The notes under the pieces: generated by a model
Told to the model about the DNA's origin: nothing
What the model saw: the letters and a program-made list of their open reading frames with translations, nothing else
Databases searched by the model: none
Source of the DNA: a virus
Length of the DNA stretch: 64,000 nucleotides
Virus record (IMG/VR): IMGVR_UViG_3300027881_000007
Span: 1-64,000 of that record
Strand: one strand, 5' to 3'
Program-made: the position numbers and the translations under genes
Shown: positions 1 through 64,000 of the stretch, piece after piece
How positions within the stretch are numbered: position 1 is the stretch's first letter
Layout: the number at the start of each line of letters is the position of its first letter

Positions 1-282
1 GTTTCAACATCACATGCTTATGATCTAAATTTCTGTCGTGGTAAAATTAGTTACATCTACGACCAGACAGATAATACTCTCGCCGTTGATGGACCACATG
101 AGTGCAGACAAGAAATGCTTGTCGATGGTTACTGGCGTGCAATGAATCACTTTGGGCAATATGTCATTGTACAATACGACTATTACCTTAAACCTGTAGC
201 TGTTAAAGGCATCCGGCAGGCAGTTGCAAGATACGATGTATTTACTTTCAGTCAGTCAAAAATAGGAGAGGAGGTTAACTAG
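1..282 (+). CDS. hypothetical protein, 5' partial
   Basis: Frame 1 is open from base 1 to TAG at 280-282 (VSTSHAYDLNFC...KIGEEVN*), abutting the next gene. Confidence 0.6.
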   Translation, partial: VSTSHAYDLNFCRGKISYIYDQTDNTLAVDGPHECRQEMLVDGYWRAMNHFGQYVIVQYDYYLKPVAVKGIRQAVARYDVFTFSQSKIGEEVN

Positions 283-283
283 T

Positions 284-730
284 ATGGATTTATCACAATC
301 GACTGAGACAGAGTTAAAGAAGTTCCTTGACACAAAGGAGTTGGAACTGGCAGAAAGTTTGTTGGAATGTGAAGTGGTTGAGGCCGGTCAAACTCATGTT
401 CTAAAACGTCTCAAGATAAGGGTCAAAGCGCTTATGCCTACGGTCTACACTTACATGACCAATGTCTATTGTGCTCACACCAAAGATATCAGTGTTGGTG
501 GCGCCTACATCTTGACCAACGACCCTCCCCCAATTGGAGCGAAGATTGCGTTAACACTACGGATAACTACTCCATTTAGATTGGACCTAGGGACGATTGG
601 TGCAAGAGTCGTTCGCGTTAATGAGGTCTATGGTCGAGAAGAAGCAGGTTTTGCAGTAGAGTTTGAAAACCTGACTCCAGACCATATAAAGATTCTATTC
701 AAGTTTGTAAATGAAAGCTTGAAAGTCTGA
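284..730 (+). CDS. PilZ domain protein
   Basis: DISVGGAYI (D/NxSxxG), ARVVRV and GFAVEFENL; RxxxR switch looks degenerate; GAGGAGG RBS. Confidence 0.8.
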   Translation: MDLSQSTETELKKFLDTKELELAESLLECEVVEAGQTHVLKRLKIRVKALMPTVYTYMTNVYCAHTKDISVGGAYILTNDPPPIGAKIALTLRITTPFRLDLGTIGARVVRVNEVYGREEAGFAVEFENLTPDHIKILFKFVNESLKV

Positions 731-742
731 AAGGAGTTAACC

Positions 743-1105
743 GTGGAAGAAACCCTTACAAATGAAAGACAAGTTGTAAAAGCGCACGTCGTCAAAAGGA
801 GGAGAACAAGGGTAGATGTGACTTTACCCGTCAGGTTCACTAATCTAGGAGGAGAGTTCAGACACGCCAGGACCAAGAACATTAGCACTGGTGGTGCATA
901 CATCTGCAATGAAACTGCCATGATGCCAGTTAATACCTTCACTAACTTGTGTATTGACCTGCCAGGTGAACCGCCAATACTGGTCTATGCTCAAGTAGTC
1001 TGGACTAACCGCTTTGGTTTCGGTGTCAGGTTTATGAACCTGGATCCTAAGGACAAGGACAAGATCAGAAACATAATCAGAAACAATGGCAAGATAACAT
1101 TTTAG
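743..1105 (+). CDS. PilZ domain protein (c-di-GMP receptor motifs intact)
   Basis: RRRTR (RxxxR), NISTGG (NxSxxG), AQVVW and GFGVRF; AAGGAG RBS with GTG start. Confidence 0.88.
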   Translation: MEETLTNERQVVKAHVVKRRRTRVDVTLPVRFTNLGGEFRHARTKNISTGGAYICNETAMMPVNTFTNLCIDLPGEPPILVYAQVVWTNRFGFGVRFMNLDPKDKDKIRNIIRNNGKITF

Positions 1106-1119
1106 GAGGATGTTGCCTT

Positions 1120-1299
1120 ATGAATTACTACGAGAGAATCATTCGGAAAGGAGCGATGGCAGCAGACAACTACAGGAAAAAGGAAACTCCCATTGAAGGA
1201 TTGAATGTAACTGAGCAGGAACTTGAGGAGTTGGATTTGGACGCCCTCATGCTCATCGAAGGTTTGGGAAATCCTTTCGATCCTGTTATTGAGGACTAA
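1120..1299 (+). CDS. small acidic hypothetical protein (59 aa, not in ORF track)
   Basis: AGGAGGA RBS at 1104-1110; MNYYERIIRKG...DPVIED*. Confidence 0.65.
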   Translation: MNYYERIIRKGAMAADNYRKKETPIEGLNVTEQELEELDLDALMLIEGLGNPFDPVIED

Positions 1300-1302
1300 G
1301 TT

Positions 1303-1350
1303 AACAACGAAAAAAATAACCCCCGAATTTACACCCGAGGGTTATTTTTT
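1303..1350. terminator. bidirectional intrinsic terminator, copy 1
   Basis: A-run-TAACCC...GGGTTA-T-run hairpin; near-identical to 1840-1885. Confidence 0.7.
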
Positions 1351-1368
1351 ATAAAGAGGAGTGACCCT

Positions 1369-1836
1369 ATGAAAAAACTTTGGTTTTTGGCACTGTTGGG
1401 AATAGCAGTCTTATCTTGCGGACCCACAAATGCACAACTGAGGGCGCAGACAAGTCTTCCCTCTATACCTGAAGAAGCTAAACCTAAGGCAAAGATACAG
1501 TGCAAGATTGTCGTCAAGCGTTATGCAGTTTCGGAAAAATCCCACAAACCTGTTCCGGACACAAAAGTTATCATTGTCAAGGATCAGTCTGATCTCCCTA
1601 GGCCGGCCAGATATCTTGTACTAGGTTCGATGACTGTGGAAGCTGGGAAAGATTGTTTTGTAGTTGAGATCATTGATGCTATAAAGGCTGGAGCGGGAAC
1701 CTATGGAGCAAATTACGTACTACCTTGGACCGCACAAGAGGGAACTGACGAACAAGTTGCTGGTCCTGGATTAGGAGTTGAAGGAGATACTTCAAGCGCT
1801 TATATCTTGCTTAGGTCAAAAGAACTATCTATATGA
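1369..1836 (+). CDS. lipoprotein of unknown function
   Basis: Signal peptide with lipobox (MKKLWFLALLGIAVLS-C); GAGGAG RBS. Confidence 0.75.
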   Translation: MKKLWFLALLGIAVLSCGPTNAQLRAQTSLPSIPEEAKPKAKIQCKIVVKRYAVSEKSHKPVPDTKVIIVKDQSDLPRPARYLVLGSMTVEAGKDCFVVEIIDAIKAGAGTYGANYVLPWTAQEGTDEQVAGPGLGVEGDTSSAYILLRSKELSI

Positions 1837-1839
1837 TCA

Positions 1840-1885
1840 AACAACGAAAAAATAACCCCCGAGTTTTCACCCGAGGGTTATTTTT
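1840..1885. terminator. bidirectional intrinsic terminator, copy 2, between convergent gene blocks
   Basis: AAAAAATAACCC...GGGTTATTTTT hairpin between the lipoprotein (+) and sheath (-) genes. Confidence 0.75.
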
Positions 1886-1904
1886 GTGCTTATTTTTTTT
1901 GGTT

Positions 1905-3887
1905 TTAGACGATGAAGAAGTTAAGTTCGATCTTCTCGACAACTCGCGTTGGATCCAGTATAATGTTAACGTGGAAGGTCTTCCTCTTCCTCTCATATTC
2001 AGTTGCACCAACTTCTACGTTGAAGTTGTACAAGCCTCTTCGCTTCCTAATGTCCTCTAAGAACAGAACAATATCACCTGATACCTGACTCCAGGTCAGC
2101 TGATCATTTTGCTCAAAGATGAAGTACCTACAGTACTCCTCAAGGGCCCTCTTGATGTAGAGAACCAGTCGGACAATGTTCAGGTCTTGCAAGGCACTTG
2201 CCTTTGCCTGACTTGTCAACTGACCCCAGACAACATAACCCGGGTTGAACTTCACAATTGGATTCAGCTGTTTGAGGTACATCTGGTCTCTCTGACCCAA
2301 CTTAGGATTGTAGCGGAGTTCTTTGATAGTATCAATTGCTGCTCGGTTGAAACCTGCAATAGCAAACCAGACTTCGGTTAAAGCATCATTTCTTGGCAAC
2401 AGATAAGACATATGGTACATTGGAGAGAACCATACATCTCTACCAGTGAAGATATCAAAGACCTTATTATAAGACTCATACAGAGCAACAAAGTAGTTGT
2501 TGAATGTATTAACGTCTGTCCTCTCTGAAATGGCAGAATTAAATGTGGGGTTGTCACCATTGTCAAGAATACCCACACAGTCACGCCTCGTTTGACACAG
2601 AGAAGAGATTTGCTGCTTGACTGAATTTGGATAACCAGCATCAAACACTGCGCTGATATAGATGTTCTCAGTGTCTAGTACATCATCAACCTGAGAAGAT
2701 CCATCTACTGTGCTAGTTAGAGCACCAGCATAAGCCTGAGCTAACAGTGTGGTTGCTTCTACAGTATCAAGGGTACCTGTTGCATCAATCAAATCGCCCT
2801 CTGAACCATATTTCAATGGAACAGGTTCTGCTGAGGTAAATGCATTTGCGATACTTGTATTTGACTGTCTGATTTCATAAGTAATAGCTGAAACCTCATC
2901 AAATACTGAGACATCGCCAACCCAAGATTGAGATGCACCTGTGAGGTTGCGAGCATCAAATACATTGACTGTATCGTCCTCTGAACCTCCAGCGGCACCT
3001 AACCATCCATAGAGTTGATTACCTCGGGCATCTTTTGCAACAACCATGTAAGTTGAATTTCCGGCCTCAGCTACATTTTCCCAGTCACTAAAAACTTGTT
3101 TGTTATCAGTGATGGTGGCTGAACCTGCAGTTTCAACTATGGTTACTGTACCAATATCTTTGTCGTAGCGTCTTGAGAGTATGTTATAACCTTCAGTCCA
3201 CTCACCGTTGGCCCTCACCATGTCTGCTCTTAAAAGAGTTGAGTAAGTATTAAGAACATCCATAATGAATAATGAGCTACCGGTGTCATCTTGAGCTTCT
3301 GGTCTGAAAGATATCTCAAAAGATTCTACAATAACATCATCTCCATCTGACTGTTTCTCATAAATATCCATCACGTAAACATCATTGAGTAGAGGATTCG
3401 AGATTTCAACAATTCTGATGGCAAGGTTGTTGTACCACTGACCTCTCCCTATTGGATAGATAAAACATAGGGGATAAGTGTCGCCAACAGCCTCTAGATT
3501 TGTAGTGATTTCTAACAATGAGTTTAGTGAATCGTCGTAACTAATTACAACTGAAGCTGTTGCATCAACAGCTGCGTAACTAGCATCAATTCTTATATTC
3601 GCAAATGTAGCATTATCCGGCAGTGGCCGAGTGAAGTACATTGCTCCAGATTCACCCAGGTAATTGTAGGCACAGTATAGACCTTGACCATAACTCTGTC
3701 CATAGGTTTCGATTTTTGGTTCACCATATTCACCGATTAATTCACTACGAGAACCAATGAATTTGAAAACATTGTCCTCGCCCTTCTCTGCCAACGCAAC
3801 GAAGTAACCAATTGTTCCAGGTACAGCTTGTACATACGTTGACAGATCAATAATTTTGGTATATACACCTGGAGAGATATTTGGCAT
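1905..3887 (-). CDS. contractile tail sheath protein
   Basis: N-terminal SPGVYTKIIDLS; C-terminal WFAIAGFNRA, LNPIV, VVWGQLT, LNIVRLVLYIK, FEQND, typical of sheath proteins. Confidence 0.95.
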   Translation of the reverse strand: MPNISPGVYTKIIDLSTYVQAVPGTIGYFVALAEKGEDNVFKFIGSRSELIGEYGEPKIETYGQSYGQGLYCAYNYLGESGAMYFTRPLPDNATFANIRIDASYAAVDATASVVISYDDSLNSLLEITTNLEAVGDTYPLCFIYPIGRGQWYNNLAIRIVEISNPLLNDVYVMDIYEKQSDGDDVIVESFEISFRPEAQDDTGSSLFIMDVLNTYSTLLRADMVRANGEWTEGYNILSRRYDKDIGTVTIVETAGSATITDNKQVFSDWENVAEAGNSTYMVVAKDARGNQLYGWLGAAGGSEDDTVNVFDARNLTGASQSWVGDVSVFDEVSAITYEIRQSNTSIANAFTSAEPVPLKYGSEGDLIDATGTLDTVEATTLLAQAYAGALTSTVDGSSQVDDVLDTENIYISAVFDAGYPNSVKQQISSLCQTRRDCVGILDNGDNPTFNSAISERTDVNTFNNYFVALYESYNKVFDIFTGRDVWFSPMYHMSYLLPRNDALTEVWFAIAGFNRAAIDTIKELRYNPKLGQRDQMYLKQLNPIVKFNPGYVVWGQLTSQAKASALQDLNIVRLVLYIKRALEEYCRYFIFEQNDQLTWSQVSGDIVLFLEDIRKRRGLYNFNVEVGATEYERKRKTFHVNIILDPTRVVEKIELNFFIV

Positions 3888-3994
3888 ATGCAGTTCCTCC
3901 TAATCCTTCTCTCTCTCTAGTTAGCACACTCTAATAGAAGTCATCCTTTCTCTCGGTGTATATTTCTTAAATCCCTTTTTTTTGTTTCTCTACT

Positions 3995-4657
3995 CTAGAA
4001 ATAGATATACCACACAAAAACTAGCTGACGAGTAACATCTTTTACAATTGTAGGAAATGTGACTCTGGCAAATAAACTAAATGGACCTGACTCGCCTCCT
4101 GATTTACTTGGGGCTACATAGAGTCCTGCTTCACTTAACAATTCACCATTTGCATCTGCAGATCCAATTGTCGTCGTAACTTGTGCTATTAACCACTGGT
4201 CGTCATTTGCGTCATCCTGCTGATAGACAACTGTGTCAATCGGATGCTTGTAATAGAAACCACCACGAAAGTCACCATAACTAGTGTCGGTCGAACTTAT
4301 CGGCACTTCACTGGCCATGTCAGTATCAGTGTTGGTCGGCAAAATCGGATCTAGTGGATCACCTGGCGTAACTCCTCCATCTCCCAGGCCTAGCCACCCA
4401 ATAAAATCCTCTTTAACTGGTACTACACTTGCGTTATCAACATTGAAAACTCTTACGGCTACAAATTCACGTCCAAGGTAAACCACAAGGTTTTCGCTGG
4501 AGTATATTTTCTTTCGCTCTCCATCTACTTCTTCAAAAACCTCGACTCTACCCATAGGTTTCCGGAGAACTTTTTCCTTCACATCCATACCATCACCAAA
4601 ACAGTGCTCTCCGTATTCGTCACTTACCTCAACGCGAATCGTTTCTACTTTGCTCAT
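3995..4657 (-). CDS. baseplate/tail-fibre attachment structural protein
   Basis: NLVVxxGR, GLGDGG, SEAGLY and LFARVTFPTIVK motifs seen in myovirus baseplate/collar proteins; next to sheath. Confidence 0.6.
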   Translation of the reverse strand: MSKVETIRVEVSDEYGEHCFGDGMDVKEKVLRKPMGRVEVFEEVDGERKKIYSSENLVVYLGREFVAVRVFNVDNASVVPVKEDFIGWLGLGDGGVTPGDPLDPILPTNTDTDMASEVPISSTDTSYGDFRGGFYYKHPIDTVVYQQDDANDDQWLIAQVTTTIGSADANGELLSEAGLYVAPSKSGGESGPFSLFARVTFPTIVKDVTRQLVFVWYIYF

Positions 4658-4688
4658 GGTTAAATCCTCTTTACTGAGATTGTTTTTA

Positions 4689-4699
4689 ATTTGTTCTAA
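4689..4699 (-). promoter_or_regulatory. putative late promoter motif TTAGAACAAAT
   Basis: One of 8 intergenic copies of TRGAAYAWAT upstream of virion-type genes. Confidence 0.55.
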
Positions 4700-4714
4700 T
4701 ATAAATACAAATTA

Positions 4715-4731
4715 AGTAGTCGCTCGCTACT
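4715..4731. repeat. 17-bp inverted repeat arm, 3' of gene 4739-5659
   Basis: agtagtcgctcgctact is the reverse complement of 5721-5737 at 16/17 positions. Confidence 0.8.
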
Positions 4732-4738
4732 AGTTTAA

Positions 4739-5659
4739 TTAGAATAGGGCGGTCCCACATTTAGCACAGTAGTCGGCACTTGACTTCGACTTGGTACCGC
4801 AAGTTGGACAGTTTACCCTAGACCTAACGGTAACTGGTTTTTCGACCTTAGTCTTATTGGCCTTGGTTCCTCTGAGTTTCAACACAAGGATGTGCGAGTT
4901 AGACTCAAGTTCACCATGAGAACCAAAGTTGAATGACTGATTAGATGCTGAACCAGGAACTGTGATACCTTCATCCTCGGCGGGTTTAGCACTTTCTTGA
5001 ACAGCATCTTGACTAGTAACAAAACCAGCTGCCTGTGTTTCACTCCCAATGGAGCAATTCATCAATTGAACATCACTCGACTGATTGTGATTGAAAGTTC
5101 CTACTTTAGTTTCATCATCAGAGTTTGTAAATGTATAGTTAACTGAGGAATCATCATCTGTTTTAATGGTTGTCCCACCATAGTAATACCTTGTGCAAGA
5201 ACAGGGATCACAGTAGCAACCAGTACAACGAGGATACCAGTATGGCCAAGGTTGATAAGGTCGCCAAGGTTCAGTAATAACTCTCCTTCGCCTGATGACC
5301 TCTTCATACTCGATCTTCTTTTCAAACCTGTACTCTACTCTGATAATCCCGTCATCTATACGGTCACCACGATGTTCAACTATCTCCTCAGTCTTTTGAA
5401 TAAATCGAAATCTATTCTTAACTTCATATCCCTTCAAGAAACCTTCAAGTTCACATTGAGAGTTAGGTTGAAGGATAAGAGACCCATCAATGGCATCCTG
5501 TCCATCAACGGTAACTTTGACAACTGCTATTCTTGATTCAAGGTTTTTCAATAGAAGGGAATACTCTGAACCAAATGGCAGGGTGACAGTATCATCCTTT
5601 TCTCTCAGGACTTTACCGCCACATTTGATAACGGCAACGAAGCGATCTTTATACACCAT
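4739..5659 (-). CDS. hypothetical protein with C-terminal double zinc ribbon
   Basis: LPFGSEYSLLLKN N-terminal domain, Cys-rich middle, C-terminal CPTC...CAKC; AAGGAGG RBS. Confidence 0.8.
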   Translation of the reverse strand: MVYKDRFVAVIKCGGKVLREKDDTVTLPFGSEYSLLLKNLESRIAVVKVTVDGQDAIDGSLILQPNSQCELEGFLKGYEVKNRFRFIQKTEEIVEHRGDRIDDGIIRVEYRFEKKIEYEEVIRRRRVITEPWRPYQPWPYWYPRCTGCYCDPCSCTRYYYGGTTIKTDDDSSVNYTFTNSDDETKVGTFNHNQSSDVQLMNCSIGSETQAAGFVTSQDAVQESAKPAEDEGITVPGSASNQSFNFGSHGELESNSHILVLKLRGTKANKTKVEKPVTVRSRVNCPTCGTKSKSSADYCAKCGTALF

Positions 5660-5720
5660 GACTACCTCCTTTTACAGGGCACCGTCTAAACCCTCAATGT
5701 TTAAAGACGATTGGAGTTTA

Positions 5721-5737
5721 AGTAACGAGCGACTACT
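5721..5737. repeat. 17-bp inverted repeat arm, 5' of gene 4739-5659
   Basis: agtaacgagcgactact; pairs with 4715-4731. Confidence 0.8.
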
Positions 5738-5743
5738 CTATTT

Positions 5744-5754
5744 ATTTGTTCTAA
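5744..5754 (-). promoter_or_regulatory. putative late promoter motif TTAGAACAAAT
   Basis: Recurrent intergenic motif. Confidence 0.55.
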
Positions 5755-5772
5755 TATTTCAGTTATATTTAA

Positions 5773-8700
5773 CTAAAATGAATATTCAATAACCAGCTCC
5801 GGTACTAATCCTGAAGCAGAGTAATTACAGTATGCAATAAGTAATGAAGTAGGACCAACATTAAGATAATCATGGTCATATTCTCGTGTACAGAACATTG
5901 CGTATTGACCTATTATATCAATTATACTTTGTAAATAAGCTACTCCTGCTACATTCAAGTCCATCTCGTTCCAACCTAAATTGTCCCAAGGCGAGAATGA
6001 GTCAATTAGTAGTGGACCAGTGAATGCCTGATAATCATTAACTGTAACATCTAGAGGGTTAGAGAGAGTTGCTTCTTGCGCACATAATGCAATTGGAGAA
6101 AACGTCTTCCAGCCGTGAACTCTCAACTTTGCTGATAAAACTGTCACATTAATTAATGCAGTGGTATCGAATGTGAAGAAACCTCTAGCACACTGAAAAG
6201 CAGCATTATGTACTAAAGCACAAGAACTATTTGCTAGACCAGGAGAATCCGCTGAGTCTGCAACAGCCTTGTCTCTTGTGGTAGGCCAGTCTACATCAGT
6301 TCCATAAACTCTCCCATCATAAGCTGCTGTAATTGTCATAAAGTCTATAGTGGTTGTCGTAGTAGTCGCAGTAGTAGTCGTAGTCGTAGTAGTAGTTGTA
6401 GGAGCTGGAGGCAGAGTCGTAGTCGCAGTTGTAGTAGTCGTAACTGTGGTAGTGGTAGTAATTATCGCAGTTGAATCTTGTATATAAATCTGACAAACAT
6501 CCTTACCGCCCATACAGTCAAATAAACCTTCTTCATCAAAATCTTGCCATCCACCAGCCATGTAACCATAGAGATAGAAAGGATCCTCTGGAGGCGTAGG
6601 ATCTGGAACAGGTGGAGAGGTAAGAACCGTATACTCTTCATCTACCCACTGGAGTGGTTCATCAACCCACTGGGTCTCCCACGCCGGACTACTATTAATC
6701 CATTGAGATAAGAGTACCTCAATTGGAACACATTCAGACTCATCATCTATCCATTGTCCTTCTTCTTCTACCCACTGTTCCTCTTGACCAGTCCACTGAC
6801 ATATATCAGGTGGGAGTGTAGTACTCAGAGTTATAGTTGTTGTTGAGTCGAAGTCAAAATCAACTACTGCCGATCCATCAGGCAAGCACATATAGAAATC
6901 ATGTACGTCCTGACGCACTGTAAGACGCATATCATCTAAGTCGTCTGCAATTCCTGTATCATAATATGAACCACAGTCATAAGTTCGTCTTGAATAATAT
7001 AGACCAGCAGTTGAATCACAAGTTATGTACGGATATGCACAACATGATGTACTATCAGCAGCAGGTGTATCAACAACTGTCTGATAAATGATCATTGAAG
7101 ACGAATCATCAAGTATAACCGAATCAAATAGAGCATCATCAAATACCAGTGCAGACTCGAAGAAAGCAAGTCTTGCCCTATAAGGTTTAAAGAAATCAAT
7201 TACCTGTTTGATCAAGAATGGGATGCCTGCGGTAGCTCCACCAATGTTTGGATAGGCCCCGAAGTGTTCAAGTATCCATTGATGCAAGTCTGTAAACAGA
7301 TACTCTATTAGTGTGGCGTCTTCACCAGCATCAAACCAACTATCAATGTCAGCCTTTAGGGCTGGATTTATTGCATTTAGAATTGCTTCGGCAGCATCTG
7401 GATCAACTTGGTAAGGAGGACTATTAAATACTCTTGACCAATTCTCCTTAAATATTTCCAGTTTAGCTTTTCTTTCCTCTCTTGATTCAGGTCGAATATT
7501 GACTAAGGCCTCAAACTCTGCATCAGCTTCCTCTATAGTACCAATTACATCTTTGTTGTACTCCAGATTCCGTGGTTGTTCAGTAGTCGTTGTCACAGTA
7601 GTCGTTACAGTAGTGGTCGTAGTTGTTGCTGTGGTAGTCGTACTTGGAACTGGAGTTGTACTAGTCGTAGTAGTTGTAGTCGTGGTGGTTGTTAGTGGAG
7701 TACCTTCAAAATCATCAAACTCAACAACAAACTGAACGTATGGTGGAATCGTGGTTGTAGTTGTTGGTAGTGGTGGTAGAGTAGTAGACGCAGTAGTTGT
7801 AGTGGTTGTAGTCGTAGTTGAAGATGGACTCCAGAAGCTAAAGTAATCAAAGTCAACTACAAATTCACCAGGAACAGTAGTAGTTGTGGTAGTCGGAAGT
7901 GGGGGTAAAGTAGTAGTTACAGTCGAAGTAGTCGTGGTAGTTACAAAATCACCCTCTTCTCTCAAAGGACTAAATGATACCAATTCAGTTTCTACTTCAT
8001 TACCTAAACCCAAGAGTGGTTGATAGTACATAGGACAAGGAGTAATACAGCGGTAATTGTACTGAACAGCATTACTATTTGTATAGGCTACGTCAATTGC
8101 AGGAGTGCAACCACCCACTGGAGTACAACTTGATTTGTGGTACCACAGAAATGGTTGTTGAGGTCCGCTAGGCTGTTGATTGGTGAAATAACCGTCTCCG
8201 ACTGGACCATCCCATCTAATTTGAAGAACTCCAAACTGGCTAACATCATGCTGAGTATCTTTTTGACAATAGAATCCAGCGAAACCGGTTCCCGGGTAGA
8301 GGTTTGGACCTACTACAGTAGGTGTGAGTAGCCATCCGCCAGATCCTGCAAGGTAAGTATGTATAATGTTAAAGCTCGAATCTTCCCAGAAAATGTGCAT
8401 GCCAAAAATATCATCTAAAGTAACTCGGTGGCCGACAGATTCTAAACTAGTACCAGGTATTTTTGTCGGAGTGCTAAATGAACCAAGTGATTGTCTACTA
8501 TAATATATACCTGGATCAGGTCCAGAAGTTATTGTAATAAGAATAATATTCCCATAATTAGATTTGTACATCCTAGCAAAAGTATCAAATTGACCAACAC
8601 CTGAATCCCAATTTAACTGTTGGACCCAAGGATCGGCCATATGATACCAACTTCCGCCAGATAGTTCATAACTACCCAGGTTGTTCCAGGCTTCCCACAC

Positions 8701-10335
8701 AGTAGTTGGACCGCCTGTATTTTTTGCAATACCGGTAAAGCCTCCAAATCCACCTCTCTGGTGCTGTATGTATTGAAGACTATAAACACCTGGGTAGTTA
8801 TTCGTCCACGGAATCCAGTCTTCCCAGAAAAGTCCTGGCCATCCAACAAAGATTCTACCTGACCTATTAAGACCGAAATCAAGGTCATAAAAGTATCTGT
8901 TAAAGTCATCTAGACAGTTTGGAAACTTGTCAGTATACCGTATTGGAGACCAAGTCAGACCTTCATTACTAGTAGAAGCGTAAGCTAGATCATAAGAAGG
9001 AGATTCATAGAAGGTTACATAGTATTCGTCTTGATCCCAGATATAGTAACAAATGCGTGATCTATCATGCCTAGATTCATAGGGCATCCCGCGATAAAAG
9101 CATCTGGTTCCATCACAACACTCTCCTACGAAAGGAGGAGCTGTAGTGGTAGACGGAAAGAAGTCAGGAGAGGTAGTTGTTGTAGATCCAGTTCCAGTAG
9201 TAGTCGTGGTAGATGTAGTCGTGGTAGTTGTGGTAAATGTAGTTGTGGTTGTTGTTACATCCTCACTGGCCATAGCTGAAAAACCAGCTGGAGGAGTATA
9301 GGTCATACGAGATAGATAACCAACTATTGTGTGTTCTTGAAGGTTACCATTAAGAGAATCAGCTGGATACCAAGTTGTTGCAGCTATACCACTAGCCGCT
9401 GGATTAGTACCAGTTACAGGATCACCACCATTTTGCCATACTCCATTCTTAGCAAAGAAGACTCTAGCGTTATCCATGTCAAGGGCAACACCAATTATAT
9501 CTCCATTACCATATAAATTCCCGTAAGCAGTACCGACCATATTGTTAAATATGCGTCCATCCGTACTGTAGTATCCATAACCTGTACTTTGTCTTCCAAC
9601 ATATTCATCAGTAGGATAACCAGATTGAGCAATACCAACAAACCTATAGTTTCCAACTCCAACTACCTCAATTTCCCAGTACCACTTTCCAGAAGACTTA
9701 CCAAGAGTTGCACCAACTGCTCTATCATTAGAGACAGTACATCTAGCCGTAAGATTGGAGTTCTCTAAAACCATACCTGTAGGATGTATCCATAAAGGAT
9801 CCCACGTAAGTTGATCAGTTGGAGGGGCTGTAGTAGTAGTTGTAGTTGTGTATCCTGGAGGATTATATTTTATTTCAACTTCAATTGCTGAAATAAAAAG
9901 ATCAGTCTGGTTGTGTCCTATGCCACCGCTTGAATCAAGAATCCAAAGTCTAATATTAGTTAATTCGGCTGCAGTTTTAGAGAGAGCCGCCCAGTTGGTG
10001 TAGTAATCTGTAAAATAATCATTGTTAAAACTAACACCACCCAGATCAAGAATCTCAACTAGTCCATCGTAAAGAAGGAACTCCACACCACCAGAAAATG
10101 CTGAGTTAGGAACTCTACCTCTTACCCTAACTCTAAACTCTACTGAGCTACCCAAGAAAGTAGGATTATCAAGACCAAAATGTATATAGGAGTTTGGAAC
10201 ACTTGCGCGACCTTGGATATACGTACTATCATTGGGAGGCCACCCCTCATTCACTTGCAAATGAGGACTAACTTCGGGAGTGTACTCCCTATTTGCAACA
10301 GTAGAATCCGGTCGAACAATTTCCGTAGGTAGCAT
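5773..10335 (-). CDS. 1520-aa modular virion protein (SPRY domain, poly-Thr linkers, possible baseplate-wedge-like segment)
   Basis: SPRY signature GKWYWEI...GDIIGVALDMDN..VFFAKNG; several poly-T/PPLP tracts; helical segment ending VIDFFKPYRARL. Confidence 0.75.
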   Translation of the reverse strand: MLPTEIVRPDSTVANREYTPEVSPHLQVNEGWPPNDSTYIQGRASVPNSYIHFGLDNPTFLGSSVEFRVRVRGRVPNSAFSGGVEFLLYDGLVEILDLGGVSFNNDYFTDYYTNWAALSKTAAELTNIRLWILDSSGGIGHNQTDLFISAIEVEIKYNPPGYTTTTTTTAPPTDQLTWDPLWIHPTGMVLENSNLTARCTVSNDRAVGATLGKSSGKWYWEIEVVGVGNYRFVGIAQSGYPTDEYVGRQSTGYGYYSTDGRIFNNMVGTAYGNLYGNGDIIGVALDMDNARVFFAKNGVWQNGGDPVTGTNPAASGIAATTWYPADSLNGNLQEHTIVGYLSRMTYTPPAGFSAMASEDVTTTTTTFTTTTTTTSTTTTTGTGSTTTTSPDFFPSTTTAPPFVGECCDGTRCFYRGMPYESRHDRSRICYYIWDQDEYYVTFYESPSYDLAYASTSNEGLTWSPIRYTDKFPNCLDDFNRYFYDLDFGLNRSGRIFVGWPGLFWEDWIPWTNNYPGVYSLQYIQHQRGGFGGFTGIAKNTGGPTTVWEAWNNLGSYELSGGSWYHMADPWVQQLNWDSGVGQFDTFARMYKSNYGNIILITITSGPDPGIYYSRQSLGSFSTPTKIPGTSLESVGHRVTLDDIFGMHIFWEDSSFNIIHTYLAGSGGWLLTPTVVGPNLYPGTGFAGFYCQKDTQHDVSQFGVLQIRWDGPVGDGYFTNQQPSGPQQPFLWYHKSSCTPVGGCTPAIDVAYTNSNAVQYNYRCITPCPMYYQPLLGLGNEVETELVSFSPLREEGDFVTTTTTSTVTTTLPPLPTTTTTTVPGEFVVDFDYFSFWSPSSTTTTTTTTTASTTLPPLPTTTTTIPPYVQFVVEFDDFEGTPLTTTTTTTTTTSTTPVPSTTTTATTTTTTVTTTVTTTTEQPRNLEYNKDVIGTIEEADAEFEALVNIRPESREERKAKLEIFKENWSRVFNSPPYQVDPDAAEAILNAINPALKADIDSWFDAGEDATLIEYLFTDLHQWILEHFGAYPNIGGATAGIPFLIKQVIDFFKPYRARLAFFESALVFDDALFDSVILDDSSSMIIYQTVVDTPAADSTSCCAYPYITCDSTAGLYYSRRTYDCGSYYDTGIADDLDDMRLTVRQDVHDFYMCLPDGSAVVDFDFDSTTTITLSTTLPPDICQWTGQEEQWVEEEGQWIDDESECVPIEVLLSQWINSSPAWETQWVDEPLQWVDEEYTVLTSPPVPDPTPPEDPFYLYGYMAGGWQDFDEEGLFDCMGGKDVCQIYIQDSTAIITTTTTVTTTTTATTTLPPAPTTTTTTTTTTATTTTTTIDFMTITAAYDGRVYGTDVDWPTTRDKAVADSADSPGLANSSCALVHNAAFQCARGFFTFDTTALINVTVLSAKLRVHGWKTFSPIALCAQEATLSNPLDVTVNDYQAFTGPLLIDSFSPWDNLGWNEMDLNVAGVAYLQSIIDIIGQYAMFCTREYDHDYLNVGPTSLLIAYCNYSASGLVPELVIEYSF

Positions 10336-10357
10336 TAGTCTCCTTTAATCTTTTAAA

Positions 10358-10368
10358 ATTTATTCCAA
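10358..10368 (-). promoter_or_regulatory. putative late promoter motif TTGGAATAAAT
   Basis: Variant of the recurrent motif, about 23 nt upstream of the start. Confidence 0.5.
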
Positions 10369-10372
10369 CTAG

Positions 10373-13300
10373 TTAGGGTGTTGTGTAAGAAGCATAGTGA
10401 CCCACCCAACACTCTGCGTCTTCTGCAAAAGCAAGATCAATAGTACTAAACTTAGTCCAGTCAACCGTATCAACAGGTTCGGTTGTTGCATAGTAAAATG
10501 AGAACCTGTAAGCACCAACAAAGAACTTACGGCGCATCCTGACCCAAATCTCTGATACTGCTCCAAGAACTTGTTGTTCCTCATCAATGGTCCCTATTTC
10601 TGAATATAGACCAAATGCATATATATTTCCGCCATCAATTCTTCCACCAACTTTTGCATAAATATCAGTCTGTCCACGAACTCTAAATAGTAACCCAAAC
10701 TCTTGAAAAACTCCACTAATTGCTGGAACTGTAATCTTAGTGTAAACATCAAATTCTTTATCTAACAATTCACACTGAGCAATATATGTTGGAGTGCACG
10801 GATCAAATGCATCACAACCATCTGGTCCAGCATAGACATGGAGAAATCCTCCTGACTCTGAGAAGTTTCCATGACGTTTCTCTTGAAGTTTCCACCTTGC
10901 ATTTATTGATCCATCATTAAAGTCATCTTCTTCTAATCCCAAACCACATGGTGCAGTGGTTGAAGTGGTGGTCGTAACAGTTGTAGTAGTGGTTGTCGTA
11001 GTTGTTGTAGTAATTGCAAATGGATTTGCCTGAAACTCAACAGCTTCAAAACTACCCTCTTTAGCTACTCCGCCTGTGATTGGATCACCCTTGGGTCGAG
11101 TAAGTCCATATTCAAAACTACTAGTATGAACAAGTCTAAATCGAGCGAGTCCATCAGCAGTCGTAGGAGTTCCTGGTACAGCACCCTGTCCATATGGTCG
11201 TATAACACCACCACCACCACCTACATAAGATGGGGCATAAGTTATCGACCAAGCTTTAGAGATTTCATGATCTAGAGTAACATTGACTTCAGTACTATTC
11301 GCACTCCAGTTTAAAGTGCCACGCTGAACATCAAACCATTGTGACTCAATAATCTGAGTTCGAACATTTAGTGTACCTGTACTCAGAGTACGATTTACTC
11401 TAAAAGTATCCTTATCAATAAGTTGCATTATACAACAGGCATCTGCAGAACTCTGACTTGCAACATCAACCCGGTAATTGGATACGGTCATTGTCCTGTT
11501 CGGGGCAACTGGGGCTGGTATTGCCTCGTCAGTAGTAGTACCAGATAGAGAGTAAGCTAAGTGCTGAACATCCCAAATACCAGGAGTAAGAGCTTCAACC
11601 GCCCACCACATCATCTGATACTGCCAGCCGCTTGCATTACCATCTCTGACAAATCTAACCTCAGAGTTAGATTGGAAGTACCCCTCGACTAACTGGTCTT
11701 GCCAGTTATCAGTCTGCCCTCCATTACCACTAAAGACAAGGAATGTGTTCTCTATAACGGCTGTCCCATCTAAATCAGTGGTTCCAGCTACTATTACATC
11801 AGAATTAAAACCACCCCAATTAAGTAGTGAATAACCTGAACCAACAGTCCAACCACTGTGTACTTTCACATGGGCCGGATTAAATTCGACAACATAAATA
11901 CTAACTTGCTGTGTTCCAAATATATTGCCACGACCGATCTTTAATCTAGCACCAGGCGATCTATGATCGAACCAGAAGTATGGCCAACTTCTGTGCCAAA
12001 TTGTTTCTTCTGTGGTTTCAAAAGAGATAAATGGAACACAGTTAAAAATATTTTGACCCTTCGATAAGAGATATTCACTTGGTTGACCATTAGCTACTGT
12101 AATCTCAAATCTCTCAATTGAATCAATAAAGTATGGTAAAGTTGTACTGGTTGTACTTACTGTTGTACTAGTTGTGGTAGTAGTTGTTGTTGACGTTGTA
12201 CTAGTGGTAAAAGGATCATCTCCAGTATTTCTAAAATATCCAAACGTAGCAGTAAACTGTATACCACCTGGATGATTAGCATACAGACCAACATCAATAT
12301 CAGCACCACTAATGAGTTGATTAACAGGTTGTCCGAATTGAATCCAATTATCACCTCCGTCTGCAATATAGAATGCAGTTACTACACCAGCAATCCTTCT
12401 CAGTCTAAGATAAACAGTATTTGGAGCATATGCTACGTTTACCTGATAAGTATAATTGGCGGTACTGTCAATAGTATTACCAAATAATAATCTCTCGCCC
12501 CCTAGACTATCATCATAAATTAAACAAACCTTCCAGAAATTGGTACTATCTGTTGCGGCCAGTATGCCTGCTTGCTCATAGTCATTATCAACATCTGTCG
12601 AAAGTTTTGTATATACATCAAAGTCGCCAGTCTCAGTTGTCTGAAAGGCCCAGGTTGGATCATACTCTCCATCCCAAACATCTCCAGAACCAGAATCAAT
12701 TACAAAAGATCCTTGATAATAGTCTCCGCCTGTACCAGGTTCCCAAGTCCAGAAATTACTAAGGTATTTGATACCATCAGCGGCAATGGTAAAGTTATCA
12801 AAGTCCATCGTCGCAGTTGGAGAACCACCACCACCATCAAAACTATCAAGATAGATTACAATATCTGTTTCACCAGATCCGAAATTGACGAGGGTATCTA
12901 GTAATTGCCAACCAGCATCATAGTAATAACTCTGCATCTGTATACCAGTTCTTACTAACCGCAACTGGCCACTAGTATGAGCTGTACCGACAGATGCACT
13001 CCAACCAGATGTTGTGTTCCAAGTCTGATAACGTTGAGTGCCAGCCCTGTATGCTCTCAGCATTTGAGCTATAGCAGTTCCTGCATGAGCCCTGAGTCCA
13101 CCATACCATCCATTTTGAGATGGACCAGCAATAACGTCATAGTCCACGACTATATCAAAATCGCCAACAATAGTATATGTAGACAGTATTCCCTCTCTGG
13201 TATTACCTGGGGCAACAGAACACTGTAATTTATTACCTTGAATATCTGGACTTGCATCCCATATATTCCACTTGATTGGATCAGGTGGACTTCCATTAGG

Positions 13301-16300
13301 ACCAGTGAAGTCATCGTCTGGATCAAAGTCAAAACTATCATTTCGTAAATATGCTGTAGTTGTGGTAGTAGAAGTTGACGTAGTTGTGGTAGTCGTACCG
13401 GTTGTGGTGGTTGTTGTCGTAGTAGTCGTACTAGTAGTAGTTGTTGTCGTTGTCGTGGTTGTAGTAGTAGGTAGTGGCGGTAGAGTAGTAGTTGCAGTCG
13501 TAGTCGTGCTTGTAGTCGTGGTTGTGCTTGTCGAAGTAGTTGTTGTCGTAACCGTACTGGTGCTCGTGGTTGTGGTAGTTGTGGTCGTAGTAGTTGTCGT
13601 TGTTGTTGGTGGAGGAGGAGTAGTCGTTGTCGTACTAGTACTTGTCGTTGTTGTGCTCGTACTCGTTGTGCTTGTCGAAGTAGTTGTGGTTGTGGTAGTT
13701 GTAGGAGGTGGTGTGGTCGTGGTTGTACTAGTACTTGTCGTTGTAGTTGTGGTTGTGGTAGTTGTAGGAGGTGGTGTGGTCGTGGTTGTACTAGTACTTG
13801 TCGTTGTTGTGCTCGTACTGGTAGTACTTGTCGTTGTAGTCGTAGTTGTACTGGTGGTAGTTGTGCTAGTTGTGGTCGTAGTAGTAGTCGTTGAAGTAGA
13901 AGTACCTGAACCTTCAAGCGGACTATAACCAGTTGGAAGACTATATGCAAAATCAGATTCACCAAAGTTTGCTGTTATCTCTGCAGTATTGTAGTTAAAA
14001 CCGTGCCATGGCCACCAACCTGCTGATGGAGTTATTGTTGCAGCAGGGTTAGTACCAACAACTGGATCACCTGAGTTTTGCCACACACCATTCTTAGCAA
14101 AGAAGACTCTACCGTTATCCAAGTCCATAGCAACCCCTATAACATCATTTGTAGTATAAGAGTTACCATATGACGAACCAGCGCCGTCCTCGTAAACATC
14201 TCCATTAATTTCGTAGTATCCTACACTGTCAGTTACCTGACCCGGAAAACTAGTCGTGGCCATATTTCCGGGGCCAATACCAACCATGTGGGATGATGCT
14301 CCAGGATCAAGATCTATAAATATTTCCCAATACCATTTACCTGCAGTATAACCACGAGTTGCCCTTGTACTTCTCCACGGTCCAGTTGTGCTGCCCGTAG
14401 CAGTAAGATCACCATTTGACAAAGTAACAGTTGCATCTGTCTTATTTGGATCCCACGTCATAGCTGGGTTTGTCGTAGTCGTGGTTGTAGTAGTCGTGCT
14501 AGTCGTGGTTGTTGAAGTCGTAGTCGTAGTTGTAGTAGTTGGACCAATATCGGTACCATAAATCTGGATCTCACACATATCAAATCCAGTATTGATAGTC
14601 CAATTTGTACCACCGTCACCAGAGAAAGCTATTGATCCGCCTGCATAGGCATCGAAATTAGTTCTGTCTGTATAAACATTAGTAGTTGTGCCAACTGGCT
14701 CCATTACTACCCAGAATTTCTGACCAACTTGAACAGAAGTAGAAAAGGTAAACTCATATCTTGTGGGAGAACCTGTAATAGACTCCTCATCTGAAGTACC
14801 CAAGAGAGTCCCACTATATGGATTTGTTGGATGGTAAGTATAGATAGTTAGTCTAGCTCTATCTACAGGAGAACCAGTACCATAAAACTCTGCTATACTG
14901 ATAGAGTCAATATCCCAAGTTCTGGTCGGAGAGAAACTCTGAGCAACTCGGGTCGATCCATATAGATCAGTACAAGTCTCCGAAATCTCTACTAACGGTG
15001 GAGCAGTAGTCGTAGTTGTAGAAGTTGAAGTTGTCGTAGTTGTTGTCGTTGACGTACTAGTGGTTGTAGTGGTTGTAGTAGTTGTTGTCGAGGTTGTAGT
15101 CGTGGTAGTAGTCGGGAAATTTAGTGTGCCATAAGCAATAGTTGCATTGTCAAAATCCATGGTCGCTGTTGGGAGACCAGCAACGGAGTCAAGATACAAT
15201 TGGAAGAAAAGAGCGCCTGATCCTACGCTGAAACTACCTAACGATTGCCATCCAGCACTGTAATAGTATCCGGTGGTGCTGCTTCCGCTTCGCACTATAC
15301 GCAGTTGGCCGCTTGTATCACTGGTTGATGTACTTCCGCCCCATCCGAAGGTGCTGTCCCAAGTTGCGTATTCACTGACTCCAGCTCTATAGGCCCTAAC
15401 TATCTGGAATATACTGCTTCCTATGTTACAACGGATACCACCATACCATGAATTAGTGGATGGCCCAAGAACAACATCAAAATCTACCCACAGATCAAAG
15501 TCACCGGAGATAGTGAATTGAGACTGTACTCCCTCTCTGGTGTTGCCAGAATTAACAGCACATCTTAACTTATTACCTTGAATATCTGGACTTGGACTCC
15601 AAATAGACCAGTTAGTAGGATTGGGCGGATCATCATTATTACCAGTGAAGTCATCATAGAATACAGTTGCTGTAGTCGTGGTAGTAGAAGTTGTCGTTGT
15701 AGTCGTACTAGTTGTGGTGGTAGAAGTTGTCGTTGTACTCGTGCTGGTAGTTGTGGTCGTGGTCGTGGTCGTAGTAGAAGTAGTTGGCCAGTTTAGCGCG
15801 CCTTTATAGATGGTAAAGTTATCCCAGTTCACCTCACAGGCAGGAAGAGTATCGCCGTTACGCAACGTCAGGTAAATGTTGCAAGGCTTACCCGTACCGG
15901 CACTCCATGTATGAGTCGAAGTCCATGCTGATCCTGTCCAGCGATAGGTAGTCCACTGCGTACCCACTCTTGTCACACGCAGCTTAGCAGATGTGTCAGA
16001 AGTACCTACGTTGCCCTGCCACCCACTATTGTTTTCCCAGGTCCAGTATCTTTGACTACCATACCAGCCCCTAACAAAACTGCAACCTTCACCATCTTCG
16101 TCTTCGACTACAAGCTGGCAGCTCCAGAAGCTAGAGTTAGGATAGGTAACTAATTCGTAGTCCACTACAACATCTATATCACCTGAAAGAACATCAAGGC
16201 CAGCATGTGCAAAATAGGTGTTTGCACTGGTTGCACCGGCCGCCGGCAGAACCATATTGAGCTTGTTGCTCTGAATGTCAGGAGGACCATTGCCAGAAAC

Positions 16301-16585
16301 ATCCCAGTAGGTATCATTTGGTGGATCACCGTCACTACCAGTAAATGGATCATAGAATACTGTAGACGTAGTTGTTGAAGTAGAAGTTGTCGTTGTAGTC
16401 GTACTAGTGGTAGTCGAAGTTGTGGTTGTGCTTGTGGAAGTTGTTGTAGTGGTAGTAGTAAATGTGGTAGTCGTTGTGGCTGTTCCATCTTGTAGGTAGG
16501 CGAGAGGACCAAAGTAGTCGTAGGACATTTCTTCCAAAGTCTTACCGGATTCAATGTCTATAACTACTTTATCATAAATTTTCAT
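10373..16585 (-). CDS. 2070-aa mucin-like tail fibre/adhesin (ConA/LamG-like repeats, SPRY domain, poly-Thr)
   Basis: Three D(D/P)FTG..PP beta-sandwich repeats, a SPRY domain, DUF1349-like lectin folds and a Thr-rich tract of about 180 aa. Confidence 0.8.
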   Translation of the reverse strand: MKIYDKVVIDIESGKTLEEMSYDYFGPLAYLQDGTATTTTTFTTTTTTTSTSTTTTSTTTSTTTTTTSTSTTTSTVFYDPFTGSDGDPPNDTYWDVSGNGPPDIQSNKLNMVLPAAGATSANTYFAHAGLDVLSGDIDVVVDYELVTYPNSSFWSCQLVVEDEDGEGCSFVRGWYGSQRYWTWENNSGWQGNVGTSDTSAKLRVTRVGTQWTTYRWTGSAWTSTHTWSAGTGKPCNIYLTLRNGDTLPACEVNWDNFTIYKGALNWPTTSTTTTTTTTTTSTSTTTTSTTTTSTTTTTTSTTTTTATVFYDDFTGNNDDPPNPTNWSIWSPSPDIQGNKLRCAVNSGNTREGVQSQFTISGDFDLWVDFDVVLGPSTNSWYGGIRCNIGSSIFQIVRAYRAGVSEYATWDSTFGWGGSTSTSDTSGQLRIVRSGSSTTGYYYSAGWQSLGSFSVGSGALFFQLYLDSVAGLPTATMDFDNATIAYGTLNFPTTTTTTTSTTTTTTTTTTSTSTTTTTTTSTSTTTTTAPPLVEISETCTDLYGSTRVAQSFSPTRTWDIDSISIAEFYGTGSPVDRARLTIYTYHPTNPYSGTLLGTSDEESITGSPTRYEFTFSTSVQVGQKFWVVMEPVGTTTNVYTDRTNFDAYAGGSIAFSGDGGTNWTINTGFDMCEIQIYGTDIGPTTTTTTTTSTTTTSTTTTTTTTTNPAMTWDPNKTDATVTLSNGDLTATGSTTGPWRSTRATRGYTAGKWYWEIFIDLDPGASSHMVGIGPGNMATTSFPGQVTDSVGYYEINGDVYEDGAGSSYGNSYTTNDVIGVAMDLDNGRVFFAKNGVWQNSGDPVVGTNPAATITPSAGWWPWHGFNYNTAEITANFGESDFAYSLPTGYSPLEGSGTSTSTTTTTTTTSTTTTSTTTTTTTSTTSTSTTTTSTSTTTTTPPPTTTTTTTTTTSTSTTTTTPPPTTTTTTTTSTSTTSTSTTTTSTSTTTTTPPPPTTTTTTTTTTTTTTSTSTVTTTTTSTSTTTTTSTTTTATTTLPPLPTTTTTTTTTTTTSTTTTTTTTTTGTTTTTTSTSTTTTTAYLRNDSFDFDPDDDFTGPNGSPPDPIKWNIWDASPDIQGNKLQCSVAPGNTREGILSTYTIVGDFDIVVDYDVIAGPSQNGWYGGLRAHAGTAIAQMLRAYRAGTQRYQTWNTTSGWSASVGTAHTSGQLRLVRTGIQMQSYYYDAGWQLLDTLVNFGSGETDIVIYLDSFDGGGGSPTATMDFDNFTIAADGIKYLSNFWTWEPGTGGDYYQGSFVIDSGSGDVWDGEYDPTWAFQTTETGDFDVYTKLSTDVDNDYEQAGILAATDSTNFWKVCLIYDDSLGGERLLFGNTIDSTANYTYQVNVAYAPNTVYLRLRRIAGVVTAFYIADGGDNWIQFGQPVNQLISGADIDVGLYANHPGGIQFTATFGYFRNTGDDPFTTSTTSTTTTTTTSTTVSTTSTTLPYFIDSIERFEITVANGQPSEYLLSKGQNIFNCVPFISFETTEETIWHRSWPYFWFDHRSPGARLKIGRGNIFGTQQVSIYVVEFNPAHVKVHSGWTVGSGYSLLNWGGFNSDVIVAGTTDLDGTAVIENTFLVFSGNGGQTDNWQDQLVEGYFQSNSEVRFVRDGNASGWQYQMMWWAVEALTPGIWDVQHLAYSLSGTTTDEAIPAPVAPNRTMTVSNYRVDVASQSSADACCIMQLIDKDTFRVNRTLSTGTLNVRTQIIESQWFDVQRGTLNWSANSTEVNVTLDHEISKAWSITYAPSYVGGGGGVIRPYGQGAVPGTPTTADGLARFRLVHTSSFEYGLTRPKGDPITGGVAKEGSFEAVEFQANPFAITTTTTTTTTTTVTTTTSTTAPCGLGLEEDDFNDGSINARWKLQEKRHGNFSESGGFLHVYAGPDGCDAFDPCTPTYIAQCELLDKEFDVYTKITVPAISGVFQEFGLLFRVRGQTDIYAKVGGRIDGGNIYAFGLYSEIGTIDEEQQVLGAVSEIWVRMRRKFFVGAYRFSFYYATTEPVDTVDWTKFSTIDLAFAEDAECWVGHYASYTTP
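13680..13805. repeat. perfect 63-bp tandem duplication inside the Thr-rich tract
   Basis: 13680-13742 is identical to 13743-13805. Confidence 0.85.
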
Positions 16586-16608
16586 ATGGCCCTAAATCTC
16601 CTTTGTAA

Positions 16609-16619
16609 ATTTGTTCCAA
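16609..16619 (-). promoter_or_regulatory. putative late promoter motif TTGGAACAAAT
   Basis: Recurrent motif about 24 nt upstream of the start. Confidence 0.55.
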
Positions 16620-16627
16620 CTAGAGTT

Positions 16628-19600
16628 TTATGAGGAAATTGAAATTGTTCCACCAGCACAATTGCCAGCGCCTCGGACCCATCCACTTGACGGTGGACAC
16701 AGTTGTCCCGGTATGTAAGTGGCAGTCCAGCTACCACATATTCCCCATCCAATTTTTCCTATAGTAAATGACCAGACAGAGGTAACCTTTAAAGTTGCAT
16801 TATAAGTTGCCCCTGGCAAAGCTACACCCCAATCTCTCCATTCGCAAGAAGTTGGGCTAGTCTGAACACAAGTCCACACTATATTTAGATCAAGACAGTT
16901 GTCAGCAGGACTTTGACAGGTTCCACTTAAACCAGATACCGTTACAAAATATGTGCTTGGACAACTGGGACAGCTAGTGGGAGGATCGGGCGAAGTACCT
17001 GTTACACTTGTTACAGTTGTCGTTGTTGTGGTGGTGGTTGTCGGAGGCAGTGGAGGTATAGTTGTAGTAGCTGGCACATAAACTAGCACACCAACAATCC
17101 GCACACAAAGAGCATCAGAAGAATCATCTTCTACCCAACCAGGTCCAGGTTCATCATAATACCACATATTTCCACCTGGATAGTAATCGGTGGTTGCATA
17201 AACATCCACTGTCTGTCCGCTAGCTAGATTGCCTCCAATATCAGTAGCATATATTACTGCATGATATGTACCTTCATACACAAGAAGAGGTTTTGGAAAT
17301 GAGAATATAAAAGAATATATACCTCCGCCACCAATACTTAGGTTATTCGACTCACCCAATAGTACACCAGCATCTGGTGCGGCACCTAGACTTGTTTCTC
17401 GATATATTCTAACCTTCGCATAGCCACTAGTACTGGTCATATCTCCAACTTCTACAGCATCAACCTCCCACGGCCCCGGAAAAATATACCAACTCTGTGA
17501 TACATAAAGACCATCAAGGTATCCAGGTGTTCCTGTACACTCTAGTGACCAGGTTTCACCAAGATAAGTTGTCGTGGTTGTGAAGAAAGTAATACTGGTA
17601 GTAGTTGTGCTAGTTGTCGTTGTAGTCGTAGGCGGTGATGTAGTAGATGTTGTTGTGAAAAACGTAACGGAAGTACTTGTTGAAACTGTTGTCGTTGTCG
17701 TTGTCGTTGTCGTGGTTATAACTGGCGGCAGTGTTGTCGTCGCTGGTGGAGTTTCTAACCAACCCTTAGCAGCACAACCAACCTGTAACCAATTAGTTGG
17801 AGTAATTGGGGCTGCTGGAGAAGCTATTGGATTCCAATTAATACCATTCAAAGAATAGCTAGCCGTGAATCCATCTTTGTACCACCTCAGACCCAACCAA
17901 AATTCAGTAAGAATACCAACACCTACTGAAGATTCACTTTCAGAACCATCCGCCGCTGTATCAACTCTCTTAAAGTAAAAGCTTCCGCCCTCTCTTGTAT
18001 AAATTACTCGACAAGATGGTTCACCCTCGGCAGGCAATTCCCTAGCAGTGATACCCATCTCAACCCCATCAACAGCAAGGGCTGGATTGACCATAACTTT
18101 TACTGTGAGGTTAAAGAATCCCTTGACATCTTGCCATGCCCAAGTTCCATCAAATTCATTATAGGGACCGTGAAATTGTTCTGGACTTGTCTGAACCTTC
18201 AGTACTTGATCCTCTTCCCAGATACAACCTTCAGCAAAAACACTTACTGGTCTAAAATAAGTACCGTGTCGTTTAAACCACCTCTCATCAAGAACATTAT
18301 CATCAAAATCATCAGACTCAATTAGATGGGGTAAGTATGCTCCAGACTCTAACCAACTTGGTCCATCTGGCCATAGAGTCCAGAACTGATAACGAGAATC
18401 AAATTGATTTCCGCCAGTACGATGTTTAGCACCAAAGTGAACTGTAATTAAACCAGAGTAAGTTTGAGGACTAGCAACTGTAATCTCATACCACTTAATC
18501 CTGTCATAAGAGTAATATGTGAAAAAGTCTGAACCAGTTCTTGAAAGTCTCAACCACACTTCAGTCGGTCGATAACGAGTACCAGAATTATTTGAGAAAA
18601 CACAAACATTACTATCAATTCTCCTAGCTCTTTGTTCACCACCTACTGATGTTAGAACAATAGATACAGTTCGGGCACTATCTATATTAGCCACAAGTCC
18701 AACGAAATCACGGTCTACACCACCAGCCTTCATATGTCTAGAATTTTCGAACCTCATATCAATCGTAAAATCACCCGGGTAATAACCCAGTGTTCCGTGG
18801 GCTGTGAAAGTTCCACAGTGATCTAGTCTAGTATCGTGATCTGATTGAAATACAAATTCCTGTGGCCAATCAGGATAGAAAAAGTTTTTAGACCATCTTG
18901 GGTCATATCTTTCTTCTTCTGGACAAACTCCAGGTGGCCATGTGATAGTCGTCGAAGTTGTTGTTGTCGTTGGAAGTGGAGGGAGAGTTGTAGTAACAGT
19001 ACTAGTGCTAGTTGTCGTGGTTGTAGTCGTGGTGGTTGTAGTCGTGGCTGTTGTAGTAGTCGTAGTAGTTGTGATAACAGCATCTAAATCATAAACTACT
19101 AACTGATCAGTATTGTTTTCAGCGATATAAATATAATTACTAGCACAGACTTGTAGAGTTAGTCCTCTTGGAGTATTGACATTAATATATGTGACCACAG
19201 AAAAAGAAGGACTTGCTGGAGTAGTAACGTCAAATATACCTAAACCATTAGTTGGACCAGTTCCGGTATCGTCATTCGCAACAAACACTCGGTCACACCA
19301 ATAGACCATATTGTGACCATTATATGATAGATCAATAAGGTTAGTAACCTTACTTATACTGGCTGGATTTGACACATCTAAAACTAAAAAATTACTATTT
19401 GCTCTAGCATTTACATAGAGATAATCTCCATCACCATAAACTATATCTTGAACTGCAGCTCCAGTGAAGTCAGAAATATCATTATCATCAGCAAAACCAA
19501 TAGTAACCAACGAGGTACCATCAAAATCAAAAATTGTTAACTCACTATCTGGAGAGCCTCCACACACATAAATAGTATCGGTGCTCTCTTTAATACTTGA

Positions 19601-28270: not shown

Positions 28271-28782
28271 ACTTTGATTCCCTCTACTCTGAAGTCTCTC
28301 TTTCCCATTCCGTGTGTCCAGCCTTTACCTACATGCCTTATCTTGTATCCCAACTCAACCATCTCTTGGGCTAAGTAACAACCTGTCCACCCTGATCTAT
28401 GAAACCATCCATCCCCATACTTATCTCTATTCTGTCTAGGGTAAAATGCGTGTATTAAATTTATAACGTCGGGTTCTTTCCTTCCCCCCCAACCTTCAAT
28501 ATAATACCAGTAAACTCCAAGGACACAAGGACCTTCCATTATCACAACGCCACCTGGTTTCAGTACGTAGTGAATGTCTCGGAGCATCTGCAGAGCATCT
28601 TCATAGTAAAAATGTTCTACAACATGAGAACACAGTATCTCATCAAAGGAGTTCTCCTTGAATGGCATGTCCTCAATCATCCCAACAACATTGGTACTAA
28701 CTCCACCCCGACTAAGTATTTGAGCATCAAAGTTTATCCACTTCTTTTTGAGCATCTCTCCACTACCAAGATTCAACTTCAA
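28267..28782 (-). CDS. class I SAM-dependent methyltransferase (type 11)
   Basis: KLNLGSG, MPFKENSFDEI..SHVVEH and VLKPGG. Confidence 0.9.
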   Translation of the reverse strand: MKLNLGSGEMLKKKWINFDAQILSRGGVSTNVVGMIEDMPFKENSFDEILCSHVVEHFYYEDALQMLRDIHYVLKPGGVVIMEGPCVLGVYWYYIEGWGGRKEPDVINLIHAFYPRQNRDKYGDGWFHRSGWTGCYLAQEMVELGYKIRHVGKGWTHGMGKRDFRVEGIKV

Positions 28783-28784
28783 GT

Positions 28785-29240
28785 CTATCCTCCAGGCGGT
28801 TGTTGAGGTGGTGGTGCTGTCAACTGATTAATCTTCTTTTGTGCTTCAATCCTTTTGTCTCTCCAGAGATTATACTGGCCTTTCAAATCTTGATTGTTAG
28901 GATCCTTTTTCAGTCTGTACTTGAAATCCGTTTCTTTATCCAAGTACTCTTGATACTTCTGGGTCCAAAATTGCAATTCTTGATTCTTAAGCATCTTTTG
29001 CTGTTGTGTTTGAAGTTGTTTAAAGCTAGCCAAAATGTCATCTTTAAGAGTACTGATTTCAGTATTAACATCCTTCTTGTGAAGATCCAGATCCTTCTCT
29101 GTAGCAATAACAGCATCAAGTCCATAAAAACCAGCTATCAGAGCAATAACAACACCAACCCCAATAAGTACCTTCCAAACTTCAGCACATCGTTTCATTA
29201 ATTTCTTGAAACCATTCTCATTGTTATTATCATTCGCCAT
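28785..29240 (-). CDS. membrane-anchored coiled-coil protein
   Basis: One TM segment (VLIGVGVVIALIAGFYGL) and a Q/K-rich helix; AGGAGG RBS. Confidence 0.7.
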   Translation of the reverse strand: MANDNNNENGFKKLMKRCAEVWKVLIGVGVVIALIAGFYGLDAVIATEKDLDLHKKDVNTEISTLKDDILASFKQLQTQQQKMLKNQELQFWTQKYQEYLDKETDFKYRLKKDPNNQDLKGQYNLWRDKRIEAQKKINQLTAPPPQQPPGG

Positions 29241-29306
29241 AGCTACCTCCTATAACTCGTCAAATTTCGCCGCAAATAGCTTCTCTGCTGCGAGTTCTTA
29301 AATTCT

Positions 29307-30107
29307 TCATATTAGTGAGTGATGCACATTCAAAACCACTCCATTGTCGCGTTGAGTAGATTTTAGATGGTAATATACCAGTACAGTAGCCTTCTTTACA
29401 GCCGCAAGTCCAATTTCTTGCATACACACTTTTTCAACATCATTAATACATGGACCAGGATTATAGCAGTAGGAGCAATACTTCCTATTAGTTACATTAA
29501 TTTGTTCCTTGTAACCATTCCACTCCGGGTCAGCAAAACCTCCATAAATCACAACACAGGGGATATCTAATGCTCTACAAAGATGAGAGATGCCGCCCTC
29601 AGCACACACAACTGCTCGACAAGAAGTTAGAAATTCAACAATCTCTCTTAGACCCCCAAGTTTAGGGATAGGTTGAAATCCTGATTGCTCGGCTAGTTCA
29701 GGAAACATACCCCAGTTCTTTTTTCCGTGCCAGTGATCCTTATGAATAACCTGAACTCCAATGGGATCCTTTTTATTGCCTCGTTTAAACTTAAAATAGA
29801 TCTCAGGTTTTAAAATAGGAATCTCAGTCTGAAGTCCATACTGCTGACAAACTATTTCCCAATCTCTTAATATGTGATGCTTCCTAGGCCACTTCTGATG
29901 AATGGGATCATCGTAACCCAGAAAGACTCCCTCTTTTCCTCTTGTATTAATTTCATCAACGAAAGGATTACCTTCTAATAAGAGAGGGTAGTTAGTGTTT
30001 ACAATTATCTTACTGTCTGGATACGCCTCCTTGATCCTCCTGAGAGTAGGAGTCATAAACAGGCAATCACCTATGCCATTGAACGATTTTATTAATATCT
30101 CTACCAA
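29307..30107 (-). CDS. glycosyltransferase family 9 (heptosyltransferase-like)
   Basis: GIGDCLFMTP, NPFVDEI, K.W and EGGISHLCRALDIPCVVIYG. Confidence 0.88.
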   Translation of the reverse strand: MVEILIKSFNGIGDCLFMTPTLRRIKEAYPDSKIIVNTNYPLLLEGNPFVDEINTRGKEGVFLGYDDPIHQKWPRKHHILRDWEIVCQQYGLQTEIPILKPEIYFKFKRGNKKDPIGVQVIHKDHWHGKKNWGMFPELAEQSGFQPIPKLGGLREIVEFLTSCRAVVCAEGGISHLCRALDIPCVVIYGGFADPEWNGYKEQINVTNRKYCSYCYNPGPCINDVEKVCMQEIGLAAVKKATVLVYYHLKSTQRDNGVVLNVHHSLI

Positions 30108-31555
30108 TTTCTACACTCCCCAATAATGGGTAGCATCTCCTGCTTATAAATTCTATCCATGTTGTACATACATCTCATAAATGTTTTCGCCATAAGTGAA
30201 TACTCTTGTCTCATCCTACCTCTAATGATAGTTGCCACATCTTCGTAATATTTATCACCTGGTATTGCAAAGTTGTGAGTAAAACTTCCAAAGTCAAAGT
30301 ACACGGCATTCAGACCTGCAATCTCTGACTGCATCTGAAGTGATCTGTTTAGTACTAACAGAACTCCGCCTGTCAAAGCAGCTTCAGGCAAAACAAGTCC
30401 AAATGCTTCTTCTCTTGTTGGGAATATAAAGAGGTTCGAAAGAGAAAATAGATCCTTTACAATATTAGCATCTACTCCTGTTTCAAAACGAGGAGGCTCA
30501 AAACGTGAGCTAAATACTACCTCTTTGTCTGGTTCTAGTCCAAGACCTTGGGCCATTTTACAATAACCCTCAACGGTCTCCCGGTGCTTAGGAACTGTGC
30601 ACCACTGATTTAAAATGATAAGTCTAACATCTTCCCCCTGCTTCTTGAGATTACTAAATATTTTCATAACGTGATCAACTCCCTTAGCACCGAGTCGATC
30701 AACTGAAGCAGGGTACACTTGGATGACAGAAGCACCCATCAAGTCATACTGGTCTATCATCCTACAGGTAATTTCATCATAGTCCATAAAGGTTCTCATA
30801 TCCTTTATGTGATGAATAATTCTAACATCATCCACCTCTCCCCTAAACTGTTCAGCAACTCGCAGTCGATCAGTTTCATTTGGGAATACAATCTTGTGCT
30901 TCTTACTTGGGATAGCCCAGTATTCACGCATGCCACTCGGAATACTGTGAACCCAATGTAACCACCTAACATGGGGGAGTTGAAAAGATGCTTTTTCAAG
31001 ACCAATCTTATAAGGTAGGAACCAACCTTGAAAATTTATGTCATGGCAGAACGCCAATTCATATACTTCTCCGTCTTCATCTGTATCAGTAAAGACCTTC
31101 TTAAGTACCTGTTCTGTCTGATCAATTGTCTTCTTGTGATCATCAGTTAAATCATTTGCATTATGATAATCTTTTAAATGGGCAAAGGGCAGGACTTTAA
31201 GCATCTCTACGCCCTCAAAGTCCTGGTCTCTGTATTTTTCGTTGACCAGTAAGCCAACCTTATGCCCATTTTTCGTTAAAACCTTAATATGATCTTTAAC
31301 AATTCCAGTCAATGAGTAGCGTGGGTTAAACTCCATGAAGTTTGTAACAATACAAATCTTCGCTTTCTTTCCATGTCCTACCTCTTTTGGCACAATTTGT
31401 TTGGGTGGTTCAGGTTGAGATTGAAGAGGTGGAGGTGGAGGTTGAATATCAATCTTTCTCTTATCCTGAACTGTAAATCCAGGGTCAGCCTGTTCTTCCT
31501 TCTTCATTTCGACAGTTCCATCTTCACTTTGCTCCATTTCGATTACCTTCGACAT
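30101..31555 (-). CDS. GT-B glycosyltransferase (GT4-like)
   Basis: LFIFPTREEAFGLVLPEAA (ExFGxxxxE); start moved to MSKVIE, which has an AGGAG RBS. Confidence 0.85.
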   Translation of the reverse strand: MSKVIEMEQSEDGTVEMKKEEQADPGFTVQDKRKIDIQPPPPPLQSQPEPPKQIVPKEVGHGKKAKICIVTNFMEFNPRYSLTGIVKDHIKVLTKNGHKVGLLVNEKYRDQDFEGVEMLKVLPFAHLKDYHNANDLTDDHKKTIDQTEQVLKKVFTDTDEDGEVYELAFCHDINFQGWFLPYKIGLEKASFQLPHVRWLHWVHSIPSGMREYWAIPSKKHKIVFPNETDRLRVAEQFRGEVDDVRIIHHIKDMRTFMDYDEITCRMIDQYDLMGASVIQVYPASVDRLGAKGVDHVMKIFSNLKKQGEDVRLIILNQWCTVPKHRETVEGYCKMAQGLGLEPDKEVVFSSRFEPPRFETGVDANIVKDLFSLSNLFIFPTREEAFGLVLPEAALTGGVLLVLNRSLQMQSEIAGLNAVYFDFGSFTHNFAIPGDKYYEDVATIIRGRMRQEYSLMAKTFMRCMYNMDRIYKQEMLPIIGECRNW

Positions 31556-31577
31556 TTCTCGATTCTCCTTCTCTAAC

Positions 31578-32540
31578 TTACGGCCACGTTGGTGGGTAGA
31601 TAGCGCTTCGTCCATACCTCCTGTTAAAGGTGTATATTACAGATAGATATAACTCTAACAATGAAACATTGTAATTTAGAAGAGTCATTTCATATAGATC
31701 AGTTGCTGCGTCATAAATGTGAGCAAACATGGGGTCAGTCGTATAGACATCACCAGTAGCAATCCACAAGTCATATTGATTCTCAACCATCCTTGCGAGA
31801 ACAGCAATAACAAAGAAAAGTTCAGACATGTAATACCTTGGTCTGATGCCAAAGTATGGACTTCTTGAAGGAAGGTTTATTTCTTCAATTTGATGGAAGT
31901 GTTCAACATCTTCTTTTAACATCATCCAGTGTGGGTCTGCATAAGTCATTTCATCAAATGGTACATCTGGCCATGGTATAGGTAGTTCTCCTGGTCCTAA
32001 TGATCTAGTTGACTTCCCTCTAAATACTAATTCGCCTGGACCCAACGGATCTCCAGGCACAGTATACTGTACATCATACTCAACAATATCAATATCAGCT
32101 AAACCATAGTATGCTAAGACCTGATAAAGAGCATTGGGAGTCCCCTTGACTTTATACAAGTTGACAAGATCAAAGAAAAAGTTAACTTTAGTTGTGAAGG
32201 TTAGTATGTCCACTGGGACATCATAACCAAATGATTGAATCAACTGCTGAACGTGAGTATCAGGCATGGGAAATACTTCAGACACTGAGGCCTCAGTTGT
32301 TCCCACAGTCCTAAGTGTAGCATACCAGTCTATAAGGAAGGTGCGTAGTCGTTTGTAATCATCAGAATTGAAGACTGCTTGATCAAGGGTGTTCTCAAAT
32401 AGTTGCTCCGATAAACCCCTCTCAGATTCAGCTATATTTTTCGTATTATTGTCAAGTTCAATCGTATCAAAGGTAGGATCTATCCTTCTCTGATAGAGAA
32501 AATTCCATATTGTCCAATAGTCTTCAATTTTGAATGCCAT
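31578..32540 (-). CDS. probable baseplate wedge protein
   Basis: LVNLYKVKGT...LAYYG resembles the KGT motif of P2 gpI/T4 gp7-type baseplate proteins. Confidence 0.55.
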   Translation of the reverse strand: MAFKIEDYWTIWNFLYQRRIDPTFDTIELDNNTKNIAESERGLSEQLFENTLDQAVFNSDDYKRLRTFLIDWYATLRTVGTTEASVSEVFPMPDTHVQQLIQSFGYDVPVDILTFTTKVNFFFDLVNLYKVKGTPNALYQVLAYYGLADIDIVEYDVQYTVPGDPLGPGELVFRGKSTRSLGPGELPIPWPDVPFDEMTYADPHWMMLKEDVEHFHQIEEINLPSRSPYFGIRPRYYMSELFFVIAVLARMVENQYDLWIATGDVYTTDPMFAHIYDAATDLYEMTLLNYNVSLLELYLSVIYTFNRRYGRSAIYPPTWP

Positions 32541-32542
32541 AC

Positions 32543-33202
32543 TTATACAATCTCCTCACACGGAGGTATAGGAATCACCTCTCTAGCAGCCACAAAGTCG
32601 AAATACAGTTCAATTACAAAGGCCTCATAACAACTTTGTAAGACTTCAAATGGTTGAGAGATAAGAGTTGTAGTATCATAGACTGAAGTGTCCTCATCAA
32701 TCTTCAACTTCAAGTACACCCATATCAACTTTGATAAATCAGTACTTAGAGCATCTAGTGAGGCATACAAAGTTATTGACGCAGTTGAATCAACTAGAAC
32801 TACTGAGGTTGAATCAACCAAATTAACTCTAGTTGGGTCAATGCGATATGCCAGTAGAGTATTTAGTAGGGTAAAATCATCTGGTTGGAGATGAAATAGA
32901 TTAAATGCATTAGTGCTGTCACATACTTCATACACCTTGGCGGAAGCATATACCGTTATTCTCTCCCTTACCATAGCTGGCCACTTAGACTTACTCTCTA
33001 TATCTTGGAAAAGATATTCATACTCAGTAAATGGATATGATTCATCGAACAGGAGTTGAATGAATGATTTTGGTTTTAGAAAGAGAGTGGGAATTTCAAC
33101 AGGATAAGGTATCTTATCTTTATTGAGATTCCTGTAAACGACTGCCCTACTAAACCAATATTGTAATTCATTTACTAAACTTGTGGAAAATGGTAACGTC
33201 AT
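32543..33202 (-). CDS. hypothetical protein, probably structural
   Basis: Long ORF translationally coupled to the baseplate-like gene; repeated DST motifs. Confidence 0.6.
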   Translation of the reverse strand: MTLPFSTSLVNELQYWFSRAVVYRNLNKDKIPYPVEIPTLFLKPKSFIQLLFDESYPFTEYEYLFQDIESKSKWPAMVRERITVYASAKVYEVCDSTNAFNLFHLQPDDFTLLNTLLAYRIDPTRVNLVDSTSVVLVDSTASITLYASLDALSTDLSKLIWVYLKLKIDEDTSVYDTTTLISQPFEVLQSCYEAFVIELYFDFVAAREVIPIPPCEEIV

Positions 33203-33891
33203 TAAGACTCCTCTTTCGAAATGAAAGAACTAAGTACCATGTAAATATGTCCTTCAAACTCGTGTGGATCCATACCTAATTCATCAGCAAAGGCATGTAC
33301 TTGTTTATCCGAAGGATTTGGATTGGCTTTAAAGAATTTTATAATTTTTGCATGAATGTCTCCACTATCTTCTTGTTCATGCACTGGTTCAGCAGCCTCA
33401 GCTTCAGCTTTAGTTGTCTGTACAGTTCCAGACGGATGATTTGGGGGAGAATAGACTGAATAAAGTTTCAAGTCATCTTCATCCGAGATATTAATAACAT
33501 TGTGTTTAGTTCCAGCTGGTATAACAAATGCTGAACCATCTTCTATTAATATCTCCTTTCCATTTAGGACTACTTTACCTTTTCCTGCTTCAATCCTAAT
33601 AAATTGATCAACATTGGAATGATTCTCTTCTCCAATATCTTCACTAGGCCGAATGCTCATCAATACTAACTGAGATTTTGTAGCAGTATAAAGAACCTTA
33701 CGAAAATTCTTATTTGCTATCGTTTCCTTTTCAATATTAATAAGAAACCCATCAGGAGCTTTATAAATATCAACTTCGTGAGCAGCTTGCTCATACATCT
33801 CACGGATGCATTTTTTCTTAATGGGTCACCACCTCATCCCGGGCGGACAATCTTTCTTCTCAGATAAGTGTTTCAGGTAACTGTCGATCAT
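33202..33891 (-). CDS. cupin-domain protein with N-terminal CPPGMRW-U-PIKKKC module; predicted selenoprotein (TGA at 33826-33828)
   Basis: AGGAGG RBS before ATG 33891, in frame with the cupin ORF (NFRKVLYT, EENH..VDQF, IPAGTKHNV, YSPPNH); hairpin after the TGA. Confidence 0.75.
33793..33811 (-). promoter_or_regulatory. putative bacterial SECIS hairpin
   Basis: ATGCATC-CGTGA-GATGTAT; loop starts 21 nt after the in-frame TGA, G at loop position 2. Confidence 0.6.
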
Positions 33892-33897
33892 TTTAAA

Positions 33898-35037
33898 CTA
33901 CCTCCTAAACTTAATATTTGGTAGAGGGTACCATGGATGCATTGGTGTATATACTTTAGGTTCAACATCAACTTCAGTTTCACTCTCCTCTTCCGTTTCA
34001 ACATCAACTATGTGCTGTTTGGCATCTCTTTCAGTTGTAAATTCAATTGAAAGTTTGCTCAGTACATGGGTAATAGGATTTGATAGTGTAGTATTATCTG
34101 AACCTGCAAATAGCAACCCTACAGCATTGTTATCCATATCCAATACTAGGGAGCCAGAGTCTCCACCATCACTCATGGGACCAGACATTATTTGGTCTTC
34201 AAATAGAGCAATAGGTCCACCATAATTAACCTGTGCTGTTACGTGGAGTTGAATGACTACACCTTGAGTATATCCAGTTGTTCGACCACTTTTCTGAATT
34301 GGTGTTCCAAGAGTTGGTTCAGATACTCCCTTGACATAACCAATTTCAAGTATCATCAACTCCATATCTTCAAACTTAATTGGGGTAGCTATGGCACAAT
34401 CGACTAGATTAGGATCACCCGGTTCAGCTTCCTTAGATAGAGAGAACTTATGACTTGAACCAAGTAGTTGTCCTATCTTATTGAGTACCTTCTCAATAGA
34501 ACCAGCTATAGGACATATAGGTACTGTATCACCAGAGAAGGAGATGGGCACATAGTCGAGTAGACTAGCTACGGTGTCTTCTTCACGGCCACCATCAATT
34601 CTCCCTGGTTGAAATATGGCATCACCTATGGCAGCTTCATTCGAGTTAGCGAACACGTGATTATTACTCAATAGGAGAATATCATCTCCACGCTTAACAA
34701 ACGCACCAAGAGTTCCTGCAGTTATATCTTTATGTCCCATAGATACACCAGCGGGATATGGCCTCCACCAATCACTTCGTTCTTTTAACGCAACAAATTC
34801 TCCTGTCTCAGTAACATCTGTCTTCGTGCCATCACCTACTGTCTGTGGTATCACATCCTTAGCCGGCAACTTCTCAATAGGGAGTTTCTGCTTAACAGAC
34901 ACAACAACACAAACCTCACTTGTAGCTACTCCGGCCACAGTTTTTAAACCAACTCCCACCGCCACCACGTTGGCCTTCTTAAGAAGATCTTTCTTACTCT
35001 CATTCACAACGTTTCTGACAATCTCTATGGTACTCAT
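33898..35037 (-). CDS. trypsin-like serine protease (Nal1-like)
   Basis: AGTLG, LSNNHV (His), DCAIA (Asp), KSGRTTG and GDSGS (Ser); start placed at MSTIE after AAGGAG. Confidence 0.9.
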   Translation of the reverse strand: MSTIEIVRNVVNESKKDLLKKANVVAVGVGLKTVAGVATSEVCVVVSVKQKLPIEKLPAKDVIPQTVGDGTKTDVTETGEFVALKERSDWWRPYPAGVSMGHKDITAGTLGAFVKRGDDILLLSNNHVFANSNEAAIGDAIFQPGRIDGGREEDTVASLLDYVPISFSGDTVPICPIAGSIEKVLNKIGQLLGSSHKFSLSKEAEPGDPNLVDCAIATPIKFEDMELMILEIGYVKGVSEPTLGTPIQKSGRTTGYTQGVVIQLHVTAQVNYGGPIALFEDQIMSGPMSDGGDSGSLVLDMDNNAVGLLFAGSDNTTLSNPITHVLSKLSIEFTTERDAKQHIVDVETEEESETEVDVEPKVYTPMHPWYPLPNIKFRR

Positions 35038-35073
35038 GAGATACTCCTTAATTTCAAAGTAGTCTGTCATACA

Positions 35074-35517
35074 TTAAAGAAGAATTTTCGACCAACGAGA
35101 TTCCTCAAATCTTTGCTCAAGGGACGCCTTCGCTTCATCACCATCTGGCGACTTAAGCTCCCCATCCATAATAAGAGACATAAGTTCATGCAGGTCAGCC
35201 TCTCCGATGTTCTTGATAAAGTCCTCTTTAGCAGATTCTGGTATTTTCTCCGATTCTTTGACTACCTCACTAATATATATCCTAAGACTTTCTGTCTTCA
35301 ACTCCTCCACCTTTTTATCATTATAAGCCCTACTTGAATCATCTTCATATTCTGAATCTTCTCCAGTCATAGGATCTTTCTCAGGGGCACCAGCAGGTTC
35401 CCCAGGTGGAAGAGGTTCTTCTACTTCATCGGGATCAACCATCTCAACCATTTCCTGCTCATGTAGTATTTGTTGTTTCTCATCACCGTACAATTCCTCT
35501 AACTTTTTTGTTGGCAT
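35074..35517 (-). CDS. acidic hypothetical protein, possibly head scaffold/internal
   Basis: E-rich, several LxE sites; AGGAGG RBS. Confidence 0.6.
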   Translation of the reverse strand: MPTKKLEELYGDEKQQILHEQEMVEMVDPDEVEEPLPPGEPAGAPEKDPMTGEDSEYEDDSSRAYNDKKVEELKTESLRIYISEVVKESEKIPESAKEDFIKNIGEADLHELMSLIMDGELKSPDGDEAKASLEQRFEESRWSKILL

Positions 35518-35526
35518 ATCATCCTC

Positions 35527-35874
35527 CTAGAACCGAGTCATTTTTAGTTTTGCTTGAAGTTTAGAAATCTTATTAGTCAATTTTGCTTTACATGCCTCAG
35601 GATTCTTATCCTTTCCACACATACCCTTTCCTTTATTAAGAGCACCCATCTTTGCTTTAATCGCTTGTGCTTTGAACCTCTTTAGACACTTGGTCTTATC
35701 CAGACCAGTATAGTCTTTACACGTCCTAGCAGCCTTATCAAAAATAGCCTTATAGGACTTAGCTGCTAAACTAAGGGCCATTGGCACAACAAAGAGAGCA
35801 GTACTCACACCCGCTTCATCAAATACCTTATCTTCTTGTATAAATTGCAAATAGGCATCTAACCTCTCACTCAT
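35527..35874 (-). CDS. putative capsid-internal protein with 4-Cys basic helical domain
   Basis: Leader LDAYLQFIQE; hydrophobic segment; paralogue of 42361-42867. Confidence 0.65.
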   Translation of the reverse strand: MSERLDAYLQFIQEDKVFDEAGVSTALFVVPMALSLAAKSYKAIFDKAARTCKDYTGLDKTKCLKRFKAQAIKAKMGALNKGKGMCGKDKNPEACKAKLTNKISKLQAKLKMTRF

Positions 35875-35883
35875 ATCATCCTC

Positions 35884-36474
35884 CTACGTAGACATCTTAA
35901 GTATGACAGCGAATAAACCCACAACACCAAGTAGTGCTATGGCTGTAAGTCCAACCTGTGCTAAAGGTGGAAAGAGAGTAGCTAAAAGAATAAATGCACC
36001 TATACCAAAACCATATGCAAAAGCTCCTTCACCAGCCATTGCCTGTTCACCAAGTTTAGCTTTTAATCGTTTCCTAACGCGGCCAAACTTAAGCAGCACT
36101 TCTTTAGTTTTCACATCTGGTTTATCTGAATGACTTGCGCCAAGAGCAATCATTGATGAGAGATATGAGAGAGCACTATCTGGAACATCTGGATATTTTG
36201 TTTCTAGTTGGTTCATAGACATCATATAGGACTGATCAAAACCTTTAGAGGATGCCCTTCTAGCAACCTTTTTAAACTTTTTAGATGAGATAACAGGTAC
36301 AAGGGTAATCGCTTTTTCTATGGTTTTAGCATCTCCTCTCACTATACCCTTCTTCATACCAAGCATTATCTTATCAAGTCTACCTTGTGTCATCTTCCTG
36401 ACAAAGGATGCTACATTCTCGGTGATAACATCAGACTCTTGTAACTCATTCATATACTTATCAATTATCCTCAT
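35884..36474 (-). CDS. putative capsid-internal protein with C-terminal TM hairpin
   Basis: Leader IDKYMNELQE; two hydrophobic C-terminal helices. Confidence 0.65.
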   Translation of the reverse strand: MRIIDKYMNELQESDVITENVASFVRKMTQGRLDKIMLGMKKGIVRGDAKTIEKAITLVPVISSKKFKKVARRASSKGFDQSYMMSMNQLETKYPDVPDSALSYLSSMIALGASHSDKPDVKTKEVLLKFGRVRKRLKAKLGEQAMAGEGAFAYGFGIGAFILLATLFPPLAQVGLTAIALLGVVGLFAVILKMST

Positions 36475-36512
36475 ATCCCTCTCCTAAATTAATCGAACTA
36501 TCCCTATTTTTA

Positions 36513-36523
36513 ATTTGTTCCAC
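36513..36523 (-). promoter_or_regulatory. putative late promoter motif GTGGAACAAAT
   Basis: Recurrent motif. Confidence 0.5.
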
Positions 36524-36536
36524 ATATTTGAAGTCA

Positions 36537-36926
36537 TCACTGGTCATATTTTGAGACAATCCAACACAGCCTCATCTGTAAAGTAATAGTAGTTAATGGT
36601 ACATTCCCATGCACATCTACAGGGTCCATAGCAGGGGCAAGTTCAGTCTTCCTTAACTCCTCTTCAATTTCCATAAACTCCATATATGCAGCAAGGTCCC
36701 CAACCTCAGGATCATCACCAAGTCTATATTTGTCTCCCTCTTGATGTCCTCTAGGTATAGCAAATATAATCTCGTGATACTCTTCCCTTGTAGGTAACAT
36801 CATATACTCTTCTAGAATAAACTCAGGATAATCACGATGTTCCTTCATCCACTTTTTCTTCTCCTCCAGTGACAGACCCTCCGGCATTTCCTCCAGTGAG
36901 GGCAAACTCCCCGTAAGATCGGTCAT
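36537..36926 (-). CDS. hypothetical protein
   Basis: AAGGAG RBS, co-oriented with neighbours. Confidence 0.65.
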   Translation of the reverse strand: MTDLTGSLPSLEEMPEGLSLEEKKKWMKEHRDYPEFILEEYMMLPTREEYHEIIFAIPRGHQEGDKYRLGDDPEVGDLAAYMEFMEIEEELRKTELAPAMDPVDVHGNVPLTTITLQMRLCWIVSKYDQ

Positions 36927-36939
36927 CTCGCTTCTCCTT

Positions 36940-37515
36940 CTATTCTACCTTCTCAGATATCACAGTCCATCCTTCTTTCTGTGTTTCATCATCAATATCA
37001 TCTGGTTCTACTGAAAACCAATCTCTTTTGTTAAACTTCAAACCTATCTGGTCTTGCCATGCCATAGCTATAAGAGAGGAGCACACAATACTATTCGACC
37101 TATTCAAGGTAGCCGTAAACCAATTAGTCCTAAACAGGTTGTCCCAAAACTGCCAAAATATAGTCACCAGACTAAACTTCTCTCCCAACTTACTATTTAG
37201 TCGTTCGGCAATACCTGCAGCATCTTCATCAGACAAATCATCTTTCCTCACAATCCTGTATGCTCTCTTGGCCATATACTTCTTGACCTGAAGCATATCT
37301 CGTTTGACAACTTTCATCTGTGCCTCTATCAACATATTAGGTGCTATCATACAAGACACGTGAGTAAACCTAGCAGGGTCTCCTCCTCCCCCATATTGAA
37401 TAAACTTAAGAAAGAAATTAGTAAACCAATTCTTCTTGGCACAAGTCATTATTATATCACCCGCCTTTAACTTGGGTACTTCAATCCCTGTAGATGACGA
37501 TTGTGATAAACCCAT
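36940..37515 (-). CDS. permuted papain-like (YiiX/YaeF-type NlpC/P60) enzyme
   Basis: LKAGDII, FTHV (His) before IEA and VCSSLI (Cys), final PDDI. Confidence 0.8.
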   Translation of the reverse strand: MGLSQSSSTGIEVPKLKAGDIIMTCAKKNWFTNFFLKFIQYGGGGDPARFTHVSCMIAPNMLIEAQMKVVKRDMLQVKKYMAKRAYRIVRKDDLSDEDAAGIAERLNSKLGEKFSLVTIFWQFWDNLFRTNWFTATLNRSNSIVCSSLIAMAWQDQIGLKFNKRDWFSVEPDDIDDETQKEGWTVISEKVE

Positions 37516-37516
37516 A

Positions 37517-37981
37517 TCATCCTCCTATAAATGTTACCTTCTCCTCTAGGTCTGGTTTATATAAACAGAAAGGTATCAACCAACGAAGATTATTTATCAT
37601 AGTAAACTTATTTAGTTCCCTTGTAGATATAATTGATACTCTCTCATCTGTTACAGTCTTAGCCTCATAGAAAGTATCATGCGGCAACTCAATAGAAAGG
37701 AAATACACCCTCCAACCACTACCTTGAATCGTAACCTTATGACGCCATACATATGGATTGGTTTCAATACCTACCTCTTCTTTAAACTCCCTAGATATAG
37801 CCTCATGCATACTTTCACCATTTTCAATATGTCCACCGGGGCCATTTAATGCACCCTTCTGCCAAGCAGGTCTTTGCTTCCTTACTAATATAACTCTCTC
37901 ACCATCTTCTCTAAAAGCAAAACCTACCACATATTCAGTCTTTCCAAATAGCTTTCCTTTCCTCTCAGATGTATTGAGCAT
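37517..37981 (-). CDS. Nudix hydrolase
   Basis: Nudix box GGHIENGESMHEAISREFKEEVG; start set at MLNTSE (GGAGG RBS). Confidence 0.92.
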   Translation of the reverse strand: MLNTSERKGKLFGKTEYVVGFAFREDGERVILVRKQRPAWQKGALNGPGGHIENGESMHEAISREFKEEVGIETNPYVWRHKVTIQGSGWRVYFLSIELPHDTFYEAKTVTDERVSIISTRELNKFTMINNLRWLIPFCLYKPDLEEKVTFIGG

Positions 37982-38162
37982 GAAAATAGTATCCCTCCAT
38001 TTTAAAGTTAGGTGGATAGTCAAACCATCTGGGTTTTATCCATACTTGGTGTCTCTTACAGTTTTGATCCCAACAGTAACGACTAGGTACCAATTCTAAC
38101 TCCCCTTTACTGTTTTGTACGGGAACGTATCCATGACCCCAATAATGCCTGTGCCACCACAT
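37965..38162 (-). CDS. small hypothetical protein
   Basis: AGGAGG RBS before MWWHRHYW. Confidence 0.55.
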   Translation of the reverse strand: MWWHRHYWGHGYVPVQNSKGELELVPSRYCWDQNCKRHQVWIKPRWFDYPPNFKMEGYYFHAQYI

Positions 38163-38164
38163 AG

Positions 38165-38533
38165 TTACCCTCCTTGTGCTCGCCTCTTCACCCATTCACC
38201 TATAGTTATATAATCGCCCTTCGACTTAGGTCCTACAGTCGCCTTCCTAGTATCTGGGTCCACACCACATGCCTCCATTACATCAGCGGGACAACAACTG
38301 TATCCAGCCTCCCTTAATACCCAATGCATAACTTGAAATTTATCAGCATCAACCATCTCATATTGCTGCATCAATAGACCTGTATATCCGCCAAACTGAT
38401 AAGACTCTCCCAACGCATGATATATCATCCTAGCTGTAATCCTAGCTGCCAACCGATTTATGCAGTTACTCTTCAATGGCCACTGAGGATCAATAGGAAA
38501 CTTAAACTTAGGATACATCAGTCTTCTCAACAT
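38165..38533 (-). CDS. hypothetical protein
   Basis: Tiled ORF with RBS. Confidence 0.65.
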   Translation of the reverse strand: MLRRLMYPKFKFPIDPQWPLKSNCINRLAARITARMIYHALGESYQFGGYTGLLMQQYEMVDADKFQVMHWVLREAGYSCCPADVMEACGVDPDTRKATVGPKSKGDYITIGEWVKRRAQGG

Positions 38534-38534
38534 A

Positions 38535-39497
38535 TCACCTTCCTACAAGAGTGTTATAATAGCAACCAACCTTACAAGACGCCAGAACTGCACACTCCTT
38601 ACACTTCTCAGATAACTCCATAATAGAGTTGGTCTTCATACGAGATCCCCTTTGAATCATATTAGTGATCTCATCCATCGTCTTAACATCACCATTATCC
38701 TTCAATATAGAACCAACTTTTATCCTCGTCTGATTGCAGTAATATAGTTCAAAATCATAGTCGATCAAACCCATATGTGTATCACCACAACAAGTTATCT
38801 TCGCAAAGTGAAGACCATCTAAATCGTGAAAACTTATCACATCCAACATATCCTGAGTATAGAAGCACATAGGCAAAACGTGATCATAACTGTGCGATAT
38901 ATTCCTCTTCCATAAGTTAGGTCCTATAGTAGTAACTACGTCAATCCACGATTCTCTATACTGGTTTAAGATATTGTCGTCAAACAAATCAACCTGTGTA
39001 TCCGGAGACAATATAATATGTACATATGGACCCAACTTCACACACTGATTTACCTTCTCAATCATCTCATCTATACCATTTAAGGGTACAACAAAGTGAA
39101 GGGACATACGACGTATAAGATCACCATACTCAGGGAACACATTGGGGTCAAATACAAAACCATTTACTGTAAACTGTAACTTGCCTTGAAAGTGATTCTT
39201 GACGACCACTCCATGTTTCGTGATCTCTTTCATCCTTGTACCATTGGTAAATATATTAACCATTCCATAGTGCTTACAGGACTCTATAACTACATCTATA
39301 AACCTAGGGTGAAGTGTAGGTTCCCCACCCATAATCTTCAACTCTTCTTGTTTTAAATGACCAGAGTTAACCTGCATAAACTTAATCAATACATCGGCAT
39401 CCATAGACCCCGTCATCCTGGCATCTGCATTGAAGCAGTGTGGACACGATGCATTACACAACTCTGTCAGAACTATCCTGTGGGCTAGTTGAATCAT
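38535..39497 (-). CDS. radical SAM protein with SPASM-like C-terminus
   Basis: CNASCPHC (CxxxCxxC), GGEPTLHP, FTNG; C-terminal CKECAVLASCKVGC. Confidence 0.92.
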   Translation of the reverse strand: MIQLAHRIVLTELCNASCPHCFNADARMTGSMDADVLIKFMQVNSGHLKQEELKIMGGEPTLHPRFIDVVIESCKHYGMVNIFTNGTRMKEITKHGVVVKNHFQGKLQFTVNGFVFDPNVFPEYGDLIRRMSLHFVVPLNGIDEMIEKVNQCVKLGPYVHIILSPDTQVDLFDDNILNQYRESWIDVVTTIGPNLWKRNISHSYDHVLPMCFYTQDMLDVISFHDLDGLHFAKITCCGDTHMGLIDYDFELYYCNQTRIKVGSILKDNGDVKTMDEITNMIQRGSRMKTNSIMELSEKCKECAVLASCKVGCYYNTLVGR

Positions 39498-39877
39498 GTT
39501 GTAACCTTACTCTTCTTAGATGGTACCCCATCATATTCATCTAACTTCTCCAAACCCTCTAATATAAGCAAATGTCCTAGATCACGTCCGTCGAGTAATA
39601 TAACATCGGCAACATAGCGATCATACATACCTGCATAATAGGTTCTCAATATAACCTCTTTACCTTCGATGAGGTCTTTGACAAATACAGATGCCTGATT
39701 CCCGTGTGCTTTCTCTGCTTCATTGACAGGTCTAAAGGTCTCAGGCGTATCAACTATGTGAAGTCTAAACCTACCCTTAAACCTAATCCTGAAACCAAGG
39801 TCCACATCAGCGTCATATGTATCACCATCCACAACCCTTGTAATCAACGCCTTATATTCCCATCTAAAATCTTTCAT
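39494..39877 (-). CDS. thermonuclease (SNase-like)
   Basis: RVVDGDT, RL..VDTPE and YDRYVA. Confidence 0.9.
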   Translation of the reverse strand: MKDFRWEYKALITRVVDGDTYDADVDLGFRIRFKGRFRLHIVDTPETFRPVNEAEKAHGNQASVFVKDLIEGKEVILRTYYAGMYDRYVADVILLDGRDLGHLLILEGLEKLDEYDGVPSKKSKVTT

Positions 39878-39966
39878 TCACTCTCCTCCATCAATGACAT
39901 TTACAACATATAAACTTACACTTCCCTTTCGGCTTTAGTATAACGTCAGGCATATATATGAAATTC

Positions 39967-40134
39967 TCAATTTTCACATACATTGAGTTTGCCCTCCGGT
40001 ATTCGCATAAATTCATTCTTGTAGAATTGGAAGTGTTCATTACACTCAGGACAATGAACACATATAGTAGCACCTCTATCGGTTTCCCAATAAAAGGTAG
40101 TCTTACACTCAAGGCATGTAAAGGTACATATCAT
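39967..40134 (-). CDS. 55-aa zinc-ribbon protein (not in ORF track)
   Basis: ATGA overlap with the upstream stop; MICTFTCLEC...HCPEC...VCEN*. Confidence 0.6.
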   Translation of the reverse strand: MICTFTCLECKTTFYWETDRGATICVHCPECNEHFQFYKNEFMRIPEGKLNVCEN

Positions 40135-40322
40135 ATTTCACTCATCCACTTCTTGATCTCTTCCTCGCTATATCCTTCAGGAAACGAACAATATTTAGAT
40201 GCCCAAGGAGCCATCTTTGCTATTAACTCCTTATCCTTCTTAGACAGGATTATCATTATAGGTTGTTCATTTGAATCAAATACTTTGTTCCCAACTTTCA
40301 CTTCCATATTCAGTTGCTCCAT
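40131..40322 (-). CDS. small hypothetical protein
   Basis: Tiled ORF (VKVGNKVFDSNEQPIMIIL). Confidence 0.6.
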   Translation of the reverse strand: MEQLNMEVKVGNKVFDSNEQPIMIILSKKDKELIAKMAPWASKYCSFPEGYSEEEIKKWMSEI

Positions 40323-40324
40323 AA

Positions 40325-40341
40325 ATAGACAGACAGTAGGT
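40325..40341. repeat. 17-bp perfect inverted repeat arm, 3' of gene 40348-40647
   Basis: atagacagacagtaggt is the exact reverse complement of 40674-40690. Confidence 0.85.
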
Positions 40342-40347
40342 TAAAGT

Positions 40348-40647
40348 TTACGAACCGAGTATCTTCTCTATCGTCTTACCCTCATCATTACACAAGTAGG
40401 CATATGTATCGAAGGCAACAGTAAACTCCTCATTATCTGTTCTCCTACAACACAGAACAACGTATTTATACGGTTCAGTTGTAGGTCCATGTATCCTATC
40501 CAACAGAGTTATGTCATAGTCAAGTTTATCTGGGGCAGCAATTTCTAGACTAGTTATCTCCTTGATCTTAGATACACTGACCTTCCTTATTTCATCCAAT
40601 ATCCACCATTCCTGATTGTCTCGCTCTCTCCTTACCTTTAGTATCAT
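40348..40647 (-). CDS. hypothetical protein with C-terminal AYLCNDEGKTIE motif
   Basis: GGAGG RBS before MILKV. Confidence 0.75.
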   Translation of the reverse strand: MILKVRRERDNQEWWILDEIRKVSVSKIKEITSLEIAAPDKLDYDITLLDRIHGPTTEPYKYVVLCCRRTDNEEFTVAFDTYAYLCNDEGKTIEKILGS

Positions 40648-40673
40648 GTCTACCTCCTGCATGTCTGATGTCT

Positions 40674-40690
40674 ACCTACTGTCTGTCTAT
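40674..40690. repeat. 17-bp perfect inverted repeat arm, 5' of gene 40348-40647
   Basis: acctactgtctgtctat. Confidence 0.85.
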
Positions 40691-40698
40691 ATCAATAG

Positions 40699-41307
40699 TT
40701 AATGGTTATAATCAGCATTTAGTTCTTTAGAATACATATCAGATTCTGATAATGGTACATCTGGCATATACCTATCCATTAAGTATTCATATCTCGTCCA
40801 AAATTCTCCACCATGCTTATTCCTCTTACCTATACAGGTATCAATGTGAGCTATCTCATGAAGTATCAACCTCTTTATACTCTTTGCCTTAGGGCCTACG
40901 TTTATAACCTTTCTCTCCAACCAACAAAACCCCTCAGAGGAGTCCTTATTATACCACTCTAGAGTCCACCCCCTATGACCAAGGTCTGAGATAACTCTAT
41001 CGAACAACATCCTACCTCTCCACTTATTCACCTCTCTAACTAGTTCGTCACATTGATCATATATAGAGTCCCACACTTTATGAGTTATACTATCCCCTAG
41101 TAACCTATATATCAACCAATGTCCCAACTCATGTAATAGTATAGGTACACGAGTCCATTCACTAGTCGCTAAATCCTTCCTCACAAAGATAGTATTTGAC
41201 GCTGGGTGATATGCTGCCTTTTCATATGGAATCCACTTAGGCAGGCGTTTAACATACAGAATTTTCAGCTTCTTCACTCGTCCATCTGCTCCTATCGCTT
41301 GCCCCAT
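40699..41307 (-). CDS. double HEXXH zincin-like metalloprotein
   Basis: LLHELGH and ILHEIAH...HGGEF (SprT-like). Confidence 0.7.
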   Translation of the reverse strand: MGQAIGADGRVKKLKILYVKRLPKWIPYEKAAYHPASNTIFVRKDLATSEWTRVPILLHELGHWLIYRLLGDSITHKVWDSIYDQCDELVREVNKWRGRMLFDRVISDLGHRGWTLEWYNKDSSEGFCWLERKVINVGPKAKSIKRLILHEIAHIDTCIGKRNKHGGEFWTRYEYLMDRYMPDVPLSESDMYSKELNADYNH

Positions 41308-41474
41308 AGTTTCCGTTGTCCTTTCATGCCCACATAGGCAAAGTTATCATTCAAGAAAGAGTGTATCTTAAAGGCAATCCTAGGAGGTAAATTAACAATA
41401 CGCCTACCAGATGGGGTATATAGCACACCATTTGAAGAGCAACCACATAGACCGTAGAATAGTTTCAGTTTCAT
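41292..41474 (-). CDS. small hypothetical protein
   Basis: GGAGG RBS, coupled to neighbours. Confidence 0.5.
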   Translation of the reverse strand: MKLKLFYGLCGCSSNGVLYTPSGRRIVNLPPRIAFKIHSFLNDNFAYVGMKGQRKLWGKR

Positions 41475-41998
41475 ATCTCATTAACCTCCTTCTGCACAAG
41501 ACAATGATCAGTCTTTTCAATAATCTGAAATTCTCGAGTCCCCTCCCATGTTAAATCAGAAGAAGGTATATCTTCTAGATAATAGTAACAGCATGCAGGC
41601 GACCATTTCAGTACACTTGGGTCTGTCTTAACCTTACATATAATATGAATCAAACCAAACTTATTATCTGCTGTTTTAACATTCCTTGCCCACCTAAATT
41701 CAAAACCAGGTTTAACCGTCCTCACATTAGTCATATAGAGCATAGGTTGCTTACCAACAATAGGTATATCGCCTTCCTCTTTGGCCCTTGCAATAAAGGT
41801 TGATAAAGTAAGTCCCTCACGCTCAATCAATGGAACATATTGAGGTCTAGTAGCATGATACAAAAACATATGGGATTCAGTTTCAAGTATACGCTTACAC
41901 AGAGTTGCTTGCCTAAGGTCATAGTACTCCAACCACCTAACGACCTCATCTCCAGAGTCTTCCTTTAGGGTATATAGATAATCATCAACAGCCTTCAT
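41471..41998 (-). CDS. ADP-ribosyltransferase-fold protein with capsid-targeting-like leader
   Basis: LYHAT...IEREGL...LYMT...IP pattern of the ART/Tpt1 fold; leader VDDYLYTLKE. Confidence 0.6.
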   Translation of the reverse strand: MKAVDDYLYTLKEDSGDEVVRWLEYYDLRQATLCKRILETESHMFLYHATRPQYVPLIEREGLTLSTFIARAKEEGDIPIVGKQPMLYMTNVRTVKPGFEFRWARNVKTADNKFGLIHIICKVKTDPSVLKWSPACCYYYLEDIPSSDLTWEGTREFQIIEKTDHCLVQKEVNEI

Positions 41999-42163
41999 GT
42001 ATCATCCTCCTACTTCCTCAGTTCTATCGCCAGAGAATCACTCCCAAATATGGCCACAGTCTCGTGTTACCAAAAACACAAAAAGCCAAATTGTAAAAGT
42101 TCCATCTTGCTTTTTTAACCAAGTCTTCTTGCTGACAATGAATACACATGATTTTTACTCCTC

Positions 42164-42349
42164 CTATTTAGGTGGCCAAAAAAACTTCCTCAACCAATCA
42201 AGGAACATAACAATAGTAATGATACCACATATAAGGGATCCCCAAGCCATCACTTCTGCTGATAAAGGAGGAGGTCCTATCTTTCCAATAGGCATATTCG
42301 GATATAGTACACCTTCCCAAAACCTTGTTAGGTGGTCTATAAAGTTCAT
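42164..42349 (-). CDS. small membrane protein
   Basis: AGGAGG RBS, one TM segment. Confidence 0.55.
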   Translation of the reverse strand: MNFIDHLTRFWEGVLYPNMPIGKIGPPPLSAEVMAWGSLICGIITIVMFLDWLRKFFWPPK

Positions 42350-42360
42350 ATATCATCCTC

Positions 42361-42867
42361 CTATACAGTTACCTTTTTCAACTTTCCTCCAACCTTACCT
42401 ATATACTTATTAACCTTGGCCTTGCACTTAGTGGGATCCTTCGACTTATCACATGCTTTGATTGCTTGTTTAAGATCCAACAATTGTTGACTCAATGCAT
42501 TAATTCTATACTGTTTCATACATGCCGTTTTTTCTTCACCTGACCTATTAGCACATGCCTTAGACGCTGGACTATATTTAGCCTTATATAGTTTATATGA
42601 AAGATAGACCAACAACGCTGCTACAGCTATACCACCTATAGCGGTACCATATTTCCCAAAAAATGAAACGGATGATTTAGCATCAGGATATATCTTCCTT
42701 GCATTATCTTCCATTTGCTTAACCCATTCCCAGTCTACCTTAGGGTCAAGGTCTACATCCCCGGGTTTCATTGTTACATCTATTTCATCATAGTCCCACT
42801 CTATCTTTTCATCTAACATTAAGTACATCACATATTGGTCTATAATTAGTGATTCATATGACGGCAT
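42361..42867 (-). CDS. TM plus 4-Cys basic helical protein, paralogue of 35527-35874
   Basis: ASKAC..SGEEKTAC...KACDKSKDPTKCKAK aligns with AARTC..TGLDKTKC...GMCGKDKNPEACKAK. Confidence 0.7.
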   Translation of the reverse strand: MPSYESLIIDQYVMYLMLDEKIEWDYDEIDVTMKPGDVDLDPKVDWEWVKQMEDNARKIYPDAKSSVSFFGKYGTAIGGIAVAALLVYLSYKLYKAKYSPASKACANRSGEEKTACMKQYRINALSQQLLDLKQAIKACDKSKDPTKCKAKVNKYIGKVGGKLKKVTV

Positions 42868-42876
42868 ATAATCCTC

Positions 42877-43119
42877 CTATACTAGTTGCTCCATAGCGTC
42901 AATAATACCTCGTATATTAGTGCGACTATTAAGACAATCACATGGGGGTCTGCCAACACAATCACAAAAGGTTACCACCTGACAGTAAGGACACTTATAC
43001 CATACAGTCAACCTTTTATTACACCTTATACAGTTGACCTCATAATCCCTATCACCTAACTCATTGTCAATCATACGGACATTGAAAAGATGTTCATCCT
43101 GAGTATCAATCATATACAT
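42877..43119 (-). CDS. 8-Cys zinc-finger protein, triplet copy 3
   Basis: CIRC..CPYC..FCDC..CDC. Confidence 0.7.
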   Translation of the reverse strand: MYMIDTQDEHLFNVRMIDNELGDRDYEVNCIRCNKRLTVWYKCPYCQVVTFCDCVGRPPCDCLNSRTNIRGIIDAMEQLV

Positions 43120-43381
43120 GACCCCTACTAAGTATATCTTCTTTCAACTGTTTAGCTCCACACATTATAACCATATAATTCATACGTTCAATAAGGCATC
43201 TAATTTCTTTAGTCGTGGTCATACACCTACATACATATCCTGTGCAGTCACCACAGAAATATACCTTCTTACATGACGGACAATTAAAGCGATCCCCTGT
43301 ACGCATACCACAGTTGATGCAATATACAATCTCATCAATATCATCTATGATAATTAATTTTGCAGTTTTGCCTTTGATCAT
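43106..43381 (-). CDS. 8-Cys zinc-finger protein, triplet copy 2
   Basis: CINC..CPSC..FCGDC..CRC. Confidence 0.7.
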   Translation of the reverse strand: MIKGKTAKLIIIDDIDEIVYCINCGMRTGDRFNCPSCKKVYFCGDCTGYVCRCMTTTKEIRCLIERMNYMVIMCGAKQLKEDILSRGHVYD

Positions 43382-43390
43382 ATACGACCC

Positions 43391-43606
43391 CTACAGATTC
43401 AGTTGCTTCATCTCCTCAATAGTCTCTCTCAATATATTAATGAGAGTATCAGAACATCCACACAAAGGTTCTGCATGACAATCACAGAAATATACACTCC
43501 CACATTGAGGACAAGTATACCAATCCTCTACTGGTTCATTACACCTCATACAGTATAGTACAGTATCATCTATAATGGTTAAGTCTGGAGTTTCGCCCTT
43601 GATCAT
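43391..43606 (-). CDS. 8-Cys zinc-finger protein, triplet copy 1
   Basis: CMRC..CPQC..FCDC..CGC. Confidence 0.7.
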   Translation of the reverse strand: MIKGETPDLTIIDDTVLYCMRCNEPVEDWYTCPQCGSVYFCDCHAEPLCGCSDTLINILRETIEEMKQLNL

Positions 43607-43615
43607 ATATGACTC

Positions 43616-44419
43616 CTATATAGTTGGTGCTTTCTCTGGCCACTGCCCCATAGTGGGTTGTCCGGGCGGTATAACTTCTTCCTCTTGGGGTTTTGTATTT
43701 GAGGTTATATTTGTATTTTGTTCCTGTGGGGTATTTATTTGACCTATATGTTCAGTGTGTTCAGGGTCTTTTATGTAGGGTTTGTCAGAATCGAAGGGAG
43801 ACTGTTCCTTTTTGGACCTTTTGGAATTGAAGTATTCCTTTAGTTCAGGCGTGAGGTGGTGTAAACGGTTATTTGCGGATAGCATATCGAGCATATGGAT
43901 GAAGTGTACATATGGGTGGTAATCACGGAAGTTAAATTCGTCGGCATTCTTGACATCTGTAGACCATCGTCCTTGATGGAAGCGTAAACAGTCTTCTAGA
44001 ATGTCGTACATATCATCGGAATATAGTTGGAGGATGATTTCTCGGTTTTTCCTGAGCTTTTGTGCTGCGATCAAGTCGTGAGCATTTGCAGTATGAGATC
44101 GTTCTGTTGGATTTTCTCCATATTTCCAAGCGTCGTGCAACGCAATTGACAGGCATATGATGTCTGCATCAACTGATTTCGGTTCTGCTCCATACATCCT
44201 CATTACTTTAGTTGCTGCGTATAACATTTCATATGTATGCTCGATAACTGTCGGAACTCGCCCATCATCCTTATTGTGGTATTTCCCAGTTGACGAAGTT
44301 GGGCGTTGCCATATCGAATATATCTTAGTCAGCATTGCAGTCCACAACTTGAATCCATCCTCTGTCATGTTCTCTTTCAATAGATCATTCATCTCAGCTT
44401 CATAGTTCATGGTTGTCAT
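43616..44419 (-). CDS. HD-domain phosphohydrolase
   Basis: SSTGKYH, EHT, LHDAWKYG, FHQGRW and LDMLS. Confidence 0.85.
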   Translation of the reverse strand: MTTMNYEAEMNDLLKENMTEDGFKLWTAMLTKIYSIWQRPTSSTGKYHNKDDGRVPTVIEHTYEMLYAATKVMRMYGAEPKSVDADIICLSIALHDAWKYGENPTERSHTANAHDLIAAQKLRKNREIILQLYSDDMYDILEDCLRFHQGRWSTDVKNADEFNFRDYHPYVHFIHMLDMLSANNRLHHLTPELKEYFNSKRSKKEQSPFDSDKPYIKDPEHTEHIGQINTPQEQNTNITSNTKPQEEEVIPPGQPTMGQWPEKAPTI

Positions 44420-44491
44420 CCTCCCTTTCAGAGTTTCAAATTAATTCTATGTTTGCCTATGGCAACAGGTATTCAGAGTCTCATATCGCGT

Positions 44492-44522
44492 TATATACGC
44501 CGCTATATACACCGCTATACAT
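44492..44522. repeat. short 12-bp tandem repeat in an intergenic region
   Basis: TATATACGCCGC TATATACACCGC TATACAT. Confidence 0.55.
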
Positions 44523-44552
44523 AAACAACTGTTTACAAACATAAATTATTGT

Positions 44553-44876
44553 TTATGTCATCTTGTATGGATCAACTATAAGCCATTGCTCATACTCCCA
44601 CCGCCTCATATTAACTAATACATCACAATTGTCGTCGGTTCTAATAAAGATCCATCTTCGGGTGAAACCAGTTATGACCCCACGCTTACCTCTAACCTCT
44701 ACCTTCACATTAATGCTCAGTCTCTTATTGACCATGAAGTAGAAGTATGCGACCATGCTATCAATAAAGTTCTTGAGAGCTAACATGACTCCAAATGCAA
44801 TAAGAGTTTGAAATAGGAACCACCATAGTTGCGGTTTAACTGCTGTCATTATTTCCATCATCTCCTTCTGTCCCAT
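44553..44876 (-). CDS. small membrane protein resembling the MscS TM plus beta domain
   Basis: Hydrophobic N-half, then VEVRGKRGVITGF...IRTDD. Confidence 0.5.
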   Translation of the reverse strand: MGQKEMMEIMTAVKPQLWWFLFQTLIAFGVMLALKNFIDSMVAYFYFMVNKRLSINVKVEVRGKRGVITGFTRRWIFIRTDDNCDVLVNMRRWEYEQWLIVDPYKMT

Positions 44877-45258
44877 AACATATCTCCTTCTCTCTTAAGT
44901 ATTCTTTTACTATCTGTATAACTCGACTTCGTATGTCATTGAGCATTTTCTTAGTTCTTAGATGTTTTGGTTGATAAAGAGTCTCGTCGTCATAGAATTC
45001 CTGACCAATTCGTGAGTAAATCTCTTTTAAATGCTCACAAGACTCTGAACAGTTTACATATATTAGGCACTGTGAGCAAATTAGGTCATTTATCGGATCT
45101 GATAGGTTTTTCACTGTTGAGTCGATTTTGACCTGCTCACGTGGATCCTGCGTAAAAATTTTCTTTCTAATCATGGTGCATCCAACCGCCGCCTTTTCTA
45201 ACTTTTTATCTGGATGAGATTTTTTTATGGATCGGTCATACCCAATCTTGTATAGCAC
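44836..45258 (-). CDS. CxxCx5Cx3C family protein
   Basis: CSQCLIYVNCSESC. Confidence 0.7.
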   Translation of the reverse strand: MLYKIGYDRSIKKSHPDKKLEKAAVGCTMIRKKIFTQDPREQVKIDSTVKNLSDPINDLICSQCLIYVNCSESCEHLKEIYSRIGQEFYDDETLYQPKHLRTKKMLNDIRSRVIQIVKEYLREKEICYGTEGDDGNNDSS

Positions 45259-45476
45259 TAATTTTTTCCATCATGTAAGAGAATGATCCAGATGAAGGGG
45301 ATTAAGATAATAAGGAGCGTCATACAAACAATTAACTTAACGGGTTCCTTTAAAGCTCCTCTTCTCTCCTCTTGTCGCTCATACTTCCTCTTATCCTCAC
45401 AGGATATAGAACAAGCAGATATAATTAAGCAAGCGGGACAAGGATCCCTCAGTCGGGTAAACATCCACTTTTTCAT
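45258..45476 (-). CDS. CxxCx5Cx3C family protein with C-terminal TM
   Basis: CPACLIISACSISC and a hydrophobic tail. Confidence 0.7.
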   Translation of the reverse strand: MKKWMFTRLRDPCPACLIISACSISCEDKRKYERQEERRGALKEPVKLIVCMTLLIILIPFIWIILLHDGKN

Positions 45477-45710
45477 ACTCAAGATCCCACGAATTTTTTA
45501 GTATCCAATTTTTCACCCTATATAGGAGTTTCAACTCCATCTTCATCCACCTTAGAGTCCATATAGAAAATCAAACCCCCACATATAATCATATGGATAA
45601 AGAAAGCATTCCATAGACCCATAACAGGTAGACTAATGAAAATAGCAATTGCCATATTCAATACCACCAGGGTTATCCAAGGGTAGAACCACATTCAGTC
45701 TTCCCCCTCC

Positions 45711-46145
45711 CTACCTTATACCATTAATTATGTCATAATTCTTCTTCACAAAAGCAAGGGCCTTCTTTTTACCCTTCTCCTCCAACTTCCTCATTAATAC
45801 CTTAACTTTCTCATCCTTGTCTTTCAACCCTTGCATATTTTTATCTAATAGTTCATTATACTTTTTCTTCTTCTCAGGATCTGTGGTCTTAGTGATCACT
45901 TTCTTAAGGGCACTAATGGCACATCTCTGGTGACATAGGATTCCTAACTTGCCACTCTTTGACATATACTGAACATATAGCATCCCCGGAAGGGTACCTA
46001 ATAGGAATCCTGTTGCTGTCTTGGTACTCAACTTTAGTAGTTTATCACACCTTCTATTACATGGTATGACCTCTTTCATAAATTCTTTGCCATAATATGC
46101 TTCATGTATGTATAACTGTTCTAAATAGGTATCCATTATTTCCAT
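45711..46145 (-). CDS. putative capsid-internal protein (TM plus basic helix)
   Basis: GGAGGAG RBS before MEIMDTYLEQLYIHE leader. Confidence 0.6.
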   Translation of the reverse strand: MEIMDTYLEQLYIHEAYYGKEFMKEVIPCNRRCDKLLKLSTKTATGFLLGTLPGMLYVQYMSKSGKLGILCHQRCAISALKKVITKTTDPEKKKKYNELLDKNMQGLKDKDEKVKVLMRKLEEKGKKKALAFVKKNYDIINGIR

Positions 46146-46146
46146 C

Positions 46147-46335
46147 TTAACTCCTCCCCCTCCCCCTGTCCTCAATCCAATAAGGGGAATCCTCATCTAT
46201 ATTCAATAGTTTACCACAATGGTTACAGTATGCAGGGTACCCATCCATTACATAGGAAAATGTGTGCATACTCATACCTTTACATAGGGAGCAGACAAAT
46301 TTATCCAACCTCTCATAGTCTACAGCTTCTTTCAA
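46147..46335 (-). CDS. small zinc-ribbon protein
   Basis: CSLC...CNHC; GGAGG RBS with GTG start. Confidence 0.55.
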   Translation of the reverse strand: MKEAVDYERLDKFVCSLCKGMSMHTFSYVMDGYPAYCNHCGKLLNIDEDSPYWIEDRGRGRS

Positions 46336-46365
46336 TTTTTCACCTCCCTCTCCTTAGAACAATCC

Positions 46366-46821
46366 TTAAATGGTCATCTCTATATTCATTACTGTATCAG
46401 GATGCAATATCATATCGTCTTTGTTTATATGCCAATAGTCTTTAGTAGTACCACCAAACTTACGGGACATACCATCCCAATCTGCAATCATCTGTTTAAC
46501 ATACTTCATTGGCATAGGTATGGGGATTATCTCGTCTTTCCTAGTTACACTGACCCAATAATTCCAGTGGTGTTTATTTCTCTTTTGATGCCTTAACCAA
46601 CCCAACTGAAAGTTCATATTGTGTTCGTCAGACTGTTTGTACTCCTCGGTGCGATTTGTCTCATTAAAAAACCTTGCATATGGAATAAACTCTGACGGCA
46701 GAAACTTTGATAAATCATGGGTTATGCCATGGATGAATTGCCTAGACTTGACACACTCTATAAATACATTCCATTTATGCTCACACACATACCAAAAGTA
46801 TCTCCAGTACATACTACTCAA
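46366..46821 (-). CDS. DUF5662-like HD-related protein
   Basis: HKWNV, HDLSKF, HQKRNKHH and MIADW. Confidence 0.8.
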   Translation of the reverse strand: MSSMYWRYFWYVCEHKWNVFIECVKSRQFIHGITHDLSKFLPSEFIPYARFFNETNRTEEYKQSDEHNMNFQLGWLRHQKRNKHHWNYWVSVTRKDEIIPIPMPMKYVKQMIADWDGMSRKFGGTTKDYWHINKDDMILHPDTVMNIEMTI

Positions 46822-46956
46822 CCTCTTGTTCTCTTATATCAGAACAATCCTCACAGGTATATTCCATCTCCTCTCCTACAAGGAAACATACCACAGGTTC
46901 ATTACTTATCATAGGGTCTATCTGTTTATTACAGTCAGAACAGTTCACATTAACTC

Positions 46957-47220
46957 CTATATATGCAGGAACAATGATGCCATAGCTCCACCAAATAATA
47001 TTACCCAAAATATCAACTTCATAGCTTCCACTGTATCAAATAGGTTCTTCCTAATCACACCACACCTACTATTATATAAAATACATTGCTCACACACTTC
47101 AGTACATATAGTTTCAATGAGGCATCTCTCACAGGGGTTTCTTAGTATCTTAACCCTGTTGAGTCCTTCTATCAACTTGTCATCCCATATCCATTGACGG
47201 TCATCCATATTGTCATCCAT
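46957..47220 (-). CDS. CxxCx5Cx3C family protein with C-terminal TM
   Basis: CERCLIETICTEVC. Confidence 0.7.
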   Translation of the reverse strand: MDDNMDDRQWIWDDKLIEGLNRVKILRNPCERCLIETICTEVCEQCILYNSRCGVIRKNLFDTVEAMKLIFWVILFGGAMASLFLHI

Positions 47221-47262
47221 CCCAACTCCTACCTTGAAAACTCAGAGTCCAAGTCCGAATTT

Positions 47263-47673
47263 TCATTGAGGTCCATACTTGGGTAATGTGATCCAGGGTT
47301 TTTTGTATTCAGTCTTGCTAAAACTAACCTTCTCTGAATAATAACCATTTGATTCACCTAACCATCTAATGGTCACAGAACCTATAATGGTTGACAACTT
47401 ATAGAATGTCCATGTAAAACTCTCACTACCATACTCCACAGAGTGGTCGTGCTTCTCATTACTAACAACCTCTTCGGCCAACAGTATGGGGTTACCAATT
47501 AAATCCTTTAAATCTCCAACAACATCCACGATGTTGACGGTTTCACATCAGTCTTTGGCATGATACATCTTATATATATCACCTTCTTCGGTGGTAAATG
47601 TCATCTCCGTACTGCCTACATTACCATTGATCTCCTTTATGATCTCATTTTTCATTTCTTCGAACCTTGCCAC
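47263..47673 (-). CDS. conserved phage protein (YHxxD-U-CE); predicted selenoprotein (TGA at 47548-47550)
   Basis: GGAGG RBS plus GTG at 47673, in frame through [12 protein letters not shown] into [16 protein letters not shown]...[18 protein letters not shown]. Confidence 0.8.
47516..47540 (-). promoter_or_regulatory. putative bacterial SECIS hairpin
   Basis: CCGT-CAACATC-GTG-GATGTTG-TTGG; loop starts 18 nt after the TGA and begins with G. Confidence 0.65.
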
Positions 47674-47963
47674 TTGTCGTCCCTCCGCCTCAATTCAAAT
47701 TGATACTCATTACCGTCCCTGAACTCCAGCCTGTGGATACACAACTCCCACCATAGTAGTTTAATGGACTTCCATTTTAGTTTGATTGTCATCTTCAACT
47801 CCTTGAACTCTTCCATCAACTTAATGTATTCGTCTGCAGCTATCTTATCTATAATATAAGTAGAACTCATGAGGCTGTGTCTTTCTAATCTCTGTATGAT
47901 ATTGTTCTTCATCCTTTCGATGACTCTATCTATTGCATCATTCCATCCTTTGTAATAGTCCAT
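47652..47963 (-). CDS. hypothetical protein
   Basis: Tiled ORF starting MDYYKGWNDAI. Confidence 0.6.
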   Translation of the reverse strand: MDYYKGWNDAIDRVIERMKNNIIQRLERHSLMSSTYIIDKIAADEYIKLMEEFKELKMTIKLKWKSIKLLWWELCIHRLEFRDGNEYQFELRRRDDKWQGSKK

Positions 47964-47969
47964 AATCCG

Positions 47970-48287
47970 TCACTCTACGAGAGTGTCCACAATATAGTTT
48001 AGGTTTTCTATTAACTCGTCCTCACTAACCTTATATGTACATCCTCCTAACCATCCCATCATTGCTCCATAAACTGTATGATAATTCTGACACGCTCCAC
48101 TACATATAGTGAATACTAGACAGTCTGTGCATATTTCTCTAACAACCAATGTTACTACGGCCATTAAATCCCATCCACTTCGAATGATCTTTGTGTGATC
48201 TTGTGCGGCCAAGTTTATACTGCTATGGTTGTATTTGAAGTCTGCCACACTGGGGATAATGTCAATTTTCTTCATGATTGCTGTCAT
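47970..48287 (-). CDS. CxxCx5Cx3C family protein
   Basis: CTDCLVFTICSGAC. Confidence 0.7.
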   Translation of the reverse strand: MTAIMKKIDIIPSVADFKYNHSSINLAAQDHTKIIRSGWDLMAVVTLVVREICTDCLVFTICSGACQNYHTVYGAMMGWLGGCTYKVSEDELIENLNYIVDTLVE

Positions 48288-48543
48288 CTTCTTCTTTAAA
48301 CTCCTTTAATATAGTCCAGAACTTCTCTTCTATTCTCTTTTTAGATACATTTAGGTCAGCTATATCTACTAACCATTTCCACATACGACCATAGACCGCG
48401 TCGAAACTAGGGCAACCTATGGTGCAAGTCGATACCACGAGACATTCCTTACAGAGGTTTTCGTCTATTAGGGGTCTGGTTGTCTCTGTGGCATCTTGAT
48501 ATAATGCCTCGACCCTCACTTCGAGGTCATGTATGTTGGACAT
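48262..48543 (-). CDS. CxxCx5Cx3C family protein
   Basis: CKECLVVSTCTIGC. Confidence 0.7.
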   Translation of the reverse strand: MSNIHDLEVRVEALYQDATETTRPLIDENLCKECLVVSTCTIGCPSFDAVYGRMWKWLVDIADLNVSKKRIEEKFWTILKEFKEEDDSNHEEN

Positions 48544-48763
48544 CCTTTATAATCTCCTTGAAGTCTATTATATTCCAAAAGTCCGTAAAACCTTGACAGG
48601 GTAATTTCCAACCCATATGTGTAGAACGCCAGTTGGTATCACCCCACATACCAATGCTGATTTTAGATTCGCCACACCTCTCACAGTACCACATCTCTCC
48701 GCCACCAATCCATTTGTGGGTACGGTCATATCTATAGACTTCTCTATCACTTATAGTTGTCAT
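48527..48763 (-). CDS. small Zn-binding protein
   Basis: HKW...CERCG...C. Confidence 0.5.
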   Translation of the reverse strand: MTTISDREVYRYDRTHKWIGGGEMWYCERCGESKISIGMWGDTNWRSTHMGWKLPCQGFTDFWNIIDFKEIIKDVQHT

Positions 48764-48971
48764 ACTTAGACTTCCAGGGCTTCCAGTAGTAGGGACAATA
48801 TAAACCTTTTTTACCTGCCTGGGGGCTGTGGCAATAACATACTCTACCTATCTTTATTCCGTGCATACAATAACCTTTTATATTCATTTTATGCCACTCA
48901 CATTCATTTTGTCTACTTTTAAATTCTATGATAATTCTCCACTCACATAGTCTAAACCGAGGCACTCCCAT
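48747..48971 (-). CDS. small Cys-rich protein
   Basis: Tiled ORF with 6 Cys. Confidence 0.45.
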   Translation of the reverse strand: MGVPRFRLCEWRIIIEFKSRQNECEWHKMNIKGYCMHGIKIGRVCYCHSPQAGKKGLYCPYYWKPWKSKYDNYK

Positions 48972-49213
48972 AGGTCTTCTCTTAAACTACCATATACCCA
49001 CCAAGTGCAATGCTCTCGTCTTATAGTGTGACAAGTAACACAAGTTTTGAATGTATTGAATCGACCATCCCATTTACCATTAACTCTTTCATACTTCTGC
49101 CCTGGTAGAATCGGTTCACCACATTCACAACACTTATGGGTCTTCCTGGCAACTACAACCTTCTCTGTAGCAAACTCAGGCATATCGCCCGTGTCATTAC
49201 ATACACATTTCAT
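48926..49213 (-). CDS. phage zinc-finger protein
   Basis: ARKTHKCCECG..I.PG..Y...CVTC. Confidence 0.7.
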   Translation of the reverse strand: MKCVCNDTGDMPEFATEKVVVARKTHKCCECGEPILPGQKYERVNGKWDGRFNTFKTCVTCHTIRREHCTWWVYGSLREDLWECLGLDYVSGELS

Positions 49214-49500
49214 GTTGAATCTCCAATCTCTATTTGCTTGTTCTTAAATAGGTTTTCGTGACCCTGAAAACCAGGGAACAGCTGATAATAAGATAGTCCA
49301 TCTGCCTTAATTTCATCTAATTCAACAGATAAATGTGTAGGTATAAAGTCTCCTGAATATTCAGAACTTTTATTTGAGAGGTATATATTTGTAACTATAT
49401 GTCCAGTCTCTTGATGGAATTTATATAATAGTTGGGCAAGTCGGGATTCAAGTTCACACCTCTTCTTCTTTATTTTCTCTAGGTCTTTCATCTTCTTCAT
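49210..49500 (-). CDS. hypothetical protein
   Basis: AAGGAG RBS, coupled to neighbours. Confidence 0.6.
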   Translation of the reverse strand: MKKMKDLEKIKKKRCELESRLAQLLYKFHQETGHIVTNIYLSNKSSEYSGDFIPTHLSVELDEIKADGLSYYQLFPGFQGHENLFKNKQIEIGDST

Positions 49501-49501
49501 T

Positions 49502-49747
49502 TCAACTCCTTCTCTTTGAGGACTTAGACTTCAGTTTCTTGATTTTGTGTCCCTTCACTTTGTGAGGTGGCAACTTATAACCTACAAGCTCCCCCGAGAA
49601 TCTGCCAAATACATCCATGGGTTTTAGTCTTTTATTGCACACGGGACATCTATATTTCTTATCATTATCGTCGAACCATGCTTCACCAGTACACCAGTCG
49701 CTCATTCTAAATCTCCCATGACCTCCCTTACCTTCTCGCTTGCTCAA
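49502..49747 (-). CDS. small basic zinc-finger protein
   Basis: C...CPVC...PPH. Confidence 0.55.
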   Translation of the reverse strand: MSKREGKGGHGRFRMSDWCTGEAWFDDNDKKYRCPVCNKRLKPMDVFGRFSGELVGYKLPPHKVKGHKIKKLKSKSSKRRS

Positions 49748-50108
49748 CTAAACCTTCTATTCTGTCTAATATTCCTAAGTAATTTAATTCGCCGGCCGTG
49801 TACTTGTGCTCATTATCATTTAACCACTGTACCATGCTTTTATATGTATCTAAGTACTCTGAACACACAACTTTACACACTGGGTCAACTAAACATTCCC
49901 CACATACTACACCTGATATAACAGTTAGTACTTCTCTAGCCGTGGGACCACACTCAAATTTATAGTTTAAACCTATCATCTTAATATTTACTGTTGGCTT
50001 CTTACATCCCTTTAGTTGTTGGTGTTCCTTCGAACCGGACGGGATGTTTATATAAATGGGGTCTACTGCTGTTAATTTATCTCTCATTATTTCCATCAAT
50101 TCCCCCAA
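49728..50108 (-). CDS. CxxCx5Cx3C family protein
   Basis: CGECLVDPVCKVVC. Confidence 0.7.
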   Translation of the reverse strand: MGELMEIMRDKLTAVDPIYINIPSGSKEHQQLKGCKKPTVNIKMIGLNYKFECGPTAREVLTVISGVVCGECLVDPVCKVVCSEYLDTYKSMVQWLNDNEHKYTAGELNYLGILDRIEGLVEQARR

Positions 50109-50326
50109 GTCTCTACTAACTCGTCTAGTTTTATTTTGAACTCATCTTCTGTAACATTGTATCCTTTTATCCTGGAGAACCAACTTATCATTGTTCCATG
50201 TATCATGGAGTAGTTGTGACATGACATTTCACATATGAAACCAACCAGGCAGTCCTTACATACAACTTCCTCTATAGCAATTAATATATGTCTACCCCAT
50301 CCCGGTTTCCATTCTACTTGCTCCAC
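50096..50326 (-). CDS. CxxCx5Cx3C family protein
   Basis: CKDCLVGFICEMSC. Confidence 0.7.
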   Translation of the reverse strand: MEQVEWKPGWGRHILIAIEEVVCKDCLVGFICEMSCHNYSMIHGTMISWFSRIKGYNVTEDEFKIKLDELVETWGN

Positions 50327-50574
50327 GTTTCACCCTTCTTCCTCTGTATTACACTCATTGCCTGCCTGAGAAAATGTTGCTCAACCTTCTTTGTATAGGG
50401 ACGACTTTTGTCTATTCTACCAGTTGCACGTTCCGCCCAATCATACTTTCCTCTGCCGTCACAATGAGGACATACAATTGCCTCTGGTTCAAATGGTTCA
50501 TCATTCGTGGGTGCTAATACTAGTCCAACTCCACTACATTGACCACATAAATATTCACCCTCTTTTAATCTCAC
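50314..50574 (-). CDS. DnaJ-type CxxCxGxG zinc-finger protein
   Basis: CGQCSGVG and CPHCDGRG. Confidence 0.7.
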   Translation of the reverse strand: MRLKEGEYLCGQCSGVGLVLAPTNDEPFEPEAIVCPHCDGRGKYDWAERATGRIDKSRPYTKKVEQHFLRQAMSVIQRKKGETWSK

Positions 50575-50815
50575 TAAATCTATCCTTCCATGTTTCGTGT
50601 GTAATCAATATAGCCTTCGCTCGATGTGAGAGTATACCTTTAGCTTCAAATACTTCCCATAGTTCATCACAGACTTCACTACAGTTCATAAACAATATGC
50701 AGTCACTACATTTCTCTTCGACTACCTGAGTTGCCTTGTCGGCCATCTCACTCCAGTCTTGTTTGTTCTTCGTTATTTCTCTTGGGAATAGTTTCACTTT
50801 ATATAATCTCCCCAT
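50555..50815 (-). CDS. CxxCx5Cx3C family protein
   Basis: CSDCILFMNCSEVC. Confidence 0.7.
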   Translation of the reverse strand: MGRLYKVKLFPREITKNKQDWSEMADKATQVVEEKCSDCILFMNCSEVCDELWEVFEAKGILSHRAKAILITHETWKDRFSEIKRG

Positions 50816-51000
50816 CTATCAACTACATGTCTCACTCGATGTGCCATACTTACAGGGGTTATGAGATCTAAAGGGATATTGATATTATTCTCCCTTAATA
50901 CCTCGTATAAGTCGACACAGGATTCGCTACATCTGGTGTACAATAGGCATCCCTGACATTTCTCTAAAATAATTTCAACTAATCTTTCAGCTTCTCTCAT
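50794..51000 (-). CDS. CxxCx5Cx3C family protein
   Basis: CQGCLLYTRCSESC. Confidence 0.7.
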   Translation of the reverse strand: MREAERLVEIILEKCQGCLLYTRCSESCVDLYEVLRENNINIPLDLITPVSMAHRVRHVVDRWGDYIK

Positions 51001-51216
51001 TTAATACTTATTCCTCCACGCATTCCGTATGAGTATACCCATTACTCGATGTGTATAGATTTTCTCCCTTTCAAATTCGCTCCACAACTCATCACAGACT
51101 TCACTACAATTCACTTGTACTATACACTTTTTACAATGTCCTCTAATAAGTTTAAGAGCTCTATCCACTTTTTCATTATCTGATAGTTCACGATCCTTCA
51201 TATGGAACCTCTTCAC
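51001..51216 (-). CDS. CxxCx5Cx3C family protein
   Basis: CKKCIVQVNCSEVC. Confidence 0.7.
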   Translation of the reverse strand: MKRFHMKDRELSDNEKVDRALKLIRGHCKKCIVQVNCSEVCDELWSEFEREKIYTHRVMGILIRNAWRNKY

Positions 51217-51463
51217 TTGTAACAGTATGCTTAAGAAACTTAACCATAGTTAGAATGTCTTTTTCTTCCATATCCCCTTGTGCTTTAATCCTCTCTAGAG
51301 AGGTCATGTATATCTCATTAAACTCGGGGCAAATGTCAGAGCATGTTGTACTAACTAAACAATCAGGACAGAGCACTTTGACTATTGTAATCGCCATTAC
51401 TCTTATCGCTCTGGCTGGAACTTGAGGTTGATTCGTTGCTTTGTGACTATAACTATGTCTCAT
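51188..51463 (-). CDS. CxxCx5Cx3C family protein
   Basis: CPDCLVSTTCSDIC. Confidence 0.7.
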   Translation of the reverse strand: MRHSYSHKATNQPQVPARAIRVMAITIVKVLCPDCLVSTTCSDICPEFNEIYMTSLERIKAQGDMEEKDILTMVKFLKHTVTSEEVPYEGS

Positions 51464-51693
51464 TTTAGAGCATCCAGTATGGCAACTACATGGTTGCCCG
51501 TCGCACCACAGTAACCATTATATGCTTCTGGAACATTAATGTCCCACGTCTTAATAACATCCCACACAGCGTTAAATTCAGGTGTCTCCAGTTCTTCTGG
51601 TAGTGGATCTCTCCACTCGATTGGGTTCTTCAGTTCATTCACTTCTTTCACTTCTCTCTTCATTCGCTTGTCTCCTTTTAACCAAATAACCAA
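51460..51693 (-). CDS. hypothetical protein
   Basis: PEFNAVWDVIKTWDINVP...GATGNHV; start may be MKREV at 51663. Confidence 0.65.
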   Translation of the reverse strand: MVIWLKGDKRMKREVKEVNELKNPIEWRDPLPEELETPEFNAVWDVIKTWDINVPEAYNGYCGATGNHVVAILDALK

Positions 51694-51908
51694 TGAGCAA
51701 AGTCTAACAGTACCATATCTCTAAACTTTAAAATGAATCCATATAATCCGAAAACAATCAAAACTAGATATAAAAATCCTAAGAACATCGCAATAGTTGC
51801 TAGTGCAGATGCCAGGACTGCCAACCAGTGAAGTATTTTACGCCACCAGGGCAGTCCGGCATACCATTTTTCAAATGGTTTAGGATATTTCTGTTTAACT
51901 TTTGCCAC
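51678..51908 (-). CDS. small membrane protein
   Basis: Long hydrophobic segment. Confidence 0.55.
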   Translation of the reverse strand: MAKVKQKYPKPFEKWYAGLPWWRKILHWLAVLASALATIAMFLGFLYLVLIVFGLYGFILKFRDMVLLDFAHWLFG

Positions 51909-52064
51909 TGCAAAATCCTATGCTTATCATTTCTTAAATAAAGATTTAACCCACTCAACAAACTTATCAACGTACTTCTTCACCAACGCTGGTTGTGCAA
52001 TAAAATTCCAACCAACTATTAAACCTATTCCAAAACTAATAATAAGGTCCATAATAATTGCCTC

Positions 52065-52271
52065 CTAGTATGGTATGATTGTGATTAAATCGGCCACCCC
52101 ATAACCTCCGTGGCCATTGCCCTCGCAGTTGTGCATATTAAATAGATGATCTCGGGGCACTTTGAATGTATTACTAATTAGGACATCCTGTAAAATTTTA
52201 TCTGGTACTATTTTCTCTTCTTTGTAAGTTAGTCCACAGTTTCTACAAGTGTAGACGAACTCGTTTTCCAT
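52065..52271 (-). CDS. small zinc-ribbon protein
   Basis: CRNCG...HNC. Confidence 0.55.
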   Translation of the reverse strand: MENEFVYTCRNCGLTYKEEKIVPDKILQDVLISNTFKVPRDHLFNMHNCEGNGHGGYGVADLITIIPY

Positions 52272-52486
52272 GTTCCCTCCTCCTTCATTCGTTGTATATC
52301 ACTGACTTTTGTAAGATGACACCCACAAGTACACCATGTGAATCTTTTATCCTTTTCAAATAGTTCATATTCCTTTTCTTGTTTAAATCTTTCTATTGAT
52401 TCTGGAGACCATGTTTGATTACAGTTGTAGCATTTCCATAACCATCTATAATCATCTGGAAGTTTTCCCATTGTTTTTACTCCCAA
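52229..52486 (-). CDS. small zinc-ribbon protein
   Basis: CYNC...CTCG. Confidence 0.5.
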   Translation of the reverse strand: MGVKTMGKLPDDYRWLWKCYNCNQTWSPESIERFKQEKEYELFEKDKRFTWCTCGCHLTKVSDIQRMKEEGTWKTSSSTLVETVD

Positions 52487-52668
52487 TAAATACAGTCAAC
52501 GGGGCACACTTCCATTGCCTCTGCTATACATTCTTGATCAGTACTATCTGGGTCGATAACTTCTGCCAGCTCTGTGGACTCATTAAAACGAAATATGTCA
52601 GGACATACAATGACACAATTTTCACATCCATTACATTCATCCGCATCTATTCTAACTCCTTTAGCCAT
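52477..52668 (-). CDS. fdx: single-cluster [4Fe-4S] ferredoxin
   Basis: CNGCENCVIVCP...EAMEVCPVDCI (CxxCxxC plus distal CP), acidic, 63 aa; AAGGAG RBS. Confidence 0.92.
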   Translation of the reverse strand: MAKGVRIDADECNGCENCVIVCPDIFRFNESTELAEVIDPDSTDQECIAEAMEVCPVDCIYWE

Positions 52669-52679
52669 ACCTAACTCCT

Positions 52680-52907
52680 TTATGTATATTGATGATTCTT
52701 CTGTTCTTTCACATCTCTTGCCATTGATAATAACTCCGCTTTACGTTCAACTGTTCTATCGTGATGTCTAGTGTCTGCACACATTATCATTAGATAATCT
52801 ATGCCTTCACAGTATTCACTACAAGTTGCTCTAACTATACAACCTTTACATACTATTTCTTTAATTGCTTTCTTACATTCATTATACATACGAATATGTT
52901 CTTTCAT
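52680..52907 (-). CDS. CxxCx5Cx3C family protein
   Basis: CKGCIVRATCSEYC. Confidence 0.7.
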   Translation of the reverse strand: MKEHIRMYNECKKAIKEIVCKGCIVRATCSEYCEGIDYLMIMCADTRHHDRTVERKAELLSMARDVKEQKNHQYT

Positions 52908-53266
52908 CTACGGTCCTCTGCAAGTTTTCTCTTAAACGCATCTACACATCTTCCGCATATGTCATATTCTTCTTTAAGTTTTTCAATGTATGATTCGCTT
53001 CCGTCCCATACTTGTTTAGAAGGATACAAATCAATACCGCAGCATCCTCGGGATGATCCTCCTTTTATGTGCACTTTCTTAGATTTTGAGGTCTGTTTAA
53101 CAATTAGAACAAGTTTTCTAGTACCAACTCTTGCCTTTGCTCGTCTTTTCCTTCTTCTTTCTTCTAGTATAAAGTCTGGAACTACTCCACCAAATATGGA
53201 TCTACAGGGACCCATGTGTGCCTTTCCACAATCCCAACACCGATCAGTCATCTTCGTCTCCTTCAC
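52904..53266 (-). CDS. basic Cys-containing hypothetical protein
   Basis: CWDCG..H..C and CGRC. Confidence 0.55.
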   Translation of the reverse strand: MKETKMTDRCWDCGKAHMGPCRSIFGGVVPDFILEERRRKRRAKARVGTRKLVLIVKQTSKSKKVHIKGGSSRGCCGIDLYPSKQVWDGSESYIEKLKEEYDICGRCVDAFKRKLAEDRR

Positions 53267-53289
53267 TATTCACAGATACTCATCTTCAC

Positions 53290-53556
53290 TTATACATATA
53301 CTCCAACAATGATGCCACCGATTGTAAAAAATAAAAGATCTAATGCTGTATCGTCCCAATGACCTATAGGCCATTGATCAATTGTTTCTCGGGGTAGACC
53401 TAATAGAAAACCGCTTATCCCTCCCATGTACCAGTTGGGATTACTAGCTATAGGGTATAATGCAATTGCTGCCCAAGCTAAGTGAAAGAGTTGATCAAGT
53501 CTTTTTCTCCATGTCTTACCAATCAATTCATCAATCTTGTCTTTAATAGCCATCAT
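53290..53556 (-). CDS. small membrane protein
   Basis: DQLFH, RETID and DL motifs with TM segments. Confidence 0.6.
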   Translation of the reverse strand: MMAIKDKIDELIGKTWRKRLDQLFHLAWAAIALYPIASNPNWYMGGISGFLLGLPRETIDQWPIGHWDDTALDLLFFTIGGIIVGVYV

Positions 53557-53761
53557 CTTCCCCTTTAGTTAGTCCTTTCGCACTATCTATAGCTAATTGC
53601 TTAACCTCATCTGGAGACAACCTTCTACCTATTCTCCCCTCTATTGTATTCATTTGTCTATAAACGGGATTGAAAACTTCGCGATATGTATCGCACGGCA
53701 TATCACAAGTAGCATGAACTATACAACCTTTACATATTATCTCGACGACTTCTTCGATCAT
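53543..53761 (-). CDS. CxxCx5Cx3C family protein
   Basis: CKGCIVHATCDMPC. Confidence 0.7.
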   Translation of the reverse strand: MIEEVVEIICKGCIVHATCDMPCDTYREVFNPVYRQMNTIEGRIGRRLSPDEVKQLAIDSAKGLTKGEDDGY

Positions 53762-53769
53762 TATACTTC

Positions 53770-53985
53770 CTATGGAGAAGGTTTTAAGGCAACTCTTCTG
53801 ATTGCTTCTTCGTTTACAATGTAACTAAGATACTCGGCATTACCCACTAGTTTTTTGCACCCAGTACAATATACTCTAGGAATTCCACTTCCCTCCCATG
53901 CTAAGGGAGTTTCATGGGTCTCTCCACATTTGGGGCATATACACTCAGTAGGCACTTTCTTTAACTCGGGTCCTATTCTCCGCAT
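53770..53985 (-). CDS. small zinc-finger protein
   Basis: CPKCG...CTGC; AGGAGG RBS. Confidence 0.6.
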   Translation of the reverse strand: MRRIGPELKKVPTECICPKCGETHETPLAWEGSGIPRVYCTGCKKLVGNAEYLSYIVNEEAIRRVALKPSP

Positions 53986-53994
53986 TACTGCCTC

Positions 53995-54402
53995 CTAGAA
54001 TATAGCACCAAGTTTGCGAACCAGTAGATCCCATAGACTAACCGCTTTATCCCAATAAGCAACTACAAGGAAAAGCGTATTAATCATAGTCATAATGACA
54101 ATGATAGCAGTGTAACCAACAACTTTTCTGGAATACTTTTTAACCATCATAGATGATATAACTGAAGCAACAGCCTGAGATGTAATTATTCTTTGTAGGG
54201 ATTCAACTTCTCCCAAGTAATATTTTACACCACTGTCTGAATAGTAAAATATTCGCCTCAGTAAATCCTCTGGTCCTTCTTTCAACCAGGACTTTGTTAA
54301 CTCCATCGACTCATTGTTGGCATGTACCTTAATATCGTCGGGCACCTCTTTCTTATTTTTATTAATTTCTTTTAATACTTCTTCAAGTTTCTCTTCGCTC
54401 AT
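53995..54402 (-). CDS. membrane protein
   Basis: C-terminal TM segment. Confidence 0.6.
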   Translation of the reverse strand: MSEEKLEEVLKEINKNKKEVPDDIKVHANNESMELTKSWLKEGPEDLLRRIFYYSDSGVKYYLGEVESLQRIITSQAVASVISSMMVKKYSRKVVGYTAIIVIMTMINTLFLVVAYWDKAVSLWDLLVRKLGAIF

Positions 54403-54517
54403 CGGACGACCCTTTGATTAAAGATTTAAGTCTAGAGAAGAACCTGCCCATATACCTTCCAATTACAATACCTATAAAGGTATAGAGGAGTGGTTCATAT
54501 TCAGCAAATTTCATTGT

Positions 54518-54841
54518 CTACTTTCCCTTCGGTTTCTCCGGAATCTTCGGATGGGCCTTAATTGATTTCCTGACTTTCGCTGGAGATTTACCTTTACCTC
54601 TCCAATAGGTTGACGCATGGACTTCATCTTTAACAGTTGCACAAAACGCTTCAGGATCATCAAGTTTCCCTTTCATCTTCTTCACACATAACTTAAAGAA
54701 ACCGGGGGACTTCGGTCCCCCTTCAACTCCCTTCGAAAGAGTCATTCCAAACTTTTTAACGCTATCTCTTGTCCAACCTTTCGGATAGTTCTTAAAACCA
54801 GATTCTTGTAGATAGTTTAAATATTCATTAAGTACATTCAT
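54518..54841 (-). CDS. putative capsid-internal basic protein
   Basis: Leader VLNEYLNYLQE; promoter motif upstream. Confidence 0.65.
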   Translation of the reverse strand: MNVLNEYLNYLQESGFKNYPKGWTRDSVKKFGMTLSKGVEGGPKSPGFFKLCVKKMKGKLDDPEAFCATVKDEVHASTYWRGKGKSPAKVRKSIKAHPKIPEKPKGK

Positions 54842-54865
54842 AAGACACCTCTCACTTAATTTTAT

Positions 54866-54876
54866 ATTTGTTCCAA
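54866..54876 (-). promoter_or_regulatory. putative late promoter motif TTGGAACAAAT
   Basis: Recurrent motif. Confidence 0.55.
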
Positions 54877-54928
54877 ATTGCAGGAATTATAACGCGGGTA
54901 AAGCATTAGAAATAATATGGAAAATGTC

Positions 54929-55204
54929 TTATGGGCGAGGAATCTGATCTTTATCGTCTGGGGGAGAAGTTTTGGGAGATTTATCTTTAGGATCCTTCTT
55001 TTTAGCAGCAGCAGCCCACTCTTGAATCTTATTTGAACCTACATAAGCACCCCACAAAATTGCAACTAATTCTGGGGTTAAAGAAGGATATGGTTTTTCA
55101 AAATACCAAGCAAATGGAAACATAAATACAACCATACCTGTAAGAATTGTAGCAAAGAATGCAGTCTTTGAGGCCTTGTTATCAACACTCCATAAGAATT
55201 TCAT
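54929..55204 (-). CDS. holin-like two-TM protein
   Basis: Two TM segments and a charged C-tail; GAGGAG RBS before MKFLW; near spanin-like genes. Confidence 0.45.
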   Translation of the reverse strand: MKFLWSVDNKASKTAFFATILTGMVVFMFPFAWYFEKPYPSLTPELVAILWGAYVGSNKIQEWAAAAKKKDPKDKSPKTSPPDDKDQIPRP

Positions 55205-55932
55205 TGTATTCTCCTCACAAAAAGTAATGGCCATCTCTCATCGAAATTAGTAAAGTGTCGGTTCAACTGTTTCACTTCTTTTGTATCTGGAATATCTAAT
55301 CTGTTTGGTTTAACTTTATATCTAACATTCCCTGTGAGGACACATCCTTCAACTAGTCCACAAAACTGAGCAACCCGTTTTCCCCTTCTTTTAGGTTTTT
55401 TACAGTAGTCTTCATATCTCACAACCTTATATAAATCTGAAGGTAGTGTTGTTAATTGTGTATTTAAACGAGATAACTGTTCTTCGTGAATAACAGCTCC
55501 AGCCCTAAGATTTACTGAATGTCTTCTCCGAAAAGTTGATAAGACACACATTATAGGATTTCTAACCATTACAACTATTTTTAAATCATCCTTAAACAAA
55601 TCATATACATCATATAGATCTGGAGCGGAACGAGCACTCCCTCCAAAGGGTGCAGACCGTTTATATAGTACAACATCCTTTCTTGGAAATTTTTGAAGAA
55701 GTTTATCAATCATTGGTTGTATTTGACTCTTAGCATCTTGATGTTGTTTAAAGTCGCCTTGGCGATCCCACATTGTTCTTGTCAACTCATTAAACTCATT
55801 AATCAAGGGATCATTAAGTGGTCGATGATTTCCGCCAAGAGTTAAAACATTGCCCGGAGTGCTTAGTATTCTGAGCATCATTGTCGTACCAGAACCAGAG
55901 CAACCAACAATAAAGATAAACTTATAACTCAC
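55201..55932 (-). CDS. sulfotransferase
   Basis: 5'-PSB loop GCSGSGTTM; 3'-PB MVRNP...S; VRYED. Confidence 0.85.
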   Translation of the reverse strand: MSYKFIFIVGCSGSGTTMMLRILSTPGNVLTLGGNHRPLNDPLINEFNELTRTMWDRQGDFKQHQDAKSQIQPMIDKLLQKFPRKDVVLYKRSAPFGGSARSAPDLYDVYDLFKDDLKIVVMVRNPIMCVLSTFRRRHSVNLRAGAVIHEEQLSRLNTQLTTLPSDLYKVVRYEDYCKKPKRRGKRVAQFCGLVEGCVLTGNVRYKVKPNRLDIPDTKEVKQLNRHFTNFDERWPLLFVRRIQ

Positions 55933-55941
55933 TTCAATCTC

Positions 55942-56532
55942 CTATAATACTAAGACAAGAGCAATCCCAACAGCAATTGCTCCTATAACTCCAAGGGTAA
56001 TTTTATTTTCAATTCTTTGTTTCTCTAATTTATATTCCAACTGTAGAACTCTATTCTCGGCATTTACCCATAGAGTCCTGTAACGCTGAATGGTTATATC
56101 TTGGAGTTTGACAACATCTAACATTGCATTGTAAAGTTCAACTTCAACTTGTACTCTCTGAACCAATAGTTCAGAAATTTCAGCCATCATTTTGCCTTGC
56201 TCAATCTTGGCAACTATTTTGTTGTGCTCTTCAACAAGATATCCAACTACTTCAGCACCCTCTGGCACTTCCCCTTCCCAATCAAACTCTGTAGTCTGAC
56301 CTTTTCTTATTAAGATAATGGGAACAGGTTCATTCATTTTATGAACTTTATGAAGTATCTGCTTTAGTTTATCAACTCTGAGTTTGAAGGGGCGTTGGAA
56401 TCTCTCTTCCATTTCAATGGGTTTAAATTCATCTGGAGGCTTGAAATCTTTTGGACCGCTGGCACAACTAGTCAGCAGACCAATTCCAAGCAGCACGTAG
56501 ACGATCCAGGGACTCCTTAGCCGTTTGAACAT
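55942..56532 (-). CDS. spanin-like lipoprotein with C-terminal TM
   Basis: Lipobox LLTS-C, coiled coil, terminal ITLGVIGAIAVGIALVLVL; overlaps the upstream gene. Confidence 0.55.
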   Translation of the reverse strand: MFKRLRSPWIVYVLLGIGLLTSCASGPKDFKPPDEFKPIEMEERFQRPFKLRVDKLKQILHKVHKMNEPVPIILIRKGQTTEFDWEGEVPEGAEVVGYLVEEHNKIVAKIEQGKMMAEISELLVQRVQVEVELYNAMLDVVKLQDITIQRYRTLWVNAENRVLQLEYKLEKQRIENKITLGVIGAIAVGIALVLVL

Positions 56533-56848
56533 TTTTTATCTCCTTAACGGTTCTATTAAAAGTCCTAATAGACCTACCTAAGTCGATCTTAACCACTTGC
56601 GCCACCTCTTCTCTTTTTGTCATCTTCGTTGCTAGGTTGTCATTTGCAACAGCAAGCTGACTTAGTGCAGTTGTTAGTTGTTGCATTTGAACGAACTGTT
56701 TCATTTCATAGTTGTGGCGGTCCGTTAGCATATCCTTTGTCTCACTACGATAGCTAAGAAATATAATGAGAATAATAATAGCGAGAATGAATATGCCAAA
56801 GTCCTTAATTATTCCTAAGGCCTTGCTGAGTGCATCCATTATACCCAC
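56468..56848 (-). CDS. i-spanin-like protein (N-terminal TM plus coiled coil)
   Basis: FGIFILAIIILIIFL followed by a helical domain; Rz/Rz1-like overlap. Confidence 0.5.
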   Translation of the reverse strand: MGIMDALSKALGIIKDFGIFILAIIILIIFLSYRSETKDMLTDRHNYEMKQFVQMQQLTTALSQLAVANDNLATKMTKREEVAQVVKIDLGRSIRTFNRTVKEIKNVQTAKESLDRLRAAWNWSAD

Positions 56849-57627
56849 TCCTTTATTCTATATCCCAAAAGGTCAAACAGTTTTTCATTTTGTTCTCTGT
56901 AAAAGATATTAAATTCTCTCCTCACCTTTTTCTCCATTGGTTCGAAATTAGCCCCTACCCTTGACCAAACCTTATATACCTTTTCTTGGCTGTCCTTATA
57001 CATATCCCCTGTTTTCTTGCTATACCTTTTAGAAGGATGAATAATTTCAGTGGGAAAGTCAATAGGATCTGCTCCAAGAAATTCGTGTATCTTACTCATC
57101 TCATTAGTGGTATCTTCTTTCATCCTTTCGACAATGTATATATGAACCTGTTCTCTAGGAATATTTATAAAGACATTTTCTGCAAGATGCTTATAATATC
57201 TTCCCAATCTCAGATACATAGTCTTAAATTTTCTACAATTTTCTAAAGTAAATTTCCAGTTCACTTTTTTTGCTTGAACATTCATTCTATAGTGTGAGTA
57301 TGCCCGATCAGTTGGATTTCTAATTCCTATTATCAGTTTTGTGTCAGGAGCATATCTGCCCATAAGTCTCATAGCTTTTCTATGTCCTGCATAATCTGGA
57401 CTTTTTTCACCAGAAATTTTTCCCACAAACTTACTCTTATACCATTTAATTCCTTTATTCCAATTGTGTAAACCCCAAAATCTCATTTCAGTTCCACCGC
57501 CTACACCTGGTCTAACTGGACCTCCCCTTTTAGACATTGTTATATCTGGATGTTTATTCAGGTTTAGAAACAACTGAGTAGTTCCACACTTTAAAAAACC
57601 TGCTATTATAAAATCAGGAAGTTTCAA
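56839..57627 (-). CDS. sulfotransferase (heparan-sulfate-ST-like)
   Basis: KLPDFIIAGFLKCGTT, GEKSPDY and IRNPTDRAYSHY. Confidence 0.92.
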   Translation of the reverse strand: MKLPDFIIAGFLKCGTTQLFLNLNKHPDITMSKRGGPVRPGVGGGTEMRFWGLHNWNKGIKWYKSKFVGKISGEKSPDYAGHRKAMRLMGRYAPDTKLIIGIRNPTDRAYSHYRMNVQAKKVNWKFTLENCRKFKTMYLRLGRYYKHLAENVFINIPREQVHIYIVERMKEDTTNEMSKIHEFLGADPIDFPTEIIHPSKRYSKKTGDMYKDSQEKVYKVWSRVGANFEPMEKKVRREFNIFYREQNEKLFDLLGYRIKEWV

Positions 57628-58321
57628 TACAATCTCCTATCTCGTAAACTGGTCCATCGAATTTATTAAATACCTTTATAACATCATTAAATCTTGGGTC
57701 AACCCTTTTCAACATAAAACCATTCTTCTTATGGTTGAGTATTCTCCCAACTCTCATAGGTTCTCTGTAATCGAATGGATCTAGATTACAATGTTCATAA
57801 ATTCTCGCTGATATTTCTTTAAAGTTTGAGACCATATTTTCATACTTTATTGTTAAACAACTTTTTAAGTCTGCAATCATTTCAGTGTACTTTGGTATAT
57901 AAGTAATATACTCATCAATCATTCTGGGAATCTGTTTCATCTTTCCCCTTTTACGATATTTCATTTTTATAATCGAATTCCATGAGTCAAGGGGATGTCT
58001 CACTATTTGAATTATTCTTGCATCACTACCAAAGAGTTCATTCCATTTTTCACAATATTCAACAACTGTAATATTTGATAAATGGCGTTTACCAATTACT
58101 CTCTTTTCGTAGATTAGTTTATCTCCATGATTTAACTTAAACTTAGGGTATTTGTTGTAAAGATAATTCTTAGTTGTAAATTGAAATCTAGATGAATATC
58201 TACTTCGTATTATATGCTCTTCATTAAACATACCTGCCATTTGTGGATGTTTCTTACAAGTCCTATATGTAAGTGTAGTCCCACTTCTTGGAAATCCGAC
58301 AACCAAAACCTTTACTCCCAA
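57614..58321 (-). CDS. sulfotransferase
   Basis: GFPRSGTT, IVRHPLD..S and IKYEN. Confidence 0.9.
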   Translation of the reverse strand: MGVKVLVVGFPRSGTTLTYRTCKKHPQMAGMFNEEHIIRSRYSSRFQFTTKNYLYNKYPKFKLNHGDKLIYEKRVIGKRHLSNITVVEYCEKWNELFGSDARIIQIVRHPLDSWNSIIKMKYRKRGKMKQIPRMIDEYITYIPKYTEMIADLKSCLTIKYENMVSNFKEISARIYEHCNLDPFDYREPMRVGRILNHKKNGFMLKRVDPRFNDVIKVFNKFDGPVYEIGDCIETS

Positions 58322-58322
58322 A

Positions 58323-58994
58323 TCATCTCCCCCTTAAACGCTTATGAAACTTGTTAACTTCTCTATAGAGTTCTTTTGTTCTTTCAATAACTACTTCTTC
58401 TACTTCTTTACTTATTGGTTTATTAGTTGAGGCTTTTCTGTGATCTACAACATTTATTAACTTTCTAAATGGTCCAACGTCCTGGAGTTTTATATCGTTT
58501 GTCCATTGTTCAAATCTTACAATAGGATTCCCTGACTCCAAAAAATCAAAAACAACATTGTTCCATCTTGTTGTGTACCAGATAGCTAGTTTCTCTGTGT
58601 CTACGCCTCCAAAGCGTTCAGCCTGTTCGGGGTGTCTTCGACTATACATTGAGCAATAAGCGTACACAGGATTTCGTACAATACACATTGCCTTAATAGA
58701 ATTTATTGTTAGAAATGGAGTAAACTTAGAGACCCCACCACTGAATAGAATGGGTTTTTTAGAATTGTGAACGAACCTTACTAAATTATCGTTAAGATTG
58801 ATAGTCATATCAAGGTCAGTCCCAGTACGTTGTTTCCATCTTTTCTGCATAGTTGCTTTTGGCATATAACATATATCACCTGCGGAACCGATAACTGTAT
58901 CTGGTCGCATATGAGCATTCATCAAACGTCTAACAAGAGATGTGGCATGACCACCCCATGGTGCAATTGCTACTTTAATATTCTGGTTCTTCAT
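58323..58994 (-). CDS. divergent sulfotransferase-like protein
   Basis: PWGGHATS loop, IVRNPV...S and VRFE. Confidence 0.55.
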   Translation of the reverse strand: MKNQNIKVAIAPWGGHATSLVRRLMNAHMRPDTVIGSAGDICYMPKATMQKRWKQRTGTDLDMTINLNDNLVRFVHNSKKPILFSGGVSKFTPFLTINSIKAMCIVRNPVYAYCSMYSRRHPEQAERFGGVDTEKLAIWYTTRWNNVVFDFLESGNPIVRFEQWTNDIKLQDVGPFRKLINVVDHRKASTNKPISKEVEEVVIERTKELYREVNKFHKRLRGR

Positions 58995-59310
58995 ATTCTG
59001 TACCTTCCCATAACTCTCCAAATGGGAGACAAATTTCAAGACATTCCAAAAGTAGTGATTGTGCCTTCTTCCTCCATTCTCTCTTCGGACTAATACAAGC
59101 GACTACAACTGTAAACCCTTGTTCTTCTAATAATGCAGCAAACTTTGCTATGAGCATTATATTGCTTTCTCGTCCCTCATCTGTAAAATCAGAGGGAAAA
59201 TGTTCTCTTATCCTGTCCCCATCTAAAACAATACCATTAGTTTGTCTAGCAATACGATTTGCTAAAGTTGTCTTACCCGCCCCAGATCGACCTGTAATCC
59301 AATATACCAT
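58975..59310 (-). CDS. cysC: adenylylsulfate (APS) kinase, compact form
   Basis: WITGRSGAGKTTLA, LDGDRIR, FTDEGRESNI, ISP and YEEP. Confidence 0.88.
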   Translation of the reverse strand: MVYWITGRSGAGKTTLANRIARQTNGIVLDGDRIREHFPSDFTDEGRESNIMLIAKFAALLEEQGFTVVVACISPKREWRKKAQSLLLECLEICLPFGELWEGTEYEEPEY

Positions 59311-59322
59311 TTATGTAATCCT

Positions 59323-59838
59323 CTATCTGTTTATATAATCAGTTATCACAGCAGCTCCATGAATAATCTCAACACTCTTCTCAACTATTTCAGCACCCTC
59401 TTCATGAGTTGGAGGTTCAAGTTCTAAGCTCGCTTGCATCCTTTCCATAACAACTAAAGGAAAATCAGATTCGATTGCTCTTTCAATACAAGTTTCATAT
59501 GGAGTTTTTACATAAATAATTGTTACATCTGCTCCATATTCTTTACCTAAGTTGATTACTTTCTCTCTTCTAAATTTTGTTGTGTGTGTTCCATCGAGAA
59601 CTACATCTAGTCCTCTGATCAGACTGGCCCTAACCATTGTATTAAATGTGCCCCAAACAAAGTCTTCTAGTTTTGGATCAAATTCAACTCCAAGTGCAAG
59701 TCTAATATCATCACCACAAATGACTTGGTATTCCCGGAGTTCCCGATTCACTATTGTCGACTTCCCGCTCTTTGGGAGGCCGCACATTATCACCATCGTC
59801 GGTCTTCTCTCTACTCCTTGATCTTTCGGCATTCTCAA
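59323..59838 (-). CDS. AAA_33/polynucleotide kinase-like P-loop kinase
   Basis: CGLPKSGKST, DDIR, VLDGT and CIER. Confidence 0.85.
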   Translation of the reverse strand: MRMPKDQGVERRPTMVIMCGLPKSGKSTIVNRELREYQVICGDDIRLALGVEFDPKLEDFVWGTFNTMVRASLIRGLDVVLDGTHTTKFRREKVINLGKEYGADVTIIYVKTPYETCIERAIESDFPLVVMERMQASLELEPPTHEEGAEIVEKSVEIIHGAAVITDYINR

Positions 59839-59871
59839 TTCCCCTTTGAATTATTGTTTCGTAGTAGTCCA

Positions 59872-60144
59872 TTATTCAAACCTCTTTTTGACCTTCTCCA
59901 TATAAGCATACTGATCTATTCTTGGAGGATTTGGCTTATGATTATATCGTGAAATAATTCTCCAATCCCTAACTTGTGGTTCTCTACATCTTTTACATTC
60001 TCTATACAATCTTGAGTATTCTCCTTCTGTACCGGTGCACTCTCTTGTAATAGTACCATCAGGTTGGGCATATACTACACTAGAGGCCTCTTCCCATTCA
60101 TGTTCTTTTAAACACTTCATCGTGGGATTTCCATTTTTCTCCAT
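59872..60144 (-). CDS. hypothetical Zn-binding protein
   Basis: C...HEW...CKRC; GGAGG RBS. Confidence 0.55.
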   Translation of the reverse strand: MEKNGNPTMKCLKEHEWEEASSVVYAQPDGTITRECTGTEGEYSRLYRECKRCREPQVRDWRIISRYNHKPNPPRIDQYAYMEKVKKRFE

Positions 60145-60167
60145 TACGCATCTGCCTCCGACCTTTT

Positions 60168-60416
60168 CTAATCGACTTGAGCAGCTTTCGATTCTGGAGT
60201 ATGCTTTTTGCCTTTTTTGATTTCATTAATTATATGCTCCGATAGAATTTGATCTTGTTTTAGAAATAACCTTATTGCCTCAACAGTGATACACTTTGAA
60301 ATCTCAGAGTAACAGCTTTCCTTTTTGCAATAACTCCTATCACTCTTTACTTCATGGTCATCACATCTTGCGCATGTACCTAAGATCATAGTCCCTATCA
60401 TTTCTATTCCTTTCAA
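60168..60416 (-). CDS. small Cys-rich protein
   Basis: CARC...C...C...C. Confidence 0.5.
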   Translation of the reverse strand: MKGIEMIGTMILGTCARCDDHEVKSDRSYCKKESCYSEISKCITVEAIRLFLKQDQILSEHIINEIKKGKKHTPESKAAQVD

Positions 60417-60616
60417 TCTTCAAACAACTTCCAAAAGTGCTCATTGACAACTTTTTGAATTTCAGGATCAGGATCTTTTTGCTCCTTAAATAAATTATAT
60501 ACAAACTTTCGATGAATTTTTGCTTCTTCTTCTGTGAGATTTCTATGTCCGGGAAAGAGTTTTTCACAAAACTCAATCCAATTTTTATCGCCCGACATCT
60601 TGTACCTCACCTTCAA
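60413..60616 (-). CDS. small hypothetical protein
   Basis: Tiled ORF. Confidence 0.5.
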   Translation of the reverse strand: MKVRYKMSGDKNWIEFCEKLFPGHRNLTEEEAKIHRKFVYNLFKEQKDPDPEIQKVVNEHFWKLFED

Positions 60617-61019
60617 TAGAAGGACCTTCTACAGAAAGAAGTTCTTCATCTGGTATTCCTAAACCAACTGGACTTAACTGCTCCAATTCATATACAACCA
60701 TAGATTTTAGAATACTATTCCAAGTTTTCCTATTGAAGGGTCCATCAGGCAAGTCATTGCCCCTAGTCCAGTCTTCTGCAGCCCTTGGTTTTCTTCGTGA
60801 AACTACACAACCAAGATATCCTTTATTGGGTCTTTCAATTGCTACTATAGCATATACATTCTCAAAAGTATATAGTTTAAATTTAAAGCGATGTTCATAT
60901 TCACCATTGCCGTGACCTTCTCCTTCGTCCTCTGTAATATGGACATAGTTTTCAACGTTTCCACGAGTTCCCAAGTCTTCTTCTATCCACTTTTTTAGAT
61001 CTTTAATTGTATTACTCAT
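60585..61019 (-). CDS. hypothetical protein
   Basis: YLGCVVSRRKPRAAEDWTRGNDLPDG; AAGGAG RBS before MSNTI. Confidence 0.75.
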   Translation of the reverse strand: MSNTIKDLKKWIEEDLGTRGNVENYVHITEDEGEGHGNGEYEHRFKFKLYTFENVYAIVAIERPNKGYLGCVVSRRKPRAAEDWTRGNDLPDGPFNRKTWNSILKSMVVYELEQLSPVGLGIPDEELLSVEGPSIEGEVQDVGR

Positions 61020-61042
61020 AGTTCGCTCCTTTCTTGACAACG

Positions 61043-61095
61043 AAAAAAAATGAGGGGGTTGCGACCCTTTTGAAAAAAAGGCGTGGACCCCCTCA
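61043..61095 (-). terminator. terminator hairpin ending the RNA cluster
   Basis: TGAGGGGGT/ACCCCCTCA 9-bp stem followed by T8 on the minus strand. Confidence 0.7.
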
Positions 61096-61201
61096 AAACC
61101 ACATCTATCCCAAAGGAGAAGAGTTTAGCAGCCTTTTCCTGTGTGGACCAAACTCTATTAATGCAGGGTCGCAGACAGAATGACATGAACTAAACCACAC
61201 A
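61051..61201 (-). ncRNA. unknown structured ncRNA, copy A
   Basis: Shares motifs and covarying stems with copy B; strand inferred from the tRNA and terminator. Confidence 0.55.
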
Positions 61202-61249
61202 AACCCCGGCAGATAGAGGCAAAGGCAGCAGGCGCAGCAAGGCACCATC

Positions 61250-61390
61250 GAGGAGATGCGGACCTTGTTGAAAAGGGGTGGTCTCCCCAAACCACAACTT
61301 CCCTAGGAGTCGGCTAGCACAGTCAGGATTTTCTGGTGCAAACTGTGTTAGGGCCGCAGGTTCGCAGACGGCATGGGCTGGACTCGCACC
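61250..61390 (-). ncRNA. unknown structured ncRNA, copy B
   Basis: Shares GTCTGCGAMCCTGC, CTCCT..GGGA, TGTGGTTT and a terminal hairpin with copy A. Confidence 0.55.
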
Positions 61391-61444
61391 AACCACTATG
61401 CTGAATCGGAGGGATTTTTTGATGCATAGTGGAGAAAAAACTTT

Positions 61445-61512
61445 TGGAGCGGGGGAGAGGAGTCGAACCCCTTCTGGACTTGGAAGGTCCTTACCGGCCA
61501 CCCGGCCTCCGC
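61445..61512 (-). tRNA. tRNA-Gly(TCC)-like, 68 nt, with shortened D-arm
   Basis: GCGGAGG/CCCCCGC acceptor stem, T discriminator, encoded CCA, GGAC-CTTCCAA-GTCC anticodon arm, AGGGG-TTCGACT-CCTCT T-arm. Confidence 0.8.
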
Positions 61513-61518
61513 ATGTCT

Positions 61519-61809
61519 TCATTTCGGAACCTCCAGAGGAGTGTTGTGATTCATTTTTCTTCGAAGCATTTCTTTAACCAATTCATTATGTACATTTATA
61601 ATAAACTCAAACGCTTCTCTAGTCACATTACCTTTTTTATTCCATGCGCCGTGTAGCATATGACATTTTCTATGAAGATCAACTAACTGCGGATTGGTTA
61701 ACTCTCGTACTACCTTCCCGCTCCTGTCCCTCTCAATCTCTTTAAGACGATTATATGTGGAGGGTAATTTTTGTATTATTTTCAAATACCTTTCGATCAG
61801 AGGATTCAT
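61519..61809 (-). CDS. hypothetical protein
   Basis: AGGA RBS; leader-like LIERYLKIIQ; His-rich. Confidence 0.65.
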   Translation of the reverse strand: MNPLIERYLKIIQKLPSTYNRLKEIERDRSGKVVRELTNPQLVDLHRKCHMLHGAWNKKGNVTREAFEFIINVHNELVKEMLRRKMNHNTPLEVPK

Positions 61810-61821
61810 TTTCTGATCCTA

Positions 61822-62193
61822 TTAGCGAGATCGTTTTAGTCGTCGTTTAGCCTGTTCCTTAAGAAGCTCAGCATAAGAAAATGATGAAACCCTAATATCC
61901 TCTTTTAATTCACCTTTTTCTCTTTGACCCTCGACCCACTTGGCCAACTTAGCTTGCATGCCATCTGCCCAATTGGAGAGAGTTGGGTTTTCCTTCTTAT
62001 TCCAAACATTCAAATTTGTAAGAGCCTTTGAAACAGTTTCCCAACCCTTCTTTTTAATCAGATCTTCGAAGTGACTCATCGAAAGTGTTTCAACATCTTT
62101 ACCCTCAGGCACCTCAAGGACACCAGGATGTTTAACTGGAATTTTTACCTTCTGCTCACTAAGTCCTTCAAGGTAATTGTTTACGGCCTTCAT
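61822..62193 (-). CDS. putative capsid-internal protein
   Basis: Leader AVNNYLEGLSE; promoter motif upstream. Confidence 0.65.
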   Translation of the reverse strand: MKAVNNYLEGLSEQKVKIPVKHPGVLEVPEGKDVETLSMSHFEDLIKKKGWETVSKALTNLNVWNKKENPTLSNWADGMQAKLAKWVEGQREKGELKEDIRVSSFSYAELLKEQAKRRLKRSR

Positions 62194-62211
62194 ATTATGC
62201 TCCTATTTATA

Positions 62212-62222
62212 ATATGTTCTAT
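62212..62222 (-). promoter_or_regulatory. putative late promoter motif ATAGAACATAT
   Basis: Variant of the recurrent motif. Confidence 0.4.
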
Positions 62223-62229
62223 ATAGACA

Positions 62230-62613
62230 CTATATTATCCCATTCGTTCTGTCGAGTGTAATCTTCACGTCTTGTATGGATTGTCCAAAAATCTGTTTCT
62301 GTAAAAGGAAATTACTCGTAGCAATCTCAAGTCGTTCCATAGACTTATTTGCACAACGATCTTCTCTCAAATATTCTTGAATACCAAGAGCTTCAATAAT
62401 GTCATCCTGGCTGACTTCATAGTTATACATTAATAAGCTCCCTATTCTCCTTTCTGCTCCTTCTGTTTCTTGTATTTTCAGAGCATCTAGAAGTTGCTCT
62501 CTCGTACACTTTCCTCTAATTACAAGGATTTCACCCAAGAGAGCTTTTCCCTTGTTTTCAACTATTTCTGCCTCTGTGTATATACCTAGTTTCTCAAGTA
62601 TCTTTCTTAACAT
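62230..62613 (-). CDS. stand-alone MshEN-like domain protein
   Basis: Tandem LLGEILVIRGKCTREQLLDALKIQ and RIGSLLMYNYEVSQDDIIEALGIQ match RLGxxLxxxGxxxxxxLxxxLxxQ. Confidence 0.75.
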   Translation of the reverse strand: MLRKILEKLGIYTEAEIVENKGKALLGEILVIRGKCTREQLLDALKIQETEGAERRIGSLLMYNYEVSQDDIIEALGIQEYLREDRCANKSMERLEIATSNFLLQKQIFGQSIQDVKITLDRTNGII

Positions 62614-63001
62614 GGTCGTCCACCTCACTTTTATATTTCTCAAATTCAGTCTCTAGGCGAACAAAGTCCAATTTTATTTTGTCTATCTCCTTTATTTTCT
62701 CCGCTTGTGGTTCCATCTTAGTTTGAACTACAGCCATTTCTTTTGAGAACTCACTCAAACTAGTAGAGCATCCTTCCATAGTACTGGATAGTTTGTCAAG
62801 TTTTCTACAGAGTCGTGCATCACAAGTATTTCTATATTGACTACAAAGTTCTTCCCATTTTTCTCTTGTTAAGACTTCTCTTGCATAATCAAATTTAAAC
62901 TTAAAATAATCCTTGACTAACCATATTAATAGTCCAATACTCGCTGTAGCAATCACTCCAAAAATTATTTTCAGAAAGTCTGTGAAGGTGAATTTATCCA
63001 T
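62594..63001 (-). CDS. membrane-anchored coiled-coil protein
   Basis: N-terminal TM segment and heptad-rich C-terminus. Confidence 0.6.
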   Translation of the reverse strand: MDKFTFTDFLKIIFGVIATASIGLLIWLVKDYFKFKFDYAREVLTREKWEELCSQYRNTCDARLCRKLDKLSSTMEGCSTSLSEFSKEMAVVQTKMEPQAEKIKEIDKIKLDFVRLETEFEKYKSEVDDHVKKDT

Positions 63002-63785
63002 CTATCGTGTCTCTTGGAGAGAGCATTTTCTCTACAACCTCATAGACATCTTCAGGATCGGGTTCAGATGCCATATCCTCTTTGAGGCACATTGTTTTTG
63101 CTCTCTCAAGTAGAGCCTCCTGTGCGCGAGAATTTTTCATCCCTTTTGATTCCATTAAATCAACTACATCTTGATTAGTAATTTGATCCGGCCGAATGTG
63201 CGTCTCAACCACTTTCTTTTTCTTTAAAGTTTTTACTTTTTTAACAACCCTTTTCTTTGGTGGTAGAAATCCCTCAGTCAGAAAATGGTCAACAGCATTG
63301 TGCATACTTCTAAGTCTTTCCTCGGCCATACTTCTCGCTTCACCTTCTTCTTCTTCGTCGTCGATTATGATTTTTCTGTCGTCACCCTTCTTGTGAATGA
63401 TAGTTTCATCATCTACTAATGTAACACTTACTTCTTTCTTCTCAGTTTTAGTTTCCTTTTCATCTTCAGTGATAACCCTTGCTTCTATTTTTACTGGACT
63501 CACTACCCTAAATTCACTTCTCCAAGGATCCATGTAGAATCCATTTCCAATGATCTCCAATTTAGCCATTAACAACTCATCATCTTTCAGAGATCGTCTA
63601 ACAACGCTGTTCAATGCTGGCAAATCAACAGAGATAGACTCACTACGCACTTCGGCCGGAAACCCATATTCAACATTGTCTACTACAACTCGTAGTGTCC
63701 CAACCAATTCTTTGTAATCAATGCCGCCAATTTGAACTTCAAATTGGAGTGTTCTCCGTTCATTGACTTTTAACTTTAGTGCCAT
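62994..63785 (-). CDS. hypothetical protein (beta-rich N-domain, charged C-domain)
   Basis: GAGGA RBS, 263 aa. Confidence 0.7.
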   Translation of the reverse strand: MALKLKVNERRTLQFEVQIGGIDYKELVGTLRVVVDNVEYGFPAEVRSESISVDLPALNSVVRRSLKDDELLMAKLEIIGNGFYMDPWRSEFRVVSPVKIEARVITEDEKETKTEKKEVSVTLVDDETIIHKKGDDRKIIIDDEEEEGEARSMAEERLRSMHNAVDHFLTEGFLPPKKRVVKKVKTLKKKKVVETHIRPDQITNQDVVDLMESKGMKNSRAQEALLERAKTMCLKEDMASEPDPEDVYEVVEKMLSPRDTIDG

Positions 63786-63802
63786 AGCAATATCCTCTCT
63801 AA

Positions 63803-64000
63803 TTAATCCTCATCGTTATTATTATTGTTATCAAACTTAACTTTGGTCACCTCAATCATTGTAAGATCTTCGACTTCTCTAGTTTTCTCTAATTCAACTC
63901 TCTTAACCATGACCAAAGGTCTTTTGATTTCTTCTTCTTCGATACGCAAAACTGCCGTGCCGCCTACATCAGGTATAAGACCTGGACAGGGACAGCATAT
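63803..64000 (-). CDS. hypothetical protein, 5' partial
   Basis: Open frame ICCPCPGLIPDVGG...NNDED* from the window end. Confidence 0.55.
   Translation of the reverse strand: MCCPCPGLIPDVGGTAVLRIEEEEIKRPLVMVKRVELEKTREVEDLTMIEVTKVKFDNNNNNDED

Follow-up and report, generated by a model that had tools for sequence, protein, structure and literature searches.

Selenocysteine insertion is known from cells and from a few animal viruses. Its prototype in bacteria is the fdhF gene of E. coli, in which a SECIS element within the open reading frame, with its loop at +22 to +25, is read by SelB. In the bacterial SECIS consensus that Zhang and Gladyshev are said to have drawn up in 2005, the apical loop lies 16-37 nt from the UGA and contains a G among its first two bases. 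The selenoproteins of eukaryotic viruses, namely the glutathione peroxidase homologues of molluscum contagiosum and fowlpox viruses, are captured host enzymes with a SECIS in the 3' UTR that acts with SBP2. A different point of reference is provided by the T4 internal proteins IPI-III and Alt, which carry an N-terminal capsid targeting sequence that is cut by the gp21 prohead protease. A full-text search of the literature found no description of a bacteriophage selenoprotein gene.

The gene described here belongs to an uncultured jumbo phage from marine sediment and lies on the minus strand of a 64,000-nucleotide stretch (the window) of a 113-kb record; host SelB is likely to place selenocysteine into its product, a capsid-targeted cupin protein. 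The ORF finder had called only a 198-aa cupin ORF (33798..33202), the start of which lacks a Shine-Dalgarno sequence. A reading of this DNA made without database searches (the sequence-only reading) had instead placed the start at ATG 33891-33889, and this gene structure holds in every particular. An AGGAGG (33901..33906, minus strand) precedes that ATG by 9 nt, inside the final part of the protease gene upstream, and in the relative L001 the same hexamer is found 5 nt 5' of the ATG. The resulting extension of 31 codons is in frame with the cupin ORF, and the full coding sequence (33202..33891, minus strand; stop codon TAA 33204-33202) comprises 229 codons interrupted solely by TGA 33828-33826, the proposed selenocysteine codon 22. 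The 21 sense codons before it encode the leader MIDSYLKHLSE followed by KKD-CPPGMRW, and those after it encode PIKKKCIRE up to ATG 33798, which gives the C-x6-TGA-x5-C spacing that had been pointed out. The read-through protein consists of a leader, a Cys/Sec module, a cupin domain and a C-terminal helical domain, and was modelled by AlphaFold2 with a mean pLDDT of 83.

The TGA is conserved and is no sequencing error. The codon is kept in a syntenic relative (L001-L003), whose neighbouring protease is 78% identical to that of the window and which reads CPPGMRW-TGA-PVRKKCIREM at the site, and it is unchanged in contigs 95-99% identical from three other samples of marine sediment and the subsurface (runs X4, X5 and X6). 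In the X4-X6 contigs the extension contains two differences, both synonymous, and the leader has changed synonymously only. Between the window and L001, 15 of the 31 codons are identical, 9 differ synonymously and 7 non-synonymously, and the nucleotide differences by codon position (5/3/13) fall on both sides of the TGA; more specifically, three synonymous and two conservative changes fall in the nine codons that separate the TGA from ATG 33798. This pattern suggests that the frame is translated on both sides of the UGA, as in a selenoprotein gene of bacterial type. Searches for the locus with single proteins gave no match, and a search by protease alignment recovered the L001 group only.

The module CPPGMRW-U-PIKKKC (codons 15-28; 33808..33849, minus strand), predicted in the AlphaFold2 model to be a beta-hairpin with strands at residues 19-22 and 27-30, is one copy of a phage module of the form CPxGxxW[C/U]xxxxKC. 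The motif CPxGxxWCxxxKKC, which the sequence-only reading had given for similar phage modules, is present in many phages, and homologues possess either Cys or TGA at the position of codon 22, with the caveat that some paralogous copies of the module carry Ser or Asp centrally, so that Cys is not universal there. The Cys form is represented by 87 distinct modules from viral contigs and is also found in T4-like cyanophages, while the TGA form is represented by 61 distinct modules from metagenomes, in which the in-frame residues past the TGA are conserved. In the wider family KC-[VI]-P is conserved in frame after the TGA, and many TGA-form members either have no Met past the TGA or reach a true stop 9-16 codons later. 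Because the residues past the TGA are conserved in the same frame, frameshifting at this codon is excluded. The two forms interchange among close homologues: the Cys-form protein L192, for which no relatives were found among cultured phages, is a full-length orthologue of the TGA-form proteins L219 and L278, and a single ORF in L255 includes three copies of the module with U, S and C, respectively, at the central position.

A 7-bp hairpin with a G in its loop had been noted downstream of the TGA, and it is indeed found at 33793..33811 (minus strand). Its stem is AUGCAUC/GAUGUAU, and its loop, CGUGA, occupies +25 to +29 counted from the U of the UGA, compared with +22 to +25 in fdhF. ATG 33798 lies in its 3' arm and is paired. 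The hairpin is short and does not stand out by its folding energy (z = -1.1), but only 2.9% of the 4813 TGA triplets in the 113-kb record are followed by a hairpin of this kind with at least 7 bp. Of the 61 TGA forms, 43 have a stem of at least 6 bp whose loop carries a G at its first or second base, against only 6 of the 87 Cys forms; a stem of at least 5 bp is present in 55 of 61 and 18 of 87, respectively, and the median stem is 6 bp in TGA forms and 4 bp in Cys forms. These counts are drawn from related sequences, so that P values computed from them overstate independence. The hairpins of the TGA forms place a G-rich loop about 25-30 nt past the UGA, and 42 distinct hairpins occupy this one position regardless of the peptide that follows; where the module is C-terminal, part of the stem extends into the 3' UTR. 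Pairing is also maintained through substitution, as two pairs altered between the window and L001 remain paired (C-G to U.G and G.U to G-C) and the C-terminal modules provide an A-U / G.U / G-C series. Such co-variation was counted by a custom script, and alignment A6 of the covariance model R1 was left out of the pair counts because it is full of spurious rows. Model R1, built without the window sequence, matches 33778-33828 (24.2 bits, E 0.0015) and does not separate the TGA forms from the Cys form L192, which scores 25.6 bits. The position of the loop and its G content follow the rules of bacterial SECIS elements.

A second gene of the window, a DUF7448 gene, exhibits the same arrangement. 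Its TGA at 47550 is situated inside a full-length match to the family (1.7e-24), and the corresponding position is Cys in 71 of 71 viral relatives; two DUF7448 homologues carry Trp at the equivalent site, and no DUF7448 homologue was found in the complete relative G001. The TGA is followed by the hairpin CAACAUC-GUG-GAUGUUG. The core CATC(N)GTG(N)GATG, common to both hairpins, occurs exactly twice in the 113-kb record, each time just past an in-frame TGA (33828 and 47550). Neither hairpin matched the Rfam SECIS families at E <= 10, a result that is given little weight because the hairpins are merely 17-19 nt long.

The machinery for selenocysteine would probably be that of the host. Neither selB nor selD was found in the five phage records searched, one of which is a complete 277-kb relative, and the same five records contain no tRNA-Sec above the Rfam cut-off; thus, the phage would presumably use the selenocysteine machinery of its host. 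In other records all tRNA-Sec matches fall below the cut-off, and the best of them were identified by ARAGORN as normal tRNAs for Leu, Ser, Gly and Trp. The complete relative G001 possesses only four tRNAs, including Cys(GCA) and Trp(CCA), which adjoin an odd tRNA-like gene of 104 nt, and G000 contains a stable tRNA-like RNA of 143 nt. Neither of these RNAs has an evident UCA anticodon, is called by ARAGORN or reaches the Rfam cut-off. A phage-encoded tRNA-Sec was therefore rejected, the candidates being either below the cut-off or without an evident UCA anticodon.

Taken together, the conserved UGA, the Cys found in its place in other phages and the SECIS-type hairpin make a selenium-containing phage protein the most likely explanation. 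Other explanations of the TGA differ widely in how well they accommodate these data. Two of them are already contradicted, by conservation and by stop-codon usage, respectively. One in-frame stop near the 5' end of a gene resembles a fresh nonsense mutation, and could in principle have arisen through faulty sequencing or assembly or through recent inactivation of the gene, leaving a pseudogene; this is highly improbable given the presence of the same TGA in a phage with a protease only 78% identical, in three other samples and in 61 module homologues, and given substitutions patterned as in a translated frame. The chance that the phage or its host reads TGA as sense (NCBI table 4 or 25) is negligible. 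Among cellular proteins, the cupin domain has its closest relatives in Patescibacteria, some lineages of which have recoded TGA, and a Saccharibacteria MAG includes one contig with a TGA form, yet TGA is the stop codon of 25 of the 81 minus-strand ORFs of the window (about 30% of window genes end in it, often in ATGA overlaps), and code 11 leaves ORFs of 1195-2070 aa uninterrupted and free of TGA. On the coding strand of the 113-kb record, no more than two in-frame TGAs have an open frame to either side. The binned contig, L360, is of little help in identifying a host. It came from a genome scan in which the module pattern hit 44 stretches, 43 of them apparently by chance; L360, a TGA form within a 2.3-Mb Saccharibacteria MAG without selB, is the sole family member among them and is suspected to be a phage contig wrongly binned into the MAG, so that the missing selB of this MAG is uninformative about the host.

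Two further alternatives remain. If the TGA were a genuine stop, a 21-residue leader peptide would be made and a leaderless cupin re-initiated at ATG 33798, with the hairpin regulating the coupling. Gene callers do begin the cupin at this internal Met, both here and in P0002 (96% identical), the distance from the TGA to ATG 33798 is 30 nt, and recoding to selenocysteine is always in competition with termination; for E. coli, PMC4513850 reports an efficiency of 30-40%. Nevertheless, this arrangement is improbable, since the nine-codon stretch that leads up to ATG 33798 is kept as peptide, KC-[VI]-P is conserved in frame in a family in which many members have no later Met, ATG 33798, itself base-paired within the stem, is not preceded by a Shine-Dalgarno sequence, and in other phage cupins the leader is fused directly to the cupin. 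Less easily dismissed, though still unlikely, is read-through of the UGA that inserts something other than selenocysteine, whether by a near-cognate Trp or Cys tRNA or by a suppressor tRNA of host or phage, with the hairpin acting as a stimulator, or by SelB delivering Cys. A conserved frame and hairpin would suit any site-specific read-through, C follows the UGA of the window, Trp occupies the equivalent site in two DUF7448 homologues, and the odd tRNA-like RNAs of G001 (beside its Cys and Trp tRNAs) and G000 could be taken as candidates for a suppressor. Across the module family, however, the base after the UGA may be C, A or G, which indicates that a leaky context is not the conserved feature; neither of the odd RNAs presents UCA as the anticodon of a normally formed loop, the residue replaced at both recoded sites is Cys and not Trp, and the loop obeys bacterial SECIS rules in its placement and G content.

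Under the favored explanation, insertion of selenocysteine by host SelB, translation would start at ATG 33891 behind the AGGAGG, and at codon 22 the hairpin at 33811-33793 would recruit host SelB together with GTP and Sec-tRNA(Sec). With selenocysteine inserted, the ribosome would proceed into the cupin, and termination at the UGA would leave only the 21-residue peptide. The 229-residue product would comprise an 11-residue leader of T4 type, a beta-hairpin module of about 16 residues (C-x6-U-x5-C), the cupin and a helical tail. The leader would bring this protein into the prohead, where the gp21-type protease probably cuts after LSE, so that the mature protein would carry the Cys/Sec module at its N-terminus; the module may form a redox-active or metal-binding Cys2Sec site.

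The idea that the cupin protein is capsid cargo is consistent with three features of these phages. The leader MIDSYLKHLSE (codons 1-11; 33859..33891, minus strand), predicted to be helical at residues 2-11, resembles the T4 capsid targeting sequence and ends in LSE, as a T4-type leader should. The leader family YLxxLxE proposed in the sequence-only reading proved to be real, as six ORFs in the record start with M-x(2-6)-Y-[LM]-x-x-[LI]-x-E. The record itself also carries a gp21-type prohead protease gene (Peptidase_S77, PF03420; 52.3 bits, cut-off 27), at G000 93268-93750. Lastly, gp29 of cyanophage S-SCSM1 (MK867354.2), which possesses a Cys-form module, is annotated as a 'virion protein'; the label originates from a mass-spectrometry virion proteome, although the ORF was not found named in the main text (PMC9602691).

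Comparison with these described systems shows both likenesses and differences. Like bacterial selenoprotein genes, it has an in-frame UGA at a Cys position, a hairpin with a loop G (often GU) at a fixed distance, and apparently site-specific recoding where UGA is otherwise a stop; unlike them, it is encoded by a phage in which no selenocysteine machinery was found, and its product is predicted to be virion cargo and not an enzyme of central redox metabolism. It shares with the eukaryotic-virus selenoproteins a probable reliance of a viral gene on host machinery, while those are captured host enzymes and this is a virus-specific module. With the T4 internal proteins it has in common a leader of about 10 residues that is patterned by aromatic and hydrophobic positions and ends in (L/I)xE, a gp21-type Peptidase_S77 and the sharing of that leader among several unrelated cargo proteins; there is no sequence kinship beyond the leader pattern, the T4 internal proteins are not known to carry a Cys/Sec module, and packaging and cleavage of the phage cupin are predicted. 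The Cys-form proteins of T4-like cyanophages carry the module (C-[PK]-x-G-x-x-W-C-x-x-x-K-K-C) N-terminally or right after a leader, as here, but have TGY centrally, mostly lack the hairpin and are fused to domains other than cupin. On balance, and with more reserve than for the gene itself, we favor a general account in which T4-like phages possess a small mobile Cys/Sec beta-hairpin module, located behind capsid-targeting leaders or C-terminally in virion-associated proteins, whose central Cys may have been replaced repeatedly by SECIS-directed selenocysteine in phages of anoxic marine sediment. In that case, selenoproteins produced by the host machinery, possibly assisted by the odd tRNA-like RNAs, would be part of their particles, and the selenol might act in the capsid or on entry.

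If this is true, an entire class of phage genes is cut short or broken up by routine annotation, and some phages rely on host selenium metabolism, which would provide a new marker of host range. Virions would hold a reactive selenol, which could serve as a redox latch, a metal site or a cross-link. Natural Sec/Cys pairs would also be available by the dozen in this module family, where the SECIS elements are very short, and would be useful for studies of SelB recognition and for engineering.

The Cupin_2 domain (PF07883; residues 77-147 of the read-through protein; 33451..33663, minus strand) is recognized at 5e-15 (3.5e-15 for the short ORF) with 55.9 bits against a Pfam gathering cut-off of 27.2, and the cupin part of the AlphaFold2 model has a pLDDT above 90. 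The nearest solved structure is 2OA2 (5e-31 over residues 32-171), the BH2720 protein of Bacillus halodurans. Both 2OA2 and the phage cupins annotated as 'mannose-6-phosphate isomerase-like' share this domain, and many of the phage homologues have short leaders; unlike the present protein, they have no Cys/Sec module, and in the other phage cupins of the family the leader is joined straight to the cupin. The C-terminal helical domain (FFK-NPNPSD ... HIY; 33205..33366, minus strand), with three predicted helices and no Pfam match, is a separate ORF in L001 and is N-terminal in other phage cupins.

On the minus strand, the upstream protease-like gene (35070..33898) ends in TAG, immediately before which lies an AGGAGG (33906-33901), and an ATG at 33891 follows 9 nt downstream of this motif. 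Translation from this ATG gives the leader MIDSYLKHLSE, then KKD and CPPGMRW, an in-frame TGA at codon 22 (33828-33826), PIKKKCIRE and finally the Met at 33798, which the ORF finder took for the first residue of a 198-aa ORF. This ORF encodes a Cupin_2 protein (3.5e-15) whose closest solved structure is 2OA2 (5e-31). The arrangement proposed in the sequence-only reading, with AGGAGG and ATG 33891 in the cupin frame and TGA at codon 22, is indeed seen in the sequence. The window covers the initial 64 kb of the 113-kb record, which has a completeness of 36% (CheckV) and therefore represents a jumbo phage. Genes for a radical SAM protein (38535-39497), a NUDIX hydrolase (37517-38023) and an endonuclease (39494-39877; all minus strand, PHROG matches) lie a few kb upstream of the cupin locus, with no apparent link to the TGA.

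In sequencing runs of other studies, two on marine sediment and one on the subsurface, contigs that are 95-99% identical and cover 33826-33828 show zero differences at the TGA. Within the 31-codon extension all of their changes are synonymous (GAG to GAA at 33859, ATC to ATT at 33886), while a change at 33786 converts the Ala after MYEQ to Thr, matching P0002, a 96% identical cupin. The TGA is also kept in three IMG/VR contigs (L001-L003) that are mutually identical at the cupin locus, one of them a complete 277-kb genome with terminal repeats. These contigs are syntenic with the window for a leader-bearing small protein, an acidic protein and the protease (78% identical), after which follow AGGAGG, ATG, leader, CPPGMRW, TGA, PVRKKCIREM and cupin. 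Of the 31 codons of the extension, the window shares 15 unchanged with these contigs, while 9 carry synonymous and 7 non-synonymous changes, and the nucleotide differences are distributed 5/3/13 over codon positions 1/2/3. Judged by this substitution pattern, the extension is translated in frame on both sides of the TGA.

When viral contigs were searched for C-P-x-G-x-x-W-(TGN)-x4-K-C with a degenerate DNA pattern, at least 119 contigs matched, the majority of them with Cys at the central position (Cys forms), which bears out the phage motif CPxGxxWCxxxKKC given in the sequence-only reading. A typical Cys form has a leader such as MKEFDRFIEE, then CPSGQYWCYTDKKC. Cultured T4-like cyanophages also carry Cys forms, including S-SCSM1, whose gp29 contains the module and is annotated 'virion protein'; the virion proteome of this phage was determined by mass spectrometry (PMC9602691). 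With TGA fixed, the pattern matched at 16 loci in viral contigs and at no fewer than 119 in metagenomes, and discarding chance matches left 61 distinct homologous TGA forms, which share residues that the pattern did not request (P or E next to CP, and KC-[VI]-P downstream of the TGA). Modules are placed behind leaders, within proteins or 9-16 codons ahead of the true stop. Two TGA forms (L219 and L278) are full-length orthologues of a Cys form (L192). In one single ORF with three module copies (L255 651-1328, plus strand) the central position reads U, S and C, and in another (L107 12615-13616, minus strand) it reads D, C and D, so that the outer two cysteines are the constant feature. As to whether homologues have Cys or TGA at this site, most copies have C or U as the deduced central residue, and some have S or D. 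Among 185,579 species genomes the only true module match was a TGA form on a 16.9 kb contig of a Saccharibacteria MAG (L360); selB is absent from this 2.3-Mb bin, and we suspect a phage contig binned by error.

A hairpin is present downstream of the TGA in every TGA form, its loop starting 25-37 nt after the U of UGA and most commonly at +27. The 42 distinct hairpins have G-rich loops (e.g. GGA, GGC, CGGGU, AGUU, AGGUA, CGUGA) and are kept across differing downstream peptides (IPAG, VPEG, VPVG, IREM, VQDE, VSTG and others); in modules ending VPK-stop the stem takes in the stop codon and 3' UTR, as an A-U / G.U / G-C series. Stems of at least 6 bp with a G in the first two loop bases occur in 43 of 61 TGA forms versus 6 of 87 Cys forms, and median stem length is 6 bp versus 4 bp; the P values of these comparisons (1e-11 to 1e-16) overstate independence because the sequences are mutually related. 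The 7-bp hairpin with G in its loop that the sequence-only reading described in the window was located at 33811-33793 (minus strand) as AUGCAUC-CGUGA-GAUGUAU, and in L001 two pairs are changed with pairing retained. The ATG at 33798 falls within the stem, which argues against an independent start there.

A second gene in the window (47673..47263, minus strand) encodes a candidate selenoprotein. Read through its TGA (47550-47548), it gives an end-to-end match to DUF7448 (Pfam, 1.7e-24), with the TGA aligned to the leading Cys of a conserved motif, QDCCE; this site is TGT or TGC in 71 of 71 viral relatives and Trp in two database homologues. The TGA is followed by CAACAUC-GUG-GAUGUUG (47520-47536), with the loop at +22 to +24. 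Comparable hairpins (at least 7 bp) follow 2.9% of all TGA triplets in the 113-kb record, and the core CATC(N)GTG(N)GATG is confined there to two sites, after TGAs 33828 and 47550. Thus one recoding signal appears to be used in two unrelated genes, which fits a single trans-acting reader. The closest DUF7448 relatives (72-82% identical) are called as truncated proteins of 88-95 aa, suggesting that they retain the stop. A weak further candidate, TGA 50142-50144 (minus strand), has an open frame of 26 codons before and 137 after it and a 6-bp hairpin whose loop contains G, and lies near a cluster of CxxC microprotein genes.

Conservation of the TGA, its interchange with Cys and a positioned, co-varying, TGA-specific hairpin together form the signature by which selenoprotein genes are usually recognised computationally, and selenocysteine is probably inserted at the cupin TGA by SelB, for which we infer the host as the source. 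SelB-independent read-through, or read-through inserting Cys or Trp, is considered unlikely. Termination at the TGA with subsequent re-initiation is more doubtful again, being hard to reconcile with the residues conserved in frame downstream of the TGA. A sequencing error or pseudogene is highly improbable, being contradicted by the contigs from other samples and the diverged L001-L003, which keep the TGA. Least credible is genetic code 4 or 25, since TGA is the stop of 25 of the 81 minus-strand ORFs in the window and reading frames as long as 2070 aa stay open under code 11. A full-text literature search found no paper on a bacteriophage selenoprotein.

A search of five phage records, the complete relative included, found neither selB nor selD, and no tRNA-Sec scored above the Rfam cut-off; the host would thus have to supply these components for selenocysteine insertion. 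Samples from marine sediment and the subsurface contain the phage lineage. ARAGORN called no tRNA in the 113-kb record, and ordinary tRNAs number just four in the complete 277-kb relative (Pro, His, Cys and Trp). Outside the window, the record contains a stable 143-nt tRNA-like RNA (85279-85421, plus strand; L335 480-622; fold z = -5.2). Its acceptor stem has 9-10 bp and its short D-like arm a loop of 4 nt; a long CUA-topped hairpin, a large variable region and the T-arm GGG-UUCGAUU-CCC complete the structure. It has no evident UCA anticodon loop, and in Rfam it comes closest to tRNA-Sec, with 18 bits, a score that falls well short of the cut-off. The 277-kb relative contains a 104-nt tRNA-like gene (80243-80346, minus strand; L334 1501-1604) whose acceptor and T stems measure 8 bp and 5 bp and whose variable arm is long. 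The genes for tRNA-Trp(CCA) and tRNA-Cys(GCA) are some 1.4 kb away from it, and its best Rfam match is also tRNA-Sec (29.8 bits; cut-off 47).

Six minus-strand ORFs, starting at 62193, 54841, 41998, 36474, 35874 and 33891, have the N-terminal leader M-x(2-6)-Y-[LM]-x-x-[LI]-x-E, and the record encodes a T4 gp21-type prohead protease (Peptidase_S77, PF03420; 93268-93750, minus strand; 52 bits). This combination suggests a group of cargo proteins that are directed to the capsid. If the leader works like the capsid targeting sequence of T4, the cupin protein would probably be loaded into proheads and its leader trimmed after LSE. Many other phage cupins of the same family have a short leader fused straight to the cupin. 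AlphaFold2 predicts a leader helix at residues 2-11 and a module beta-hairpin at 19-22 and 27-30 (pLDDT 70-78), with the cupin part above 90. A helical domain without a Pfam match (FFK-NPNPSD...VH...HIY) is C-terminal in the window protein (33205-33366, minus strand), a separate downstream ORF in L001 (4506-4934, plus strand) and N-terminal in other phage cupins; in L098, L160 and L207 it precedes a C-terminal TGA-form module.

Follow-up and report, generated by a model that had tools for sequence, protein, structure and literature searches.

Two interrupted genes in a marine jumbo phage

The window analyzed here, a stretch of 64,000 nucleotides (positions 1 to 64,000 of IMG/VR record IMGVR_UViG_3300027881_000007), comes from an uncultured marine jumbo phage with a full record of 113 kb and a complete relative, G002, of 277 kb, and it raises the question of how two genes that are each interrupted by an in-frame TGA can be decoded. 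Our analysis suggests that both in-frame UGAs are probably selenocysteine (Sec) codons, furnished with bacterial-type SECIS elements and read by the machinery of the host. Because each of the two unrelated genes has an internal UGA at a position where its relatives have cysteine, together with a SECIS-type hairpin, both most likely encode selenoproteins. Screening every ORF of the 113-kb record revealed no further convincing in-frame TGA besides these two. Both interrupted genes and all of their elements lie on the minus strand, as follows.

33202..33891, minus strand: putative selenoprotein gene A, 229 codons, Sec at codon 22, TGA read through
33826..33828, minus strand: in-frame TGA A, putative Sec codon; Cys in P0260, P0264, and L244/L245
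33793..33811, minus strand: hairpin A, ATGCATC / CGTGA / GATGTAT, -5.0 kcal/mol
47263..47673, minus strand: putative selenoprotein gene B, DUF7448, 136 codons, start GTG 47673, Sec at codon 42
47548..47550, minus strand: in-frame TGA B, putative Sec codon; first Cys of the near-invariant QDCCE
47516..47540, minus strand: hairpin B, core CAACATC / GTG / GATGTTG at 47520-47536 plus a 3-bp lower extension, -8.6 kcal/mol

The DUF7448 gene retains its TGA and hairpin across relatives

Gene B matches DUF7448 (PF24240) with an E-value of 3e-24 and 85.8 bits against a curated cut-off of 27, and the match, which spans residues 5-112, crosses the UGA; its GTG start was deduced from relatives beginning MA[QRKN]FEEMKNE. 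The candidate Sec lies in the motif YHAKD-U-CE, and the corresponding cysteine pair of QDCCE is CC in 136 of 142 fetched DUF7448 loci. All eight close relatives of gene B (75-82% identity) are annotated as truncated at codon 43, and seven distinct 41-aa N-terminal fragments of relatives all stop at ...YHxxD, exactly at the codon of TGA B. Because these sequences end at the same point, the stop is conserved in position, and selection acts on both halves of the gene. The more distant copies L087, L112, L117, L164, and L193, from phages or MAGs, likewise have TGA at the same DUF7448 codon and retain the family consensus CExVxI in the stretch that separates the stop from the next possible start.

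The hairpin follows the TGA form of the gene. Hairpin B consists of a stem at 47536-47530, a GTG loop at 47529-47527, and a returning stem at 47526-47520, with the loop beginning 18 nt past the TGA. Four of the five distant TGA copies have a co-varying hairpin whose triloop begins with G and lies 17-18 nt past the UGA, so that five of six DUF7448 Sec forms have a hairpin with its apical loop at this distance; the +18 hairpin was not found in the Sec form L193. Under a strict definition (perfect stem of at least 7 bp with at most one G-U pair, loop of 3-8 nt, whose first two positions include G, 16-37 nt downstream), the hairpin was detected in three of four Sec forms and in none of 139 Cys-form genes (Fisher 8e-6), the fourth Sec form missing the definition solely through extra G-U pairs. 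Covariation was seen across five Sec forms, with 87% of cells paired, compensatory changes at 6 of 11 pairs, and none of 500 shuffles scoring as high. A DUF7448 tree gave no resolved number of switches between Cys and Sec.

A shared hairpin core is confined to the two sites

The two hairpins of the preliminary description, with loops 21 and 18 nt past the TGA, were confirmed in the sequence, as was their shared core CATC-(C)GTG(A)-GATG at both TGAs. With both strands of the 113-kb record taken together, the motif CATC-N0-2-GTG-N0-2-GATG has exactly two occurrences, at the two sites and nowhere else, where 0.22 are expected. Scanning the record for TGA followed by the strict hairpin placed it after 1.3% of 4813 TGA triplets, after none of 47 true TGA stops, and after both in-frame TGAs. 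Whole-window fold z-scores were weak (-1.4 and -0.06).

The bSECIS model quoted in PMC13188914 specifies a loop of 3-9 nt, an upper stem of 4-16 bp, and G in the first two loop positions, at 16-37 nt after the UGA and with an MFE of -7.5 kcal/mol or lower. Hairpin B agrees with the model throughout (loop GUG, 7+3 bp, 18 nt, -8.6 kcal/mol), and hairpin A agrees with it except in energy, which at -5.0 to -6.1 kcal/mol is weak and misses the threshold. The model used here is our own approximation of the published one and is permissive, accepting 5.5% of TGA triplets overall and, among the 47 true TGA stops, 4.

The cupin gene carries a TGA within a small cysteine module

Gene A starts at ATG 33891, preceded by AGGAGG at 33906-33901, and comprises an N-terminal CPPGMRW-U-PIKKKC module, a Cupin_2 domain (PF07883; residues 78-148, E-value 5e-15, 55.4 bits, above the curated cut-off of 27.2), and a C-terminal NPNPSD...HEFE domain. 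Over the 45 aa at its N terminus it matches a family of repeats, CPxGxxW[C/x]x5C, and the TGA sits inside the CPxGxxW-[U/C]-PxxKKC module, Cys forms of which exist. The nearest members have Cys at the U position (P0260 is identical at 14 of 19 residues), the match to P0264 remains significant with X at that position, and in the phage contigs L244/L245 the Cys codon is TGT. Ten distinct Sec-form contexts were found in IMG/VR, nine of them phage contexts other than gene A with TGA at the same module position.

Hairpin A is formed by a stem at 33811-33805, a loop at 33804-33800, and a stem at 33799-33793, the stem beginning 14 nt and the apical loop 21 nt past the TGA; hairpins across the whole CPxGxxW-U-P module family are short. 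The syntenic complete relative G002 (L257), one of these nine other contexts, retains the start, extension, TGA, and hairpin apex of gene A; the apex ATC-CGTGA-GAT is identical there, and substitutions in the stem preserve pairing. With two distinct Cys-form DNAs of the module available for comparison, the test of hairpin specificity covers site B alone.

An alternative for this site is that nothing is recoded, in that ATG 33891 opens a 21-codon upstream ORF closed by the TGA, the cupin is translated from ATG 33798, and the hairpin is a coupling or regulatory structure. Many cupin homologs do begin near MYEQ, ATG 33798 lies in the 3' arm of the hairpin and is sequestered by it, the low stability of the hairpin fits such a role, and the metagenome contig P0252 (849 nt) implies a 2-nt deletion that would place the extension out of frame and uncouple it from the cupin. 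We nonetheless regard this reading as unlikely, given that the extension is conserved in frame in G002 (across 32 codons, 16 identical, 9 synonymous, and 7 non-synonymous), including nine codons past the TGA, and that the module runs on across the TGA as W-U-P-x4-C and has Cys homologs. No good ribosome-binding site was found ahead of ATG 33798. Moreover, a restart cannot explain several of the nine other contexts, because there the module is internal or C-terminal in the protein.

Decoding would depend on the host

Neither selA, selB, selD, nor a canonical tRNA-Sec was found in the 113-kb phage record, which extends to the whole record an earlier remark that the window has no sel genes; neither selB nor a canonical tRNA-Sec was found in the complete 277-kb relative G002. 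Therefore, host SelB would be needed. L164, the sole binned Sec form, belongs to a MAG that encodes selB (389 bits) together with a selD containing a single in-frame TGA, but the binning of its 9.6-kb contig is weak evidence.

The phage and G002 both have a conserved, highly structured RNA shaped like tRNA-Sec in addition to the putative Sec-cupin gene that each genome carries. Its acceptor/T helix is of the 9/4 kind, its D-stem has 6 bp and a loop of 4 nt, and there is a long extra domain; it is 81% identical between the two genomes, with the second arm fully compensated. It may be speculated that this RNA is a phage-made Sec-tRNA-like adaptor or decoy that steers SerRS, SelA, and SelB to phage mRNAs, which would make the system partly phage-autonomous and the SECIS apex an address label. 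This proposal is doubtful: CUA instead of UCA occupies the anticodon position, aragorn detects no tRNA, and the Rfam tRNA-Sec model gives 18 bits against a threshold of 47.

An alternative for both sites is that a standard amino acid is inserted, with near-cognate or suppressor tRNAs reading the UGAs as Trp, Cys, or Arg and the hairpins acting as stimulators of readthrough instead of SECIS elements. In G002, genes for tRNA-Cys(GCA) and tRNA-Trp(CCA) lie next to each other, and both tRNAs are near-cognate to UGA; the weakness of hairpin A and a phage without Sec machinery would also suit this explanation. It nevertheless appears improbable to us, since UGAs placed exactly at Cys positions and followed at bSECIS distances by small G-containing loops are a Sec-specific signature, the only MAG with a binned Sec form encodes selB and a Sec-containing selD, and TGT or TGC would supply Cys more efficiently than leaky readthrough. 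A suppressor tRNA was not found in the 113 kb.

Errors and code reassignment are very unlikely to account for the two codons

Gene callers label all copies of these genes as truncated or split, which might suggest pseudogenes, split genes, or assembly errors. Such an origin is very improbable, however, as the stop occupies the identical codon position across many diverged sequences and independent samples, and protein-level conservation extends over both halves and the stretch from the stop to the next start; a contig obtained in a separate study has the identical sequence across TGA B. Reassignment of TGA throughout the genome (code 4 or 25), or in late genes alone, has nothing in its favor except the two in-frame TGAs and is scarcely credible, for TGA is neither unused as a stop nor frequent in frame: in the 113-kb record it terminates 44 of the 150 long ORFs, among them gene B and the ORFs ending at 730, 20817, and 36537, in agreement with the earlier view of TGA as an ordinary stop elsewhere, and it also closes genes adjoining other Sec forms.

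Proposed mechanism and implications

The Sec reading draws together several lines of evidence. At both sites the UGA aligns with the Cys of homologs and is kept in diverged relatives with coding-type substitutions on either side, and the hairpins lie at the expected distance; covariation of the hairpin and its specificity for the UGA form were established at site B only. These observations support the proposal of phage selenoproteins made in the preliminary description. Under this proposal, the bacterial-type SECIS of each mRNA would be an in-frame stem-loop that directly follows the UGA on its 3' side and has G(U) in the apical loop. During infection, the hairpin would be bound by host SelB carrying GTP and Sec-tRNA(Sec), which would bring Sec to the ribosome paused at the UGA, so that a full-length DUF7448 protein, its vicinal Cys-Cys turned into Sec-Cys, and a full-length cupin with an N-terminal C-x6-U-x5-C mini-module could be made. 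Where selenium or SelB is missing, translation would end at the UGA. The binding of SelB, the identity of the inserted residue as Sec, the host, and a regulatory role, if any, are inferences. Tuning to the SelB of a single host is a plausible explanation of the shared apex.

This locus had been put forward as a candidate for an undescribed system, which it is not in kind, because the proposed mechanism is already known from bacteria. The novelty lies in a phage as the carrier and in the two protein families. Our literature search found no paper describing a selenoprotein encoded by a phage, that is, by a virus of bacteria, and phages are not mentioned in a 2026 review of prokaryotic selenoproteomes. 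Selenocysteine is costly: its use calls for a tRNA of its own, for three enzymes and factors, and for selenium. A phage that writes Sec into its own genes would link their expression to the sel genes of the host and to the selenium supply, and this may offer a new and checkable marker of host range in which Sec-using hosts alone qualify. The prokaryotic selenoproteome would gain two families, DUF7448 and the W-U-P mini-module. With standard gene callers, phage genes of this type come out split or truncated, and every database copy that we found is annotated as a fragment. Furthermore, two putative SECIS elements that share an apex and occur in a single phage constitute a natural pair for testing recognition by a single SelB.

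Comparison with known systems

The two genes resemble bacterial selenoprotein genes, of which E. coli fdhF is the prototype, in having a UGA at a Cys position, Cys homologs, and an in-ORF 3' stem-loop with a small loop in which G and then U or G come early, at spacings of 18 and 21 nt within the range of 16-37, and in their predicted reliance on selA, selB, selC, and selD in trans. They differ in that they lie in a phage genome without sel genes and in that hairpin A is less stable than the energy threshold of the model requires. Neither DUF7448 nor the CPxGxxW-U-P module was found in the searchable selenoprotein literature.

In phages with reassigned stops, TGA is read as Trp or TAG as Gln in late genes, which affects many codons in many genes and requires suppressor tRNAs. 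In-frame stops in phage genes and truncation by standard gene callers are common to both situations, whereas here two codons are concerned, each at a Cys position with its own hairpin, and TGA is still a common stop.

Among eukaryotic viruses, selenoproteins are known as the glutathione-peroxidase homologs of molluscum contagiosum and fowlpox viruses. The term "viral selenoprotein" is used in reviews such as PMC6769590. The likeness lies in a UGA-Sec protein of a virus that depends on the Sec machinery of its host; the eukaryotic viruses have a eukaryotic SECIS and host-captured genes, whereas the candidates described here have the bacterial in-ORF type and belong to phage-specific families with no assigned function. 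Large phages that may make selenoproteins are also suggested by the tRNA-Sec genes predicted in huge phages (PMC10747093), which are tRNA predictions only, with no selenoprotein gene or SECIS; here, conversely, candidate selenoprotein genes were identified and a canonical tRNA-Sec was not found.

A further comparison is with Cys-form DUF7448 (PF24240; PHROG 2650), which is widespread in phages of Bacillus, Pseudomonas, and others and shares with gene B the same domain, 50-60% identity, and the QD-x-C-E motif. In the Cys form the first Cys codon is TGT or TGC and there is no +18 hairpin, whereas gene B has a TGA followed by the hairpin.

Two hairpins following in-frame TGA codons

Both hairpins placed 3' of in-frame TGAs by the preliminary description are present in the sequence as it described them, with apical loops that begin 21 nt (site A) and 18 nt (site B) after the UGA:

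33828-33826 (-): in-frame TGA of the cupin gene (site A), followed by 14 nt and then ATGCATC / CGTGA / GATGTAT
47550-47548 (-): in-frame TGA of the DUF7448 gene (site B), followed by 11 nt and then CAACATC / GTG / GATGTTG, with three further pairs possible

TGA is otherwise an ordinary stop, as had been claimed, and ends 44 of the 150 long ORFs of the 113-kb record, including the three ORFs originally cited and the DUF7448 gene itself. Interrupted-frame scans of the 113 kb gave two convincing cases, sites A and B; neither the TGA-terminated ORFs nor the rest of the record yielded a further selenocysteine (Sec) candidate. The common core CATC-(C)GTG(A)-GATG likewise occurs only at these two sites on both strands of the record (0.22 expected), and since the 3' arms of the two hairpins are read in different codon phases, the likeness of the cores does not derive from a likeness of the peptides. 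A strict hairpin (a stem of 7 or more perfect pairs with no more than one G-U, a loop of 3-8 nt with G in loop positions 1-2, 16-37 nt downstream) follows 1.3% of the 4813 TGA triplets; it is present after both in-frame TGAs and after 0/47 true TGA stops. Nevertheless, the hairpins alone are insufficient evidence, since fold z-scores of 62-nt windows at both sites are unremarkable and an approximated version of a published model of bacterial SECIS elements (bSECIS) lets through 5.5% of random TGAs.

The source record (113,344 nt, linear, CheckV completeness 36%, GC 39.7%) is found in seawater metagenome runs, with related sequence in marine-sediment runs. Window positions 30000-45200 are syntenic, at 70-81% nucleotide identity, with G002, a complete phage genome of 277,131 nt with direct terminal repeats, which identifies the record as a jumbo phage fragment. 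Sites A and B have only thin cover from reads of relatives in the marine-sediment and seawater runs, and gaps in this cover are uninformative. The genes around both sites are nearly all on the minus strand and closely packed. Small Cys-rich ORFs are numerous both between the two Sec genes and in their neighbourhood (window 44836-53761), where Cys-motif proteins are unusually frequent, and a radical SAM protein is encoded at window 38535-39497 (-; Pfam E 1e-10).

The DUF7448 gene

With its TGA read through, the gene at site B encodes a whole DUF7448 domain (Pfam 86 bits, the match running across the TGA; PHROG 2650), and in the alignment its TGA falls on the first Cys in a QDCCE motif whose pair is CC in 136 of 142 loci fetched from phages and metagenomes. 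The closest database relatives (75-82% identity, with a characteristic WITLPKYGP tail) are all annotated as starting at codon 43, and a short-protein search recovered seven distinct 41-residue peptides on contigs that also bear C-terminal pieces. All seven end in ...YHxxD immediately before the stop position, the stop codon in this clade being placed from fragment ends alone, and all begin MA[QRKN]FEEMKNE, which sets the true start of the gene at GTG 47673. The called start of the truncated ORF, GTG 47529-47527, lies in the apical loop of the hairpin itself; this apical-loop GTG is the called start in 8/8 close relatives, which explains their uniform mis-annotation. No member of the close clade was returned by the metagenome scan, and the clade-specific C-terminus had no match in the viral scans.

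Five more distant copies read as DNA (L087, L112, L117, L164 and L193) all carry TGA at the same codon, and all five keep the C-E-x-V-x-I family consensus in the stretch that separates the stop from the next potential start, a conservation not to be expected unless this stretch is translated. TGA also ends genes adjoining these five copies, and synteny revealed no other gene common to the phage and the other contigs with a Sec-form DUF7448. A hairpin whose triloop (GUG, GUU, GUU, GGA) starts 17-18 nt past the UGA is present in four of the five as well as in this phage; across an alignment of five sequences, pairing holds in 87% of cells and compensatory change is seen at 6 of 11 pairs, with no shuffle or slid register near the observed pairing. 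The strict hairpin is present at this place in 3/4 Sec forms, the fourth failing solely by extra G-U pairs, versus 0/139 Cys-form genes (TGT 75, TGC 64; Fisher 8e-6). Judged by the consensus bSECIS model as PMC13188914 quotes it, the hairpin of this phage passes on all four criteria, and a contig from an independent study is identical over the TGA. A quick-method tree of 123 rows left the branching unresolved, with scattered Sec forms that are compatible with a single origin.

L164 lies within a Desulfobacterales metagenome-assembled genome (MAG) with selB (389 bits) and a selD that likewise contains an in-frame TGA, followed by a SECIS (loop GCUC, 21 nt after the UGA) that has only generic features in common with the phage hairpins; this MAG at most hints at the kind of host. 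L193, binned as a Heimdallarchaeota MAG, has the TGA without the +18 hairpin and is predicted to form a larger stem-loop instead, whose apical loop stands 28 nt downstream and which may be a different form of SECIS; its 1.9-kb contig may also be mis-binned.

An AlphaFold model of DUF7448 (pLDDT 73) gives an all-beta domain, for which Foldseek returned no PDB match at E <=0.001. The best VIA-align match, the polymorphic-toxin immunity protein 8owu_E (Z 5.8), and an uncharacterised Neisseria protein (Z 5.2) both score too low to exceed a common beta arrangement. With Sec-Cys in place of a vicinal Cys-Cys, the protein may have a redox or metal site.

The cupin gene and a W-U-P module

Site A was doubtful at first, because database cupin homologs start near MYEQ and none has the N-terminal extension; three later results reversed this doubt. 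Searched exhaustively and without a profile, the 45 N-terminal residues led to a short-repeat family, CPxGxxW-x6-C, whose most similar members, proteins P0260 and P0264, have Cys right after Trp, at the position of the TGA. P0260 (...DCPEGQRWCPIQKKCV...) is identical to the module of the cupin gene at 14 of 19 residues, the match to P0264 persists with X at the U position, and in phage contigs the Cys after Trp is encoded by TGT. Searching IMG/VR DNA with the pattern C-P-x-G-x-x-W-TGA-P-x4-C gave genuine module-bearing genes among the matches, with the Sec form in 10 distinct contexts (this phage included) at N-terminal, internal and C-terminal placements, most of them with a short hairpin whose loop contains G (GUU, GGU, GGG, CGGGU, CGUGA), 21-28 nt after the UGA. 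Cys forms are outnumbered among the IMG/VR matches, with 2 distinct, too few DNAs for a comparison of hairpin specificity at site A.

In G002 the same architecture recurs: AGGAGG, ATG, MMESYLKFLSEKGKCPPGMRW-TGA-PVRKKCIREM..., then the cupin. Of the extension's 32 codons, 16 match those of the window exactly, 9 differ synonymously and 7 non-synonymously, while the hairpin keeps its apex ATC-CGTGA-GAT unchanged and differs at two stem pairs that yet stay paired. Hairpin A (-5.0 to -6.1 kcal/mol) misses the energy threshold of the bSECIS model, and P0252, from one 849-nt contig, implies a 2-nt deletion uncoupling the extension from the cupin, which counts against site A. On balance, Sec at site A is nearly as likely as at site B.

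Within the module two Cys flank the U (C-x6-U-x5-C). The pattern CP[PE]GxxW-TGA-P-x-[KR]-K-[KE]-C was seen in no fewer than eight further phage proteins that are unrelated (L246, L247, L249, L251, L258, L267, L269, L272), N-terminal, internal or C-terminal, in each case with a short G-loop hairpin 21-28 nt downstream. To all appearance it is a portable mini-module that contains Sec. The C-terminal domain of the cupin protein, FFKxNPNPSDxxVHxFAxxLGxDxHxFExHIY (window 33202-33360), is N-terminal in many homologs, so that domain order has been shuffled within the family; in L246 a domain of this type is directly followed by the Sec module.

Decoding mechanism and alternative explanations

The standard signature of a bacterial selenoprotein combines Cys/Sec pairing, a UGA that is conserved and spanned by selection, and a co-varying G-loop hairpin, placed at the proper distance, that does not occur in Cys forms (PMC13188914). 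The pattern observed here is that signature, and known bacterial Sec decoding is thus the most likely mechanism at both sites: host SelB, with GTP and Sec-tRNA(Sec), would bind the hairpin, and the bound complex would decode the in-frame UGA as Sec. The lack of sel genes reported for the window extends to the whole 113-kb record, in which selA, selB, selD and a canonical tRNA-Sec were not found, so that within this record the proposed search for selC and selD beyond the window recovered neither; Rfam at gathering thresholds had no match in the record, and in the complete G002 selB was not found and no tRNA-Sec candidate reached threshold. It follows that the host must supply the machinery. The identical apex fits one SelB recognising both elements, and selenium-dependent expression of both genes, raised as possible from the sequence, would follow logically.

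In principle near-cognate tRNAs could read through the UGA, and G002 has adjacent genes for tRNA-Cys(GCA) and tRNA-Trp(CCA), both near-cognate to UGA (L323:1420-1575), whereas no tRNA gene was found in the 113-kb fragment; such readthrough leaves unexplained why UGA stands solely at Cys positions with SECIS-type hairpins. That site A is a uORF ending at the TGA is contradicted by conservation spanning the UGA and by the internal and C-terminal placement of the module in other proteins. Conservation, together with stop-codon usage, rules out pseudogenes, split genes and code reassignment.

A structured RNA lies outside the window:

85279-85422 of the phage record (L161:780-923), 21 kb past the window end: tRNA-Sec-shaped RNA

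Its acceptor stem has 9 bp, its T stem 4 bp and its D stem 6 bp, the D loop being 4 nt long; a second arm carries CUA in the loop, and the extra domain is long and three-way (MFE of the RNA -61 kcal/mol, z -4.3). Its top Rfam match is tRNA-Sec (18 bits, threshold 47), aragorn calls no tRNA there, and the anticodon position does not read UGA. Related jumbo phages G002-G004, all with the Sec-cupin, carry the RNA at 81% identity; the second-arm stem is fully different in these relatives and still paired, with CUA retained.

Relation to known selenoprotein systems

Full-text literature searches found no report of a phage-encoded selenoprotein; a 2026 review of prokaryotic selenoproteomes and a tRNA-Sec survey leave phages unmentioned, and a huge-phage paper (PMC10747093) has predicted tRNA-Sec genes only. 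The window contributes a pair of putative Sec genes that share a SECIS apex within one phage, a second Sec family (the W-U-P module) beside DUF7448, and a complete relative, G002, in which searches for selB and tRNA-Sec show that no sel genes travel with the Sec genes. The suggestion of an undescribed system does not hold, as UGA with a bSECIS is of a kind already known, of which this phage probably carries a further example.

Follow-up and report, generated by a model that had tools for sequence, protein, structure and literature searches.

Related cysteine motifs

Cluster loops with the pattern C-x2-C-(hydrophobic)2-x3-C are found in EndoIII, FNR and WhiB. [quoted passage not shown] MYND zinc fingers also contain C-X2-C-X5-C-X3-C, which is followed by a helix (bioRxiv 10.1101/2025.06.19.660640). 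In all three of these contexts, the four cysteines are split over two metal centres and are complemented by further ligands (PMC6231123, PMC13580544, bioRxiv 10.1101/2025.06.19.660640). Since every documented context of the spacing uses two metal centres, a simple one-metal monomer built on it would be without precedent.

Here we analyzed a family of small proteins that carry this spacing and are encoded by a large uncultured phage, and compared it with the closest described systems. The family shares with SPASM/Twitch domains (TIGR04085, PF13186) the identical CX2CX5CX3C spacing and the hydrophobic residues after the second Cys; unlike them, however, its members are stand-alone proteins of 56–140 aa without a radical SAM core, and of the SPASM motif they have neither CX9-15GX4C upstream nor the eighth Cys downstream (PMC6231123). 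The Cys spacing is also that of MvhB Fd2, whereas ferredoxin domains have two motifs exchanging their fourth ligand and the family has one (except in the homologue P0012) and, as a rule, no Pro after Cys4. Similar to MYND/HIT fingers, the family combines the MYND spacing with a helix and often has Ser after Cys3, but it lacks the first CxxC and the final HxxxC of the eight-ligand cross-brace that surrounds two Zn in those domains. The Wbl proteins of Actinobacteria and actinophages resemble it as small, helical, phage-encoded proteins in which a helix comes after a C-x2-C-x5-C core, yet their first Cys lies 14–22 residues further upstream and they have no extra Cys at +4, while the family has no G[VI]WGG turn. 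Finally, large phages have families of paralogous small genes in their variable regions, and these show the same one-strand tandem clusters, fast divergence, and gain and loss between relatives; in contrast to those, the 13–16 copies found here all keep an invariant Cys4 module and each represents an old orthogroup.

Thirteen family members in a cysteine-rich island

The window, that is, the whole 64,000-nt stretch of viral DNA analyzed here, had been preliminarily described as encoding thirteen ORFs with the exact spacing C-x2-C-[LI][VIL]-x3-C-x3-C, two of them with transmembrane (TM) tails, and both statements were borne out. A six-frame regular expression scan with the strict pattern C..C[LIVM][VILM]...C...C returned 13 matches, all on the minus strand and within the 13 named ORFs, while in 50 shuffles of the window the strict pattern never occurred and the loose Cys spacing occurred 0.02 times on average. 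Beyond the 13, the loose spacing was matched in frame only by a radical SAM C-terminus and a non-genic frame at 17000. An HMM of the family, the check that had been proposed, recovered exactly these 13 on the 113,344-bp contig (all E<=1.3e-10; next ORF E=0.11), and no further members were detected on the whole contig. The features are as follows.

44836..45258, minus strand: family member 1, 140 aa as listed; CSQCLIYVNCSESC at 45037-45078; HMM E=7e-15; orthologue P0172, 87% identity
45258..45482, minus strand: family member 2, 74 aa; CPACLIISACSISC; C-terminal TM tail; orthologue P0182, 96%
46957..47220, minus strand: family member 3, 87 aa; CERCLIETICTEVC; C-terminal TM tail; orthologue P0010, 72%
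47970..48287, minus strand: family member 4, 105 aa; CTDCLVFTICSGAC; start probably codon 5; orthologue P0006, 54%
48262..48543, minus strand: family member 5, 93 aa; CKECLVVSTCTIGC; orthologue P0019, 45%
49728..50108, minus strand: family member 6, 126 aa; CGECLVDPVCKVVC; start probably ATG, codon 5; G002 orthologue, 38-48%
50096..50326, minus strand: family member 7, 76 aa; CKDCLVGFICEMSC; AF2-modelled, mean pLDDT 75
50555..50815, minus strand: family member 8, 86 aa; CSDCILFMNCSEVC; paralogue 51001 at E=7e-16; AF2 pLDDT 59
50794..51000, minus strand: family member 9, 68 aa; CQGCLLYTRCSESC; G002 orthologue, 49%
51001..51216, minus strand: family member 10, 71 aa; CKKCIVQVNCSEVC; start probably ATG, codon 6; orthologue P0004, 74%
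51188..51463, minus strand: family member 11, 91 aa; CPDCLVSTTCSDIC; orthologue P0005, 78%
52680..52907, minus strand: family member 12, 75 aa; CKGCIVRATCSEYC; G002 orthologue, 65%
53543..53761, minus strand: family member 13, 72 aa; CKGCIVHATCDMPC, from residue 10; orthologue P0008, 63%
52477..52668, minus strand: single-cluster ferredoxin within the array; Pfam Fer4_13 E=3.4e-13
38535..39497, minus strand: radical SAM protein, SPASM domain near threshold; PF04055 E=1.3e-10; TIGR04085 25.8 bits, cut-off 27

In the 13 members, minus-strand ORFs of 68–140 aa between 44,836 and 53,761, the motif starts between residues 10 and 69 and precedes folded helices or TM tails. C-terminal TM tails were found in 45258-45482 and 46957-47220 (Kyte-Doolittle 19-mer values of 3.09 and 2.16, respectively). 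As 7 of the 13 contain just the four motif Cys and no others, the putative metal site would be self-contained. Because SD motifs and orthologue starts point downstream, the listed starts of 47970, 49728 and 51001, and perhaps those of 44836, 45258 and 50555, are probably placed a few codons too far upstream.

The array belongs to an 11.6-kb island with a Cys content of 3.75%, compared with 1.47% elsewhere on the contig. Its genes, averaging 94 aa, are small, Cys-rich, tightly packed and mostly on one strand, with neighbours abutting or overlapping, and promoter-like and terminator-like sites showed no enrichment in the array. NrdD (anaerobic RNR), sought as a host marker, was absent from the contig and from the complete related genome G002.

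A shared module with variable surroundings

Alignment of 49–52 family sequences (the 13 window members and relatives on other contigs) found the four Cys invariant and positions +4/+5 to be 100% hydrophobic (L/I, then V/I/L). Position +10, after Cys3, is Ser/Thr in 77% and position +14, after Cys4, is acidic in 69% of the sequences, with aromatic positions further on; the Ser/Thr and acidic residues look like a helix N-cap. The shared module thus extends over approximately 26 residues, [IV]-x3-[hydrophobic or P]-C-x2-C-[LI]-[VIL]-x3-C-[ST]-x2-C-[ED]-x-[LYF]-x2-[VIY]-[YF]. The family has no uninterrupted conserved run of 7–10 residues. When all Cys were masked, leave-one-out HMMs built from paralogues only recovered 8 of the 13 members above background, so that the five missed are tied to the family mainly by the motif and the hydrophobic pair. 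Homology beyond the Cys spacing, on which the preliminary description had made its case depend, is supported at the sequence level for most members.

The AF2 model of 50096 comprises a helix at residues 11–22, a loop with C23/C26, a helix starting at residue 32 with C32/C36, and a helix at 60–74, with a pLDDT of only 67–71 over the motif; a second model (50555) is all-helical but weak. A helix, loop, helix layout is thus predicted for the module. The PDB and BFVD were searched with Foldseek, and 48,161 chains with VIA-align; both methods returned generic helical matches only (best Z 7.2, none with E<=0.001). Among PDB sequences, the family profile matched the zf-HIT of Bcd1 best (E=0.11), and a further weak match aligned the motif to part of a defensin (E=0.09); both were discarded as not meaningful.

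Various appendages were found on the core: TM tails in 2 window members and 6 database members, C-terminal zinc ribbons in the relatives L025/L026/L099, and two modules in tandem in P0012. Distant relatives include a TM-tailed NPCKKCLV group. Basic residues preceding the TM tails suggest that the module resides on the cytoplasmic side, and a module facing the cytoplasm would keep its thiols reduced. This bears on a metal-free alternative, in which the Cys would form two disulfides or redox-active dithiols. CxxC and CxxxC could in principle pair, as the weak defensin match might hint, but signal peptides are absent from the members, disulfides are rare in the cytoplasm where the TM-tailed members would place the module, and no member has Sec in place of Cys, in a phage that, judging from in-frame TGA, may use Sec. 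We therefore regard a metal-free module as very improbable.

Old orthogroups of a rare family

Each of the 13 members has an orthologue elsewhere with 45–96% identity, whereas paralogues of the same genome share 23–41% in most pairs. As orthologues are far closer than paralogues, this indicates 13 old orthogroups and no recent burst. A complete 277-kb relative contains syntenic orthologues for 8 of the 13 (38–65% identity), with flanking genes 58–85% identical; at this orthologue divergence, synonymous sites are saturated. The copy number in related jumbo phages is 14–16. The earlier proposal of a family of small Cys4 proteins, paralogous and greatly expanded, is upheld.

Among 1.84 billion proteins there are just 40 family representatives, each 56–123 aa long, so the family is rare; its sequences come from metagenomes only and are known so far from phage-type and metagenome contigs. 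A match to a well-characterised family had been named as what would speak against the proposal, and scans of Pfam, PHROGs and NCBIfam assigned none. The Protein Atlas gave no usable match, tblastn of two members and megablast of the region against deposited phage genomes returned nothing, a word-index search with one member returned only itself, and in the literature on the Cys spacing and on phage Cys-rich families we found the family described nowhere. The family is genuine, and no described family corresponds to it.

Ferredoxin and radical SAM genes near the array

The ferredoxin reported within the array, and the radical SAM protein reported to end in the same Cys spacing (CKECAVLASCKVGC, 38562-38603), are both present. 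No homologue of the ferredoxin was found in any of five related phage records (G001-G005), including a complete genome with 16 members, and its position in the array thus looks incidental. An hhalign comparison of the family with the phage's own SPASM-type enzyme family gave a probability of 17% over 19 columns covering the motif only, which weakens the kinship hinted at by the radical SAM ending.

The distance between the radical SAM/SPASM gene and the array is 5.3 kb in the window and approximately 2.2 kb in G002, and the best NCBIfam match of the gene product is the ranthipeptide maturase PapB, with the N-terminal core only. In addition, 1–2 members end right before the ATG of a second radical SAM gene in G001/G002 and in relatives with an 86% identical enzyme, an adjacency seen in close relatives only. 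Such an arrangement could mean that the members are radical SAM/SPASM substrates, whose Cys motif would be crosslinked ranthipeptide- or sactipeptide-style to yield stapled microproteins. Nevertheless, about ten unrelated genes stand between the enzyme and the array in the window, eight orthologue loci of the first enzyme (37–49% identity) have no member within 10 kb, with no family member at all on five of those eight contigs, and orthologues of the second enzyme at 51–61% identity have no member upstream. Most members, in the window as well as in G002, adjoin no radical SAM gene. In more distant phages, the radical SAM link is not conserved, and the folded helical domains and TM tails, with no leader/core layout and no conserved C-x3-D/E acceptor, also argue against substrates, a role that we consider quite improbable.

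Relation to known metal-binding families

Among 49 members, 10 gave sub-threshold matches to the SPASM model TIGR04085 (best E=0.002), all on the CX2CX5CX3C segment and below the 27-bit cut-off; no other signal was recurrent. On the contig, neither PF13186 (SPASM) nor PF02467 (WhiB) matched even at E<=10, while a control genome set did match PF02467; the suggested SPASM or WhiB kinship is weakened by this silence. PF04055 matched no family member, and no zf-MYND or zf-HIT Pfam match was obtained among the 49 members at E<=0.05. The Fer4 clan gave two single sub-threshold matches only (Fer4_8, 17.9 bits; Fer4_10, 16.4 bits), and the stray domain matches other than SPASM were mostly to Fe-S proteins (Fer4_8, Fer4_10, NuoI, TfrB, FDH-beta). 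Membership was accordingly rejected for SPASM (scores under the cut-off; only CX2CX5CX3C of the seven-Cys motif present), WhiB-like proteins (no PF02467 match; no conserved upstream Cys and no GxWGG column in the alignment), zf-MYND/zf-HIT (four invariant ligands versus eight needed; no Pfam match) and ferredoxins of the Fer4 clan, which are defined by CX2CX2CX3CP-type motifs (no match above the gathering score).

The members could still be Fe-S microproteins, each a stand-alone SPASM or elongated-ferredoxin half-site, with Cys1-3 on one [4Fe-4S] and Cys4 completing the cluster of a partner, and the resulting homo- or heterodimers could serve as WhiB/FNR-like redox or O2/NO sensors or as radical SAM electron donors. 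This is consistent with the weak TIGR04085 and other stray matches, the [4Fe-4S] binding of the same spacing in SPASM and MvhB Fd2, the likeness to the EndoIII, FNR and WhiB loops, the five radical SAM genes of G002 and the ferredoxin in the window; P0012, a natural tandem double module, fits two cooperating motifs. Set against it are the sub-cut-off SPASM scores, the motif-only hhalign result, the silent PF13186 and PF02467, and a ferredoxin that is not conserved with the family. Moreover, a fourth ligand four residues past the third is not known to reach the same cubane, and this model would therefore need dimerisation. A stretch of 14 residues with four Cys also matches the size of a single-Zn knuckle. 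On balance, we rate such half-sites as possible but rather unlikely.

Discussion

The reading that we prefer, if tentatively, is that the 13 members are old paralogues, small and cytoplasmic, in which a metal-held helix, Cys-knuckle, helix module scaffolds diversified phage accessory proteins. One helix would end in the Cys-x2-Cys knuckle and the next would open with Cys-[ST]-x2-Cys; the four invariant Cys would hold one metal centre and lock the two helices, and a protein of 60-100 residues would thereby be able to fold. Outside the module, the sequence varies among paralogues (helical bundles and membrane anchors, with zinc ribbons in relatives) and is kept among orthologues; every paralogue would then act on a partner of its own, as an individual accessory or host-takeover protein. 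This anatomy of one module with differing appendages agrees with the earlier suggestion that variable effectors share a conserved core. The Fe-S binding, O2 sensing and Fe-S sink suggested along with it are conjectural. As for the metal, we put an Fe-S cluster slightly below even chances and zinc as about equally likely, because MYND zinc fingers include the same spacing (bioRxiv 10.1101/2025.06.19.660640); that the module binds neither of the two seems unlikely.

An improbable variant takes the module as the stand-alone half of a two-cluster Fe-S site, with the same or different paralogues pairing around two bridging [4Fe-4S] clusters and swapping ligands 3+1, in the way known from ferredoxins and SPASM. 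If true, the family would provide a combinatorial set of dimers that respond to oxygen or redox state, or electron donors reserved for the several radical SAM enzymes of the phage.

New inhibitors and modulators of bacterial machinery come mainly from small phage proteins, most of which lack a recognisable fold. In this family, a four-Cys module of approximately 26 residues is reused 13–16 times per genome with different appendages, so that it lends itself naturally as a scaffold for very small binders and gives pull-down studies a convenient starting point. As it has no Pfam, PHROGs or NCBIfam entry, the family merits a database entry whichever metal it may bind. If the metal is an Fe-S cluster, the members would constitute a new class of stand-alone cluster proteins built on what elsewhere is just a fragment of SPASM and ferredoxin domains; if it is Zn, they would represent a new minimal type of zinc finger.

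A deeply diverged family of four-Cys microproteins

A six-frame scan for the strict pattern C-x2-C-[LIVM][VILM]-x3-C-x3-C returned 13 matches, every one within the 13 named minus-strand ORFs at 44836-53761, and none were obtained in shuffled window sequence. The C-terminus of the radical SAM protein (38535-39497, minus strand), which the preliminary description had singled out for the same Cys spacing, proved to be the sole other real gene on the contig carrying it. When an HMM of the family core was searched against the whole contig, all 13 members scored E<=1.3e-10, the best of the remaining ORFs reached just E=0.11, and the radical SAM C-terminus went undetected. The TM tails described for two members and the ferredoxin within the array (52477-52668, minus strand) were likewise borne out, and the start codons of some ORFs probably lie a few codons further downstream than first listed.

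Pairwise BLAST joined the 13 members into a network with two visible subgroups, the clearest paralogue pairs (named by left coordinate) being 50555/51001 (E=7e-16) and 47970/50096 (E=7e-11). Across 52 family sequences, position +4 was invariably L/I and +5 invariably V/I/L; position −5 was hydrophobic in 90%, +10 was S/T in 77%, +14 was D/E in 69%, and +16, +19 and +20 were hydrophobic or aromatic in 73-88%. In a strict homology test, all Cys were masked and each member was scored with an HMM made from its 12 paralogues, against a background of 1,804 ORFs. The claimed homology beyond the Cys spacing was recovered in this test for 8 of the 13, which outscored every background ORF, but not for the remaining five. 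With the tandem same-strand clustering added to these comparisons, common descent is the only reasonable reading, albeit with deep divergence among the members.

Age and distribution of the family in a jumbo phage lineage

All large genes of the window lie on the minus strand, and besides glycosyltransferases, a protease and the radical SAM gene they include a structural marker:

1905-3887, contractile tail sheath (PHROG tail sheath, E=1e-64)

IMG/VR relatives of this sheath include contigs of 186-277 kb, one of which, G002, is a complete genome of 277,131 bp bearing terminal repeats, and in deposited phage genomes the sheath finds matches of only ~25-31% identity. Since the 113,344-bp contig encodes this sheath, has a CheckV completeness of 36% and has sheath relatives of such size, it is a piece of an uncultured jumbo myovirus.

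All 13 members have a relative elsewhere with 45-96% identity across nearly full length, whereas the best same-genome paralogue of each mostly reaches 23-41% over part of the length only. Because relatives elsewhere are closer than same-genome paralogues, the array consists of 13 old orthogroups and not of a recent burst. The region 42.3-57.6 kb of the window is syntenic with 248.5-263.9 kb of G002, where positional orthologues exist for 8 of the 13 members (38-65% identity, compared with 58-85% for flanking genes) and are lacking for five. Judged by this lower identity and these five absences, the family outpaces its surrounding genes in divergence, with members both gained and lost.

Matches numbered 14 in the related phage G001 and 16 in G002 (in both, a main array plus scattered copies) and four in G003, and no family match was found in G004 or G005. 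Among 1.84 billion representative proteins, only 40 matched the profile at E<=1e-3; these measured 56-123 aa, and none was a large protein. In a 5.8-billion-cluster collection, 25 unnamed metagenome proteins matched by profile. Variants in relatives include TM-tailed forms, two modules in tandem (P0012) and a fusion on other contigs:

L025:209-1017, L026:539-889 and L099:1342-1752, four-Cys module fused to a C-terminal CPDCGG...CxxC zinc-ribbon-like domain

A Cys-rich island surrounds the array

The array lies in an island (42800-54450) of ~40 small genes with a mean length of 94 aa, 25 CxxC pairs and many zinc-ribbon-like genes, whose Cys content is 3.75% vs 1.47% in the remainder of the contig. 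Another cluster of small ORFs with at least two CxxC is located at ~101.2-103.8 kb of the contig. Further features of the island are as follows:

42877-43606, minus strand, second Cys-rich family of three tandem paralogues (80, 91 and 71 aa) with eight invariant Cys
43616-44419, minus strand, HD-domain protein (phrog_5889, E=4e-22)
46366-46821, minus strand, DUF5662 protein (E=1e-31)
47263-47673, minus strand, two ORFs in frame across a single TGA; readthrough would give 136 aa (...YHAKD-U-CE...)
50314-50574, minus strand, DnaJ central-domain-type protein of 86 aa with two CxxCxGxG repeats (sub-threshold, E=1e-3)

The eight-Cys family follows the pattern CxxC-x9-CPxC-x5-CxC-x5/6-CxC, is possibly a cross-brace two-Zn finger, and is matched in G002 by just one stretch (259,058-259,249). 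The DnaJ-type protein, inside the array, is kept in G002 at 53% identity. The DUF5662 and HD-domain genes interleave with or flank the array, and the HD protein is present in G002 at 69% identity.

Links to the ferredoxin and radical SAM enzymes

The ferredoxin had been pointed out as lying within the array; because none of the five relatives (G001-G005) carries a homologue, it is not part of the family's system. The radical SAM/SPASM enzyme is kept beside the array in G001 and G002, but 8 more distant orthologue loci lack family members within 10 kb, five of these contigs carrying none anywhere. The family of this enzyme (38535-39497) comprises at least 125 clusters at 38-74% identity, which derive almost entirely from metagenome and phage-type contigs. 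The ranthipeptide maturase PapB is the top named match, restricted to the N-terminal core, and a Cys-tailed neighbour of the gene is absent. Another radical SAM gene (344 aa, CNLSCGYC) has one or two family members stopping right at its ATG in G001, G002 and relatives with an 86%-identical enzyme:

L108:1306-2637 (G001) and L148-L151, family member(s) abutting the second radical SAM gene

Orthologues of this second enzyme at 51-61% identity have no such member, the upstream position holding other small Cys ORFs or none. As distant orthologues of both enzymes lack adjoining members, the link is suggestive within one lineage only. G002 carries five radical SAM genes, four above the Pfam cut-off and one just below, an unusually high load for a phage; NrdD was not found in it.

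Relation to known four-Cys sites and the putative metal

No family in Pfam, PHROGs or NCBIfam covers these proteins. The WhiB and SPASM Pfam models had no match on the contig even at E<=10, and fold searches gave generic helical matches and nothing else. The only recurrent signal was to the SPASM model TIGR04085, with sub-threshold matches in 10 of 49 members on the CX2CX5CX3C segment. Compared profile to profile with the radical SAM family of the phage itself, the microprotein family aligned over the 19 motif columns alone (probability 17%). The same Cys spacing is documented in SPASM (PMC6231123), MvhB ferredoxin domain 2 (PMC13580544) and MYND zinc fingers (bioRxiv 10.1101/2025.06.19.660640), every time as one component of a larger two-centre site, whereas in the phage family it stands alone. 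As all three documented cases belong to such larger sites, the stand-alone version has no description that we found in the searchable literature.

AF2 modelling of 50096-50326 with the family alignment predicted three helices at moderate confidence (pLDDT 75), with C23/C26 in the loop following helix 1 and C32/C36 opening helix 2; a second member gave a poor but again all-helical model. The Ser/Thr and acidic residues near Cys3/Cys4 would resemble a helix N-cap.

Known Fe-S motifs follow a 3+1 ligand rule. For the putative site, the weak profile matches and the five radical SAM genes of the lineage lean towards Fe-S, and the compact 14-residue four-Cys layout, taken with the 3+1 rule, leans towards a single Zn. 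The best-supported reading is that a mini-domain, held by the putative metal, would serve as a scaffold for diversified accessory proteins of the phage.

Follow-up and report, generated by a model that had tools for sequence, protein, structure and literature searches.

A UGA codon within a phage DUF7448 gene is probably read as selenocysteine

Introduction

Bacterial selenoprotein genes, of which fdhF of E. coli is the prototype, carry a UGA codon where related genes specify cysteine, followed just downstream and inside the coding sequence by a stem-loop; Sec and Cys forms occur side by side in one family, and UGA serves elsewhere as a normal stop. The constraints given for the bacterial stem-loop (bSECIS; PMC13188914) are an apical loop of 3–9 nt with a G among its first two nucleotides (mostly G followed by G or U), an upper stem of 4–16 bp, a UGA-to-loop distance of 16–37 nt, and a minimum free energy (MFE) of −7.5 kcal/mol or lower. 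The phage gene described here resembles these genes in each of the general traits, and also in its small G-U loop, its 7-bp upper stem, its 18-nt spacing and an MFE below −7.5 kcal/mol. It differs from them in that its carrier is a phage without Sec machinery.

Selenoproteins of eukaryotic viruses are represented by the glutathione peroxidase homologues of molluscum contagiosum and fowlpox viruses. Like the product proposed here, these proteins are encoded by the virus and dependent on the Sec-insertion machinery of the host. However, they stem from captured host GPx genes and rely on a SECIS in the 3'-UTR, SBP2 and eEFSec, whereas the phage gene has a bacterial element within its open reading frame and belongs to a phage-specific family without an assigned function. 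A few viruses are described as redefining UGA as Sec (PMC8310308).

The residue affected in the phage protein lies next to a second cysteine, an arrangement with precedents among cellular selenoproteins. The C-terminus of animal thioredoxin reductase, for instance, reads Gly-Cys-Sec-Gly. Such CU or UC dipeptides recur in selenoproteins, and annotation of the corresponding genes typically errs by truncating them at the UGA (Haft and Gwadz preprint, doi 10.1101/2022.07.06.499078). The MerB-like SaoL, HgcA and their relatives (10.1101/2022.07.06.499078) likewise carry Sec directly beside Cys and act, as does thioredoxin reductase, in organometallic or disulfide chemistry in cells; none of them has a sequence relationship or a recognised fold relationship to DUF7448. 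In the literature searched, DUF7448 is absent from the known selenoprotein families, and no paper on a phage-encoded selenoprotein or on DUF7448 was found, the 2026 review PMC13188914 included; journal coverage was incomplete, and absence is not proof. The new elements are the family and its carrier, a phage lacking Sec machinery; the proposed mechanism is the one used by ordinary bacterial selenoprotein genes.

Results

A phage reading frame interrupted by a single UGA

The window analysed here is a stretch of 64,000 nucleotides and constitutes the first 64 kb of the linear 113,344-bp IMG/VR record IMGVR_UViG_3300027881_000007, which originates from seawater metagenomes and is 36% complete according to CheckV. 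A first-pass annotation, made from the letters of the window, had proposed a hidden selenoprotein gene on the minus strand that is opened by a GGAGG sequence and a GTG codon at 47673, is interrupted only by a TGA at codon 42 beside a Cys codon, and fills an otherwise empty gap of 120 bp. The sequence bears this out: both start signals are present (Table 1), the minus-strand translation of the frame 47673..47263 is uninterrupted save for this one TGA next to a Cys, and the list of open reading frames leaves about 120 bp unassigned between the 88-aa ORF and the upstream gene (end at 47652). Gene calling with table 11 breaks the frame into two pieces, a 41-aa ORF (47548..47673) and the 88-aa ORF (47263..47529). 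The latter corresponds to the C-terminal two thirds of the DUF7448 protein, and homologues align unbroken across it and the 41 codons upstream. A six-frame search located DUF7448 as a single copy in the phage record, with one TGA inside.

Table 1. Coordinates of the DUF7448 gene, its signals and the companion candidate in the window
Feature	Position	Strand	Remarks
DUF7448 / phrog_2650 gene, one internal UGA	47263..47673	-	136 residues, proposed Sec at 42; from translation and profiles
GTG start	47671-47673	-	read from the sequence
Terminal stop TGA	47263-47265	-	read from the sequence
GGAGG, Shine-Dalgarno-like, putative function	47682-47686	-	8 nt 5' of the GTG start
In-frame TGA, codon 42, proposed Sec codon	47548-47550	-	aligned with the leading Cys of D-C-C-E, an invariant motif
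88-aa ORF, product of standard gene callers	47263..47529	-	'start' GTG (47527-47529) is the hairpin loop
SECIS-like hairpin, inside the ORF	47516-47540	-	−9.7 kcal/mol; loop starts 18 nt after the UGA
Cupin, other proposed hidden selenoprotein	33202-33891	-	TGA 33828-33830, codon 22, in CPPGMRW-TGA-PIKKKC

The internal TGA is not a read error, as the contigs assembled from each of three seawater metagenome runs match the window exactly over 46800–48200 at a depth of 12–18; two of the three runs are possibly the source of the record, and the third carries no such flag. A further run (X4, marine sediment, a small share of the sampled words) covers only 46839–47149, which lies outside the gene, and no RNA datasets were listed among the sequencing runs. 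TGA terminates 61 of the 199 phage ORFs of at least 80 aa (about 30%), the DUF7448 gene included. At the other UGA-bearing loci described below, TGA ends between 0 and 54% of the long ORFs, with values of 27–54% at six of eight. A genome-wide reassignment of TGA of the type found in tables 4 and 25 was considered and rejected: TGA is an ordinary stop, only one lies inside the gene, and a suppressor tRNA is absent from the record. When all 113 kb were scanned for tRNAs and Rfam families, no tRNA and no family at the gathering score emerged.

The UGA occupies the column of an invariant cysteine

Both profile families run across the TGA. The match to PF24240 (DUF7448) scores 86.7 bits (cut-off 27), extends over residues 6–118 and takes in positions 2–104 of the 104 profile positions; the match to phrog_2650 has an E value of 4e-42. 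Searches with tblastn returned 159 phage records, mostly of Bacillus and Pseudomonas phages, as single alignments spanning the TGA. The first-pass annotation had given YHxQDCCExV as the normal reading of this family. This was correct: in alignments built from annotated homologues first and then from 45 IMG/VR homologues, the consensus of 46 homologues is MYHxQDCCESV, in which H38, C42, C43, E44 and V46 never vary. The TGA coincides with C42, which opens the Cys pair in the strictly conserved H-x-x-D-C-C-E. Cys stands at this column in 108 of 110 genes that were sampled irrespective of stops.

The window gene shares further invariant residues with the Cys forms (TWTFY and R-W-x-G-x-S-N-G-Y-Y-S-E), and it has the same length as, for example, UJJ74664.1 of Bacillus phage BM-P1. 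It differs from them in its UGA in place of the first Cys codon, in the hairpin that follows, and in the apex residue of that hairpin, which is Val rather than the usual Glu or Asp. Identity to annotated phage DUF7448 members is 46–52%, and the closest IMG/VR homologue is 58% identical. No near-identical DNA was present in the phage collection. A single-protein locus search in IMG/VR gave nothing; alignment-based searches did return homologues.

UGA recurs at the same codon in unrelated phages

Among the first 80 homologue loci from IMG/VR, two distinct genes carry TGA at the codon-42 column: L047 and L049, the latter being 100% identical over 3.4 kb to L050 from a different metagenome. Further cases were collected with a DNA pattern (TGA-TGY-GMN at the right distance before T-W-T-F-Y), which demands the TGA and hence selects UGA forms; it yielded four more true IMG/VR cases, two contigs of metagenome-assembled genomes (MAGs) and at least 30 metagenome contigs, at least 25 of them new and distinct. 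At least 34 distinct sequences with TGA at this column are thus available (6 from IMG/VR, 2 MAG contigs, at least 25 from metagenomes, and the window), most of them found through the pattern that requires the TGA. The UGA-bearing contigs have only the DUF7448 gene in common with the phage of the window.

Because the pattern selects for UGA, we also drew two samples blind to stops, which comprise 110 distinct genes and 11,042 codons. Only 2 in-frame stops occur in them, both TGA and both at the codon-42 column, in genes in which about 10.5 codons each are one step from TGA. The second Cys codon is never TGA, neither in the 110 sampled genes nor in the 34 UGA forms listed. The search for TGA-bearing homologues that the first-pass annotation had called for thus produced 33 others among the matches listed, mostly with a hairpin, and the relatives show no further inactivating mutations of the kind expected of pseudogenes.

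In a quick tree, the UGA forms lie scattered among Cys forms, with 16 changes by parsimony. The starred branches force only one of these changes, so that independent origins are not established by this weakly supported tree. One phage record of 103 kb (IMGVR_UViG_3300033489_000004) contains two DUF7448 paralogues (L079:1498–1860 and L090:2630–2990), one of which is a Cys-Cys form and the other a TGA-Cys form.

A hairpin downstream of the UGA has co-evolved with it

A perfect 7-bp stem with a GTG loop had been noted after the TGA, and it is real: CAACAUC pairs with GAUGUUG at 47520–47536 around a GUG apical loop at 47527–47529. Past a U.U mismatch, this upper stem is extended by 3 pairs (lower stem CCG/UGG), so that the complete element reads CCG-U-CAACAUC-GUG-GAUGUUG-U-UGG (47540–47516), preceded by 7 nt after the UGA. 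With its GUG loop, 7 bp, 18 nt and −9.7 kcal/mol, the hairpin lies within all four bSECIS constraints (PMC13188914). Compared with dinucleotide shuffles of a 66-nt stretch it is not unusual (z = −0.10), and compared with synonymous-codon shuffles its z is −1.96. The hairpin of the window is modest and by itself not beyond chance; its significance comes from the synonymous shuffles and from the comparison across the family.

This comparison separates the two forms of the gene. Stems with 6 or more contiguous pairs whose loop lies 16–27 nt downstream are present in 27 of 34 UGA forms vs 15 of 66 Cys forms (Fisher 5.5e-8), seven UGA forms being without a clear hairpin by this criterion. The hairpins in those 15 Cys forms are explained by the peptide encoded at the site, I-E/V-D-I, which is partly palindromic by nature. 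In a crude implementation of our own, all four bSECIS constraints apply to 21/34 UGA forms vs 10/66 Cys forms (3e-6), with 13 of the 34 UGA forms falling outside them. The mean z against synonymous shuffles is −1.55 for the UGA forms (31/34 negative) vs +0.02 for the Cys forms (Mann-Whitney 6e-8).

Nineteen UGA forms share a triloop register, and in these 28 cells are changed on both sides of a pair vs 10.4 in shuffles (0/500), with far lower values in slid controls. Since these 19 were picked for having a hairpin, the compensatory changes alone count as evidence, and the percentage of paired positions does not. The codon at the hairpin apex specifies Val (GUN) in 13/34 UGA forms vs 0/66 Cys forms (1.3e-7); in the latter, this site is occupied by Glu, Asp, Asn, Gln or Thr. 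Hence, the protein sequence itself has shifted in the UGA forms, and it has done so in a way that lets the loop begin with G-U, the arrangement favoured by the SelB-type consensus. Collectively, these observations show that the UGA and the hairpin have co-evolved.

Strong hairpins persist in some Cys forms. In one of these (L008, IMGVR_UViG_3300033142_000627), the hairpin at the SECIS position has 11 bp, and the quick tree joins the gene to a UGA form (L090) as its sister; the hairpin may be a 'fossil' SECIS left behind by a recent change from Sec to Cys.

Predicted structure and gene context

An AlphaFold2 model computed from 46 sequences (pLDDT 88.4, pTM 0.79) is mostly beta and places the H38-x-x-D-U-C-E44 motif in the loop between strands 33–37 and 45–52. 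Fold recognition gave no PDB sequence match and no Foldseek match at E ≤ 0.001 (best E at least 0.05), and the best structural match, to the toxin-immunity protein 8owu_E (VIA Z 6.3), is within the noise range. In a comparison with thioredoxin-fold redox selenoproteins, which have their Sec in a CxxC-type motif (CxxU or UxxC), the motif found here is a vicinal U-C, the model is mostly beta, and its matches are weak and unrelated.

Sec takes the place of Cys almost exclusively where a site is redox-active or binds metal, and for this reason the UGA, if read as Sec, would single out the first Cys of D-C-C-E as the residue that does the work; the same residue would be the reactive one by the further argument that only the first of the two vicinal cysteines is exchanged for Sec. 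It is reasonable to suppose that this cysteine acts as a redox-active nucleophile, which could form a selenenylsulfide with its neighbour, or as a metal ligand, and that the protein has a catalytic role.

The ORFs flanking the gene at 96 loci include no recurrent partner. The context is one of general nucleotide metabolism and replication, with genes for ribonucleotide reductase, MazG, HD proteins, dUTPase, DnaB and methylases. In Bacillus phage BM-P1 (Herelleviridae, OK349510.1), the Cys-form gene (L001:1432–1830) sits between the genes for the alpha and beta subunits of a class Ib ribonucleotide reductase, a placement that is a possible hint at a redox role tied to nucleotide reduction.

Search for selenocysteine machinery

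Neither selA, selB or selD nor a tRNA-Sec is present on the 113-kb record, whose completeness was put at 36%. Nor did five further records of UGA-bearing phages, among them a complete one, yield a tRNA-Sec; the near-threshold matches there were ordinary tRNA-Leu and others. Since the phage record is without Sec genes, decoding of the UGA as Sec would have to rely on the host. A Desulfobacterales MAG that includes a UGA-bearing contig, a 9.6-kb phage-like sequence (L155) whose binning is insecure, contains a full-length selB (389 bits; cut-off 242); the same MAG gave no tRNA-Sec match above the cut-off.

Discussion

Proposed decoding of the internal UGA

The gene shows the traits by which new bacterial selenoprotein families are recognised in metagenomes (PMC1976440), namely a Cys/Sec pair, recurrent UGA-bearing homologues and a bSECIS hairpin, all of them established computationally. 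The recurrence of both the UGA and the hairpin at the column of an invariant Cys leads us to conclude that the UGA most likely encodes Sec. The suspicion of a hidden selenoprotein voiced in the first-pass annotation is thereby strengthened, on the grounds of the Cys/UGA pair at an invariant column, the many UGA homologues, the bSECIS-compliant hairpin and the co-evolution of the two elements. We therefore consider it probable that the gene 47673..47263 specifies a phage Sec-Cys selenoprotein whose UGA is decoded by the SelB and tRNA-Sec of the host.

By analogy with the bacterial paradigm, the hairpin, which starts 8 nt after the UGA and presents its GUG loop 18 nt downstream, would function as a bacterial-type SECIS. 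Host SelB charged with Sec-tRNA-Sec would bind to it and, competing with RF2, bring Sec to the UGA, whereas the terminal UGA, which has no such hairpin, would give normal termination. Reading of codon 42 as Sec would create the sequence H-x-x-D-Sec-Cys-E in the loop that connects predicted strands three and four, with Sec taking the place of the first of two vicinal invariant cysteines. As the phage fragment lacks Sec machinery, the protein would be completed only in a Sec-competent host.

Alternative explanations

The main rival to decoding as Sec is readthrough without selenium, be it by a near-cognate tRNA for Trp or Cys, perhaps stimulated by the hairpin, or by a Cys-charged tRNA-Sec-like tRNA delivered by SelB. 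Leaky UGA decoding and SelB-dependent insertion of Cys by tRNA-Sec-like tRNAs are both known in bacteria, the column requires a Cys-like residue, and no Sec machinery is tied to the phage of the window. However, the hairpins fit the SelB-type consensus in their spacing (16–37 nt) and in their small loops with G followed by G or U, and the GUN codon at the apex is confined to UGA forms (13/34 vs 0/66). A phage in need of Cys could, moreover, just retain UGY, which about 98% of the sampled members have. On balance, we regard selenium-free readthrough as unlikely.

The UGA could also be a true stop, in a gene that is split or subject to programmed truncation; its first part would then be a 41-residue peptide, and the C-terminal 88 residues would either be made from the GTG at 47529 or not at all. 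Both pieces are indeed ORFs under table 11, and this GTG is found 6 codons past the UGA. It forms, however, the hairpin's apical loop and lacks a Shine-Dalgarno sequence, and no restart codon is conserved at this position among the other UGA forms, whose loop codons are GUN, GAA, GGA and others. Termination at the UGA would part the invariant H-x-x-D from C-E, and it would cut through what the AlphaFold2 model (pLDDT 88) depicts as one continuous sheet-rich domain to which both parts contribute. An arrangement of this kind is very improbable.

We give slightly less credence still to a pseudogene, in which a nonsense mutation from TGY to TGA would have inactivated the gene. A single substitution converts TGT or TGC into TGA, and the gene is the only DUF7448 copy in the part of the genome covered by the record. 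Against decay of this sort stand 34 distinct sequences from unrelated phages that have the stop at one and the same codon, with none elsewhere in the 11,042 sampled codons; the adjacent and equally mutable second Cys codon, which was never TGA in the 110 sampled genes and the 34 UGA forms; and the fact that both halves of the gene are open and conserved, with the UGA accompanied by changes that preserve the RNA structure.

That the TGA stems from faulty sequencing or assembly, or that the phage translates TGA as sense throughout, has practically no likelihood, since nothing except the prior error rate of metagenome assemblies speaks for an error and the identical contigs from three runs at a depth of 12–18 speak against it, while about 30% of the long ORFs, the DUF7448 gene among them, end in TGA and the record contains no suppressor tRNA. 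Truncation, pseudogene and error remain improbable even when they are taken together.

Implications of a probable phage selenoprotein

If codon 42 is indeed read as Sec, viruses of bacteria encode selenoproteins that need the Sec machinery of their hosts for completion. Gene callers split or truncate such genes, and phage proteomes would consequently be mis-annotated in a systematic manner at these sites. A gene that can be finished only in Sec-competent hosts would mark the host range of its phage and tie phage fitness to the supply of selenium. DUF7448, a widespread phage family found among genes for nucleotide metabolism and replication, would become directly testable. The combination of the UGA, the hairpin and the Glu-to-Val change in the loop would provide a compact natural series on the evolution of a SECIS element within a coding sequence.

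Further observations on the phage record

A cupin gene had been proposed as a second hidden selenoprotein of this phage (Table 1). Pfam Cupin_2 covers its residues 77–147, and phage homologues align from residue 49 only, so that the TGA at codon 22 is not covered. A quick check gave no support for the 31-codon N-terminal extension or for a Cys at the column, and the claim is not upheld. A listing of in-frame TGA junctions turned up no other convincing readthrough candidate in the genome.

Outside the window, the record encodes a 145-nt tRNA-like RNA on the plus strand (L006:1278–1422; genome positions 85278–85422), which is followed by a hairpin resembling an intrinsic terminator. It folds into a cloverleaf (−61.5 kcal/mol, z −5.0). 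The acceptor stem comprises 10–11 bp, and the D-stem has 5–6 bp and a loop of 4 nt; the GGGUUCGAUUCCC T-arm is perfect, and the variable arm is branched and very long. The 'anticodon' arm ends in a CUA triloop, and there is no UCA in a 7-nt loop; the RNA scores 18.2 bits with the Rfam tRNA-Sec model (gathering score 47) and was not called by ARAGORN. Its long acceptor stem, its 6-bp D-stem with a 4-nt loop and its perfect T-loop are typical of tRNA-Sec or allo-tRNAs. That the phage in this way also supplies a recoding tRNA, acting on the UGA of DUF7448 or on UAG codons elsewhere, strikes us as highly doubtful; if true, it would mean that a virus-borne tRNA for Sec insertion or stop-codon recoding acts together with a phage selenoprotein family.

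The neighbourhood of the DUF7448 gene is a run of small minus-strand genes that stretches from 44836 to 53761 and includes, for example, the ORFs 46957..47220, 47970..48287 and 48262..48543. Many ORFs of this run share a C-x2-C-x5-C-x3-C motif, examples of which are CERCLIETICTEVC, CTDCLVFTICSGAC and CKECLVVSTCTIGC.

What the first reader, a model, noticed from the sequence alone, without database searches (positions are those of the whole stretch)
61051..61432. Two diverged tandem copies of a pseudoknotted ncRNA downstream of the tRNA
Seen, in a GC-rich island: both copies keep GTCTGCGA(C/A)CCTGC (61163-76, 61356-69), CTCCT..GGGA, TGTGGTTT (61096-103, 61289-96) and a long terminal hairpin with CCAC/CGCA internal loop and TTCAA near the apex. 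Stems differ in sequence but keep pairing: AGAGTTT/AAACTCT versus CACAGT/ACTGTG. In each copy the loop of that stem pairs with the 5' end (TGTGTGG/CCACACA versus GGTGCGA/TTGCACC), giving a covarying pseudoknot. An extra 9-bp stem (61393-61432) lies between copy B and the tRNA. I could not match it to tmRNA, RNase P, SRP, 6S or common riboswitches. The strand is uncertain because G-U evidence is mixed.
Basis: partly seen in the sequence, partly recalled or inferred. Interest (0 to 1): 0.78.

Follow-up and report, generated by a model that had tools for sequence, protein, structure and literature searches.

The report
New triple-pseudoknot phage RNA family
The two GC-rich repeats are real: they are tandem copies of an undescribed, intricately knotted small RNA. 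It follows an odd mini-tRNA in a giant phage and also occurs in unrelated phages, but its job is still unknown.

Summary
Observation confirmed and extended. The RNA lies on the minus strand. In order it holds a degenerate tRNA-Gly(UCC)-like gene (61511-61445), a 9-bp hairpin, unit B (61394-61250), a variable spacer, and unit A (61207-61052). Unit A's last helix plus a U8 run forms an intrinsic terminator.

I found two further crossing helices: PK2, which joins a 12-nt hairpin loop to the inside of the terminal hairpin, and P4 (GUGG/CCAC).

A covariance model built from the two copies found:
- the same block in six other metagenomic lineages;
- a third unit elsewhere in a complete 277-kb relative;
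- diverged single units in two other contigs;
- shorter versions in two unrelated GC-rich phage groups (after the terminase gene; between tail genes).

On 15 units, 96% of cells pair, 25 of 39 pairs change on both sides, and 0 of 500 shuffles reach this.

No Rfam 15 family matches, and neither cultured phages nor the literature hold it. The units have no constant neighbouring gene, so a riboswitch or leader role is unlikely. The 110-aa ORF over the region is broken in relatives.

Function is unknown. The best guess is an autonomous stable RNA excised from operon transcripts; a self-cleaving ribozyme is the main rival. No expression data could be obtained.

The parts
61445..61511 (-). tRNA-Gly(UCC)-like RNA with a minimal D-arm (4-bp stem, 4-nt loop), a 4-bp anticodon stem, a canonical T-arm and an encoded UCCA end. 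It starts about 8 nt after the stop codon of the upstream 96-aa gene.
   Evidence: ARAGORN finds it only at -ps80. There is no default ARAGORN hit and no Rfam tRNA hit. It is 97% identical in the most distant block relative. The anticodon stem changes A-U to U-A in L183. A diverged version in L153 keeps the design with D-arm CCAA-AGGG-UUGG.
61393..61432 (-). The stem is 61424-61432 with 61393-61401; the 22-nt loop carries a CU-rich UCCCUCCG motif.
   Evidence: Read directly from the sequence. The stem is invariant in 5 lineages. A comparable hairpin (CCACC..GGUGG) precedes unit C, and the same CU-rich motif precedes unit D.
61250..61394 (-). Unit B. PK1 61384-61390 with 61335-61341. P2 61369-61372 with 61353-61356, closing the 12-nt core loop. 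PK2 61359-61366 with 61257-61264. P3 61342-61347 with 61318-61323, plus an extension 61349-61351 with 61314-61316. P4 61292-61295 with 61278-61281. Pt 61282-61288 with 61250-61256. No U-tract follows.
   Evidence: Covariance-model hits; helix tables; 92.5% identical to the L072 relative, against 62-78% for the flanking ORFs.
61208..61249 (-). Variable C/U-rich spacer between the units. It may hold a weak 4-bp P1 hairpin for unit A (61216-61219 with 61204-61207).
   Evidence: Only 64-76% identical in the distant relatives, with 8- and 9-nt deletions. The small hairpin never varies, so it is untested.
61052..61207 (-). Unit A. PK1 61195-61201 with 61140-61146. Core loop 61164-61175, with PK2 61166-61173 pairing to 61060-61067. 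P3 61147-61156 with 61120-61129. P4 61099-61102 with 61083-61086. Pt 61087-61094 with 61052-61059.
   Evidence: Model R1/R2 hits; helix tables. Compensatory changes: PK1 G-C to A-U in L154/L161/L211, and P3 U-A to C-G.
61043..61050 (-). U8 tract directly after Pt of unit A. Together they form an intrinsic terminator that ends the tRNA-like/B/A transcript. The RBS and start codon of the next ORF (ATG at 61019-61017, inside the ORF listed from its TTG at 61040) follow.
   Evidence: Read directly from the sequence: an 8-bp G+C-rich stem plus U8. The simple scan missed it because its loop limit is 8 nt. The stem and U-run are kept in L207, L183, L154, L161 and L072.

Best explanation
The region encodes two tandem, diverged copies (units B and A) of a previously undescribed family of compact structured RNAs of about 113-160 nt.

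Shown:
- Each unit folds into two interlocked pseudoknot domains.
- 5' domain: a 7-bp helix (PK1) joins the unit's 5' end to the loop of a 10-bp hairpin (P3). PK1 encloses a small hairpin (P2) that has a conserved 12-nt loop.
- 3' domain: eight bases of that 12-nt loop pair with the 3' part of the loop of the terminal hairpin Pt (PK2). A 4-bp helix (P4, GUGG/CCAC) brackets the 5' strand of Pt.
- A conserved GGAUAGAU-type junction and an A-rich strand sit between these helices.
- The RNA is read from the minus strand, in the same direction as all neighbouring genes, directly behind a minimal tRNA-Gly(UCC)-like RNA.
- Pt of unit A plus a U8 run has the form of an intrinsic terminator.

Inferred:
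- The units are autonomous stable RNA genes. Like phage tRNAs, they are cut out of longer operon transcripts; here this would be from a tRNA-like/B/A precursor processed by the tRNA-maturing RNases.
- They act through their conserved tertiary core on a conserved cellular partner, a protein or RNA of the host's gene-expression machinery, rather than on the adjacent gene.
For: Structure:
- On 15 units of five types, 96.1% of cells pair and 25 of 39 pairs change on both sides. 0 of 500 shuffles reach this, and slid controls give 37-48% paired.
- PK1, PK2 and P4 were not part of the model that made that alignment, so their support is independent.
- PK2 position 6 shows all four Watson-Crick pairs.
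- Units F and G, from unrelated phages, keep PK2 at 8/8, P4 at 4/4 and Pt at 7/7 with quite different letters.

Strand:
- G-U pairs recur in several helices.
- The terminator, the tRNA-like RNA and all flanking genes are on the minus strand.

Selection:
- Against the L072 lineage, the tRNA-like RNA is 97% identical, unit B 92.5% and unit A 83%. The flanking ORFs are 62-78% and the spacer 64%.

Autonomy:
- The downstream 151-aa gene is absent in L207 although the RNA block is kept.
- Homologues of that gene in other phages lack the RNA.
- Unit E ends a transcription unit and faces a convergent gene.
- Units C, F and G sit between quite different genes: unknown genes, tail genes, and terminase with a small ORF.
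- There are 1-3 copies per genome, always in the sense direction in intergenic gaps. This is the distribution of phage tRNA genes.

Not coding:
- The 110-aa ORF is broken in L183, L211 and L072.
Against: There is no expression, processing or end-mapping data.

Nothing identifies a partner molecule.

Several copies (A, C, F, G) end 20-50 nt before the next gene's start codon, and two (A, G) carry a U-run. This would also fit a cis-acting control or processing element.

The family is small: about 10 distinct lineages were found, and the collection scans needed exact motifs. The distribution and the 'no constant neighbour' argument therefore rest on few cases.
Confidence: 0.4

Rival explanations
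1. The unit is a new class of self-cleaving ribozyme, or another self-processing element. It would cut the polycistronic transcript at a fixed site, freeing the tRNA-like RNA and separating cistrons.
For: It has the size, three pseudoknots, a few strongly conserved unpaired nucleotides (the GGAUAGAU-type junction, the A-rich strand, the flanks of the core loop), several copies per genome, tandem arrangement, sense orientation inside phage operons and no gene association. From general knowledge, twister, pistol, hatchet and HDV-like ribozymes share these traits.
Against: No known ribozyme family matches, even at E up to 10 for this region and up to 1 for the other loci. No known ribozyme lies nearby in the window. 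No cleavage site can be named. The topology differs from HDV-like ribozymes.
Confidence: 0.25
2. The unit is a cis-acting control element: a riboswitch, an attenuator, a structured terminator or a processive antiterminator. It would set read-through or translation of the gene that follows.
For: Units A, C, F and G lie 20-50 nt upstream of a start codon. Pt is followed by a U-run in A and G. An alternative short inner stem can compete with PK2, which would allow a switch. Tandem riboswitches are known.
Against: The downstream genes are unrelated and mostly unknown. The 151-aa gene can be lost while the RNA stays. Unit E has no downstream gene. Units B, D, E and F have no U-run after Pt. Pt belongs to the conserved fold rather than to a separate expression platform.
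Confidence: 0.18
3. The unit is a passive RNA-stability or insulator structure. It would block exonucleases at the 3' end of the upstream message or the 5' end of the downstream one.
For: Its position is intergenic, in the sense direction, at cistron borders. It is a very compact pseudoknotted fold, as in exonuclease-resistant RNAs.
Against: Protective hairpins need no conserved sequence. Here the same junction motif and helix lengths are kept between phages of 37% and 65% G+C.
Confidence: 0.08
4. The region is protein-coding (the 110-aa ORF 61190-61522, minus strand), or it is a tmRNA-like molecule whose spacer encodes a tag peptide.
For: The ORF is open in the window and in L207. In every lineage an open frame crosses the spacer and ends at a stop inside unit A.
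Against: The ORF is frameshifted or stopped in L183, L211 and L072, while the RNA helices are kept. The spacer peptide changes frame in L072. The tRNA-like RNA has its own closed acceptor stem with glycine rather than alanine identity, and its CCA is internal to the transcript. ARAGORN and the Rfam tmRNA models find nothing.
Confidence: 0.02

Closest known systems
GOLLD and ROOL RNAs (large 'ornate' RNAs of phages and prophages)
   Same: They are structured non-coding RNAs with several pseudoknots. They are carried by phages, are often next to tRNA genes and possibly co-transcribed with them, have no constant protein-gene partner, and have unknown function (PMC5737381, read).
   Different: There is no Rfam match to either. 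This unit is 113-160 nt against about 580-800 nt. It occurs as tandem or scattered small modules. Nothing is known about multimer formation.
Small self-cleaving ribozymes of phage-like contexts (twister, pistol, hatchet, HDV-like)
   Same: Similar size, pseudoknots, few conserved unpaired bases, multiple or tandem copies, and no gene association (comparison from general knowledge).
   Different: No model of these families matches. In HDV-like ribozymes the 3' strand of P1 follows P3; here it lies inside the P3 loop. Cleavage is untested.
Stable RNAs of the phage T4 tRNA cluster (species 1 and 2, rnaC/rnaD)
   Same: Small stable RNAs of unknown function, encoded directly behind phage tRNA genes and matured from the same precursor (from my own knowledge, not checked here).
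   Different: No sequence or structural comparison could be made here. The T4 RNAs are not known to be pseudoknotted or to occur in unrelated phages.
HK022 put RNAs and other cis-acting antiterminator RNAs
   Same: Folded RNAs inside phage operons, in the sense direction, that act without a dedicated neighbouring gene.
   Different: put RNAs are two simple stem-loops just downstream of early promoters. These units are pseudoknotted, lie in late or structural and accessory regions, and one of them ends in a terminator. The undescribed leader RNA beside tRNA-Arg that earlier reports of this scan noted in E. coli prophages and phage P1 is not this family: model R2 and the junction pattern find nothing in P1.

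Membership tests
Any Rfam 15 family (4227 models) | Score at or above the family's gathering threshold, or at least a suggestive E-value | tested here: not met
   No match at gathering threshold in the 64-kb window. In 60800-61800 only four chance-level matches appear, at E 4-10. There is no match at E up to 1 in the loci that hold units C, D and E and the L207 block.
tmRNA (one-piece or permuted) | tRNA-like domain with alanine identity (G3-U70), an acceptor stem made from the two ends or pieces, and a conserved tag reading frame | tested here: not met
   ARAGORN finds no tmRNA, even at a relaxed threshold. The acceptor stem is closed in cis, with G1-C72, C2-G71, G3-C70 and U73 (glycine-type). 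The spacer frame is not conserved in L072.
HDV-like ribozyme | Nested double pseudoknot with strand order P1, P2, P3, P3', P1', P4, P2' | tested here: not met
   Here the 3' strand of the 7-bp 5' helix lies inside the P3 loop, and the second pseudoknot ends inside the terminal hairpin. No Rfam HDV model matches.
T-box leader | Stem I with a specifier loop, the conserved T-box sequence with a UGGN bulge, and a downstream aminoacyl-tRNA synthetase or amino-acid gene | tested here: not met
   No RF00230 match. The downstream genes are unrelated unknown or structural genes.
Type III toxin-antitoxin antitoxin RNA (ToxI-like) | Array of short (about 34-50 nt) tandem repeats, a terminator, then an obligatory toxin gene | tested here: not met
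   The repeat period is about 193 nt. The downstream 151-aa gene is missing in L207 while the RNA is kept. Homologues of that gene elsewhere lack the RNA.
GOLLD / ROOL | Match to RF01998 or RF03087; about 580-800 nt with multistem junctions | tested here: not met
   No Rfam match. The unit is 113-160 nt.
Riboswitch (generic) | Constant functional class of the regulated downstream genes, and an aptamer coupled to an expression platform | tested here: not met
   The downstream genes differ or are absent. A U-run follows Pt in only 2-3 of 7 unit types. Ligand binding cannot be tested here.
Self-cleaving ribozyme (generic) | Site-specific self-scission in vitro | not testable with these tools
   This needs a bench assay. 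Only indirect features are available.

The most novel reading that the evidence does not exclude
The unit is a new class of catalytic or machinery-binding RNA that works together with the co-transcribed minimal tRNA-Gly(UCC)-like RNA. It might be a self-cleaving or tRNA-processing module, or a tRNA- or ribosome-binding module that phages of several lineages use to reprogram host gene expression. The same catalytic or binding core would be reused as a stand-alone module in small phages.
Probability: 0.2. Interest if true: 0.88.

Novelty: categorically new. Interest (0 to 1): 0.7.

Why it matters
Complex, pseudoknot-rich RNAs with conserved cores and no gene partner have often turned out to be ribozymes or other RNAs with sophisticated biochemistry. 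New classes are rare and sought after.

This family packs three crossing helices into 113-160 nt. It is kept between phages of 37% and 65% G+C. In a clade of giant sediment phages it is linked to a tRNA-like RNA with a miniaturised D-arm, which standard tRNA finders miss.

It gives a small, well-defined construct with ready-made covariation data for structural and biochemical work: self-cleavage, ligand or protein binding, cryo-EM. It also adds to the still unexplained link between phage tRNA genes and ornate RNAs.

For annotation, it removes a spurious 110-aa ORF and explains a GC island.

Tried and rejected
- **Rfam:** gathering and permissive scans found nothing.
- **ARAGORN tmRNA:** none.
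- **BLAST of the block and of units F and G against 50,697 cultured-phage records:** no match.
- **First motif scan of IMG/VR:** only chance hits.
- **tRNA-like D-arm pattern in IMG/VR:** only the same lineage.
- **Two pattern scans of 185,579 prokaryotic species genomes:** one gave nothing. The other gave 57 chance hits, none confirmed by the model. No bacterial or prophage copy was found, but these scans need exact motifs.
- **Leader or antitoxin of the 151-aa gene:** rejected.
- **Coding reading (110-aa ORF) and tmRNA-like tag:** rejected.
- **Inner stem of the 'long terminal hairpin':** not supported. The changes in L072 unit B and in unit D break it but keep PK2.
- **Single-sequence folding:** uninformative (z = -0.1 and -1.7), as expected for pseudoknots.
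- **Same family as the undescribed leader RNA beside tRNA-Arg in E. coli prophages and P1, noted earlier in this scan:** no match of R2 or of the junction pattern in P1.
- **Literature search by sequence and by topic:** nothing relevant. The supplement of the 10,006-candidate virus RNA catalogue (PMC10690425) is not held, so overlap with it could not be checked.

Full report
**What is there**

The window is part of a 113-kb IMG/VR virus record that CheckV rates 36% complete, so it is a fragment of a roughly 300-kb phage. Around 61 kb all genes are on the minus strand. G+C rises from about 37% to 51-57% between 61100 and 61500.

Read on the minus strand, the order is:
- a 96-aa gene (61809-61519, a weak Pyr_excise match);
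- a tRNA-like RNA (61511-61445);
- a hairpin with a 9-bp stem (61432-61393);
- unit B (61394-61250);
- a C/U-rich spacer;
- unit A (61207-61052), whose last 8-bp G+C-rich helix is followed by U8 (61050-61043);
- the ribosome-binding site and start of a 151-aa ORF.

A covariance model built from copy A of six lineages finds copy B full length at E about 1e-13, and nothing else in the window. The two copies are therefore homologous.

**Relatives**

Neighbouring proteins led to a complete 277-kb phage with terminal repeats, together with two fragments of the same phage. All carry the same block between the same two genes. A motif scan of metagenome contigs added five further lineages: L207, L183, L211, L154 and L161.

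Against the most distant block (L072), identity is:

| Region | Identity |
|---|---|
| tRNA-like RNA | 97% |
| Unit B | 92.5% |
| Unit A | 83% |
| Spacer | 64% |
| Flanking ORFs | 62-78% |

These figures point to discrete RNA elements under purifying selection. In L207 the 151-aa gene is deleted while the RNA block is intact. Homologues of that gene in twelve other phage contigs have no such RNA upstream.

The combined model R2 then found:
- a third, diverged unit (C) at a different locus of the 277-kb relative, with no tRNA nearby;
- unit D in L153, behind a homologue of the 96-aa gene and a second version of the mini tRNA-like RNA;
- unit E in L208, at the end of a transcription unit that faces a convergent gene.

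A scan with the junction motif found shorter members in unrelated G+C-rich phages. Unit F (113 nt, no P3) lies between a tail-protein gene and a small ORF that precedes a tail-fibre gene. Unit G lies directly after the large terminase gene, upstream of a 104-aa ORF and a P22-like portal gene.

**Structure**

I found three more helices:
- **P2:** a short stem that closes a conserved 12-nt loop.
- **PK2:** eight bases of that loop pair with the eight bases just 5' of the last strand of the terminal hairpin Pt.
- **P4:**

PK1 and P3 abut without a linker, as do PK2 and Pt, so each pair can stack.

The helix sequences differ between unit types while pairing is kept:
- In PK1, six of seven positions change on both sides.
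- PK2 position 6 shows C-G, A-U, U-A and G-C.
- P2 reads GCCG/CGGC, GCCA/UGGU, GGUG/CACC or CGUG/CACG.
- P4 becomes AUGG/CCAU in unit C.
- Pt changes at three to five positions, depending on the count.

On the 15-unit alignment, 96.1% of cells pair and 25 of 39 pairs change on both sides. No shuffle of 500 reaches the observed values, and sliding the partners drops pairing to 37-48%. That alignment was fitted to P2, P3 and Pt only, so PK1, PK2 and P4 are independent tests.

Units F and G keep PK2, P4 and Pt perfectly with different letters. They replace PK1 with a plain helix that encloses the core loop.

It is at best an alternative state.

Recurrent G-U pairs, the terminator and the gene direction fix the strand as minus.

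**What it is not**

- No Rfam family matches.
- It is not a tmRNA.
- It is not coding. The 110-aa ORF over the tRNA-like RNA and unit B is open only in the window and L207, and is broken in L183, L211 and L072.
- It is not a leader or antitoxin of the downstream gene.
- It was not found in cultured phages. Motif scans that need exact matches found it in none of 185,579 prokaryotic species genomes.
- It is not the unnamed RNA that earlier reports of this scan found beside tRNA-Arg in E. coli prophages and P1.

**How it may work**

Shown:
- the fold;
- its conservation;
- its sense orientation in intergenic gaps of phage operons;
- one to three copies per genome;
- the lack of a constant neighbour;
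- a terminator-shaped end on unit A (and a U-run after unit G).

This distribution is the one that phage tRNA genes show, and in the giant phages the units stand in an array behind a tRNA-like gene. I therefore favour autonomous stable RNAs, excised from longer transcripts, that act through their conserved core on a conserved cellular partner (confidence 0.4).

A self-cleaving or self-processing ribozyme fits nearly as well (0.25). A cis-acting switch, terminator or antiterminator is less likely because the downstream genes vary or are absent (0.18). A passive stability element does not explain the conserved junction across very different phages (0.08).

**Comparison and novelty**

The nearest analogues in behaviour are GOLLD and ROOL, which are ornate phage or prophage RNAs often beside tRNAs (PMC5737381), and the small self-cleaving ribozymes. 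Membership of each was tested and not met.

I could not check whether the family is among the 10,006 unnamed candidates of PMC10690425, because its supplement is not held.

On present evidence this is an undescribed RNA family with an unusually knotted fold.

Noticed in passing
window 61445-61511 (-); L153:1703-1774 (+): The tRNA-Gly(UCC)-like RNA with a 4-bp/4-nt D-arm is itself conserved. In the diverged L153 lineage the D-arm reads CCAA-AGGG-UUGG instead of CCGG-GUGG-CCGG (two compensatory pairs), the anticodon stem is 8 bp, and the acceptor stem is perfect. Glycine identity pairs, U73 and an encoded CCA are kept. Default ARAGORN and the Rfam tRNA model miss both versions.
   Followed up: partly
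window 60585-61040 (-) versus L207:2450-2466: The 151-aa gene downstream of the RNA is absent in the 97%-identical lineage L207, where the terminator is followed directly by the next gene. The same gene is only 54% identical (protein) in the 277-kb relative, so it evolves quickly and is dispensable.
   Followed up: partly
window 61190-61522 (-): A 110-aa ORF that a gene caller would probably report runs across the tRNA-like RNA, unit B and the spacer. It is frameshifted or stopped in three of four relatives, so it is spurious.
   Followed up: yes
window 61402-61423 (-); L153 about 1785-1795 (+): A CU-rich, anti-Shine-Dalgarno-like motif (UCCCUCCG) sits in the loop of the hairpin before unit B and again before unit D. 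It could pair with the GGGA/GAGGA junction of the unit or with ribosome-binding sites. No test was possible.
   Followed up: no
L271:1501-1657 (-) = position 39002-39158 of the 277-kb relative: This is a third, solitary unit (C), about 205 kb from the tRNA-like/B/A block in the complete relative. The equivalent part of the window's own genome is probably outside the 113-kb fragment, since no third hit appears in it.
   Followed up: partly
window 55201-59838 (-): Three sulfotransferase-domain genes, an APS-kinase-like gene and a polynucleotide-kinase-like AAA_33 gene lie just downstream of the RNA locus. Tail-collar and tail-repeat genes lie upstream, beyond 64 kb.
   Followed up: no
window 61208-61249 (-): In every lineage an open frame crosses the variable spacer and stops inside the 5' part of unit A (UAG or UGA). 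The indels in L211 (-9) and L072 (-8, +1, +1) sum to multiples of three, yet the middle of the peptide changes frame in L072. This is probably a by-product of RNA constraints, but it is unexplained.
   Followed up: partly
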